Assembly (NCBI GenBank): GCA_016748015.1
Contig: JAAOMT010000282.1
Span: 228,369-292,368 of the forward strand
Origin: Geosiphon pyriformis uo1
Lineage: Eukaryota; Fungi; Glomeromycota
Direction of reading: 5' to 3'
DNA length: 64,000 nucleotides
Both the position numbers and the translations under genes were made by a program. This document shows positions 1-64,000 of the stretch, piece after piece; the stretch's first letter is position 1, and every line of letters starts with the position of its first letter. The notes under the pieces are model-generated. The model was not told where the DNA came from. It was given only the letters and a program-made list of their open reading frames with translations, and made no database searches.

Positions 1-3000
1 GATGATACAAATAATTATCAAATGTTTTGGAGAATACATTAGTGTCATCTAAATAAACGACTACTGATTTCCATAATAAGCCAGTATATACTATTTTCAT
101 TAGCTGCTGGAATGTGGCTGGAGCATTTGTTAAGCCAAATGGCATCACTTTGAATTCAAAATTTTCCTCCCATGTTGTAAATGCAGTTTTTTTTTTGTCC
201 ACTGGATTTATGGCTACTTGTCAGTAACCACTATCTAAATCCAATATTGAGAACCATTTATTCCCTCCAAAAGCATCGAATAGCTCCTGAATTTGTGGAG
301 TTGGATAGCTGTCTCTATGAGTGACTCTATTGAGTTTTCTGTAGTCCACACAAAACCTGATCTTTCTATTTTTCTTCCAGACAAGTACCACTGGTGATGA
401 CTATAGGCTCATAGATGGCTGAATTAGCTCATTGTCAAGCATTCAGTTAATCTCTTGATGGATAATCTCATGGCTAGCTGGTAGTACTCAGTATGCTTAT
501 TGTTTGATTGGCATAGCATCTCCAGTCTTGATCTGATGTTGGATGATGTCAGTCCTGCCAAATTTGTTTTCGCTAGTAAAGATGTTATTGAAGTTGTTGA
601 GTAACATCTTGAGTTGTATACATTAGAGTGGATCCAAATTTCTCATGTTCATTTGTTACAATTGTTCTGGTTAGAGCAAATAACATTTATTTCGTCCGTA
701 GATTGTTTGTGATGTGATATCCACATATTTGCATAGCTGTGGAAAGTTTAAAATAATGCTTGGTGATTGATTTTCTAATTTAGTGCTTATGTATCCAATG
801 ATGGTTCCCTCTGGTATTGTGATGGTATCTCTTGTAGTGTTGTAAATAGAAATTTTGATATGGTTGTGGTTTTTGGCTGGTATGTAGAGATTGATGAGTT
901 CAATCTCTCTTAATTCACAAAGACTTGTTTCTGCTTCAAAAATTTGATTTTTATCTTTTACCTTTCTCTCTATAATTATTATGTACTGGTCATATAGTAG
1001 AATGGAAATTATTTGACTGGTTGAGATAATTTCTTCTTGGCCAATCATTTCTTCTTCTGCCATATTGACTGGTATATTTATTCTATCTGTGGATCCAAAT
1101 CTCTGTATTCCTCTAGCTGTTATCCCTAATTTTTTTCTTTTTCCCACTGATATTACTGAGCTACTCTAACCAGAGGCAGGAATATTGTCTGTGCTATCTT
1201 TTCATTTGGTTCTATTATATAGGTTTTTTCTGAGTCATTTTGTAATATTGTCATTATATTTCCTACATATCTGGCATCAATTATTTCTCCTCTTATATTA
1301 ATCCCTCTTTTTGCTAAACTACTTCTAGAAGCTAGTTGAAACATGGTTGTTGCTGGTATTTCCAATGCTATTTTTAGGTCAATGCAGATGCGTAAATGTG
1401 GTTCTAATTTGATGGCATCTTTCCCTGAATACCTTAAATCAAACCTGGCATTATTATCATGTGCACATTCTGACATGATCTCTTCCTTATTATTGCTGAA
1501 CCATTTCAAGATCTGCTCCTTGGTGAGATCAGAGAGTGCAATATATATTTCTGGGTTTGAATTGGAGTTCCAATTGCTATTGTTTTTATTGACATTTTGA
1601 ATAGAGCTGGAACTGGTGTTTTGTCATCGTCATTATTGTCGGAGTTTGAATTAAGATTGAAAACTGATTCTAATTCCAATGTGCAGCTGCTGATTAGTTC
1701 TTCTTCTTCTGGAATTGTGTAGATTATGGATATTGGTGGATTGTAAATGAGATCACAATCATCACAGAATTGAAAGTTACATGGAATTAAACAGTGGTTA
1801 CATAATCAGGTATTGATTTCCTCCAAACATTGCTCTTGCTCTTCTTTCGTGGGTGCTAGATTCTGATAGTGTTCATGGAATTCTTCTGGGCTGTTTTCTA
1901 AGTCAAGAAAAGCATCCAGGTTGAGAACCAAAACAATGTCTGTTGGTTTTGGAGGGTTGTTTTTGATTTCCAGAATTTCACTGGGCAAAGTGCCTTCTAT
2001 TTTGGCATTGGCCATTTGCCAGATCTTATCCTCATCATGTGGATAACCTTCTAAGCAAGAGATCGCTCAGTGCCAGACTGCTATAATGGGTGTTTTATGA
2101 CTTATTCAGTTACTGATAAGGATTATGTATTGGCACAATATGTCACATGTTCCCCCTTAACCAGAAATGTCATTCCACATCCCTTCATTGAACAGTTGTT
2201 TTCCACAAGCAAGACATGATTCATTGTTCCACTTGCCTTGTCTCTTAGGGTACTCGTAGCATTTATGGTGACATAATTTGCAATAGTAATAGGTGCGCAT
2301 TCAGTAGTCTTCATCTGGTGCAACCCAAGCTCCCATTGAAAACAACTTCTTGTTGCAGTCTTTATACTTGAGAGAAATACGTGGTGGCTCTAATTTGGTG
2401 TCAGTTAAGTAGGATCTTCTCTAGCCACTAGTACTGGCTTTGGTGGTTTCATTGGTTTTAAGTCGGTTTTCTTCATTTTCTTTCCTTTTTTTTTGATTGC
2501 TTTCTTCCCACTCCCAGATTGATGGGTCTTCTTGATCATTGTTGATTTCTCAGACTTGGTTAGTGTTCCAGGTAAGTTCTTTCTTTTCTTGGTCATTGTC
2601 ATTCCAGGCAAGTATTTGTGGCAGTTCTTTGTGGTCGACATCAGCCCATAACACTTGGTATGCTTCCCAGGTGGATTTTGGCTTCTTTTCCTTTAAGTCA
2701 ATTAGTGGGGCTGGCATGTGACTGGATTTGAAATGGCCACACATCACTGGTACTCATGTATATTGGCTGTTTTAGCTCAGTTGCAACTTTTGAGTGATCC
2801 AATTGAGGATGGCTTTTGTTTTGGTGAGCCTGTTATTACCAACTAGCACTTGGTACTGAGTGGCTTCCATGACTAGTACTTTAATTGGGATAATTATGCC
2901 ATTGACTTCTATAGAGAAGTTGTCAATTTTGCCAATAAGAGTTTTGGTTGCTCTATTGGCAATAATGATTCTTGCGCTGACAGCTCAATCAACTCAGTGA

Positions 3001-5494
3001 TTTAATTGATCTATGAGTTGTCTTGTTATAATGCTGCCAGCTGATTCACTATCTAGAATTAGTTTAATGGGGTGGCCATCAACTTTTGTATTAGTGTACA
3101 TCACCATGATGAATTTTTTCTCTAAGGCAGCTCCACTGAATAGTGGTACCATTGTGGTTTTCTCAAGTTCAAAAGAAAATATGGCAGCCAATGTTTTATT
3201 GTTGGTGATGGTGGCTGGAAGTATGTTGCTGGTAAGTACTGGTGGTCAATTGGATTCTGAGTTGTGAGAAATGGCGTCTTCTGGAATAACCAAAAGATTT
3301 AAATAGTGTTGAGAATTCAGATTTTGGAACCAGTACCCAAATTCTACTGATAAGAACCAGATTGTTGTGTTGATAAACTGGGGATCAGTTGGTAAACTAT
3401 TATTGCTGATCTCCAGTTTTGTTGTGTTATTCTCAGTCTTTGGGTTCTATTTTGAGGTAAGTTTTGTGGTGGTGTTTGAATTTGGGGTGTTTGATGGATT
3501 AACTGGAGCTGTGGCTGATAAATTGTTGGTGGCTGCAGTTGATAGATGGCCTGTGGTTGATATACTGGAGTTTGATATACTGGTGGTTGACAGATTGGCT
3601 GTTGCATCATGGGCTGATAAGTAAATTGATCTTGATTTTGATAATTATTCAGTTTGGAACCAGTAATCAGGGTTTTGATATTGATTTCCTGATCATGAAT
3701 TGCTATAAGTATGGCAATTGACTCGGATATGGCCTTGTTTACTACAGTTATGGCAAACATGTGTCTCTTGCTGCCATGGCTGATTGGAAAATGTTGGAAG
3801 ACATGACTGATTTTGGAAACAATTGGCATTTTTTTGATTACTGCATCATTGTGAAGGTTAATAGATTGGGCAATTGTCAGCTAAGTATCCTTCTAATTTC
3901 TGATTAATTGAATCACTGAATTGTTTCAATTTGGAATCTAGTTCAGATAATCTATTTATTACTAGGTTTACGGCTTGAGTATGATTGGCCTCTAACTCTG
4001 CTGACTTGAAATCTCTGGCATATGTAACTGCGTCTTAAAGGGTGTTGGAATGCAATGTGCATATATACTGCAAGATGCTACTGTACAGGCTATGGATAAA
4101 CTGGTTGAGGATTTGTGGCGCTGTAAAATAGTTAGCATCAATTGCTTAAATCTGTTAAAGATTTCTATAGAAGCATTCCAGATAAGTGGTGACTGTTTCA
4201 GTTTCCCTTTGTTTGATAATAGTAAAAGTGTTGGCCAAGCGATTAATACTATTATTATTACTGAAATATCTCAAGAACTCCAGTTTAAATTCCTGAAAAG
4301 TTTGTGGTTTGGCTGCTAAACTTTGATACTAGGAATTAGCAGTATCCTGGAGAAAGTATGGAATTGCTTAGAGGGCTTTTTGGTCATCCCAGTTATTCAC
4401 TATGATTGTTTTGATGATGTCATTGATCCATGCCTAGGCATCATCCTCTTCACTGGTGAACTTCTCAAGTCTCGCAATTAGTGCAAATGCCATGGGTTGT
4501 TGTTGTTGCTGTAGAGATAGTACTGGAGGCTGTTTAATTGGCTGTTGTGGATGTTAAATTGGTTGCTAAAGTGGCTGTTGTTGAATTGGTTCAATAATCA
4601 GTTCAATTGGTGGCTGATTGATAATGATTTCTGAAGGTAAGTTTTGCTAATTGATTGTTTCAGGGTTTCGATTATCCTGAGTTGACAGTGTCTGAATATT
4701 CGGAGTTTCGATTTCTGGGTTTTCTGGATTTAGATTTGGCTGGGTTTGAGAATTTGGAGTTTCAAATTCTGAGTTTTCAGTGATTGGGTTCTGATAAGTG
4801 AATTCTTGATCCTCGGATTCTTTTTCTTTTTCCTCTTCTTGTTCTCCTTCCAATTCAGTGATTTCCCATGAACTCGCTGTTCAGAAATCTGGTTGAGGTG
4901 GTGGGGATCAAAATCCTGATGGCATTGGTAATCTAGATTTAAATTTTTCAAAATATTTGCCATATGGTCCTAATAGATCCTCTTTCCTTTGTTTACTTTG
5001 AAATGGAAACTTTCTAAATGCTAATGTTGCAGTTGCTGTGAATGCACCTATTGATGTTATATTGATGGCGCTTCTAGGTATATAATAGTATGAGGGGTTG
5101 GTTGGTAGTTCAACTCTTGTTTTCTTTTAAGTGGGTGGTTGTATTTTTTGGGGTATTACTGCAGTTTTTCTTTACCTTTATTTGCATAAGTAATTAGGTA
5201 TCTTTGCTGTGTGTAATATTCAATTTCTTTGTTAATCTCAGTAATAATGAATGCGAAATTATAATTTGTTGGTAGGCTGGTATTTTGAATTAATTTGTTG
5301 TAAAAAGTTTCTCTTGCTGATTCAATATTTATTGATGTACCTAACAAATATGCAATTCTCTCGTTAACATAGAAATTGAAGGCTAATTCTGCTGATATGT
5401 GATTATGGTTCAACCCTAAGTGTTGGCAATAATGTTAAAATAAAGATTTCGTGAATCCTAGATGGTTTGCTCCTACATTTTCTGATTTTGCCAC
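1..5494 (-). pseudogene. gag-pol: gag-pol of A with dUTPase (about 1100-1480), many stops and some frameshifts
   Basis: ORF fragments 5156-5413, 2994-3191, 1153-1509 and 671-1147 are collinear with those of B, C and F. Confidence 0.9.
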
Positions 5495-5537
5495 TTTTGG
5501 ATGAGATTGTTGGTGCTGGTTCTCTGTAGGATTATAT

Positions 5538-5553
5538 CTCACAAGAAGCACCA
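5538..5553 (-). promoter_or_regulatory. Primer-binding site of A (TGGTGCTTCTTGTGAG)
   Basis: Starts with TGG 2 nt inside the LTR end; same motif in C and F. Confidence 0.85.
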
Positions 5554-5555
5554 AA

Positions 5556-6411
5556 TATTACAAATGATTATTTGGGATCTCAAGTCAAATAACAAACCCA
5601 TAACTTGGTGCTCAAAGGGAAGTTTGCATTTGATGATAATCTAAAGGTTTTGTAGTCTGAAGGTTTTGTTGGAGTCCTTTGTATAATAGACAGAGATTCA
5701 ATAGTTGTTTTATCCATAGCTTCCCAGAATTGCAATTCTGTTAATTCTTCTCTTGACATGATGACTGGCAATCCTTTGGTAAGTAATTTGTAATTCATTT
5801 TACATGCTCTACTCACTCACAGGGATCTTTTACCAGGCAATTTTTGACATCAGTAATCTAATGCTTTTAATCAATTAGTACACAACAATAAAATCAAAGA
5901 AAGAAATAAAGCAAAAATAGAAAAATAAAGAAAATAAAAAAATAAGAAAATAAGAAAATAAGCCAAGACAATGTGCAGATTAGTATTCGTCAATAGCTAT
6001 AATCAAGAGCTATTGTTCCAGTATGGTTAAGTATCAATTGCTATCAACATAGAGTGTTAATAGTGAAAAGTAAATATGGATGGTAAATAATTTATTTATT
6101 CAATATTTTGTAAAGGAGAGATTTCTAACTAAAGAATTCGGTTTTTTCTACTTTTAATGCTACTGTTATATATACATAATTAATGTTCTACAAGATTGCT
6201 TACATTTCCGAGCAATGTGCTATGATTTCTTAAGCAATGCTCACATTGCTGAGTGATGTGCTCTAATTTTTTAACATTGTTCCATATTGCTGAGCAATGT
6301 GCCATGTTTTCTGATATTGCTCCATATTGCTAAGCAATGTGCTCATGTGCTCAATACTATTCTCTTATTAGTCTGCTATTTTCCATATCTATTTTCTTTT
6401 TATGAGTAACA
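5556..6411 (-). repeat. 5' LTR of element A (856 bp, U3 type I)
   Basis: Minus-strand termini TGTTACTCA...TGTAATA; homologous to B LTR 24726-25655; abuts the PBS. Confidence 0.9.
6190..6352. repeat. U3 tandem array type I (about 20-bp units with the palindrome ATTGCTNAGCAAT)
   Basis: Repeated cacattgctgag / attgctaagcaatgtgc units. Confidence 0.8.
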
Positions 6412-6438
6412 ACAGTACCAACCATAATCATCCAAACA

Positions 6439-9400
6439 GTGACAGAATCTGAAGAAATAGGAACAAACTATTTAGGATTTGCAAAATTCTTATTCCAACA
6501 CTATCACTTTTATCTCAGATTAACAAATAATAGTTGGCCAACCAAATCAGCTTTCAATTGCTACATCAATGAAAGAATAGTATATCACTTGGGAGACCAA
6601 GGAGATCCAAAATCTGCCTTTAACAACTTCTTTAGTGAATTACTCCAAAGCACCATTCTTCCACAAAATTACCTATTTGCACCCTTAATTACAAAAATAA
6701 ACAGGGAAATTGAAAAATACACCAAACAGAAATTTTCTATCACTTTTGCAGACAAAGACAAAGGAAAGCTACAAACACCAGCAGGAACACCAAAGCAAAT
6801 CTAACTACCCACTTGGAAGAAACAAAGGTTTGATTCACCTGCTAATCTATCATATCATCACACACCCAGAAGCACTATCAATATAATAAACACAGCTACA
6901 ACAAGCACGACAACACCACAAAACAGAATCTCATTTCAAAGTAAACAAAAAAAGACAAAGTTATTAGGAACATATGGCAATTATTTCAAGGGATTTAAAT
7001 CACAATTCCCAATGCTATCAGAAATTTAATCACCACCACCACAACCAGATTTTGGAGCCATTAGTTTTTGGGAAATAACCAACTCTGAAGAAAAAGAGAG
7101 TAGCAATTGGGAAGTTAATAAGCAAAACCCGATCCTAGAACATTCAGAAATTAAAACTCCAGTTAATCAAACTTCGGAAAATCAGAATAATCAAAACCCC
7201 AATGTAATTAATCAGCACTTACCTCCAGTAATTGTGATCAATCTACCACCAGCTCCACCAAACGCCCAATAGCAACAACAGTCATAACTGCTACCTCAAC
7301 AACAAATTCAGCAGCAACCACAACCCAACTTAGATCCAATGACATATGTACCAATAGCCAAACTCAAAAAATTCACCGGCAAAGAGGACAATGCCCAAAT
7401 ATGGCTAAATAATGTGGAGAAAATCATTGCTGCTAATGGATGGAATGATGCCAGAGCCATGCAAACCATTCCATATTTTCTCTAGAATACTGCCAATTTA
7501 TGGTACCAAAGTCTGGTCAACAAACCCCAAGATTTTAATGCATTCAAAACTGAGTTTTTAAAATACTTTAGTAACAATAACAGCATTAATAGACTAGCAA
7601 ACACATTTACTACCATCAAACAAGGAAAAAATGAAGCAGTCACTACTTACTTAGCACACTTTCACAAGAATTTGCACCAGATTCAAGCCATCAACATCAA
7701 TTATTTCACAGTGGCCCAAATCCTAAATCAGTTTATTCGCGGATTATGCAGTAGTATTTTACAACACATATGTTCATTGTATCCTATCAATCTGCAAGCA
7801 GTCATCACAAACACCCAAGATTTTGAAGCCACTAAACTCGAAGCTAACCATGCCCAAGCCATTAATCTAGTAATAAATAGATTATCTGAATTGGATTTCA
7901 AATTGAAACAATTTAGTGATTCCATCAATCAGAAATTAAAAGAATACTTAGTTGACAATCGCACAATTTATCAACCACCACAATGATGCAATAATTCTGG
8001 AAACACAAATTGTTTCCAGAATCAGTCGCGTTCATTATTGTCAACCAATCAACAGTGGCAACAAGAAATACGTGTTTGCCACTATTGTGGTAAACAAGAA
8101 CACTTACAAATTGATTGTTGCCATCACTTAAATAATTAATGATTGGAAAATCAATATTGAAACTCTGATTGCCAGTTTCAAATTCCAAATAACCTACCAA
8201 ACTTAGAGCCATATCCTCAAAATTACATATATATGACCCAACAGCCATTTTATCATTCACTAGTATATCAAGCAGCAATTTATCAACTGACAACACTGAC
8301 AATTTATCAGCTGCAATTATAACCTATTTATCAGCTGCAGCCTCAGGTAATCTATTAGCCCCAACAAATTCAAACACCATCACAGAACTTATCTGAAAAC
8401 AGAACCTAAAGGCTGAGATTGACCCAACAAAGCTGGAGATTGTTAATAGTAGTTCACCAACCAATTTCCAGTTCTTTCACACAACCAGCAGGATCTCGAC
8501 AACAGAATTCGGGCACCAAGTATGTCCAAAATCCGAATTCCCAGAACTATTTAAGTCTTTTGGTTACCACAGAAGACGCCCAACCCAATAATCTAGAGAC
8601 CAACCAACAACCAACACTTACCAGCAACATCCTGCCAGCTACCATCACTAAGAACAAATTACTGGATGCCATCTTTCTGTTTAAACTCAAAAAACCATTA
8701 ATCACGCCATTATTTAGTGGAGCCACTCTGGAAGAAAAACCTATTACAGCCATGTATACTGATGCCAAAGTTGATGGCCATTCCATCAAACTGATCCTAA
8801 ACAGTGGATCAGCTGACAGCATCATTACAAAACAGTTCATAGACTAATTAGGTCGCCAAGTTGATCGCACTGCCAGTACCAGGATCATAATCACTGATAG
8901 AGCAACAAAAACTCCCATTGGTGAGATCAACAACTTCCCTATTGAAGTCAATGGTATCATGGTCTCAATCAAAGTACTGGTCATGGAAGCCACCCAATAC
9001 TAAGCACTCATTGGGAATGATTGACTATCTAAAACCAATGCATTGCTTGATTGGAATATGCAAGAGTTTCAAATTAACCAGAATGGCTAACACACATGTG
9101 TACCAGCCATGTGTGGCCATTTCAAGACTACCAACTTGACAACTCCACTTATTGAATTCAAGAAAGAGGAGAAGAAACCCATTTGGGAAGCCTACCAAGT
9201 TTCTTGGGCTAACACTGAACACAATAAGCTGCCGCCAATACTTTTGTGGGACAACAACAGCAAAGAAAAACAGAGTGAAAAACTTATCTGAAAAGCTAAC
9301 CAAGCCTGGAAAACTGACAATGACCAGGAAGAACAAATAAATTGGGAATAGAAAAAAGACAAAAAGAGAAAAGGAAAAAAGAAAGAAGAAAAACCAACAA

Positions 9401-12400
9401 CTGACAGCAACTCTACTTATAATTCTTATACTACACTCCACTGATCCACTTATTACCACCCAAAACTGGTATGCATCAATTGCAGCAAGAAATTGTTGTC
9501 AATAGATGCTTATTGTGACAACAATAAAGAGTACACTTCAGCAACAAAATTCTACTGCTGCCCATGCATTATTGAACACTTTGGAAGGCCAAAACAAATT
9601 GGGAAATAGAACAATGAACTATGTTTGGTTTGTGGAAAAACTCTTCTAAACAAAGGAATATGGAATGACATTCCTGAGCAAAGAAGAATGTGCAATGAAT
9701 TGTGTCAATACACAATTCTTATAAGCAACTGGGTGAGGAAAGGAATGCCCATAGACATTGCCTGGAGACAAGCTGTCAAACATTTGGATGGATGTCCACA
9801 CAATGATGACAAAATCTGACAAATGACACTTGCCAAAATTGAAAGAGCAACACCAGAAGAGATAAAAACAATTAAAAATAATCCACCTGAACCTATAGAA
9901 CTTGACTGAAACCCAGAACCAGTCATAAATCTCCTAGATCCAGAACAATTCCACAAACATTATTAAGAGCTAGCATCTACGAAAGAAGAACAAGAGCAAT
10001 GCTTGGAAGAAATCAATACTCAACTATGTGACCACTGTTTGATCCCATGTGACTTTCAATATTGTAATGAATGTGACCTCATTTACAATCCACCACCACA
10101 CATGATCTACACAATCCCAGAGGAAAAAAAACCAATCAGCAACTGTGCATCAGAATCAGAATCAATTTTCAATCCTGATTCAAACTCTGACAACAACAAT
10201 GATAAAAATAACAGTTCCAGCTCTGCTTAAAATGGCAATGAAAATATCAGTGATTCAGACTCCAATTCAAACCCTAAAATATATATTGCACTTCCTAATC
10301 TATCTAAAGAGCAGAAACTCAAATGGTATAGTGACAATAATGAAAGTATTATGCCAGAATGTGTGCATGATACTAATACAGAATTTAATCTGAGATATCC
10401 AGGAAAAGAAGCTATCAAATTGGAACCAAATTTGTGCACATATATTGATTTCAAAATAGCTCTGGAAATTTTAGCAACAACCATGGTTCAATTAGCATCT
10501 AGAAGTAGCCTAACAAAAAAAGAAATCAATATTAGAGAAGGAATAATTGATACAGAATATGTAGAAAATATTATTGCTATGCTACAAAATAATTCTGAAA
10601 AGGCCTATATTATAGAGCCAAATGAAAAGATAGCACAAGCAATATTCCTACCTCTGGTGAAAATAGCTCAATTAGTGTCAGTAAGAAACAAAGAAGAATT
10701 AGGAATTACTGTTAAAGAAATACAGGGATTTGGATCAATAGGTAGAATAGATATACCAGTTAATATGGCAGAGGAAGAGGTTATTGACAAAAGAGAAATT
10801 ATCTCAACTCATCAATCAATTTCTATTTCATCATATGACCAGTATATGTTATCTATAAAAAGAGAAGTAAAGAATCAGGCTCAGTTGTTTGAAGCAGAAG
10901 CCACTATTTGCGAATCAGGGGAGATTGAACTCACTAATCTCTACATATTAGCCAAAAGTCTCAAAAACATCAAAATTCCCATCTATAACACAACTGAAAG
11001 TGTTATTGAAATATCAAAGGGAACTATTATTGAATATTTGACTATTGAAGTTGAGGATCAACCACCAAATCACATTCCAGATTTTCCACAGCTTTGTAGA
11101 TATGTGAACATTATATTACAAACTATTTATGAATGAAGTGAATGTTATCTGCTCCAACCAGAACAATTGGAACAGATGAATATGGGAAATCTAGATCCAC
11201 TTCAACAGATGCAACTCAAGATGTTACTCAACAATTTTAATGACATCTTTGTTAGCAAAAATAAATTTGGCCAAACTAACATCATCTGGCATTAGATCAA
11301 GACTGGAGATGCAATGCCAATTAAACAAAGAGCATACAGAATACCACCAGCTAGCCATGAGATCATTCATCAAGAAATCAACTAAATGCTTGACAATGAA
11401 CTAATTCAGTCATCAACGAGTTCATGGTTGTTACCAGTAGTACTAGTCTGTAAGAAGAATAGAAAAATCTGTTTTTGTGTAGACTACCGGAAACTGAATG
11501 GAGTAACAAAAAGTAATAGCTATTCAACTCCAAAGATCCAAGAACTATTCAACACTTTTGGAGAAAATAAATGGTTCTCAATACTGGATTTAGATAGTGA
11601 TTACTGGCAAGTAGCTATGGATCCAGTTGATAAAGAAAAAACAGCATTCACCACAAGAAAAAAAAATTTTGAGTTTGAAGTCATGCCATTTGGCTTGATG
11701 AATGCTTTAGCAACATTCCAACAGCTTATGGAAATTGTCTATACTAGATTACTATGAAAATCAATAGTTGTATACTTGGATAATACTAATGTGTTCTCAA
11801 AAACATTTAATGATCATTTGCATCATCTCCAACAAGTCTTTGAAAGGTTAAGAAGAGCTGGATTGAAATTAAATGCAACCAAATGTTTTTTTGGAAAAAC
11901 TGGACTCAAGTTTTTGGGACATGTGGTAAGCAAAGACAGAATCAAAACAGATTCAGACAAGATCAAAGTAGTTAAGAACTTTCCAATACCAGCCAACTTG
12001 CCAGAACTAAGAGCATTTTTGGGATTTGCAGGCTACTATTGCTGTTTCATTAAGGACTTTTCTAAACTAGCTCAGCCACTTCACCATTTACAAACCAAGA
12101 ATGTGAAATATGAATAGACTGAAACTCAACAAAAAGCATTTAACACATTGAGAAAAAAGCTTATTCAAGCTCCAGTATTGATGTATCCAGATCACAACAA
12201 ACCATTCATCATTACTACTAATGTATCAAGTCAAGCATTGGAAGCAGTACTATCACAAAAAGAACCTAATAAAAGAGAGCATCCAGTAGCTTACACCAGT
12301 AAAAGTTTAAATCCAGCTGAAAAAAACTATGAAACTCCAGCACTGAAACACTTAGCAATTTATTGGGCTGTTATTAAATGGAGAGAATACTTGAGCCAAA

Positions 12401-13959
12401 AGTTTGAAATATATATGGATCACAAAAGATTAACTTCAATTCAGAAACAAAAATTTGCAGACGATTGCCATACCAGATGGAAAATAAAACTTTCACCATT
12501 CAATTATACAGTACATTATAAAAAGGGAAAAAACAATGGAAATGCCAATAAATTGTCACAAATAAATCTAAAAACATTTCAACCCAAAAATATAACAAAA
12601 GATGAACACACAAAAATACCAACAGCTCCAGCATTATATAAATACTCAATCATTCAAGGAGAAATTATCTCAAAAAGAACAAAACAACATAAAACAGCAA
12701 TTAAAATATTTTACCAGAAAAACAGAAGAAATCCAGACCAACCAACCAGAGTAATTACAGAATCAGAAAAAGAAACAATATTGTTTAACATGCATTCAGA
12801 TCCAACAACAGGATATTTTCATAAAGAAGCAACCATAGAAAGAACCAGAAAAAGATATTATTGGCTATCAATATATCCAGACATTATACAATATGTTCAA
12901 AGTTGTGATGCTTGTCAAAGAAAAGATAGAACAAAACCCAGTGAATTATTAAGACCAATCAAAATAGAACAACCATTTGATTACATTAGAATTGACTTAG
13001 TCAGACCATTAACAATTACCAGTAGAGACAACAGATATATTGCAGTAGCTATGGACTATCTTACAAAATAGCCAGAAGCAAAAGCCATTCAAAGAGCAGA
13101 TGCAGAATCCATTGCCAAATTCATCCATCAAAATTTAATATGTCAATACGGATGTCCAAAAGAACTATTATCAGGTCAAAGAACTCATTTTGTGAATAAA
13201 ACATTAACAGAATTAAGTCAGAGATTTGGGATAAAAAGACCATTATCATCACCATATCATCCACAAACCAATGGACTTGAAAGATTCAATAGAACATTGT
13301 GTGAAGCAATCACCAAAATCAGTCAAGAAAACCAAGATGAATGGGATTTGTTTATACTATCAGTATTATTTGCTTATCGAACAATAAGACAAGATACTAT
13401 ACAAGCAACACCATTTGAATTAGTATATAGTAAAACAGCAACATTACTAGTTGAGATAGAGGTCAATACATATCCAACTGAACCAATAACAGAAGCTAAT
13501 TTCCAAGAAATATTATTGAAAAAAACATATGATCTAATAGAAACTCTAGAGAACAAATGGCGAAAAGTAGCTGATAGCATACAAAAGTCACAAGAGAAAC
13601 AAAAAAAAAAACATGATAACCAATTACCAAATAAACCAGTTGAATTCAAGATTGGAGACAAAGTACTTCTATATTGTACCAAAGTGGAAAAACAATAGAG
13701 TGGAAAATTTGACTCCAAATGGGATAGACCATTTCACATAGAAAAAATTCTTGAAAATGGAGCTTATAAATTAAGATGAAACAATAAAATTTTAACCAAA
13801 GCAGCACATGGAGATTAACTGAAACCATATCACAATATAACATCATCAATTACCAGTAATATTCTACAATTGGGAGTACAAAGAATACTAGTCCAACCAG
13901 ATAAGATTTCATAAGATTTAGAACCAATCATACTCATCGAAACAAACACAACAATTTGA
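6439..13959 (+). pseudogene. gag-pol: Single-frame gag-pol of B: N-extension, capsid, CCHC (CHYCGKQEHLQIDC), protease, Cys module, dUTPase, RT (YLDN), RNase H, integrase (HHCC, DDE core, GPF-like)
   Basis: ORF-track fragments starting at 6439, 7672, 8419, 9109, 9625, 10003, 10351, 11386, 11776, 12148 and 13192 all lie in the same frame; motifs LVCKKNRKICFCVDYRKLN, KTAFTT, VMPFGL, YHPQTNG. Confidence 0.93.
10351..10745 (+). pseudogene. dut: dUTPase domain of B pol
   Basis: Degenerate dUTPase motifs: EFNLRYP (AGFDL), ASRSSL, GIIDTEYVENI, KIAQAIF, IQGFGS. Confidence 0.85.
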
Positions 13960-13966
13960 TATACTG

Positions 13967-14004
<38 letters not shown>

Positions 14005-14043
14005 ATATAAGGAACCAAAGTATGCAATGAAGACAACAGAAAA

Positions 14044-14204
14044 ATGGAAATTCCAAACCACATTCATCAACTTACCCAACAATTATTTCAAGCTGTAAAT
14101 CAACAACAATTAGACATGAAAATTGTTATCAATCACTAAACAATTTGCTATCAAAACACCAAGAAAAAAACAAAGGAAACACCATATTAGTAACTAAAGA
14201 ATGA
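14044..14204 (+). pseudogene. ORF3 of B, 5' half (cut by insertion of C)
   Basis: MEIPNHIHQLTQQLFQ... is homologous to the N-termini of C and F ORF3. Confidence 0.8.
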
Positions 14205-15076
14205 TGTTACTCATAGAAATATAGGAAATATATTAACATGATTATTAGCCAATTAAAAGTAGGCGTAGTAAATGTAAAATTCCAGAATTCTTCTCAGGAA
14301 TTGCAGGATTCCAAGAATTTCAGGATTCTCTGACGAGGAATTACAAGATTCCAGAATTCTAGGATTCCTCTCATAGAAATCACAAGATTCCAAAAATTCC
14401 AGGATTCCTGTTGTGAAGAATCAAGGAATTGAGAAATCTCAATTATGTATATATAGCAGTAGTGTTAGAAACAGAAAAAACAGAATTGATATGACAGAAT
14501 CCTTAATTCAGAAACACAAATTATCAAATAAATAAATATTTTATATCTCAAAACCATTCTCCACTATCAATACTTCATGTTGATAGTAATTGATACTTAA
14601 CCACGCTGGAACAATAGCTCTTGATCATGGCTATTGACAAGATACTAACATACCAAATTGCCTTGGCTTATTTTCTCTATTTTCTTATTTTATTTTTTTT
14701 ATTTTATTTTCTTTCCTTCTTTGATTTTGTTGTTGTATACTAATTGATTAAAAGATTAAGCACTGAGTTATTAACGTCAAGAATAGCCTGATAAAAGACC
14801 CAAAAATAAGGGTAGAATTTTATATATTATTGGATAGCTTACCAGAAAAGCATGACTGCCAGACTAAATTCGGCCACCACGCTGAGAAAAAAATTGGGAA
14901 AACTCTTGGGAAAATACATCTACTATCGACACTATTGAATCTCTGTTTATTATACAAAGGACTCTATCAAAACCTTCAGATACAATACTTACAGAACATC
15001 ATCAATGGAAGTAGTTTTGAGTACCAAGTTACAGGTTTGTTAATTAATTCAACAGCAGAAATAATCACCTGTAACA
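14205..15076 (+). repeat. 5' LTR of C (872 bp, U3 type II)
   Basis: TGTTAC...TGTAACA; aligns with 23484-24238; TATA-like tatatata at about 14448. Confidence 0.95.
14278..14409. repeat. U3 tandem array type II (about 39-bp units built from GGAATTCC/AGGATTCC)
   Basis: Three units of 38-40 bp present here and missing from the 3' LTR (117-bp length difference). Confidence 0.8.
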
Positions 15077-15078
15077 TT

Positions 15079-15095
15079 TAGTGCTTCCTGTGAGG
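15079..15095 (+). promoter_or_regulatory. PBS of C (T[A]GTGCTTCCTGTGAGG)
   Basis: 2 nt after the LTR; G>A change at the TGG. Confidence 0.85.
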
Positions 15096-15138
15096 TATAA
15101 TTCTACAGAGAACCAACACCAACAACACCAAACCAAAA

Positions 15139-18100
15139 GTGGCAGAATCAGAAATAATAGGGACAAACCATTTAGGATTCGCGAAATCTTTATTTCAACA
15201 GTACAGCTAGCAGTTAGGTCTAAACAACAACTATTACCCAGCAGAATCAGCTTTCAACTTCTATGTCAACGAAAAAATTACTGATTTCTTAGGAAGACCA
15301 GTTGACATTGAATCAGCAAGAGAAAATTTCTATTCAGAACTAATTCAACACACCAACTTACCAAGAAATCACAGCTTTGCACCCATCATCAGAAAAATCA
15401 ACCAAGAAATTGAAAGATATACACAAAAGACATTCCCTATTACTTATCAGGACAAGAGCAAAGGAAAACTACAGACACCAGCAGTAACACTTAAAGGAAT
15501 ACAAATTCCTAACTGGAAGAAACAAAGAATCAAATCTCTGATATATCTATTATACCATCACATGCCCAAAAGTACCATCAACATCACATTAGTAAACGCA
15601 TCCACTAGTACAAAGACACTGCTAGCAAGAATTATGTTTCAGAGTAAACAAAAAAAAAACAAACTATTAGGAACATATGGTAATTATTTTGAAGAATTTA
15701 AATCAAGATCACCAACACTATCAGGATTTCGATCACCGCCTCATTAGCCAGATTTTGGAACTATCAGTCTCTGAAAAATTACTGAATCAGAAAAAGAAGA
15801 AGATGAAAATCAGGAATTTAATTACCAAAACCCGATCCTAAAAAACCCAAACATTCAAACTCAGCAACATTTAGAAAATTCGGAAGTCGAAACTCTGAAT
15901 ATTTGAACCCCGCCAAATCAAAAAAATCAAAAACCCAAGTTAATTTATCAGCAAAACTTACCTCCAGTTATTGTCATCAATTAACTACCAATTGAGCCTA
16001 TCAGTGAGCCAATTCAACCACCTCAGGTATCATCCCAACAACCGTTATCTTTTTAACAACTTTAGCAACAGCCACCACAACCACTCAACTTAGATCCAAT
16101 GGCCTACACACCAATTTCAAAACTTGACAACTTTACCAGCGAAGAGGACGACATTCAAGTATGGCTGAATGATATAGAAAAGGCCATTACAGCCAACGGA
16201 TGGAATAACGCCTGAGCAATGTAAGCCATTCTCTACTTTCTCAAGGATATCGCCAATTCATGGTACCAGAGCTTGATTAATAAACCACAAGATTTTGATG
16301 TCTTCAAAGTAGAATTCCTAAGATACTTCAGCAACAATAACAGTATCAATCGCCTAGTCAACACATTTACTACCATGAAACAAGGAGAAACTGAAGCAAT
16401 CACCACTTACCTAGAATACTTCTATTGAAATCTGCACCAAATTCAAGCAATTAATGCCAACTACTTCACAGCACCACAAATCCTCAACCAGTTTATCCAT
16501 GGCCTGTACAGCAGCATCTTGCAACATGTATATCTGTTGCATCCAGGCACACTTCAAGACACAGTCACATGTGCCAGAGATTTTAAATCCACTGAGTCAG
16601 AGACCAACCACGCTCAAGCCATTAATCTAATAATGAACGGATCATCTAAATTGGATTCCAAATTGGAGAAGTTCAGTAAAACAATTAATAAGAGATTAGA
16701 AGGATACTTAGCTGACAATCACGCCATTTATCAGCCTCCACAATAATGCAACAATCAAGAAAACTTTACTCATGGCCAAAATCAACCATGTCTATCATCA
16801 TCAACCAATCAACAATGACAACAGGAAACACATATCTGCTACTATTGTGGTAAACAAGAACATATTCAAATCGACTGCCGCCAGCATTTAAATAACCAAT
16901 GATCAGGAAATCAATATCAAAATCCCAATCGCCAGTTCTTAATTTCGAATTATCAATCAAACTCAACACAATATCAAACTACTTACCTGCCAATAATGCA
17001 GCAATCAATTTATCCACCACCAGTATATCAAGTGCCAATTTATTAACCAACAGCCCCAATTTATCAACAACAGCCACAGGTAATGTATCAACCACAACTG
17101 CCAACAATCTATTAACCCTAAACAATTCAGACCCCACCACAAAACTTACTGGCCAGTGAAATCCAAAAGCCAAGAATCATGCAGCAAAACTGGAGATCGT
17201 CAATGGTAGTTCATCAGCCGATCCCCAGCCCATTCAGTCAAACAAAATTTTGTCAATGGAATTTGGGTGCTGGGAATCCCCAAAACCCGAATTCCCAGAA
17301 CTATTTAAGTCTCCTGGTTATTCCAGAAGACGTCTCACCCAGCAACTAGGAACCTACCCAAAAACAACAAACACATACCAGCAATATTCTGCCAGCAACA
17401 GTCACCAATGACAAATCACTGGACGCCATTTTTCTATTCGAACTCGAGGAACTGTCAAACATGCCATTATTTAGTAGAGCTACACTGAAAGAAAAGCCAA
17501 TTATTGCCATGTACACTGATATGAAAATTGATGGCCATCACATCAAACTAATTCTTGACAGTGGTTCAGCAGGCAGCATCATCACATGACAACTCATAGA
17601 TCAATTAGGTCGCCAAATTGATCGAACTGTTAGCGCCAGAATCATCACGGCTGATAGAATGACCAAAACTCTAATCGGTGAAATCGATAACTTACCAATT
17701 GAAATTAATGGCATTATAGTACTAATCAAAGTACTTGTTATGGAAGTCACTCAATACCAAGCTCTAGTTGGTAATGACTGACTGTTCAAGATGAACACCA
17801 CTCTAAACTGGAATACATAAGAGCTCCAACTCAGCCAGAACGGGTGACACACGCACGTACTAGCAACATATGGCCACTTCAAGGCTACCAGCACCACAGC
17901 ACCACTAATCAACTTCGAGGAAGAAAAACCAAAACCTACCTGGGAAGCCTACCAAGTGTTGTGGGCTGATGAAGAACACAACAAGCTGCCACCAATACTC
18001 TCTTGGGATGACAACGGGAAAAAAAAGCAGACAAACGAACTTACCTGGGAAACTGACGATCTGACTTGGAACAACGAATAAAAAGAAGTCTCCAGTTGGG

Positions 18101-21100
18101 AATAGAACAAAGATAAGGGAAAAGGAAAAAAAAAGGAAGAAGGAACACCACCAACTACCACCATTTATAATTCCTACACTCACCACACTCCACAACAATC
18201 CAATTATTGATGGCCAAGACTTGTGTGTGTCAATTGCGACAAAAAACTGTTGTCAATGGGTGCATGCTGTGGTGACGATGAGGAATACCACACCACAACA
18301 AAGTTCTACTGTCGTCCATGCTTACTCGAATGTTTTGGACGACCAAAGAGGCAAGGAAAATGGGATAGTCAACCTTGTCTCACTTGTGGGGAGACTCTGC
18401 TAGATGAAGGAATGTGGAATGACATTCTGGAGAGAAAAAGAACATGCAATGTGTTCTGCCAATACATGATCCTCATCAGCAACTGGGTCGAGAAAAAAAC
18501 ACCCATAGAAGCTATCTGAAGAAGAGCTGTATAGCGATTAGACAGTTGTCCACACAATGATAATGAATTATAGTGGATGGCAACTGCCAAAATTGAAGGC
18601 GCGTTGCCAGAAGAAATCAGAACAATTAAAAACAACCCACCAGAACCCATCGAGCTTGACTGGAATGCAGAACCAGTCATAAATTTTCTGGAACCAGAAG
18701 AGTTCTATAAACACTACCAAAACTTGGCACTCACTAAAGAAGAACAAAAACAATGCCTAGCACAATTGAATACAAGACTGTGTCACCATTGTTTAATTCC
18801 CAGTGACTTTGAATATTGTGATGATTGTGACTTCATTTACAATCCACCACCACGCATGATCTACACAATCCCCGAAGAGAAAGAACTAATCAATAGCTGT
18901 GCATTGGAGTCGGAATTGCCACTCAATCCCGATTCAAACCCCAACAACAACAATGATGAGAATAATGATTCCAGCTCTGTTCAAAACAGCAATGACAATG
19001 ACAATGATATCAACTCAGATTCAAACTCCAACCTAAGCTATGAACAATATATCGTGCTTCCTGACTTCACCAAGGAACAAGAACTGAAATGGTTCAGCAA
19101 TAATAATGAAAGTATTATGCCAGAACGCATACACGATACTGATGCAGGATTTGATCTGAAATATCTGGGAACAGAAGCCATCAAATTGGAACCACATTCA
19201 CACACTTGCATTAATCTGAAAGTAGCACTAGAAATTCTGGCAACAACAATGGTTCAATTAGCATCCAGGAGTAGTTTAGCAAAAAGAGGGATTAATATAA
19301 GAGGAGGAATAATTGATGCAGGATATGTAGGAAATATTATCACTATGCTACAAAATGACTCAGAAAAGACCTATATAATAGAGCCCAACAAAAAGATGGC
19401 ACAGGCAATATTCCTGCCTCTGGTTAGAGTAGCTTAGTTAGTATCAGTGGGAAAGAGAAAGGAATTAGGAATAACAGTGAGAGGAATACAGGGATTCGGA
19501 TCAATAGATAGAATAGATGTACCAGTTAATATGGCAGAGAAAGAAATTGTTGGCCAAGAAGAAATTATCTCAACCAGTCAAGCTATTTCTATTTTACCAT
19601 ATAACCAGTACATGCTAGCAATAGAAAGGAAGGAAAAAGACCAAGCACAAATTTTTGAAGCAAAAGCCAGTCTTTGTGAATTAAGAGAAGTTGGACTCAT
19701 CAATCTCCACATACCAGCCAAAGATTACAGTCATATCAAAATTCCCATCTACAACAATACAAAAAATGTCATAAAAATACCAGCCGGAACCATTATTGAA
19801 TACTTAAATACTAAAATAGAGGATCAACCACCAAACCCTATTCCAGACTTTCCACAACTTTGTGGATATGTTGATATCACATTACAAACAATATACGGAC
19901 AAAGTGAATGTTATTTGCTCCAACCAGAACAATTGGAACAAATGAACATGGGAAACTTAGATCCATTCCAATATATGCAACTCAAGATGTTGCTCAACCA
20001 GTTCAATGATATCTTTGCCAGCGAAAATGAGTTTGGCCAAACTGATATCATCCAGCATCAGATCAATATTGGAGATGCAATGCCCATCAAACAGCAAGCA
20101 TACAGAGTACCACCAGCCAGCCATGAAATCATCTGTCAAGAGATCAACCAGATGCTTAACAATGGGTTAATTCAGCCATCAATGAGCCCATAGTCATCAC
20201 TAGTAGTACTTGTCCAAAAGAAGAATAGAAAGATCCAATTTTGTGTGAACTACAGAAAACTAAATAGTGTAACTCGTGGAGACAGCTATTCAACTCTACA
20301 GATACAAAAACTATTCGATGCTTTTGGCGGGAACAAATGGTTTTCAACATTAGACTTGGACAGTGGTTACTGACAAGTAGCCATGGATCCAGCTGACAAA
20401 AAGAAAATGGCATTCACCATGAGAGAAGAGAATTTTGAATTTGAAGTAATGCCATTCAGTTTAACCAATGTATCAGCCACTTTCCAATGGCTAATGGAAA
20501 TTGTCTATACTGGCTTATTGTAGAAATCAGTAGTTGTATACTTAGATGACACCAACATATTCTCAAAAACATTTGATGATTATCTTCATCATCTTCAACA
20601 AGTGTTCGAAAGACTGAAAAAAGTAAGACTAAAGTTAAATGCAACAAAGTGCTTTTTTGGCAAGACAAAACTAAAATTCTTGGGACACATAGTCAGCAAA
20701 GATGGCATCAAAACGGATCCAGAGAAAATAGAGATAGTAAAGAACTTTCCAGTACCAACCAATATGACTGAATTGAAATCATTCTTGGGATTCACAAGCT
20801 ATTATCAACACTTTATAAAGAACTTTTCAAAGATAGCTCAACTGCTCAATAATTTGCAAATCAAGAATACCAAATATGAATGGACAGAAAGTCAACAAGA
20901 AGCTTTTGATATTCTGAAAAGAAAGCTCATTCAAGCTCCAGTACTGATCTACCCAGATCACAACAAACCATTCATCATTACCACTAATGCATCTGGCCAA
21001 GCATTGGGAGCAGTACTATCTCAGAAGGAACCAGACAGCAGAAAACATCCAGTAGCATATGCCAGCTGAGGTCTAACACCAGCCGAAAAGAACTATGGAA

Positions 21101-22786
21101 CACCCAAATTAGAACATTTAGCAATCTATTGGGCAGTCATGAAGTGGAATAAATACTTGAGCCAAAAGTTTGATATATACACGGATCATAAAGGGTTAAC
21201 ATCACTTCAAAAGCAAGAATTTGATAACGGCTGCCAATCCAAATAGAAAATAGCACTATCATGATATACTTATACTATACACTATAAGAAAGAAAAAGAC
21301 AATGGAAATGCCGACGGTTTGTTGTAAATGAAACAAATCTAAGAACATTTTAACACAAAAATATAACAAAACCAGAACAATAACAACAAAAATATAACAA
21401 AAGATAAACATACAAAAATATTAACAACTTCAACATTATATAAAGACTCAACAGTTCAAGGAGAATTTATCTCAAACGGAATGAAAGAGTATCAAACTAC
21501 AATCAAAATATTTTATCACTCACCAAAATATACTTTATTGGAAAAATAGAAAAGATCCAGATCAACCAATCAGAAAAATTACAGAGTCAGAAAAAGAGAC
21601 AATATTATTTAACATATACGCAGATTCAACAGCAAGACATTTTCACAAAAAAGCAACCATAGAAAGAATCAGAAAAAGATACTATTGGTTATCAATGTAT
21701 CCAGACATCATCTAATATGTTCAAAATTGTGATGCTTGTCAGCAAAGAAGAGGTATAAAACCCAGTGAACTGTTAAGATCAATCAAAGTGGGACAACCAT
21801 TTGACCGTATTGGAATTGATTTAGTCAGACCATTAACAATCACCAGCAGAAGAAACAAATACATAGCAGTAACTATGGACTATCTCACTAAATGGCCAGA
21901 GGTGAAAGCAATTCAAAGAGTGGATACAAAATCTGTTGCCGAATTCATTCATCAGGATTTGATTTGTTGACATGGATGTCCAAAAGAACTATTATCAGAC
22001 CAAGGAACTCATTTTGTAAACAGAACATTAACAGAATTGAGCCAAAGATTCGGAATCAAGAGACCATTATCATCATCATACCATCCACAAACCAATAGAT
22101 TAGTAGAAAGATTCAACAGAACATTGTGTGAAGCAATAGCTAAGCTCAGCCAAAAAAACCAGAATGATTGGGATTTGTTTATACCATCAGTACTATTTGC
22201 TTATTGGACAATAAAACAAGATACTACACAAGCAACACCATTTAAATTAGTGTATGGGAGAACAGCAACGTTACCAGTAGAAAGAGAAATTAATACATAT
22301 CCAGCTAAACCAATAACAGAAGAAAATTTTCAAGAAACATTGCTGAGAAGAACATATAACTTAATGGAAACATTGGAAAACAAACGAAGAAGAGCAGCTG
22401 ATAATATTCAAAAGTCACAAAAAAAACAGAAAAAAAAACACGATAGTCAACTACCAGACAAACCAGTTAAATTCAAGATTGGAGACAAAGTATTACTATA
22501 TCATACCAAAGTGGAAAAACAATGGAGTGGAAAATTTGACCCCAAATGGGACAGACCATTTCACATAGAAGAAATTCTAGAAAATGGAGCTTACAAATTA
22601 AGATTGGATAACAAAATTTTAACCAAAGCAGCACATAGAGATTGACTGAAACCATATCACAACATCACACTACCATTTACCAGTAATATTTCTCAATTAG
22701 GAGTACAGAGAATACTAGTCCAACCAAATGAGATTTCACGAGATCTGGAACCAATCATTATTATCAACAACAACATGTTAAATTGA
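15139..22786 (+). pseudogene. gag-pol: gag-pol of C (one frameshift near 21550); dUTPase about 19117-19503, RT YLDD 20539-20550
   Basis: DTDAGFDL, ASRSSLAKRGINIRGGIIDAGYVGNI, RGIQGFGS; LILDSGSAGSII; PFDRIGIDL; YHPQTN; KWDRPFHIEEILENGAYKL. Confidence 0.94.
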
Positions 22787-22840
22787 TTTAGCAAAAGAAT
22801 ATATAAAGACACGGTAGATGCAACAGGAAATATCAGAAAA

Positions 22841-23470
22841 ATAGAAATTACAAACAATATTTACTCACTAGCACAACAACTCTTTCAATTAATCCAACAC
22901 CAGGAAATGAAGATTACAATCAATTAACAAACCATTCGATATCAAGATACTAGAAAGACATTGCAACTCAGAACAAAGAAGAAAACTGAAAATATGGTAG
23001 ACAAAATCATTGCGAAAGTAAAATTAGCAATAAAAGAGTCAACAAAAGAAGCACTATATCAAGAGCTGACTAAAAAAACTTGGAATTGGTGGATACAACA
23101 ATTTCCAAGAAATTATTGTTACTTTTACTTGGGGCAACACATAAATATCCAGAATCTATATACAGATAAAACAAAGCAATTATTCAACAAAAGAATACTA
23201 CAACAATTAGAACATTTTGTGAGAAAGAACAACTTAGTCACACAGGCCCAAGCCATGTACCAAATACACACAGCATTTCAAAATAGACCAGAAATATTGC
23301 TTAGCAAAGCAATGGATATGGTTACCAGTAATCAATTGAGAAAGATCACCAATGCTCAATTTGAAAAATTACAGATCCAAATAACACAAGTAATTGTCGA
23401 AAACAAAATCCAGAAAATACTTTAAGAGGGGGAATTAAATGAGTTGAATTTTAATAGAGCTCAATATTAA
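22841..23470 (+). pseudogene. ORF3 of C (210 codons, unknown function; start ATG>ATA, two stops that look like CAA>TAA)
   Basis: Contains ORF-track 22961-23425; homologues sit at the same position in B, F, E and D; ends RAQY* against the PPT. Confidence 0.85.
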
Positions 23471-23480
23471 AAGGAGGGAA
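23469..23480 (+). promoter_or_regulatory. Polypurine tract of C (AAAAGGAGGGAA)
   Basis: 3 nt before the 3' LTR. Confidence 0.85.
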
Positions 23481-23483
23481 TAA

Positions 23484-24238
23484 TATTACTCATAGAAATA
23501 TAGGAAATATATTAGCATGATTATTAGCCAATTAGAAGTAGACATAGTAAATGTGGAATTTCAGGATTCCTGTTGTGAAGAATTGAGGAATTGAGGAATC
23601 TCAATTATGTATATATAGCAGTAGTGTTAGAAACAGAAAAAACAGAATCAATATGACAGAATCCTTAGCCCAGAAACACAAATCATCAAATAAATAAATA
23701 TTTCATATCTTAAAATCACTCTCCACTATCAACACTTCATGTTGATAGTAATTAATACTTAACCACACTGGAACAATAGCTCTTGATCACAGCTATTGAC
23801 AAGATACTAACGTACCAAATTGCCTTGGCTTATTTTCTCTATTTTCTTATTTTATTTTCTTTATTTTATTTTCTTTTCTTCTTTGATTTTGTTGTTGTAT
23901 ACTAATTGATTAAAAGATTAAGCACTGAGTTATTAACGTTAAGAATAGTCTGGTAAAAGATCCAGAAATAAGGTTAGGATTTTATATATTATTGGATAGC
24001 TTACCAGAAGGGCACAACTGCCAGACTAAATCTGGTCACTATACTGAGAAAAAAATTGGGAAAACTCTTGGGAAAATACATCTACTATCGACACTATTGA
24101 ATCTCTGTCCATTATACAAAAAACTCTATCAAAACCTTCAGATACAACACTTATAGAACATCATCAATGGAAGTAGTTTTGAGCACCAAGTTATGAGTTT
24201 GTTATTTAATTCAACAGCAGAAATAATCATCTGTAATA
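23484..24238 (+). repeat. 3' LTR of C (755 bp)
   Basis: T[A]TTAC...TGTAA[T]A; direct repeat of 14205-15076. Confidence 0.95.
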
Positions 24239-24242
24239 ACAA

Positions 24243-24714
24243 CAAAGACTGGTCAGACAAAATTGTTGAAAAAGTGAAACACACTTTTGAGAAGACACCC
24301 CTCATGGGTCCAACAGAGCAACTTACAAAAGAAAATTGGAAGCAATAAACAAAACAGCTTCCAATAGCATACTGTTACTATTAGTTGGGTCAAAAGTTGA
24401 ATATTTAGGAATTGTATCTTGACAAATCTAAGAGAATATTCAACCAAGACATCATATGACAAATTAAAGAATTTATTGGAAAGAAGACAAATGCAACATT
24501 ACACATCAGAACAATTTACTGACTACATGCCATATTTCAAAATTACCTTAAAATACAGTTACACCCCAACATAAAGACAATAACCATCAACCAATAGGGA
24601 AGAATAAACAATGTACAAATAGAAAACGTGAAAAATAAAGTCAAACAAACAATACTAGAAAAAGAAGTATTAGAGCTAATTTAAAATGAAGATTTCAATA
24701 GAGCTCAATATTAA
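24243..24714 (+). pseudogene. ORF3 of B, 3' half
   Basis: DWSDKIVEKVK...QLPIAYCYY*LGQKLNI*ELYLDKSKRIFN...FNRAQY* aligns with C ORF3. Confidence 0.8.
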
Positions 24715-24725
24715 GGAGGAGATAA

Positions 24726-25655
24726 TGTTACTCATAAAAAGAAAAACAGATATAGGGAAAATAGTAAACCAATTAGTGAATAGTATGTAGTATATAAGCA
24801 CATTGCTCAGCAATATAGAGCAATGATAGAAATCATGGCACATTGCTCAGCAATGTGGAGCAATATCAGAAAACATGGCACATTACTTAGCAATATAAAG
24901 TGATGTTAGAAAATTAGAGCACATTGCTTAGCAATATGAACATTGCTCAAGAAATCATAGCACATTGCTTGGAAATATGAGCAATCTCATAGAACATTAA
25001 TTATGTATATATATAGTGGTAGTGTTAGAAGTAGAAAGGGAAGAATTCTTTAGTTAGAAATCTCTCAGTCTAGATTTTATCTAAAACAACCTTTCAATTC
25101 ATAATCATCAAATAAATAATTATTTCATATCTCCATTCACTCTCCACTATCAACACTTTATGTTAATAGTAACTAATACTTAACCACACTGGACTAATAG
25201 CTCTTGATCATGTCTATTAATGGGATACTAACTTGTTCATTGCCTTGGCTTATTTTTTTATTTTCTTTTTTTTCATTTTTTTTTTCCTTATTTTGATTTT
25301 GTTGTTTACTAAACCTGATTGAGAATTAAAACACTGAGTTATTGACGTCATGGATAGCCTGGTAAAAGACCCAGAAATAAGGGTAGAATTATATATATAT
25401 TATCAGATAGCTTACCAGAAAGGCATGACTATCAGAATAAATCTGGCCACCAAGCTGAGAAAAAAATTGGGAAACAAACTTACAAAAAAACTACGAATAA
25501 TATTGTCATTGAATTTTTGTTTATTATACAAAAGACTCAACTTTAAAATCTTCAGATACAACCAACATACCAGTATCACCAGCATTGTCAAGATATTAAG
25601 CACTAAGTTACAGATTTGTTATTTGATTTGAGACCCCAAATAATCACCTGTAACA
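24726..25655 (+). repeat. 3' LTR of B (930 bp, U3 type I array about 24797-24995)
   Basis: Preceded by PPT aaggaggag; TGTTACTCA...TGTAACA. Confidence 0.93.
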
Positions 25656-28301
25656 CTGAAACTAAATACAAGAATTGTTTATCTGTAATAGCCTTCCTAA
25701 GCACAATGTTAATAAAGAAATGAACATTAGCATAAGCTTTTGTGACACTTAGTTTGGACAACCCTTCAGTAGACAAAAAGATATCCAGATAGTAATGTGC
25801 CTTGCTTTTCTTAGCAATTAAAATAGGCTGACCACAAATACTCAATGAAGCAACTTTAACACCCTGATTAATAGAAATAGCCACTGTCTTTTCACTGTTG
25901 ATAAAAATATTATTGATCTCAAAAAACTCACTGGCAATGTTCAATGCATACTGAGTGGAGGCTTGACAATTCCCAACCCAGATTATATTATCAACAAATG
26001 CACTAGCTGAAAAATAAGAAGTGAAATCTCCACCACTTTTAATCCTTCCAGTCTTCAAAACAAACTTAGTATCAATTTGATATCTACACAATTGTTTGTG
26101 CCTTTTGACTTTATACAAAAAAAGATCTTAAAAAATTCTTCACAAAAGGGACAAAAAGATCTCACCCTGATCCAGTCCATCATGTATCCTATAACCACCA
26201 GACAAATCAAAGTCAGTTATCACCCTATTAACTCTGTCCTTGTGAATACTGCCAAAAAACCTAATGAATCTATTACACATCTTGATATGCTGCAAACTAG
26301 TTCTCAAATGATATCACTCTACCAAATTGTAGGCTTTCTGTATATCCTGCAAAACCAACCACACTTTTCTATTCTTTTCAAGAGCATCTTCAATCACTGA
26401 CCTGACAGCAAACACTAGAGATTGTATGAACATACCCTTCAACACTGAAAAATTGTCATCTTGAAGCACATTAAACTTGCTACAAGCTACTGAAATATAA
26501 TCAGCCAGAATTTTTGAAAGAATTTTTCTGGTGGTTTCAATCAAAGCAATGGGCTGAGTGTTAGTAAGAACCCCATTCCAGTTATAAAGCTTAAGAATCA
26601 TTAAAACTCACATTCTTTTTCATAAAGCAGGCACCAAGCCAACAGCCAAACACACATTCAACAGCTTCAACAGGCACCTCAAAGCCACCTCACCACTATG
26701 TTTTCATAGCTTATTCGGAATACCAGACAAACCAGTAGTCTTGTCATCAAGCAGACTAACAACAACCAAAAGCAACTTGTCCATGCTGACAGCATATATA
26801 ACACCAGAAAAAGCATTATCCCAAACATAGTCCAAAGATGTATACTGATGGGCTCAAAGATTAAAAAGCACCAAAAGCACTGAGTGCTTCCTTGTCCATT
26901 CCTTTATGATCTTGTTCACACCCAACTTTACCTTCTCAGGTTCTAAAACCAGCTTATTGTCAACCACTAAGTGATTCAACACCACTTTGTGAAAGGGCTT
27001 GTCCAACACACTTCTGATTATACTACCTTTATTTGAACAGAATTTTTCCATGTGTCTCTCAACTGTCTTCCTAATAGAAGCTTCTTTAGCCAATCTCAAC
27101 TCAAACATCTTTGACCTCCTGTAGTCTTTGCGGACCAATGACAAATGTTTAATAATAACTTCAGACTTCACACCTGAACAGACCAAGTCATTAAAAGCAT
27201 GAGCCTTGGCATCATCCAAAGTTGACTACTTACTTACTAGACAATTGACCACAGACAAATCACCAAAGCAGTATGCTTTGACAATCTTGGCCACTAACAA
27301 TTCCAAACCACAAAACTTAAAAGAATGTTTGTTTCTCGAACACCTAAATTTGCTAAACCAATGTCTTGAAAATGTCACATCAGCAGACTCCACCACAGCT
27401 TTCTCCAAAACCACCCACATAGTATTCATATTCTCATGTGATTTAGCACCAGAGAACAACTCACCCAACAACACAAGCTTGGCTGATAAGAAATCCCTAA
27501 ACTTGGCTCATTGAGCACAGTTAGCATCCTTAATTTTGAACTTCCAATAATCCCTGTTTGCCTGCTTATGCAAGCTATTCAAATGAACATTCAAGAGTCC
27601 ACCTAAGCTAACCAACACCACTACTATTCTGTGGTTAGTGTCAAAAAAATTTAAGATTAAGGCAACTTGATGACCAGTGACAGCAAAAGATAAGTTCCCA
27701 CTAACAAAAATGTAATCAATTGCTTTTCAACCCCTCTTGAGTTGCTTCACATAGGAGAACCAACCAAACAATAACCAACAAATAAATTAATCAAACCCAA
27801 ATTCAAACAGAATTTGAAACTCACACTTCTACCAGATTCATTTTCATTAAAGTTCCCACCCAAAACAACAAAAGTGCTAGAGTTGACAGCTTTTGCAATG
27901 AGAGAGTTAACTTCAGAAGCCTGACCAAACCTGACCCCAGAAGAGGCACCTACATACAACTCCAGAAAAGTGACTGAAAGCTTGTCCTTAAACAAGAGTC
28001 GAACAGAAATAACCTGACTAGAAACTTCCTCCACCCTAGAAACATGACAAGTCAAAGAACTGTCTATAATAATAGCCACCCCAACACCAAGAAACCCCTT
28101 ATTCAAATCCGATGTAAAAACATAGACACCATCAAACCTATCAGCAATTCAAGGTTTAATGCTAGAACACGACTTGGTTTCTGTAATAAAAGACACCATA
28201 TTGCTTAACTCTTTATGTCAATAGACAACATCCCCTTGTTTAGCAGAAACAGTTAGACTACAAACATTACATATAGCAAATTTCCAAACCAGACTGCTCA
28301 T
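25656..28301 (-). pseudogene. LINE1 ORF2 (AP endonuclease + reverse transcriptase), cut by B
   Basis: Starts MSSLVWKFAICNV; fragments 27747-28106, 26854-27219, 26314-26601 and 25603-26118 are homologous to LINE2. Confidence 0.88.
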
Positions 28302-30232
28302 TGTGAAAAGGAAAGAAGCAAAGAACCTGCACCAGAACACAAAAGATCTAATCTTGCCAAAACTGTATCAACAAAAGCTTCCAAAGCCAACAATTTAGAT
28401 TCTAAACCACTCATTTTGGTAGTTAAAACTTTAAAAACACTAGAACCAATACCAGCATCTAACACATCAACATTTAAAGGAAAGGGAGCAGAAGATGCCA
28501 ACATGTGATCTAAAAGCATATTTGAGTTTGAGACTGCAATCTCAGGCACAAAGAAAGCTGATAGAAATCACAAGAGAGAGGTGCCAATAGCACCAATTCA
28601 CCACCATTCAATCTTTTTAAAATATCCAAAACCTGATCAGCCAAAAGCTCCAAAAAGCATTTCAAAGCTGCCAAATAATCATTCAAACCAAAGACATCAG
28701 AAGGAGAGGACACCAATAACAATAATTTCTCACTAGAAGACACACTAACATTAGAAGAAACCAAAAAAACCACACAAAAAAAAGATCCACCAGCAACTTG
28801 AGCCCAAGTCTTGCCACCAAAAGAACTTGGACAAGTAATAGAAGCCTGCTTTTTCTTATATATGTTGGCCAATTGCATTTGATTCTGAGAAGTAACCACT
28901 TGTTTTCCACGTCTACCAGATTTTTTATACATTGAACAGTTGACAGCAATATAACTGAGTTGTTTGCACTGAGTACAACAGATCAAGCCAAAACCAGCCC
29001 AACACAAGCCTACACCCTTGAAGACAAGAACCAAACCAACAGCAGTCAATTTGGCCACCTTATTCTCAAAACAGATTACAGTAAACATATAAACTGGGAT
29101 TGCGGCCAATAAAACAAGTCTTCTCACCATACAATTCCAACAGATCCGACAAATCATGAGCAGTTATACCAACTGGAAGAGTATAGAGTAGAGCCTAGAA
29201 CTGATCTCTTGATACCCATGATTCTTTGTCATTAACAGCAAGTACCACATACACAGAATCTTTTTTCACAAGAACAGACCACTTAGAAGCAACCAGACAT
29301 ACAACCTCAGCCGAATTGAACCCAATAGTAGCCTTTTGCCACAAACCAATTAACTGCATTCTGATAAAATTAATTTTACCAAATTTGAAAAACACCACCT
29401 CTAATGCTGATTTGGGAAGATTAACTGGAATCTTTTTAATGATCATCTTTCAATCCATATAGCTGTTTACTTTTTTGAGATCACTGTTGATAATAATTTT
29501 CTTACTAATCACCATCAATTTGGCCTTATTCAAACTAGATTCACTTGTAAAAGTAGATCGAATGACACCAGGAAATTTTGAGGGAGTTAATGCACCTCCA
29601 AAACTATCAATTCTATAGAAGATTTTTTTTACAAAAAGCAACTTATCACCATTTGTCTTTCTAGGCACAGCTGATAATTCAATATCAAGTGCAAAAGACT
29701 TTGCCAAATTAAAACTTCACTTCTTTGGGGCATGTGACTTGAGTGGCAGCAACTGATTGGATCCATTAAATGTGTGAAAAGAGAGCTTCAGCACACTATT
29801 ATTGTTACTTAAAATATTGAAAAAGGACTGCTTCATAGGATTGTCTAGAGCAAATGTATGGGTGCAAGTTTTCCTCAGCATAGTATCATCTACGTTATCA
29901 TCTTCACCAGATTCTGCATAGCTTGTCTCTTTGGCAATCATGTTCATTATATTCTCTTTACCTAAAAAACCACTTATACTGTTTACAATACTACTGACAT
30001 TGCTACCCCAGGACATTACAGGTTTGACACCAGCACCATCCAAATCTCTAAAGCTGAGAGGACCAGCAAACATATTAACCACATCACCAACAGCAGCAGG
30101 CTTCTTAGACTTCTTATAGGATGCACCATGTAAGTGTGCACCCACCAAACACTTAGGTTTAACATTAGAATAGGTCCCCAAACCCACTGAACCAGAACTT
30201 GAACCACCAGCAAAAGAGTCTACCAGTTCCAT
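28298..30232 (-). pseudogene. LINE1 ORF1 (gag-like, degenerate CCHC knuckle CTQCKQLSYIAVNC, C-terminal coiled coil)
   Basis: Collinear ORF fragments 29717-30370, 29450-29707, 29195-29446, 28510-29157 and 28298-28549. Confidence 0.75.
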
Positions 30233-30369
30233 TACAACAAAAAAGGCTGTATTGAGAGAAATAACTAAAGACAAAAAGGGGAAAAAGAAATAAAGAAAAG
30301 CTATTCTATCAAAAAGTTTTTTTTCTTTACTCTTGTTGTGGTTAGGAGATTGACAAGAAAACTTTTTCA

Positions 30370-30900
30370 TAATTATAAATAAATTATTAAATAAAATAAA
30401 TAAATAATAAATTTTTGGTATTTCTTAAAAAATATTTATAATGCCAAAAAAATAAAATTTTAGTGTTAAAAATTAAATCAAAACTAAAAAACAAAAAATT
30501 GTAATATTTAAATAATTTTAATAAAAAATTTTATAAAAAATATCTTTATTTATTTATTTTTAAATTTGAATTACAAAATTTTTTATAAATATTTTTGATA
30601 AATTCAAGTAATCTAAATATTATTTAATAATAATATAAATAATTTTAAAATAAAATTATACATTAAAAATGTTAAATTTAATTTCTGGAATAAAATACAT
30701 AATTTGCATTTGTAACAAAATAAATATTTTAAAAATTATATATAAAATAAATAATTATTCTTAATTTAAGTATAAAAATCTGATAAACAAAAACAAAGTA
30801 TTTATTTTGATTGTTTAAAAACTCCTTAAAATTATAATATTTTTATTTTTATAATTAAAAATTTAATTCTTAAATTTTATATTAAAAATAACAATTTTAC
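30370..30900. other. Extremely AT-rich low-complexity spacer
   Basis: Very few G/C and no ORFs. Confidence 0.7.
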
Positions 30901-31029
30901 TTTTTTTAGCCTTGATGCTTAATAAATATGTACATGATTTTAGTTACACATAATGAACAAAGTAATTGGTCAATTAGCATAAAATGTTTTACAGCTGAAA
31001 TAGATTTTTATATATTATTTTTCCAAGCT

Positions 31030-34012
31030 ATGAGCAACAAAAAAAAATCACTGAAAGCAAAGCAAATACTTCTTCAACTGATTTGACTATAGAAATTAAA
31101 AGAAAAAAAACAAAAAACTCTATAATCCCCAACATTAGTACATCAAATGTGTCTAACTCAAGCATAAATGTTCTGAGAACAAAACTAACTCAAGGTAAAG
31201 TAAATTTAGTATGAGTATTATTTTTTGAAGAATTATTCATTGTTATCTACGAAAAAAATAGAGTTCAAGGACTTTGACATTGATGGTAAATTTGTTCAAT
31301 ATGATGTGGGCAAAGAGGAAGTTGAAGAAATTAAAAAGTGGGCTCTGCAACAAATTATTGAGTTTCTTGAGAAAAAGAGCGAAGAGTTATTTCTTATAAA
31401 AGAAGATCTCGATATAATCAAAACTAACAGGATATCTGGTCAAGACTTTCTGTTGTTAACTGAAGAAAAACTTTTACAAGATGGCATAAAAAGAAGACCA
31501 GCAATGAGAATTGCTTTTTTGGTTGAAAAACTTAAAGGTAAAGAACAAGGTAATTAGTGAGCAAATATTACAACCATCTGTTAATTCATGATCAAAAATT
31601 AGTAAATATGATCATATTGTGAGAATAGTTGGAATGCATTACAACATGTACATTAAAAAGAGTATAGAATAAAGCATTATTGGTTATACATAAACTTATT
31701 ACAAAGATAAACTTAGAATAGAGCATAGTAAAATTGGCTTGGATTTATCTATTTTGTTTTTTATTTTAACACTGGTTTTACAGAAGCATCCCATTAGTAA
31801 AGTGAAGTCAAAAAACAGAGATTTAACCGAAGTTATGCTGTATTGAAAAATGCATTTAAGAATACTCTAATAAAGCCTCGAGAGAACTACATTAATGTAT
31901 TTTTTTGTTATTTACAACATTATGCTAGTATATAGACACTGCAACAGTTCTATGCTCTGTACACATCACTCATACAAGCCAGCAATATTGGCAAATCAAA
32001 ACTATTAAGAGAATTAGCATTTGAAAAAGACATTTTTGTGGTATATATTTGTTTACATAATTCAGAATTAAGGGACTACCCAAAACATTCTATTATTGCT
32101 GATGTACTCACTGAAAAAGCTTTCCAGAAGCTCATTATCTTACTTTTTTGTCGGCTTTGTTTGGCATATGTTCAGAATTCTTTGATCAACAACTTTATAA
32201 AAATGCAGAAAATATATGTGGTCATGTGTTCAACATTTTTATTAGTAACAAAGATGATGTAATGTTTGAGTTGCAAAACACATTTTGGAATAATGTGTCA
32301 GAACAAATGAAATTGCAACAGACCTTAAACAAGCCAGTATCTATTGTTATAGAAGAGTTAAAAAGCTGTTACAAAGATCTCATAATTACTTTAAAAAACC
32401 TGTACAACCTCTCTTTATTTAAAGTGCTGTTAGCCTTCAACAAGGCCGGTATATTGATTAACAGAAAGAATAACAAAGATAATTTTTATAACTTATAGAA
32501 GACATTACAGGCTATTCCACATGAGAGCAATGCCTGTTTTATGGCACTTTTCACAGATACACTTTTAAAAATCTCGGATTTTTCTCTAGCCAAATGCCAT
32601 GATCCATCTGCCAGAGTTGATTATGGAGAGAGATTATACAAACCATTTTATCTTCTTGACATATTTGATTGCCATATGCAATAACCAGCAAATATTACAG
32701 TTTTATTATCAATAGTTCAAATTCGCAATATGGGATGACCTTTTTGGACAGATGTTGATAAAAGAGCTATTATACAATATGCCATGAAGAAAATTTTCTA
32801 TAACAGAGAGAAAGCCAGAAACATATATAAAGTGGAGCATAAAATGGTTATCAAAAAAGTAACAGAAGCACTAGCAATTCTTGAACCATGGCTCTATTTA
32901 GAAATCTCAAACCTTTTACAGCAAGCGTCCGAGTTAATTAGTAGCTGTATAAGAATCTTGCACCATGTTGATGAGTCATGGGAATTCCTTGCTATAACAT
33001 CTCCTAATAAACCTATGTTGGCCAAGGCTGCAAGCCATATAATGAACTGTTATAGAATTTTCGTGCAAGTTTTGGACCACTTAGTTAGCTCAATTAAGAA
33101 TCATGTTGTTGTCAACACAAATAATCAGAGTGAACTTGTCAGCAGGATCCTGTGTCTTCTGGCAATTGACAAAGTAATTCAGTCGAAATCCAAACAATCA
33201 GAATCTAAACTCTGAAACATGTACTCACAATCCATTACCATACAGGAATTTTTTGACACACTTGTTGGTTCAAAATTATGCAAAAAGCTTAGTCTGATTT
33301 TTGCTAAAAAAGCCAATAGTGTGATGCTTCACAATAGCAAGGTCAGGTTTAATCATTTCATATATATTGAGTTCATTTCTACTAGGCTGAATCTTATCAA
33401 CTTTTTTTTTTATAGAGCAGCTGTGTTTTGTAAGTGAAATCAAAAAAAAATGGATATTATCATTTCAGTTGCGATGGTTTAAGATGATGAAACTTCAATT
33501 ACAGAAAAAAATATGACATTCGTCAGTATCCAAGCCAGGAATTGTGAAGCTGATGGTCCAACTGGTGACAAAGATCAACAAGAAGGGAGCACACAATTAT
33601 TCAAATAACAGAAGATGGATAATATATTCAAACAAACAGCTTGCTATATTGGTATTGATAACTGCAAACTCTTCTCTCTACCTTATATTGGAATTTACAT
33701 AAGTCTTGGAGTAACATTTGAAGGTATTGAATACAATAACACTTTAGACATTGGAGTGACAACACAAACAAATTTCAAGGATAGAATGAGACATTTGAGC
33801 ATTTATGGACTCTCAAAAAACATGTATGCATGTTTCAATAATGCAGACAATGACATAATAAAATCACTGTTGTACAAGTTGTTGATATTTTATGTTGACT
33901 CTGTTGAAAAAAAAAATGGTATGCTGTAGGGCAAACATAAAACAAGTAATAAATGAGTTCAACTGTGTAAGAAGATTGTGAAGAATATGGAGCCTTTATA
34001 GTATAATCACGG
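31030..34012 (+). pseudogene. Multi-exon Crinkler-like pseudogene: SAM-like domain + P-loop NTPase + PD-(D/E)xK-like nuclease
   Basis: Putative GT-AG introns about 31195-31261 and 31550-31783; SAM-like KKWALQQIIEFL...ISGQDFLLLTEEKL..GIKRRPAMRI; degenerate Walker A YTSLIQASNIGKSKLL; NQKKMDIII...FVSIQARN; several internal stops. Confidence 0.7.
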
Positions 34013-34249
34013 TATGTTAGTGTATCATTGTCTTTTTTTGTTACATCTACTAATCCCCTATTATGCTAAAAAAGTAGAAAAAAAAATGCAAAAGAGCATA
34101 GACAGTGCAATAAAAATAGAACAATAGTCATTATTGTTCTAATCTATAGTAATTTCTCACTAGCAGAAAACTATCATTGAATTGTGCAATAATAATAAAA
34201 TCAATAAAATTTGCCAAATATGGTGTGAAAATTTTACAAAATGATAAAA

Positions 34250-35450
34250 ATTTATATATAAGATTAACTGTATATAAAAGATTATAATGATAATGGTTCA
34301 ACCAAATATGAAAAAGCAATACATTTTCTGGAGATAGATTGTAAATATGGTTGTTCAAAAATGATTTCAAGAGAAGTTTACTGAATTACATAAGGTGTTT
34401 TATGCTCTTTCTAGATCTGAATAAAACATATTTTTAATGGCCCAACTAAAAGCAATAAATGGTGAAAAAATAACTGCCAGCCAACATCTTAAAAAAAAAT
34501 GCATATTAATAAAAGAACTTTTTACTACTAAGATTGCAATACGTTTTTTTGTCAAAAAATGTATCTTAACATATTAGAAATTGGTTGCACTTACTTCAAA
34601 AACATTAAAAATTACTTAGCAACATATGGTATAATACCATGCATTTATGGGTACATAAAACAAATAATGCAATGAAAAACCAAAATAACAATTGATATAA
34701 CTATTGCTACTGCTGTGAAAAATTTTCTTGAGAATTATGCTGAAATACATGGATTACCAAGTTCTGGTAGAAATATTAACCAAATTATTCAATCGCTTAC
34801 ACTTTTGTCAGCTAAAACTAGTTATAAATCAGTTTATCATGATTTTATTGCAGATTTCAAAAATGATAAAACATTGAAATTGTTAAAATATGATACGTTT
34901 TGCAAGTTATGACATTAATTAATGCCTTATATTCAAATCATGAATCTACAAATGGATTTATGTGACACATGCCAACATTTTTAGAATGGCTTACAGTATA
35001 ATGCTTATAAGAAAGAAGAAGTGAAAGATTTACTTAATTAAGGCTAAATTAGAGAGAAACTATTACAACAAAAATATGAAATTAGCAGAACAACAAAGAA
35101 AATTAGTAGATAAAAATTATCTTGTGACAGAAGTTAAAGCTGATTATTGTAACATTGATACTACTGCTCATTACAGTTATGATTAAGCACAAAATGTTCA
35201 TATTTTATATTCTGATCAACAAGTAAGATTTATTATTTCAGTCTGTGTAAAGTGCATTTATTTGGTATATAAAATAAAGCAGTACACGAACAAATTAATT
35301 ACATTCTCGATAAAGACAAAATAATAGACAAAGATCTTAATGATATACTAAACCTGGTTTTTGATAGAATAAAGAAATTAAATAAAGGTAAAAAACATTT
35401 GAAGATTACTTGTGATAATATGAGTGGTCAAAATAAAAATAATGCTATAG
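34250..35450 (+). pseudogene. DNA transposase relic, Sola-like, 3'-truncated
   Basis: CKYGC..., NYAEIHGLPSSGR, DLCDTC, HYSYD*AQNVHI, KVHLFGI, ITCDNMSGQNKNN; no TIR identified. Confidence 0.65.
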
Positions 35451-35899
35451 TGCAAACCATTTATAATTATCAAAAATATAGATCAGTCCAAAATTTTAAA
35501 TAATAATTTTTATGTGTTTTTATTTATATAATTAAATTTTATTGGTTAATATATATGTGTTTTTAATATATTATTTATAAAAAAAAAATTTTATTAAATT
35601 TTATATAATATTAAACCAAATACAGTATTAAAAAGTTTGAATATTATCTGGAATTTTTTTATAAGATTTTTACTTTTTTATAGCATATTTTACTAATTTT
35701 TTATCAAGATTCATATAACATCAATATTTTCTTGAAAATTATTTAATAGTTATTAAAAATACTGATTTAAGATTTTCAAGCACTGTTCTTTGTAATCTTT
35801 TCCATAAATAATCACATTTGTTACATATATATTTTTAGCAGTTTTCTAATATTTTTCAATAAAATTTAATTCACAATAAAATTTTGGAAAAAAATGCAC

Positions 35900-36877
35900 T
35901 GTTACTGAAGATTTTTGGTCTTTTTTTTTGAATGTTGTTAATGCTTAATTGCTGTAAATTTATGTTTTTTGAAAGTAGTTGAACCTTCAATAACTGAATT
36001 TACTTTTCAAATTATCTCCTATAATTTGAACTGCTGAACTTATAAGTAAAATAGCCAATTATGTCCTAATTACTTTATGTAATTATGTTGTAGTAAATAT
36101 CAACTTTTTTTCAGGAATTGCTTATCTGAAAGCTCATTAAAATTGTGTAGTTACTTTGTAGTAAAAGTTAATTTTTCTACAGAAATCTTGTCTGTAAACT
36201 ACCCTAATGATTATAATAAAAAAAATAAAAGAAAATAAAAAAATGTAAAAAAATTGAAATTTTGTAAAGGGAATTATTTTCTGGTTCAGATCTGGAGTTA
36301 CTAACAGTTTACTGAAATTAGTAGCTAATTAATTTCAAAACATTAATAAAGTTTTCAGAAAATTTCAAGTACAATTTTTAATTAAGAAATTTGGTTTTCA
36401 AGTATTTGATTTTTTTTTTTTTTTTTTTTGAAGTAAAAAAAATATCTATGATAAGATAATTCTAATAAAAAATACATTTTTTTGAAGAGAAAAGCTCTTC
36501 TTTTATACAACTTGTTGTAATATTAATTTATAAACTTGACCTTTTTTTTTTGCTATGATTTCAATAAACTAAAGATATATTTTGGTAAACTACAAGTTAT
36601 TTCAGTAAACTATTTGTAATTTGAGTAAACTATTTATAATTTTGATAAATTTCTACAAATTTCAGTAAATTTTTGAATGTTATATAGTTCAGAGTATTGT
36701 ATAATTTAATTATTTTAATTTCTATTGTATAAATTAAATTATTAATTAAATAGTAATATTTGATAATTTGATAAAATAATAAGTTAAAATTTAAAATAAT
36801 ATTAATATATGCTAATTAATAATACGAATTATAAGAGTAATTTTATGCTAATTAATGACTAAATTCTACTGATAACA
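35900..36877 (-). repeat. 3' LTR of D (978 bp, U3 type III)
   Basis: Minus-strand TGTTATCAGTAG...TTCAGTAACA; collinear with the E LTRs. Confidence 0.85.
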
Positions 36878-37565
36878 TAATTTTTTTCTTAAGACTGAGT
36901 TCTATCAAAGTTTAAGCACTATTTGTGATTTCAAAATAGAGATCCAAAATTATTGAAGTAATTTGGTTTGAAAATTGTTAGAATTTCAGTTTTGTGAGTT
37001 TGCCAATATATTGAATCTTTATTGGTTGAAGTATTAGATTTTGTAGAACATTCTCACAAATATTAAATAGATTGTAGAGTCTATAAGCTGCTCTAAGTTT
37101 GTAATAAGTGTTTGTTGGTCTAGCTGCTGTTTTAAATTTGTTGTGAATTTGTTTTTGTATAGCTTTTAGAGTGAGATTTGTTGTTGCAAATTCTAGTTTT
37201 TGTTCATAAAGTGTTTTTTTAATATAAAAATATCTAAATATAGAGATATATTTATAACTTTGTTCATTAAGAAACAGTTGAAGCTTTTGTTAAGTTGTGA
37301 TATTTGGTACAATGTCAATAGGGGCAAATAAAAAATTTTCTTTTAAGGCTTGTTTTAAGAGTTTTGGCAATTGAATTCCAAAAAAACTTCTTGTATTTTT
37401 TCTATAAGAATGATAATTTTGCAAATTGTTTATTACAATGACTATAGTTTTTTTTTGAATATAATTAATTTGACTTCTATTAATCGTTATAGATAAGTTA
37501 GGAAGTATTTTTAAAGCTAACATTAATTTGTAAAATATTTGTTAAATGTTTTAGAGAATAAACAT
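36860..37565 (-). pseudogene. ORF3 of D
   Basis: Aligns with E ORF3 along its length, including KLRAAYRLYNLFNICENVLQ. Confidence 0.8.
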
Positions 37566-37654
37566 TATAATAAAAATAAATTTTTGGAAATAAAAAGAAT
37601 AATTAAAAAATATTTTTGGGTTTGGTTATTTTCTGATAGTTATTTCACTATTTT

Positions 37655-40600
37655 TGATTTTTGTTGTTACTGAAATTAAGTTGAGGAATAAGATTTGTTC
37701 ATAAATCATGAATAAGTTTAATGATATCTGAGTTTTTACTTCTGATTTGGGCTCTAATCATTTGGGTTCTGGTGTTGCAATTATTATAAACAATTCTTTA
37801 GCAAGACATGTGTGTAAGGTAATAGACATTTCTGGCTAGCTTTTTTTTATCAGGTTACTTTTCAAAAATAAACTATCTGTGTCAATTTTGGGACTTTATG
37901 CTAGAGCATTTTTGGCAGTACATTTTTTTTAAATGGGTGATATTAATTCTATGATTGCAAAGGCTGTGAACAAGTTTTTTATTATTATTCTGAGAGATGA
38001 TTTTAATAAAGATAGTTCTCACAAGTGTGCTAGTTTTAGAAAGTGTCTTGATTTGAGTTTGGTTAATTCTTTGAGTGAGAGCTTTTTTGTGAAGGTGCTG
38101 ACTTGGTACAATTCTCAGGGTGTTGCTAAAACAATTGACTATTTGTTTGTTTTCTCAAACTTAGTTAATACAGTAGTTGTTTATAGTGTTGCCAATATTG
38201 GAGATTATTTTAATACTAATTACAATGCTGTTTATGTTTCTGTGAGTTTGGATGGTTTGCTGAATGTACAGCTGAACTTGCTGTGCAACCAGACTAACAA
38301 AGATCATTGGAAATTTGATATTAAGTATGCTGATAAGATAAAATAGTGTAAGTTTAGAAATGTTATGACAGCCAATACTGCTATGTTTTCAAATAAGTTT
38401 GTTTTAGCTAAGAGGCTTTCGAATTTGGATACTATGTGGGACATTGTTTGCAAAGTGATGGCTTTCTTGGCCAATAAAACTTTCAAAAAAAAATAGTTTA
38501 AAGATTATAATAGAATTTTTACCAAAGAGTCTTCCAAGTTTTATAGGCTGAAGATTTTGGTTTCAAAGATTGTTAAGACTTCTTGTGAAATAGATCTTAA
38601 CCAATTTATCTCTCTTTTGGAACACTGGATTTCTCTTGATAGTAACAAAGCTTCTATTGTTGGAGATCTTGTGAGCTTTGATGCAAATTTAGATCATGTT
38701 TGTTCTGTTTTCTATGATACAAAGAAATCTTATCATGTCTCCAAGCTTACTGAATTATTGTAAGCTAAAAAGTTAGGCATTAGATTGGCTATTGAAAAAA
38801 TGATGGAATGTTTTGTGGTCAACAAAGGCCACATGATTTATAGTATATTGGAATGCTCCTTTTGTAAAGTGGTATTGGACCATCTGATCTCTAACAGTGA
38901 TTTAATTTTAGATCCAGTTAAAGTTAAGGGAAAGATTGACAGAATTATAGAAGACTGAACAAGGAAGAGAGTTGTGCTGAAGAGTGTTCTTGAGTTGTGG
39001 CAATGTCAATAGTTGTCATTGGATTATGTTAACAATGGTGCTTTTTCAAGAGTTATGGATGCCATTGGTTATAATGAGTTGGTATGTGTGGTCAAAAATC
39101 TGCCAGATAATAAAGCTGCTGGTTTGTTTGGTATTACAAATGAACTTTGGAAACATTGCAATAGTTCTGTGTTTAGTTTGCTCTTGAATCTATCAAATCT
39201 CTGTTTGATGTATGAGTCTATATCTCATCTTGAAAGAAAGCTTGGGTGTCTATGATTCCTAAACCTTATAAATATAAGAGTGTTTTAACTAATACTAGGC
39301 TGATTGTATTAATTGAGACTGCTCATAAGATTCTTTCTAAGATACTGTTTAATAGTATTTTATTGGTATGCAGTATGTTTAATGTTCTTTATGGTGATAA
39401 CTTTTCTGTGCTAAAAAGCACTACTACTCAATCCCTTATTTTTGCTATCAGATTAATTGTTGAGGATGCTTTGGAAAAAGATTGTGAGCTTTGACTTATT
39501 TTACAGAATATGTGTAAGGCCTATAATTCTGTGAGTTAATATTACTTGTAAAATAGCTTGGTTTAGATTAAGATATGTGCACATTTTATCAGGTTTTTTG
39601 GCAGTATTCACAGTGATTGTGTTAATTGTGTTATGACTGATTTTGGTCTGATTAATAGGTACTAGGTGCATAATAGTTTTGACCAGAGTAAGATATTTTT
39701 TCTGTTATTGTAAAGAATTTTCTATGATCCCCTTTTGTGTAAGATTAAGAGACAGGAAAATTTGTGTGACTACCAGATTGACATTAAGTTTGTTGCTAAG
39801 ACTAACAGGCTAGAAAACCAAGATGGTTTGACTTTATTTTTGGTAGCTGGTGCTTTTATTAATAACACAATTTGGATAAAAAGTAGTAGAGCTGCTACTC
39901 AGTATATTTTAGATATTACTAGTGAATTTTTTAAGATAAATAACATCTCTATTAATAATAAAAAGACTGTGACCATCCCTATAAACCAGAAGGTTAGTAA
40001 TGCTTTGTTGTTAATAAGTGGTTTGCCAATTTTAGTTGCTCATAAGGGGAAGTTTTATAGGTATTTTGGTATCTATTTATTATCTAAGGGATTGTCTTTA
40101 CCAAGTTTGGCTAAGGCTTATTCAGATGTCAGATTTTTTGTTAATTTGGTTTTGAGAAAGGCTATTTCAGACAAGCAGTTCTTTTATCTGGTGTTAGCAA
40201 TATTGTAGTCCATTATTAGTTATAAGACACAGTTCAGTTTTGTTTTTAAAAGTGTATGTGTTAAGTAAAACACATTGATTAGAAAGAGTTTGAGACTTAA
40301 GACTGGGCTACCTAAAAATTTTCCCAATAAGGCTCTTTACCATCCATCTTTGTATGGCTTAAAATCTTTTGAGCAGTTGTAATCTGAGTTCAAATTGGCT
40401 TCTGTGCTGAATTTTTTAAATGCTAATGAAATTTTTAGTCATCTGTTTGATCATAAATCTTTGAACCTGCAAGTTTTGAATTAGTTATTTGTCCATCTTT
40501 TATATTATTTGGTTAGACTATGTGTTAGTTTAATCAATAATTTTTTGGCTGGTGTTGTCAAAATCTTTTTGGATTGTGATATGTCTCTTGGCAATTTTCT

Positions 40601-40942
40601 TCTTACTGTATTCTATTTCACTAGTGGAATGCCAATATTTATAGTTTTGGAGGGCTCATTGTTTTATGATGTTTTATGCTTACTCAAAAAATTTGAAGTC
40701 ATTTTTATTGAATAGCTGTACACCAAAAAAGGTTTGATTTTTGATTAGAAAAGCTTTTGTTATTGGAAAAAACTCAATCCAAGAGGCTCTGTCTCTTGTT
40801 GGTTCAATTTAGCTTGTAACTTTCTGGCTCAATCTTCTTTTTCTAATGTGTTACATGTTACTAATTTGTGGTCTCTAGATGTTTGTGATTCAGATGGTGT
40901 TTCCAAGTTAGAACAGTGCCTTTTTGTTACTAATCTGGACAT
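37655..40942 (+). mobile_element. LINE2, 5'-truncated ORF2 (APE-RT), left arm
   Basis: VVTEIK, GSGVAIII, TIDYLF, TNTRLIVLIETAHKILSK, AFINNTIW; cut by F at 40943. Confidence 0.9.
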
Positions 40943-41764
40943 TGTTATAGGTGATTATTTGGGATCTCAAAACAAATAACAAACACATAACTTGGTGCTT
41001 AACAGTTGATCTTGTTAGTAATATTGGTAGATTGTTTGATCTAACGGTTTTCGTGATCTGATAGTTTTAATAAAGTTCTTTGTATAATAGACAGAGATAT
41101 AATTGGTTGTTTTATTTATAGCTTCTTGAAATCACAGTTTTATCAATTTCTTTCTCAGCATAATGGCTGGTAATTTTCTTGGTAAGATATCCTCAATTCC
41201 AAGTGTCTATGCTTATTCCTGGATTTTTTACCAGTGCTAAATCTTGATGTCAATACCTCTGCATGTAAATCTTTTTAATTAAGTTAGTAAAACAAAAAAA
41301 ATAACAAAAAAAAATAAAAGAAAATAAAAAAAATAAGCCAAGACAATAATTGTTAGTATTCCATCAATAGCCATGATCAAGAGCTATTGTTCTAGTGTGG
41401 TTAAGTATTTGAGATTATCAACATAAAGGGTTAATAGTGAAAAGTGGATTAAGATATTAAATATTTATTTATTAATATTTGTGAATTAAAAGGCCGCTTA
41501 GATCAAATCTAAACTAAGAGATCTGTCTTTTCTACTTCTAACACTATCACTATATATACATAATTGAGATTCTTCCATTTCTCAATTTTTTCTACCAGAA
41601 ATCTTGGAATTCTTAGAATCCTGCAATTTTTTGTATGAGAATCTAGAAATTCTTGAAATCTTGCAATTCCTTTGAGAGGAATTCTGGAATTTCAGATTTT
41701 ACTATGGTTACTTCTAATTTGCTAATTTTTATGCTAATATACTTCCTAGATTTTATGAGTAATA
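40943..41764 (-). repeat. 3' LTR of F (822 bp, U3 type II)
   Basis: Direct repeat of 59911-60723; PPT immediately to its right. Confidence 0.93.
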
Positions 41765-41778
41765 TTATTTTCTCTTTT

Positions 41779-42407
41779 TTAATATTGAGCTCTATTGAGA
41801 TTTCCTAATTCTAATTCTCCATCTTTGAGTATTTCTTGAACTTTTTTTTTAAAAATTATTTGTGCTATCTTGCTTTGTAAGTCTTCAAATTGAGCATTAG
41901 TTATTTTTCTCATTTGGTTAATGATAATGAAGTCCATTTCTGGATTGAGCAAAATTTCTGGTCGATCTTGAAATCCAGTATGTAGTCAGTAAATAGCTCT
42001 TGCTTGTGTGGTTAAATTGTTCTTCTCATAAATTGTTCCAGTTGTTGTAATATTGTTGTGCCAAATAATTGTTTTGTTTTATTTGTATACAAGCCTTAAA
42101 TGTTCAAGTATTGTTCTAAATAAAAGTAACAAAAGTTTCTTGGAAATTGTTGTATCCACCAATTCCAAGTTTCTATAGTTAATTCTTGATATTGGGTTAC
42201 TTTTGGTTGTGTTTCTATTGCCAATTTCACTTTTGTAATTATTTTGTCAACAGTGTTTTCTGTTTTTCTCTGTATTTTATCTTGTGCTTCTTTTCTGGTA
42301 TTTGTGTATCTGATAGTTTGTTGATTGATTATAATTTTCATCTCTTGTTGTTGAATCAGTTAAAAGAATTGTTGTGCTAGTGAGTGAATACTGTCAATAA
42401 TCTCCAT
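41779..42407 (-). pseudogene. ORF3 of F
   Basis: KTENTVDKIITKVKLAI...TWNWWIQQFPRNFCYFYL is closely similar to C ORF3. Confidence 0.85.
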
Positions 42408-42469
42408 TTTTTTGGTGTTTTTTGTTACATATACTATGTCTTTATATACTCTTTTGGTTGTTTAATTTT

Positions 42470-42786
42470 ACATGTTTTGGTTTAATGATTATAATTGGTT
42501 CTAAATCTTGTAGAATTTTATCTGGTTTGACTAGTATTTTCTGTACTCCTAATTGTGAAATATTATTGGTAGATGATAATACTATATGGTGATATTGTTT
42601 TAATCAATTATCATGTACTGCTTTGGTTAAGATTTTGTTGTTCAACCTTAATTTATAAGCTCCATTTCCAAGAATTTCTTCTATGTGAAATGGTCTATCC
42701 CATTTGGGATCAAATTTTCCACTCCATTGTTTTTCCACTTTGGTATAATATAGAAGTACTTTGTCTCTAATTCTGAATTTGACTAG
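42470..42786 (-). pseudogene. C-terminus of F integrase (GPF region), separated from the rest by E
   Basis: KQWSGKFDPKWDRPFHIEEILGNGAYKL. Confidence 0.85.
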
Positions 42787-43740
42787 TATTACCAGTAGAA
42801 TTTTAGCTATTAATTAGCATGAAATTATCCTTATAATTCTTATTATTAATTAACATGTTAATATCAATTCTAATTATCACTTATTATTTAATCAATTTAT
42901 CACATATCATGATTCAATTAATAATCTAATTAGTATAATAGAAAGTAAGATGATCAAATTACACAATACTCTAAACTTTGTAACATTCTAAAATTCGCCG
43001 AAATTATGAATAGTTTACCCAAATTAATCAATAGTTCAGCAAAATAACTTGTAGTTCATCAAAATGTATCTTTAGTTCACCGAAATTTGAGCAAAAAGAA
43101 AAAGTGCAAGTTCATAGACTAGTACTACAACAAGTTGTATAAAAGAAAAGCTTTTTTTCTTCAAAAAAATGTATCTTATTTTAGCTTTATCACTTAGAAC
43201 CATTCCTACACACACAAAAAAAAATAAAATAACAAATAATTCAAAAAACCAAATTCTTTAATTATTGCACTTGGAAAATTCCCAAAAACCCAACTAACAT
43301 TTTGAAATTGATTAACTACCAATTTCAGTAAACTGTTAGTGACTCCAGGCCTGGATAGAAAACGTTTCCCTTAACAGAATTCTATTTCTTTTACATTTCT
43401 TTATTTTTTTTCTTCTTTTCTTATTTACAATCATTAAGGTAGCTTACAGACAAGATTCCTATAGAAAAATTGACTTTTACAGCAAAATAACTACACATTT
43501 TTAGTGAGCTTTCAGACAAGCAATTCCTGAGAAAGAGTTGATGTTTACTACAATGTAACTACATAAAGTAACTGGTATAGAATTGGCCATTCCATTTATA
43601 AGTCCAGCAGTTCAAATTATAGGAGATAATTTGAAGATAAATTCAGTTACTGGAGGTCCAACTACTTCCTAAAAACGTGAATTTGCAGCAAATCAACATT
43701 AACAACATTCAAAAAAAATACCCAAAAATCTCTGGTAACA
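42787..43740 (+). repeat. 5' LTR of E (954 bp)
   Basis: T[A]TTACCAG...CTGGTAACA terminal inverted repeat; TATAAAA at about 43138. Confidence 0.95.
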
Positions 43741-43742
43741 TT

Positions 43743-43760
43743 TGGTGCTTTCCCACGGAA
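43743..43760 (+). promoter_or_regulatory. PBS of E (TGGTGCTTTCCCACGGAA)
   Basis: 2 nt after the LTR; differs from the A/C/F PBS. Confidence 0.85.
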
Positions 43761-43785
43761 ATAACACAATAACAACAAATTCAAA

Positions 43786-46700
43786 GTGGCAACCACACCA
43801 GACACAGCAACTCTAGAGTATTATCAGTCAATTTACACCCACTGCAAACAAAGATTTAACATCCCAGACGGAATTGAAGTTGTCAAAAAATCAGTATATC
43901 AATACATTAAAAATCATATCAACAATTATTTTTTTGGAAACTACAATATTTCAGAAGTAAAAAGCAATCTCTATAACAATTTAGTGCACTATTCAGAATT
44001 GGGAACAGAAGACCTGAACAGTGAAACACTTGTTACCTACTTCCAAGAACTTAATTTTAATATTATTGAGTATTGTGAAGAAAAATACCCAGTACAGCCC
44101 AAATACTCTTTTAACTTTGAATCAGAAACAGAAACAAGCAACAAAGGCAAACAAAAAGTGAAACAATACTCAAGAACCACTCCAAACACTCCAATACTAC
44201 TAAAGACAACTGCCAAACATTTGCAAACATCTGAACAAGAAATTAGTGTCAAATTACCACTTTTTATTACACTATTTCCAATTTTACTTGTTCAACCACA
44301 AATACCAAGTTCACTACTTAACCATTTCTCTAGACCAGAAGATTTTCAGTCACCTAAAAATTCTACTCAACAACAAAAACCAATATTAACAAGTGCCAAT
44401 ATCATTGATTACTTACAGGAAAACAAAAGTAATTATTCAGAAAGCTTGGAAAGTGAAGAAACTGATTCAGAACCAGAAGAAATCACAGGAAACAAAGAAG
44501 AAATGGCAACTGCTTACATTGCAAAAATTCCAGAATTCACTAGTGAAGACAATGATACCAGTCCTTAAAAATGGCTTGACAAAGTTCAAAAAGCAGGAGA
44601 TACAAATAGTTGGATTGCAGCAAGAATGCTCAAAGCAATTTTCTACTTTCTCCAAGGAACAGCAGGAGAATGATTTAAAAATTTAGAAGAACCATTTGAG
44701 AACTGGCAAGCATTCAAAAATGCTTTTTTACAACAATTCACTGACAACAACACCTCTATTACTCTCTGCAATCACTTTTGCAATATCAAACAAGAAACAT
44801 CTGAAACTGTTATAACCTATCTTGGAAGATTCAACAAACTTTTCAGACAAATTTGACAATTGAAAACCAATAACTACTATTCTGATGCTCAAATTCTAGA
44901 TTAGTTTATAGCAGGGTTAAAAGACAAACTGATTAAGAAAGTTTACCCACATGCTCCAGCAGACTTAGCAACTGCCATTAAACATGCAAAGAGCTATGAA
45001 ATGGCAATGGAAGAAGTAAATTATACCAAGCTTGTAAACCTTGCAATTGGAGAAACCAGCTCAGCAGCTGAAGAGAAGATAAACCAACTCACAAAAAAAG
45101 TTGAAAGCTACTTCACAAACCAACAACAACAGCAGCAACAACCACAAAGATATCAACCCCCACAATGATGCAACCAAAACAATTTTGGATCACCATCCAA
45201 CAACCAACCTCAAAATTGTCATTATTGTGGAATTTTAGGACACTGGAAACAAAATTGTAGGAAATTACAAAGAGACCAACAAAACAGGAGTAATCAATAT
45301 TACTCTTCATCACAACAATCTTATTACCAATCTCCACCACCAACCTATTATTCACCAAGACCACAAAATTAAAACAGTTACTATCTACCAGCTCCACAAC
45401 CAATGCAACAACAATATCAGCAACCCTTACTAATTTAGCCATATCAGATACCACTCACTCAACAATATCAAGTACTTACAAGAAGATTGGTTCAACATAA
45501 CCAATTTACACCCCAAAATCAATTTCAGAGTAACAACAACAGAATCAATCCAAATAACCAGTTGGTTCCCTGAAATTCGGGTCAGCAAAGACCCAATTAC
45601 TATTACACTCAATTCAGTTATCTTACAATACCAGAGGAATCGGATTTTTAACAACCTGCACTTTCTGAAGGTGAAGTTGCAGCACTTAGATCAAACTCTT
45701 CTAACAACACTATTCCACCAGCTCAAATTGCCCAAAATGCCAACCTTTCAGATATATTTCCATTCGAATTTGAAATGAATTACCATTCTTGCTTAGTAAT
45801 ACAGCAGCTAATGAACAAAGAGCTATCACTGCCATGTACACTGAAATTACAGTAAAAGAAAAACCCATCCAACTAATTCTAGACAGTGGATTAGCTGGAA
45901 GTATTATTACCTACCAGTTAATACAACAGCTTCAAAAAACTGTTGACAGACCAGCCCAAACTGTAATTGTTACAGCAGATGATATGAAAAAGACACCAGT
46001 AGGAGAAATTGACAATTTTCCATTTACTATTGATGGAATCACCATTTCAGTCAAAGTTTTAGTCATGGATGCACCCCAATACCAAGCTCTAATTAAAAAT
46101 GATTGGCTTCTTAAAACCAATGCAAACTTAGATTGGGAAACTCAAGAACTAAAAATCTCATACCAAGGACAATACACCATAGTATTTGCTATTTGTGGTA
46201 CTTTCAACAAATAATCAGAAAAAGCCCCAGTATTTGAATTTGAAGAGGAGAAGGAAATGCCACTCACTGAAACCTACATGGCTCTTAGATCAACATCCAA
46301 TTGGGCTGAAGAAACAGAATAAGAGATTTTTGAGGAATCAAGAGGATAAAAGAAAGTTAGATATTCTACACCAGAACCATGAAAACAACCACTCTACATT
46401 CCACTTAAATGCAAAGATTGCAACAAGAAACTTTCATCAATGGGAGCATGTATTTTCTCAGAAGAGGAATATGAAACTTGTACCTGTTACTTTTGCAAAG
46501 CATGTTATAGAGAACGATTTGGATCTCCAAAAAGAAGTGGAAAATAGGACAACACACTTTGTCTTACATGTGGAGATATGTTACCAGAAGAATACAACTA
46601 GATTGATGTTGTAATAAGAGGAGGAGTATGCGATCAAACCTGTCAATATGCTCTATTAATTTCGGAAAAAGTAAGAAGAAGAACACCATTTGATGCAGCA

Positions 46701-49700
46701 TATAATAGTGCTCTCAATAAACTTTACCACTACCCTTATAATGCTGAAATAATTTTTGACCTAGCAATAGCATTGATCAATAAAGCCACCCAAAAAGATG
46801 TCCACCAAATGAAAAAAGCTGAATACATTGAGTATATCATGGAATTAGCTGGATTTGATTATAAAAATAAAGTAGAAACCTACCACCAAATTGCAAGCCA
46901 CACATACCCAACTTAAAAAGCTCAAATTCAATGATTAGAGCAAATGAACATTCAATTATGTGAAGAATACATCATGCCTTGTAATGACAAATGGTGTCCA
47001 GAATGCTATGCTATTAGCATTCCTCTGCCAAAGGAAAATGATGAAAATGAAATCGAATTTGGAGTATCTGAACTGGTAGAAGAACTACCAACCACCTCCA
47101 TCTATCTTCTTGAAAAGCAACCACCTCTATAACTTAAATATTTTGACAACCATGGCCAAGGAATCAAACCAGAAAAAGCACACAAAATTGATGCTGGATA
47201 TAATCTAAGATACCCGGAAAAAGATACTTTGGTTTTTCAACCAAAGTCTTTGACAAAAATCAATCTCAAAATTGCTCTTAAAATTCCACTTGGAGCAATG
47301 GTTCAAATTGCATCCAGATCATCATTGGTAAGCAAAGAAATCAATATTAAAGGAGGAGTTATAGATGCAGAATATACTGGAGACATTACCATCATGTTAC
47401 AAAATGAAACAGACAAACTATTTAGGATTAAACATGTTAAAAAAATTGCCCAAGCAATTTACCTACCTCTAATTAACATTTTGGGATTACAATCAGTTAA
47501 AAACAGAGAACAATTAGGAAAAAGTGAAAGAGGAACTCAAGGTTTTGGTTCAACTGGACAATTTACAGTTCTAGTAAACATAGCTCTCAATACACAGAAT
47601 GAAATTTACCAGATTTTTCAACTTCCCCAACCAATTATCATTTCACCTTTTGGTGAATATTACGAAATTCACACTTTCTCAAAACCCACCACTATCCAAC
47701 AAATCTTTGAATCCAATGAACAAATCTGTTTGAAGCATGAAATCTCAATCCCAAACGTTTATATTCCCAAAAGAATGAAAAAATTTTGAGTTATATTCTA
47801 CAACCCCAATAATTACCTTATTGTTTTATTAAACAAATTAGAAATTGGAATCATACACAGCAATATCTTTTAAAATGAAAACCCTTAAATTGTTTCTAAT
47901 TTCATTAAAATTGTAAGACACACTCTACTCTCAAATCCAAATATTATTCTACCACTAAAAACTACCACCTTTTGGAAGAAAAACTCTCTTAAATCAACAT
48001 GGGTCTCTTAGAACCTTAACAACAAAGACAATTGAAACAATTGATAGCTAAATTTGCAGATATATTTGCAAAAGACAATAATGACCTGGAAAAACTGATA
48101 TTGTTTAACATCAGATCCATACAAGAGATGCTCTACCAAAATGTTAACAAGCTTATAGAGTGCCACTTGCCAGCCATTAATTCATTAGAGAAGAAGTCCA
48201 AAGAATGCTCAATAATGGATTAATTCAACCATCAAGAAGTCTTTGGGCCTTACCAATAGTCCTTGTTAAAAAAAAAAATGGAAAAATCAGATTTTGTGTT
48301 GACTATTGCCAACTAAACAGTGTGATAATTGGAGATGCTTACCCTCTTCCAAGAATTGATGACATGTTAGATGCTCTAGGAAAAGCCAAGTTCTTCTCAA
48401 CTTTGAACTTAGAAAGTAGATACTGGCAAGTTGAAGTGGACCCAAAAGACCGACCCAAAACAGCATTTACTACTCAAAAAGGAAACTATGAGTTCAATGT
48501 TATGCTTTTTGGACTCTACAATGCACCAGCAATATTTCAGTGACTTATAGATGTTGTATATGAAGAACTTTTGTGGCAATTAGTAGTTGTCTATCTTGAT
48601 AACACTAATGTATACTCACCAAGCTTTGAAGCCTATCTGATTTATCTGCAAGAAGTTTTTTAACGATTATGGAAAGCAGGATTAAAGTTAAACATTGAGA
48701 AATGTTACTTTAGAAAAACAAGCTTGATCTTTCTTGGACACATAGTTAGTAAAGATAGAGTCAAACCAAATTCAGGAACAATCAGTGCTGTCAAAAACTT
48801 TCAAACCTCCAGAAATATCACAGAACTATGAGAATTTGTAGGATTAGCCTCTTACTATCAAAAATTCATAAAAAAATTCTCGGAAATTGCCAAACCACTC
48901 AATTATCTTACCAACAAAAACGTGCCATACAAATGGACTGAAGAACAACAAAAAGCTTTTGAAACTTTCAAAACAAAATTGACAACAGCCCTAGTTCTTG
49001 CTTACCCAGACTTCAACAAACAGTTCCAATTAGTCACTGATGCTTCACACATAGCATTTGGTGCCATTCTATCACAATTGGATGAAAATGGCCAGGAGCA
49101 AGTTATTGCCTATGCCAGTAAAACACTCAAGCCAACAGAATTCAAATATGGCTCAACTGAATTAGAAGCTGCTACCATCATCTGGGCTCTCAAACACTTT
49201 CAACAATACCTAAAGAATAAAAAAAAATTTGACATAATAACTGACAATATTGGCCTTAAATGGCTCAATAAAAAGAAAACAGAACAAAATGCTAAACAGT
49301 CTTGATAGAATGACTTCCTAGCAGACTACAGATATATTATACACCACAAACCAGGAAAACTACATACCAATGTTGATAGCCTTTCAAGAATGAGACAAGA
49401 TTAATACCAACAACAATTCCACCACAACTTATTAACCTACCAACAAAATAACCAAATAAAAATGGATCCCAGAAATTATAGCAATCTTAAAAATCATTTG
49501 GAGACCTTTATCATGCCAAAAAACTGGTCTCCAAGTAAAAAACATTGTTTACAACACCAATAAAAACAATATTTTATACACCATAACAGAATCTATTACA
49601 AAAATCATAAAAACCCAAACCAACTACTCAGACTAATACAAGAAAATGAAAAAGAAACAATTCTATACAACATGCACACAGATCCTTCTTTAGCACATTT

Positions 49701-50847
49701 GGGAAGAGATGGAACAATTCAAAGAACTTTTGAACATTATTTTTGGCCTCAAATGCAAAAAAACATTCGATGATATATAGAATCTTGTGATAGTTGTTAA
49801 AGAAGAGAAGGAACTCACCCCACAGAATCTTTAAATCCAATTAAAGTTGGACAACCTTTTGACAGAGTTGGAATTGATTTAGTCGGACCATTACCTATCA
49901 CAACCCAAGGAAATTGTTATATTGCAGTTGCAGTAAATAATCTCACCAAATGGTCTAAAGCTAAAGTTATTCAAAGAGCAGATGCAAAATCAGTAGCAAA
50001 TTTCATCTATGAAGACATTATTTGTAGACATAGATGCCCAATTGAACTTTTATTTGATCAAAGAACACATTTTGTGAACAACTTGATACATGAAATTTGT
50101 GAACAATTCAATGTCAAAAGACCTCTATCATCAGCTTATCACCTTTAAACAAATAGACTTGTAAAACGTTTCAACAGAACATTGTGTAAATCTCTAGCCA
50201 AAGTCTTAATAGACTTTGAGCAGGAATGGGATATCTTTATTCCATCAGTGTTACTAGCATACAGAACACTAAAATAAAATACTATGAAACACACACTATT
50301 TGATTTAACTTATGAAAAGACAGCAACATTACCAATTAATTTCACAGTGGAAACATACCCTGTGCAACCAATTAATGAAGAAAACTTTCAAGAAACACTC
50401 CAAAGAAGGGCTTATACTCTCCTTAGTACACTGGAATGAAAAAGAAGGATAGCAGCAACTTATATTGAATATTCTCAAACTCAACAAAAAAAAAGACATG
50501 ATAACAAATTACTACCCATAATCAACAAATTTAAAATTGGAAATAAAGTTTTCTTACACAGAACTAAGACTGAAAAACAATGGAATAAGAAATTTGAAAA
50601 CAAATAGGATGGACCATTTTATATTCACAAAATTCTAAGCAATAGATCATATAAGTCAAGACTTAATAACAAAGTACTAACAAAAGTTGCACATGGAGAT
50701 AGATTGAAACACTATTATTCCAAAAACAATTCTGAACTATTAATTCTACAAATTGGTACCCATTCCTTTTTAATTAATTCTGAAGATATTCTCCGAAATT
50801 TAGAACCAATAATTATAATAGAACAACAACCAAACTTAAACACTTAA
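43786..50847 (+). pseudogene. gag-pol: gag-pol of E (CCHC CHYCGILGHWKQNC, protease LILDSG, Cys module, dUTPase about 47170-47556, RT, RNase H, integrase)
   Basis: DAGYNL, ASRSSL, GGVIDAEYTGDI, SERGTQGFGSTG; RFCVDY, YPLPRIDDML, YLDN; VTDAS, ELEAA; GPFYI. Confidence 0.94.
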
Positions 50848-50999
50848 TTCAACATAATTTTACAATAATCTTTTAATAATACACAAAAGACAAAAATAAT
50901 AAATAATTACAAAACACCCAAAACCCAAAAACAAATAAAACCCCAGACCCAAAAATATTTTTTTTTATTCTTTTTTTTCATTAATTAGTTAATTTTATC

Positions 51000-51707
51000 A
51001 TGATTATTTCCCGAAATATTCAACAAATATCCTAAAAATTAATGTTAGTCTTGAAAACACTTCCTGACTTATCCATAACGATTAATGGAAGTCAAATTAA
51101 TTACATTCAGAAAGAAACCACAGCCCCAGTAATAAATAATTCTCAGAACTACCACCTCTATAGAAAAAAAACAAGAAGTTACTCTGAGAATAAGTTACCA
51201 GAACTTTTGAAGCAGGCACTAAAAGAAAACTTTTTATCTGCCCCTATTGACATTCCACCAAATGCCACAATACAACAAAAACTTCTACTATTACTTAATG
51301 AACAGAACAATGAACATACCCTCATATTTAAATATTTCTGCATTGGAAAAACATTTTATGAACGAAAACTAGAACTTGAAACAACAAATACCACCCCAGA
51401 AGCCATACAAAAACACATTCACAATGAATTTAAGACAGCAGCTGGATCAACAAACACTTGCTACAAACTTAGAACAGCTCTTAAACTCTATAACTTGTTT
51501 AATACTTGTAAAAACGTCCTACAAAGCCCAACACTTCAACCATTAAAAATACAATATATTGGAAAGCTCACAGAACTGAAATTTCAACAATTTTCAGAGC
51601 AAATCACTTCAATCATCTTAGACCACTATCTTGACATTACAGATAGTGCTTGGACTTTGACAGAGCTCAGTCTTGAGAAGGAGGTTATGTTACCAATAGA
51701 ATTTTAG
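51000..51707 (+). pseudogene. ORF3 of E (ATG at 51000, one TAA at 51033, then 221 open codons from 51042 running through the PPT into the LTR)
   Basis: ORF-track 51042-51707; homologous to D ORF3 and distantly to B/C/F ORF3. Confidence 0.8.
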
Positions 51708-52600
51708 CTATTAATTAGCATGAAATTATCCTTATAATTCCTATTATTAATTAATATGTTAATATCAATTCAAATTATCACTTATTATTTAATCAATTTA
51801 TCACATATCACGATTCAATTAATAATTCAATTAGTACAACAAAAAGTAAGATGATCAAATTACACAATACCCTGGACTTTGTAACATTCTAAAATTCGCC
51901 GAAATTTACAGAAATTTGCCGAAATTTATAAAAATTTGCTGAAATTATAAATAGTTCACCCAAATTAATCAATAGTTTAGTGAAATAACTTGTAGTTTAT
52001 CAAAATGTATCTTTAGTTCACCGAAATTTGAGCAAAGAGAAAAAGTACAAGTTCATAGACTAGTACTACAACAAGTTGTATAAAAGAAAAGCTTTTTTTC
52101 TTCAAAAAACCAAATTCTTTAATTATTGCACTTGGAAAATTCCCAAAAACCCAACTAACATTTTGAAATTGATTAGCTACCAATTTCAGTAAACTGTTAG
52201 TGACTCCAGGCCTGGATAGAAAACATTTCTCTTGACAGAATTCTATTTCTTTTACATTTTTTTATTTTTTTCTTCTTTTCTTATTTACAATTATTAGAGT
52301 AGTTTACAAATGAGATTCCTGTAAAAGAGTTGACTTTCATAGCAAAGTAATTACATATTTTTAGTAAGCTTTCAGACAAGCAATTTCTGAGAAAGAGTTG
52401 ACATTTACTACAATATAACTATATAAAGTAACTGGCATGGAATTGGTCATTCCACTTATAAGTCCAGCAGTTCAAATTATAAAAGATAATTTGAAGATAA
52501 ATTCAGTTACTGGAGGTCCAACTACTTTCTAAAAACGTGAATTCACAGCAAATTAACATTAACAACATTCAAGAAAAGAGACCAAAAACCTTCAGTAATA
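51688..52600 (+). repeat. 3' LTR of E (913 bp; type III 10-bp array AAATTCGCCG about 51891-51950)
   Basis: Direct repeat of 42787-43740, preceded by PPT gagaaggagg. Confidence 0.95.
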
Positions 52601-55600
52601 TTGATTTATCTGGTAGTTAGTTATCATGTCTTTTTTTTTGTTTTTCTTGTGACTTTTAGATGTTATTAGCTGCTCTTCATCATTTGTTTTCTAAAATTTC
52701 TATCAAATCATATGTTTTTCTTAGCAATGTTTCTTGAAAATTGTCTTCAATTATTGGTTCTGTTGGATAAGTATTGGCTTTTATCTCAACTGGTAATATT
52801 GCTGTTCTACTATATACTAATTCAAATAGTGTTGCTTGTGTAGTGTTTTGTTTTATTGTTTGATAAGCAAATAATACTAATAATATGAACAAATTCCATT
52901 CATTCTAGTTTTTTTAGCTGATCTTGGTTATTGCTTCATACAGTATTCTGTTAAATCTTTCAACTAATCTATTTGTTTATGGATGGTATAGTAATGATAA
53001 TGGTCTTTTTATCCCAAATCTTTGACTTAATTCTGCCAATGTTCTATTTACAAAGTGAGTTTTTTGATCTGATAATAGTTTTTTTGGACATCTATGTCAA
53101 CAAATTAAATCTTGATGAACAAATTTGGCAAAGAATTCTGTATCTGTTTTTTGAATGGTTTTTGTTTCTGGCCATTTAGTGAGATAATCCATGGCTACTG
53201 CAATATATCTGTTGCCTCTGCTAGTAATTGTTAATGGTTCAACTAAATCAATTCCAATGTAATCAAATGGTTGTCCCACTTTGATTGGTTTTAATGGTTC
53301 ACTGGGTTTTGTTCCTCTTCTGCTCTAACAAACATCACAATTTTGAACATATTGAATAATATCTAAATACATTGATGGCCAATAGTATCTTTTTCTGATT
53401 CTTTCTATTGTTGCTTTTTTATGAAAATGTCTTGCTGTTGGGTCTAAGTGCATGTTAAACAATATTGTTTCTTTTTCTGGTTCTGTAATTACTCTGGTTG
53501 GTTGATCTGAATTTCTTTTGTTTTTCAGTAAAGTTTTTTTTGATGATTAATAAAATATTTTGATTGTTGTTTTATGTTGTTTTGTTCTTTTTGAGATAAT
53601 TTCTCCTTGAACAATTGGGTATTTATATAATGTTGGAGTTGTTAGTATTTTTGTATATTTATCTTTTGTTATATTTTTAGGTTAAAATGTTTTTAGATTT
53701 GTCTTATTCGTGACAAACCATCAGCATTTCCATTTTCTTTTCCTTTTTTGTAGTGTACTGTATAATTAAATAGTGAAAGTTCTATTTTCTATCTAATATA
53801 GCAATTATCTCCAAATTTTTGTTTCTGAATTAAAGTTAATCCTTTATAATTAGTGTATATCTCAAACTTTTGGCTCAAGTATTTTTTCTATTTCATGACT
53901 GCCCAATAAATTGTTAAGTGTTTTAATGCTAGTATTCTATAGTTTTTTTCAGCTGGACTCAAACTTTGGCTGGCATATGCTACTGGATGTTCTCTTCTAT
54001 CTGGTTTTTTTTGTAATAGTACTGCTCTCAATGCTTGGTTTAATGCATTAATGATAATGATGAATAGTTTACTGTGATTTGAATACATCAACACTGGAGC
54101 TTGGATAAGCTTTTTTTTCAATATGTTAAAAGCTTCTTGCTGGTTTTTTGTCTATTCATATTTGGTGGTTTTTAATTGGAGCTGGTGTAATGACTACACT
54201 ATTTTTGAAAAGTCTTTGATAAAGCAGCAGTAATATCTAGCAAATCTTAAAAATGCTTTTAGTTTTGTCAAGTTGGTTGGTATTGGAAAGTTTTTGACTA
54301 CCTCAATTTTGTCTGGATCCATTTTAATATGGTCTTTGCTTACAACATGTCCCAAAAACTTGAGTTTGGTCTTTTCAAAGAAACATTTGTTTGCATTTAA
54401 TTTCAATTCTGCTTGTCTGAGTCTTTTAAATACTTGTTGGAAATGATGTAGATGATCATCAAATGTTTTTGAGAACACATTGGTGTTATCCAAGTATACA
54501 ACTACTAATTTCCATAACAGTCCAATATATACAATTTCTATAAGCCTTTAAAATGTGGCAAAAGCATTCATCAAGCCAAATGGCATTACTTCAAATTCAA
54601 AATTTTTTTCTCAAATTGTAAAAGCTGTTTTCTTTTTATCTTCTGGTTTCATGGCTACTTGCCAATAACTACTGTTCAAATTTAAAGTTGAGAACTATTT
54701 TTTTCCTTCAAAAGCATCAAACAGTTCCTGGATCTTTGAAGTTGGGTAGCTGTTTCTCTTGGTTACTCTATTCAGTTTTTGGTAATTTACACAAAAACGG
54801 ATTTTTCTATTTTTTTTATAGACTAGTACCACTGGTGATGACTATAGGCTCATTGATGATTGAATTAACCCATTGTTAAACATTTAATTGATTTTTTGAT
54901 AAATGATCTTATGGCTGGCTGGTGGTACTCTGTATGCTCTTTGTTTGATTGGTATTGTATCTTCAGTCTTAATCTGGTGCTGGATTATGTCAGTTCTGCT
55001 AAATTCATTTTTGCTGGCAAAGATGTTATTAAAATTGTTGAGTAATATCTTAAGTTGCATTAATTGAAATGGGTCTAGATTTTCCAAGTTCATCTGTTTC
55101 AATTGTTTTGGTTGGAGCAGATAACATTTTTCTTATCTGTATATTGTTTGAGATGTGATATTTACATATCTACACAGTTGTGAAAAGTCTGGAATGAGGT
55201 TTGGCAGTTGGTCTTCAATTTCAGTGGTTAGATATCTGATGTTGGTTCCTTCTGGTATCTTGATAATATCTCTCATATTGTTGTAAATGAGAATTTTGAT
55301 GTGATTGTGGTTCTTGGCTAGTATGTGTAGATTAACTAATCCAATCTTTTCTGATTCACAAAGTGTTGCTTCTGCCTCGAAAATCTGAACCTGATCCTTC
55401 ATTTTTCTCTCTATGACTATTATGTACTGATTATATAGTGAAATGGAGATTGATTGACAAATGGAGATAATTTCTCTCTTGTCAATAACCTTTTCTTTTG
55501 CCATATTGACTGGTACATTTATTCTATTTGTGGATTTAAATTCCTGTATCCTTTTAGCTGTAATCTCTAATTCTTTCTTGTTTTCTACTAATACTAATTG

Positions 55601-58600
55601 AGCTACTTTAACCAGAAGCAGAAATATTGTCTGTGCTATCTTTTTATTTGGCTCTATTATATAAGCCTTTTCTGAGTTATTTTGTAACATAGCAATAATA
55701 TTTTCTATGTATTCTGCATTAATTATTCCTTCTCTGATGTTGATTTCTTTTTTCACTAAGCTACTTCTAAATGCTAATTGAATTATTGTTGTTGTTATAA
55801 TTTCCAGTGCTATTTTAAAATCAATACAGATGTGTGAGTGTGGTTTCAATTTGATGACATCCTTTCTTGAATATCTCAGATCAAATTCTGCATCAGTATT
55901 ATGTGTACATTTGGGCATAATACTTTTATTATTATCACTGAACCATTTTAGTTTTTGTTCTTTAGTAAGATCAGAGAGTACAATGTATGTTTCAGGATTT
56001 GAATTGGAGTCTAAATCATTGTTATTTTTGTTGTCATGTTGAGTAGACCTGGAACCATTGTTTTTGTTGTCATCATTGTCAAAGTTTGAATTGGGATTGA
56101 ACAGTGATTCCAATTTTGATCCACAGCTGCTGATTGGTTTTTCTTCCTCTGGGATTGTGTAGATCATACATGGTGGTAAATTGTAAATGAGATTACACTC
56201 ATTACAATATTGAAAGTCATAGGGAATCAAACAGTAGTTACATAATTGAATATTGATTTTCTCCAAATATTGCTCTTGTTTTTCTCTGATGGGTGCTAAT
56301 TTTTGGTAGTGCTTATAAAATTGTTCTGGGTTCATAGACTCTAGGATAATATTTGGGTTTAGGTCTCAGTCAAATTTTATGGATTCTGGTGGGTTGTTTT
56401 TGATTGTTTTTATTTCTTCTGGTGATGCTCCTTTGATTTTGGCAAGTGTTATTTGCCAGATTTGTTGTTATTATGTGGACATCTATCCAGATGTTTTACA
56501 GCTCTTCTCCAGGCAGCTTCTATTGGTATTTTTTTTCTAATCCAGTCACTTATTAGAATCATGTATTGACACAATTTGTTGCACATCTTTTCTTGCCCAG
56601 GAATGTCATTTCACATTTCTTTATTTAAAAAAGTTTTTCTACAAGCCAAGCATGGTTCATTATCTTATTTTCCAACTTATTTTGGTTTTCTAAAGCATTC
56701 AAGGATGCATGAGTGGCAATAAAACTTAGTTGTTATTTGGTGTTTTTCATTGTCATTACAGCATGTGTCCATTAATGACAATTTCTTACTGCAATTAATA
56801 CATATAAGCTTTGGTCAGCAATAGGTGAATTGTTGTGGTGTAGTATAAGTGATAGTGTTGGTGGGTGTTGTTTCTTCCTCTTTCTCTTTTCCTTTTCCTT
56901 TATTGCTTTCCTTCCAAGTTATTAGCTTTTTCTGGTCATTGTCAGTTTCTTAGACTTAGTTGGAATTCCAAGTAAGTTCTTCTTTTTGCTTTCCTTTCCC
57001 ATTGTTGTCCCAAGAGAGTATTAGTGGTAACTTGTTGTGGTCTTCATTGGTCCAAAAGACTTAGTATGCTTCTCAGATAGATTTTTCTTTTTTTTTCTCT
57101 AGTTCAATTAATGGTTGTTTGCTTGAGGAAGCTTTAAAGTGTTCACACATGGCTGGAACATGCATGTGTTGACCATTTTGGCTGAGTTGTAGTTCTTGTG
57201 TGGTCCAGTCGAGTATGGCATTTGTCTTAAACAGCCAGTCATTACTCACTAAGGCTTGGTATTGGGTGGCTTTTATTACCAAGACTTTAATGAGTGTAAT
57301 AAGACTGTTGATTTTGTATGAAAACTTGTCAATCTTACCAATAGGCATCTTTGTGGCTCCATTAGCAGTAATAATTTTTGTACTGGCTGTACAGTCAACT
57401 TGGTAACCTAATTGATTTATGAGTTGCCTGGTAATGATGCTGTTTGCTAAACTACTATCTAGGATCAGTTTTATGGCCTGACCATCAACTTTAGCATTAG
57501 TGTACATAGCAGTGATAGGTTTCTTTTCGAGTGTGGCTCCATTGAATAATGGTGTTTGTAACAGTTTCTTGAATTCAAATAGGAAAATTGCTGCTAGCAA
57601 TTCATCATTAGTTATGGTGGCTAGAGGTATATTGCTAGTAGGTGATTTGGTTAAATTCCTAGTTGTTGGATAAGATGTTTTCTGAAATAACCAAAAAACT
57701 TAAATAGTGTTAGACATTTGGGTTTTGGGTGTACCCAGTGCTTGAATTCCATTGTTAAGATCTTGATGGCTGGGTTGAGGAACTGGAGATTGGTTGATAG
57801 ACTACCATTGACAATCTTCAGCTTTGTTGTGTCAGATTTGGTCTTTGAGTTCTATTTTGAAATAAGTTTTGTGGCAGTGTTTGAATTTGTTGAGGTTGAT
57901 AGATTACTTAAAGCTGTGGCTGATAGATAAGTTGGGATTACAGTTGATAAATGACAGATGTTGTTAGCTGATAAATTGGAGCTTGATATACAGGTGGTTA
58001 ATAAATTGGCTGTTGTGTTATTTGGGTGTAATAAGATGAGTAATGATCCTAATTTGGGTATTGATTTGGAGTTTGAAACCTGTGATTGGGGTTTTGATAT
58101 TGATTTCCCGATCATAAGTTATTATTATAAACACGACAGTCAATTCTCAAATGGCTTTGTTTATCACAGTTGTGGCAAATATGCATTTCTTGTTGCCATA
58201 ACTGATTGGATGATAATAAAAGATGTGACTGATTTTGGTAATGATTTACGTTTCTGGAATTATTGCATTATTAGAATGGCTGATAAATTGTGCAATTGTC
58301 AGCTAAGTATCCTTTTAATTTCTGATTAATTAAATCACTTAGTTGTTTCAATTTAAAATTCAAGTCAGATAATCCATTCATAACTAGGTTTATGGTTTGG
58401 GCATGGTTAGTCTCTAATTCAGCTGACTTAAAGTCTCTGGTCCATGTAACTGTGTCTTGGAGTGTTGCTGAATGTAATGGTTATATACATTGCAGAAGAT
58501 TACTGCACAGACCACGGATAAACTGGTTCAAGATTTGTGGCACTGTAAAATAGTCAGCTTGAATTGCTTGAATTTGGCACAAGTTCCTGTAGAAGTGTCC

Positions 58601-59844
58601 CAAGTAAGTGATAACTGTTTCAGTTTCTCTCTGTTTGATTGTGTTGAAAACATTGGCTAGGCAATTAATACTGTTATTATTACTAAAATATTTCAAAAAT
58701 GCAGTTTAAATTCCTGAAATGTTTGACGTTTGGCAGCTAAACTTTGATATCACAAGTTGGCAGTATCTTAGAGAAAATAAGAAATCACTTGAAAAGCTCT
58801 GTCATTATTCTATCTATTGGCTGTGATAGCTTTTTTCACATCATTAAGTCATACTTGAGCATTATCTTTCTTACTGGTAAATTTTTCAATTTTGGTAATA
58901 GGTGCATATGCTATTGGTACTAATAGTAGTTGTTGTTGCAGTTGTGATTGTTGTTGAAGTGGTTGCTGCAATTGTTGTTGAGGTACTAATTGTGACTGTT
59001 GCTGTTGCTATTTGTCAATTGGTGGAGCTGGTAGTGGATTAATTATAATTACCGAAGATAAGTTTTCTTGAATGATAATATTAGGGTTTTAATTATTCTG
59101 ATTTTTTGAAGTTTGATTAACCAGAGTTTCAATTTCTGAATTTTCTAAGATTGGGTTTTGTTTGCTAATTTCCTGATCATTACCTTTTTTTTTCTCTAAG
59201 TCAGTTATTTCTCAAGAACTAATGGCTCCAAAATCTGGTTGTGATAGGGGTGATTGAATTTCTGATAGCATTGGGGATCACAATTTAAATCTCTTAAAAT
59301 AATTGTCATATGTTTCTAATAACTCTGCTTTCTTTTGTTTACTTTGAAATAGAATTCTGTTTAGTGGTGCTGTTTTGCTTGCTGTAACCATACTTATTAT
59401 ATTGATAGTACTTCCAAGTGTGTGATGATATGATGGATTAACAGATGAATTAAATCTTTGTTTTTTCCAAGTAGATAATTGGATTTGCTTTGGTGTTTCT
59501 ACTGGTGTTTGTAATCTTCCTTTTCCTTTGTCAGCAAAAGTGATAGGAAATCTTTGCTTGGTGTATTTTTCAATTTTTCTGTTTATTTCTGTGATTAAAG
59601 ATGCAAATAAGTAGTTTTGTGGAAGGATGGTGCTTTGGAGTAGTTCACTAAAGAAATTGTTGAAGACAAATTTTGGATCTTCTTGGCCTCCCAAATAATA
59701 TACAATTTTTTTATTAACATAGCAATTGAAAGCTGATTCTGTTGGCCAACTGTTATTTGTTAATTCAAGATGAGTGTGATAATATTGAAATAAGAATTTT
59801 GTAAATCCCAAATGGTTTGTTCTTGTTTCTTCAGATTCTGTTAC
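52601..59844 (-). pseudogene. gag-pol: gag-pol of F (dUTPase within ORF 55133-56335)
   Basis: Fragments 59278-59811, 58481-58696, 57073-57600, 55133-56335, 54194-54493 and 53097-53279 are collinear with B. Confidence 0.93.
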
Positions 59845-59891
59845 TGTTTCAGATAGGTGTTGTGTTGGTGCTGATTCTCTATAGAATTATA

Positions 59892-59908
59892 CCTTACAGG
59901 GAGCACCA
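59892..59908 (-). promoter_or_regulatory. PBS of F (TGGTGCTCCCTGTAAGG)
   Basis: 2 nt inside the 5' LTR end. Confidence 0.85.
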
Positions 59909-59910
59909 AA

Positions 59911-60723
59911 TATTACAAATGATTATTTGGGGTCTCAAAACAAATAACAAACCCATAACTTAGTGCTTAACAGTTAATTTTGTTAGTAATATTGGTAAGT
60001 TGTTTGGTTTGAAAATTTTTGTAATTTGATAATTTTGATGGAGTTCTTTGTATAATGGACAGAAATGTAATTGGTTGTTTTATCCAAAACTGCAGTTTTG
60101 TCAATTTTTTTCTTAGCATGATAACTGGTAATTTTCTTGGTAAGATATCCTCAATTCTGAGTGTCTATCCTTATTCCTGGGTCTTTTACCAGTGTTATAT
60201 CCTGACATCAGTACCTCTGCACATAAATTCTTTTAATTAAGTTAATAAAACAAAAAAAATAACAAAAGAAAATAAAAGAAAATAAAAAAAATAAGCCAAG
60301 ACAATAATTTTTAGTATTCTGTTAATAGCCATAATCAAAAGCTATTGTTTCAGCATGATTAAGTATTTAAGACTATCAACATGAAGTGTTGACAGTGGAG
60401 AGTAAATTAAGATATCAAATAATTATTTATTAATATTTGTGAATTGGAAGGCTGTTTAGATCAAATTTAAACTGAGAGGTCTGTTTTTTCTACTTTTAAT
60501 ACTACTACTATATATACATAATTGAGATTCCTCAATTTCTTAATTCTTCCTATCAGGAATTCTGGAATTTTTGGAATCCTGCAATTCTTTGTATAAGAAT
60601 CCTGAAATTTCTGGAATCTTACAATTTCTTTGAGAGGAATTCTGAAATTCTACATTTTACTATACTTACTTCTGATTGGCTAATTTATATGGGTAATATA
60701 CTTCCTAGATTTTATGAGTAACA
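59911..60723 (-). repeat. 5' LTR of F (813 bp)
   Basis: TGTTACTCA...TGTAATA on the minus strand. Confidence 0.93.
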
Positions 60724-62170
60724 ATATTATTAGTGTTTACATAGATGGATCTTTAAAAAATTTGGGTTTTTGTGAAATGAAGTGTGGAACAGCTGCATAT
60801 TTCTCTAATTTGGATTTGAGCATTGGCATTAGAATTGGTAAGTTGGTATCTTCCACTATGGCAGAATTGCAGGTGATTGTTCTGGCTTTGGAATGTGTTC
60901 CTCTTAACAGTTTTATTGTGGTTTATTTGGACAGTCAAGCTGCCTTGGATGTTTGTGTTGTTGAATTGGCTTTGACTTCTTCAAACTTTTGCAATCATTG
61001 CTGGATGGTGTGGTGTGGTATTGTTAATTTTATTAAAAAAAAAAGACTTGATGTTTTCTGGTGCAAGATTAAAAAACATTTAGGTGTTTTGAATAATAAG
61101 TGTGCTGATGTGTTAGCTGGTTTGGCTACTGGTTTTAATTTGGTGCTTTCTGTTTTGATAGAGAAAAAGTTCATTAAGACTGGTGGGGTGGCAGTGTCTA
61201 GTAACATTTGACATATTGCTTATAAAATTTTCAGGTTTGTAAATCATGCTTATTGGGAAGTTGAATCTGGTTCTAATGTTGTTAACAAAAACTTAGTCAG
61301 TGATGTGGATTGAATTTGCACTACTTTAGTTTGGCATTTCAACTCACACATGACAACTGGATTCATTTGTAAGTCTATGACTAATTTGTATTTATATTTT
61401 TTAAAGGTGCTCTATTGCCATCTGCCAGTTGCTGTGTAAAAGCATTTGTATAATAGGGTCTATCTGAATGTTTTGTGTTTTCATTATGGAAAGATAGAGA
61501 GTTCCAATTATTTATTTGTGTGTTTGTTTAACTCTGGTGTCCATAAAGACCTGTTTGTATTCTATCTGGCTAATTGGCATGTTGTGTTTGGTTTGAGTTT
61601 CTCTTTGTTTCGGGTCTTGCAAGTGCTTTCTTTGTGTGTTTCTAATAATGTATTATATACTACTATAAGCAAGAGCTTTTTGTTCAAGAAGTGGTTTCTA
61701 AAGGCCATGTCTATTTTTGATAATGCTAAGTTTGTGGAGAATTTTATTGTTAATTTTGTTCAAAGCTTAAATGCTGCTTACTATGCTAAAATTTGATTGG
61801 TTAAGGTTAAATATAGGGCTTTTATAAAAAAAAGTGGTTTGATTTTACATAATATTTCTACTTTTCCTATAATCTATGATTTGTTGTGTTTGTTTTTGGC
61901 TAAAATTGTAAAGTTACTTGGAGTTGCTAAGGCTCTTGGTGTCTGTTTTGGTTTTTACAAACATTGCTGCTTTTTTGTAGGCATTAATAGTATAATGTCT
62001 GTTCTGTTAAATTTATAGTGTTGCTTTGATCAGCCCAAATGGCTGGTCATATGTAAAAAGTACATGATTTGCATCTAGTTTAGATCACTTAGTTCAATAT
62101 ATTGTGTTAGATAGCATTTGGGTCTTAGTCATTAAATATTATAAAAAAAATAGAATATAAAAATAAAAAT
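60724..62170 (+). mobile_element. LINE2 right arm: RNase H, degenerate C-terminal zinc finger, 3' UTR and A-rich tail
   Basis: VYIDGS, SSTMAELQ, YLDSQAAL, KKHLGVLNNKCAD; stop at 62018; A-rich from about 62140. Confidence 0.88.
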
Positions 62171-63335
62171 AATTTTTATTTTTATTTATGTTAAAAACAA
62201 TAATATTAAATAAAAAAGTTATTATTTTGTTTGTATTTATTTTTTTAGTTTTAGAAATATTTAATTAAAAGTTTAAAAAAATCTTATTTTTGTTTTATAA
62301 TTAATATTAATTTTTGAAAAAATTTTGATTTTTTTTACAAAATTAGCTTTTATATTTTTAAACTATTTAATATTAGTATTATTTAAAAGTATTTTTAAAG
62401 TTAAATTTATTTTATTATTTAAAATCTTAATATTTTTAACCAAAACTTTAGGTTTTTATATAAAGATATTATTTGTAAAATTATAAATAGTTTTTTTTGC
62501 TGATTTTTTTTTAATTATATTAATATTAATAATAATTGTTAATTTTAAGACAAAAAAATTATTGTTTTGTAAAATAGTTATAAAAATATAACCAAAAACA
62601 TAAAAACTTTTTTTTTGCTTAATTTAAAATAAAATTTTTGGAATTTCACTAAAAAATTGAATTATTTAATAAATTTATAGTTAAATATATTAATGTGTTA
62701 ATAATTTAAATTACTTTTTTATTAATTATTAAAAATAGTTTTATTTAATATTAAATACCTAAGTTTTTTTAAATTAAATATATTATTGATATTATTTAAA
62801 AATTAATAAAAAATTATAGTATATATTTTTTAAATAATAAAAATAATAAATTTATTAATAAAAATAAAAATTATTAATTAATAATTTTGTAAAAATATAA
62901 ATCATTAATATAAAAGTAATAATAAAGTTATTAAAACTTTAATATATATAGATATGTTTAAAATAAAAAATTAAATACATAATTAAAATAAAAACAAATA
63001 TTTTTTTTTTAATTTATATATATCTTAGTATAAGTTTAAATTACTGATTACATATAAAAAATGTATAATTAATATTTTTGTTACATATTTTAAGTTTTAA
63101 TTTAATTAATACATAAAAAATAACATTATTAAATTTGTTTTATTTACAAATTAAAATATATAAACTTTTATTTAATAAGTTTAATATATACAAAATAATA
63201 AATTAAATATATTTAATACTGGTCTAATTTTTTCCAATTTTAAAACTCACAATTATTTTTATTTTAAAATAATAAAACGAATTTTATTCAATATTAAAAT
63301 ATATAAAACAATAATTATTAAAAAACAATTATATT
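62170..63335. other. Extremely AT-rich low-complexity tract
   Basis: About 1.2 kb with very few G/C and no ORFs. Confidence 0.7.
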
Positions 63336-63482
63336 ATATAGGCATACGGCAGGGTTATAATTTAACAATAGCGGGTTTGTTACCTAAATACTGATAAATC
63401 AAAGATCTGAAACGTCATTGACACGAACCAAACATATATTAGGCCCATATCTTCCCAAACCATAACAAACACGCAAAACACC

Positions 63483-64000
63483 ATGTCTGCTGTTGAAGAT
63501 ATTAAACGTCAATTAGAGGTGGCTACGACCGAGTATAGGAGATGCGCGGAGGAGCTGAAGGAGTTTAGGAAGAGTGAGGAGGGAAATAGGTTAAGTGAAT
63601 TAAAGAACAAGTTGAGAGGAAAAAAGTGGACGGATACTGATGAAAAAGAGGCATGGATAGAAGAAAAGGAAGATCTGGAAAAGCAAGAAAAAAAGCTGGA
63701 GATAGAGAAGGACGAGTGGAAGGAGGAGCTGCAAAAATGGGCAGAAAAACTACGTGCAGCAATAGATGATACAGGTAACAAATTTGTAAATTCCACTTTT
63801 CCATCCATACAATCTATATTACTATTCATTCATTTTGTAATCATATGCGTTTTATGGAAGGAATATCCATATCTAAGAGAATATTTGGTGTATAACGCTT
63901 ATTACTTTCTATTTTCTATGGTTATTCTAGAACACCTTGCGAAGCGTGCTAGACTTGACATGCCTGACAACACCTTATCATTTCTACAACTTCTCTGTCC
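63483..64000 (+). CDS. 5' end of an apparently intact gene: charged coiled-coil first exon (63483-63774), putative intron 63775-63930, exon 2 running off the window; Crinkler-like N-terminal organisation possible
   Basis: MSAVEDIKRQLEVATTEYRRCAEELKEF...KLRAAIDDT; donor cag|gtaac, acceptor ttctag|; then EHLAKRARLD; CpGs retained; no stop before the edge, which would explain its absence from the ORF track. Confidence 0.75.
   Translation, partial: MSAVEDIKRQLEVATTEYRRCAEELKEFRKSEEGNRLSELKNKLRGKKWTDTDEKEAWIEEKEDLEKQEKKLEIEKDEWKEELQKWAEKLRAAIDDTGNKFVNSTFPSIQSILLFIHFVIICVLWKEYPYLREYLVYNAYYFLFSMVILEHLAKRARLDMPDNTLSFLQLLC

Follow-up and report, generated by a model that had tools for sequence, protein, structure and literature searches.

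A probable GUG-started extension of Gag in two Ty3/gypsy retrotransposon families of the fungus Geosiphon pyriformis

The Gag protein of Ty3/gypsy elements normally starts at an AUG near the capsid domain. Long and short capsid-protein forms with a common C-terminus are known from Ty1 (p22) and AAV (VP2/VP3). In AAV, a DNA virus with an unrelated capsid, an ACG start is combined with leaky scanning, and Ty1 p22 is made from an internal transcript and AUG codons. Both resemble the Gag proposed here in that one capsid protein takes two forms. MLV glyco-Gag (gPr80gag) is translated from the RNA that also gives the AUG-started Gag, but it begins at a non-AUG codon lying further upstream in the gag frame (PMC5778647). 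Ribosome density in the MLV extension is 6.7% of that in gag, a GUG start has also been seen, and gammaretroviruses generally have no AUG in that extension (PMC5778647, PMC3042739). Mutagenesis showed that PEG10 is started both at its AUG and at a CUG that precedes it in frame by 34 codons (PMC2800197), and a conserved upstream CTG start completes a domain in CCDC8 (PMC10516033). GUG ranks second to CUG among near-cognate starts (PMC5666671), and in cpc-1 of Neurospora crassa an uninterrupted frame of more than 700 nt precedes the main AUG and is translated, with conserved near-cognate starts (PMC5487733). Among the papers listed by our literature search, which covered mainly the main text of open-access articles, none dealt with a mobile LTR retrotransposon whose gag starts at a codon other than AUG. 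LTR elements make up 41.2% of the Geosiphon genome, and the term "start codon" is absent from the accessible part of the paper reporting this (PMC11952901).

The elements described here resemble MLV in that the proposed long Gag would start at a non-AUG codon in good context that lies upstream of the AUG and in its frame. The MLV extension, however, comprises 88 residues and carries a signal peptide, and glyco-Gag is a glycosylated protein of the cell surface, whereas the extension of Geosiphon comprises 239-320 residues, has a soluble, predicted four-helix domain and belongs to a fungal retrotransposon with no sequence link to glyco-Gag found. A prediction made earlier from the DNA letters of this locus (the original prediction) had drawn the analogy with glyco-Gag; it applies to the start mechanism only, as the Geosiphon extension lacks a signal peptide. 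PEG10 and CCDC8 are likewise Ty3/gypsy-derived and have an in-frame upstream non-AUG start, but they are fixed mammalian host genes with a CUG and extensions of 34-70 residues, in contrast to the GUG, the mobile multi-copy elements and the whole domain plus linker of Geosiphon. The cpc-1 case indicates that fungal ribosomes are capable of such extensions, although cpc-1 encodes a transcription factor of the host, has more than one start codon and two AUG uORFs, and shows no homology to the elements studied here.

We analysed a 64,000-nucleotide stretch of Geosiphon pyriformis DNA (the window; assembly GCA_016748015.1, contig JAAOMT010000282.1, positions 228,369 to 292,368). Self-comparison and Pfam matches placed five decayed, dUTPase-bearing Ty3/gypsy elements in the window. 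They belong to two families, with elements A, B, C and F in family 2 and element E in the second (family E), and capsid identity between the families is 34-38%. The elements have direct LTRs with a primer site (putative, by position) just inside the 5' LTR, a capsid of the Retrotrans_gag/Ty3_capsid type, and, in this order, protease, RT, RNase H and integrase. Pfam matches located all four of these except RT, which was read from a YLDD motif at 20524-21069. PF03732 matched B at 7486-7983 (E value 3.9e-11) and is also precomputed on family-E gene models, and the Retrotrans_gag and Ty3_capsid matches lie on the part of B equivalent to the E capsid region. The dUTPase lies between protease and RT in both families (47133-47789, 10231-11136, and 18574-19437). 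With dUTPase-bearing Metaviridae the Geosiphon elements share the LTRs, primer site, Retrotrans_gag/Ty3_capsid, aspartic protease, dUTPase, and RT-RH-IN order; they differ from the usual Metaviridae, with an AUG close to the capsid domain, in their putative GTG-started extension. The features are listed in Table 1.

Table 1. Positions, within the window, of the elements and of the features around the proposed Gag starts.
Feature	Position	Strand	Comment
Element A	1-6181	-	Self-comparison, Pfam
Element B	6412-15076		Self-comparison, Pfam
Element C	14395-24239		Shares an LTR with B
Element F		-	Split by E
Element E	42787-52600		Self-comparison, Pfam
5' LTR of E	42787-43740	+	About 950 bp
3' LTR of E	51688-52600		
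TATA-like box TATAAAA in E LTR	43138-43144	+	In all three family-E LTRs; putative transcription start downstream
Primer-binding-site-like stretch	43743-43758	+	Starts TGG, 2 nt past LTR end; by position only
A/C-rich leader	43759-43785	+	Three different frames into GTG among copies
Conserved GTG of E	43786-43788	+	Context AAA-GTG-G; proposed long-Gag start
Predicted four-helix domain of E	43786-44085	+	About 100 residues; homologous between families
Basic KGKxK motif, then P/T/S/Q-rich and acidic linker	44086-44502	+	In frame, Met-free
E capsid ATG	44503-44505	+	First ATG past LTR, at capsid domain start (MATAY); proposed core-Gag start
E capsid, CCHC knuckle, Q-rich region	44503-45750	+	Broken by stop codons in the E copy
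Element B, GTG to capsid ATG	6439-7341	+	GTG 6439; 300-codon extension; capsid ATG 7339
Element C, GTG to capsid ATG	15139-16101	+	GTG 15139; 320-codon extension; capsid ATG 16099
Element A, GTG to capsid ATG	4491-5494	-	GTG 5494; extension with one frameshift; capsid ATG 4493
Element F, GTA to capsid start	58912-59844	-	GTA 59844; 310-codon extension; ATA at capsid start

Every copy in the window was decayed. The mode of decay was C>T and G>A, with a CpG observed/expected ratio of 0.15-0.17; the two LTRs of E matched in 804 of 873 aligned columns, and transitions accounted for 66 of the 69 differences. Elements B and C share the LTR at 14395-15074 in a tandem LTR-internal-LTR-internal-LTR array. 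Element E was inserted in F, and its flanks, CTAG (42783-42786) and TTGA (52601-52604), could both be derived from one CpG-centred 4-bp target duplication through C>T and G>A decay. Open frames without a Pfam match lie in an env-like position between integrase and 3' LTR in E (51036-51707) and C (22928-23425). Decayed frames of another type of repeated element were present at 25603-30424, 39036-40208, and 60684-61211; 25666-26755 matched 39099-40187 in inverted orientation, and the two frames of this type that were tested gave no Pfam match. Two sources gave evidence at the level of copies: contigs from a single DNA run, and 351 Geosiphon gene models, in which ATG starts are over-represented and some introns are predicted. 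The extension of E was identical to one Geosiphon gene model over 91% of its length.

In both families, the gag frame reached 239-320 codons upstream of the capsid ATG and began at a GTG. As the original prediction had stated, this codon reads AAA-GTG-GCA in E, C, and A (minus strand), ACA-GTG-ACA in B and, with GTA in its place, ACA-GTA-ACA in F (minus strand), at the positions given in Table 1. The distance to the capsid codon was 717 nt in E, 900 nt in B, 960 nt in C, and 930 nt in F, all multiples of three, and 1001 nt, with one frameshift, in A. Codon 1 was Val in 195 of the 240 gene models scored (102/129 in family E and 93/111 in family 2), the other 110 of 350 models not covering the site. 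Met was found in 20 family-E and 12 family-2 models, of which 12 and 11, respectively (23 of 32), had it as the start of the model, where annotation favours a Met. Ile occurred in 2 and Leu in 9 of the 240 models. That Met is the main replacement and Ile is rare would fit a GTG rather than any Val codon. The bias of decay runs opposite to the change of an ATG into GTG, and ATG is the minority at a site where Val predominates and the family majority is GTG, so that a decayed ATG was rejected as the origin of this codon, in agreement with the original prediction.

The context of the codon was strong. The residue before Val was K, T, or N, which places an A at -3, in 105/110 family-E and 94/95 family-2 models (Lys in 182 of 205), and the residue after it came from a G-starting codon, giving G at +4, in 125/129 and 95/110 models; the A at -3 is partly expected because the leader is A-rich. 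In a contig pile-up, position 43786 was not among the 40 best-supported of 182 contig differences, and a narrow second pass (321 contigs, 2% threshold) listed no G>A there, as against 3.3% at 43788, although the absence of a row in such a pile-up does not prove sameness. A stable hairpin after the GTG was sought in five copies, and none was found (z -0.8 to +1.2). The codon is thus near-cognate, in frame, conserved, in strong context, and upstream of the AUG, as would be expected of a non-AUG extended Gag.

To avoid inflation by CpG decay, pN/pS was calculated from transversions only. The comparisons were made within family 2, family E having one copy in the window, and the C-F and B-F rows for the capsid were left unused because of the frameshift in F. 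For the extension, pN/pS was 0.41 between B and C (P = 4e-5), compared with 0.91 and 1.08 in the other frames, and 0.43 between C and F (P = 1e-4). For the N-domain, it was 0.34 between A and B (P = 0.002) and 0.53, which was not significant (P = 0.1), between A and C; the capsid gave 0.11 between B and C. This purifying selection in the gag frame, obtained from the kind of dN/dS check that the original prediction had suggested, indicates that translation of the extension went on during the divergence of the subfamilies, each of which had the GTG. It also largely refutes the view that the extension is a non-coding leader or a dead relic, with the GTG and the lack of ATG being accidents of composition and CpG decay. 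The G-poor nature of the region (91 of 765 bases) and the depletion of antisense ATG described below would favour that view, but lengths that are multiples of three in four of five copies and a confident four-helix model in both families also speak against it, and it can hardly be correct.

Element E had no ATG in 43741-44502, compared with 9.6 expected from base composition, close to the ten or so of the original prediction, and 8.1 expected from dinucleotide shuffles (P <= 0.0005). No other ATG-free run in the window, whichever the strand, was as long as that at 43553-44503 (950 nt); the second longest was 505 nt. In family 2, 4 ATGs were observed against 9.5 expected in B, 5 against 9.4 in C, 6 against 14.1 in A, and 5 against 13.0 in F. 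Antisense ATG was also depleted (observed versus expected, E 7 versus 15.4, B 11 versus 23.9, C 17 versus 24.2, A 21 versus 28.7, and F 11 versus 25.5), and to a like degree, so that the raw family-2 count is weak evidence and the dinucleotide shuffle is a poor null; codon-order shuffles were used instead. With these, out-of-frame ATG was the most depleted of 51 triplets in E (0 versus 6.1 expected, P = 0.0013) and was also low in B (3 versus 7.4, P = 0.036) and F (3 versus 7.6, P = 0.025); in C the difference was not significant (3 versus 6.1, P = 0.11). No depletion was seen in E, B, and C in the 238 codons past the capsid ATG (10 versus 9.4, 16 versus 9.5, and 12 versus 8.5, respectively). 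The result is tempered by CAT, the antisense of ATG, which was low in the same shuffles in E (4 versus 10.5) and B (7 versus 13.4). ATA, the decay product of ATG, was likewise depleted in E, B, and C, indicating that decay did not erase ATGs. The expected depletion was therefore significant in E, where it ended at the capsid ATG, and weaker in family 2.

The gene models gave a similar picture. Met was the commonest residue in none of the extension columns (238 in family E and 319 in family 2), and its top share in any family-E column was 2.7%. Residue pairs that can hide an ATG numbered 3 versus 9.9 expected in E (P = 0.003) and 6 versus 10.6 in family 2 (P = 0.054), and were at normal frequency in both capsids. 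Three ATG sites recurred within the family-2 extension. Two of them read ACA in one copy; the third, which is out of frame, was ATG in all four window copies, and its gene models had Gly (22) or Ser (9) among 37, a CpG-like pattern found in no window copy. Most stray ATGs are thus probably decayed ACG, as judged from these mixtures of codons, but this origin, which had been proposed for all of those in B and C, is not supported by the window copies at the third site, and this internal ATG, as well as one in the leader, may be genuine. None of the leader, LTR, or internal ATGs gives the extension an in-frame start. Taken together, the extension is open, coding, and AUG-depleted, with the evidence for selection coming from family 2 and the depletion being clearest in E.

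No conserved in-frame upstream ATG was found in three family-E and six family-2 LTRs, as the original prediction required. Downstream of the TATA-like box, six of the seven family-E LTR ATG sites were ATG in one of three copies only, and five of these six read ACA in another copy; the seventh, at 43169 (31 nt past the TATA-like box), was ATG in both LTRs covering it. An LTR frame starting "MELAIP..." was considered as the start and rejected, since the site reads ATA, ATG, and ACA across three LTRs and hence was ACG. ATG sites in family-2 LTRs were mostly mixed among copies. The one at 14577 was ATG in 6/6 LTRs and has a T both at -3 and at +4; this ATG (14577-14600, and in five other family-2 LTRs) is in weak context within a short inverted repeat, and the 7-codon upstream ORF that it opens may be regulatory.

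The leader enters the Val in different frames. The three frames were represented by 11, 7, and 6 of 66 family-E models (42 unclassed) and by 37, 9, and 7 of 65 family-2 models (12 unclassed). In the window copies, too, the distance from a common upstream YAG to codon 1 varied, being 29 nt in A, 30 nt in C, and 34 nt in F. The frame class was the same as that of the nearest neighbour in 36 of 53 models, indicating that some, but not all, leader indels were inherited. These breaks bear on the possibility that another non-AUG event, such as initiation at an upstream LTR ACG, internal entry of ribosomes, or their reinitiation once a short ORF in the leader has been read, produces the extension and that the GTG is a mere conserved Val. 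Several LTR sites appear to have been ACG before decay (mixtures of ATG, ACA, ATA, and ACG), some family-E models have a gag frame that can be followed without a stop back across the primer site and into the LTR, and site 15031 is in frame with gag in C-type copies. However, the upstream frame is not kept in either family, conservation between families begins at the Val, and the predominance of Met over Ile (2/240) among codon-1 replacements fits a GTG, all of which make such an event distinctly improbable.

The main rival is splicing, in which an LTR exon ending in A would be joined at AG|TG to create an AUG; the spliced RNA would encode the long Gag and the unspliced RNA the core Gag, so that two isoforms would still be made. 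An AUG is created by splicing in the env of Drosophila gypsy. At the present locus, the base before the GTG was A in all five window copies, and gene predictors had apparently used the junction, with Leu at codon 1 in 9/240 models and several internal Met after unrelated sequence. The LTRs contain U-rich tracts and donor-like GT sites. A GTAAAC, a long U-rich tract, and an AG in the E LTR (43328-43438) may represent a short leader intron or a 3'-end signal, and a similar U-rich tract follows a TACTAAC-like motif in family-2 LTRs. Splice acceptors in fungi are mostly YAG, whereas the acceptor here would be AAG in E, A, C, and most models. Moreover, only 0-4 of the 28 nt before it are T, and neither a branch site nor a pyrimidine tract is present there, the common YAG that lies 29, 30, and 34 nt upstream of codon 1 in A, C, and F would be a better acceptor, and no donor conserved across LTRs was found. 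We therefore consider splicing unlikely.

AlphaFold2 predicted four helices at matching positions in the N-domains of both families, followed by disorder (pLDDT 78.8 and 71.4). The helices span residues 7-23, 31-50, 55-69, and 79-100 in one N-domain and 5-25, 33-50, 57-71, and 80-98 in the other. Although the two N-domains share only 14-21% identity, their profiles aligned with a probability of 97.2, to which capsid columns add, with both Val in register, and conservation between families started at the Val. The helical domain of about 100 residues, alignable between families and followed by a linker, that the original prediction had described was thereby recovered. The extension gave no Pfam match and no usable Atlas match, and a Foldseek search with the N-domain models against PDB and BFVD returned nothing at E <= 0.001. 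The best VIA-align matches among those listed had Z 6.7 (rmsd 3.5, 99 aligned) and Z 6.9 (rmsd 3.3, 103 aligned), which is helical-bundle background; no retroviral matrix protein and no Z >= 8 was among the matches listed. No signal peptide was found in the extension, and the top 19-residue hydropathy of the N-domain was 0.16-0.71. A hydropathy peak of 1.73 occurred at residue 153 of E, where other copies carry Ser or Pro. A conserved stop between N-domain and capsid was ruled out, E being open from the GTG through the capsid ATG.

Met stood at the capsid boundary in 122/141 family-E and 32/41 family-2 matches. The conservation of the capsid ATG claimed in the original prediction held at 7339 (B) and 16099 (C) but not in F, whose capsid codon is ATA, and Ile replaced the capsid Met in 9/43 family-2 models. 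The context of the capsid ATG was weak in family 2, with C at -3 in A, B, and C. The gag frame runs on towards the protease region in E, B, and C, so that either start would yield a polyprotein. These features are in part compatible with GUG being the sole functional start of one long polyprotein cut by the protease, the capsid Met being an ordinary residue or a relic: the Met is missing in 19/141 and 9/41 matches and is ATA in F, its context is weak in family 2, and processing is available with Gag and the protease region in one frame. A sole GUG start would, however, leave unexplained the scarcity of ATG, in and out of frame, exactly up to the capsid ATG, as well as the shared position of the first Met, which marks this boundary in both families although their capsid identity is 34-38%. 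We regard it as quite unlikely.

Leaky scanning most simply accounts for the selection on the extension, for the strong context of the GTG with which it begins, and for a scarcity of ATG that ends at the capsid ATG. One RNA would then yield two forms of Gag, a minor long form from the GUG and a core form from the AUG. We assign this reading a probability of about 0.65 on the strength of the sequence comparisons. Ribosomes would scan from the cap through the AUG-poor leader; some would initiate at the GUG and produce the minor long Gag, and most would scan past it to the capsid AUG and produce the major core Gag, with the ratio of the two presumably set by the weakness of the GUG. What the long form is predicted to add is a soluble four-helix domain, tethered by a flexible linker of 140-220 residues. 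Most likely, a few copies of it would be co-assembled into each particle, where the domain would have a targeting or accessory role. The two-isoform Gag of the original prediction is thus largely supported by the selection, the upstream frame breaks, and the matching helices, while initiation at the GUG and the two products themselves are what we infer from them.

Relatives outside Geosiphon were not found among the matches listed (the best 120 of 223, 53 of 53, and the best 120 of 443). All ten divergent representative matches that were looked up came from Geosiphon; the listing of representatives covered the best 150 of 274. Metagenome locus scans with N-domain and capsid returned nothing, nor did viral contig scans with capsid, integrase, and RT. 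Public Geosiphon gene models splice the extension onto unrelated upstream exons to gain an ATG. Because the extension itself has no ATG available, many Geosiphon "hypothetical proteins" are copies of it with unrelated upstream exons.

Non-AUG extended Gag is already known from gammaretroviruses and from domesticated mammalian genes; its probable occurrence in a mobile LTR retrotransposon would be new as far as our literature search reached, and the domain involved had no family or fold match in the databases searched. We tentatively suggest that this Ty3/gypsy lineage might use the weak GUG as a dosing device, by which most capsid subunits would come from the AUG and a few would carry a so far undescribed four-helix domain on a long tether. 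Such a domain could direct particles to membranes, the nucleus, or integration sites, or it could protect them against silencing by the host, possibly as an independent fungal counterpart of retroviral matrix or glyco-Gag kept in two families. If the leaky-scanning reading is true, the strategy would be more widespread than thought, and retrotransposon particles could bear an optional N-terminal domain at a set ratio.
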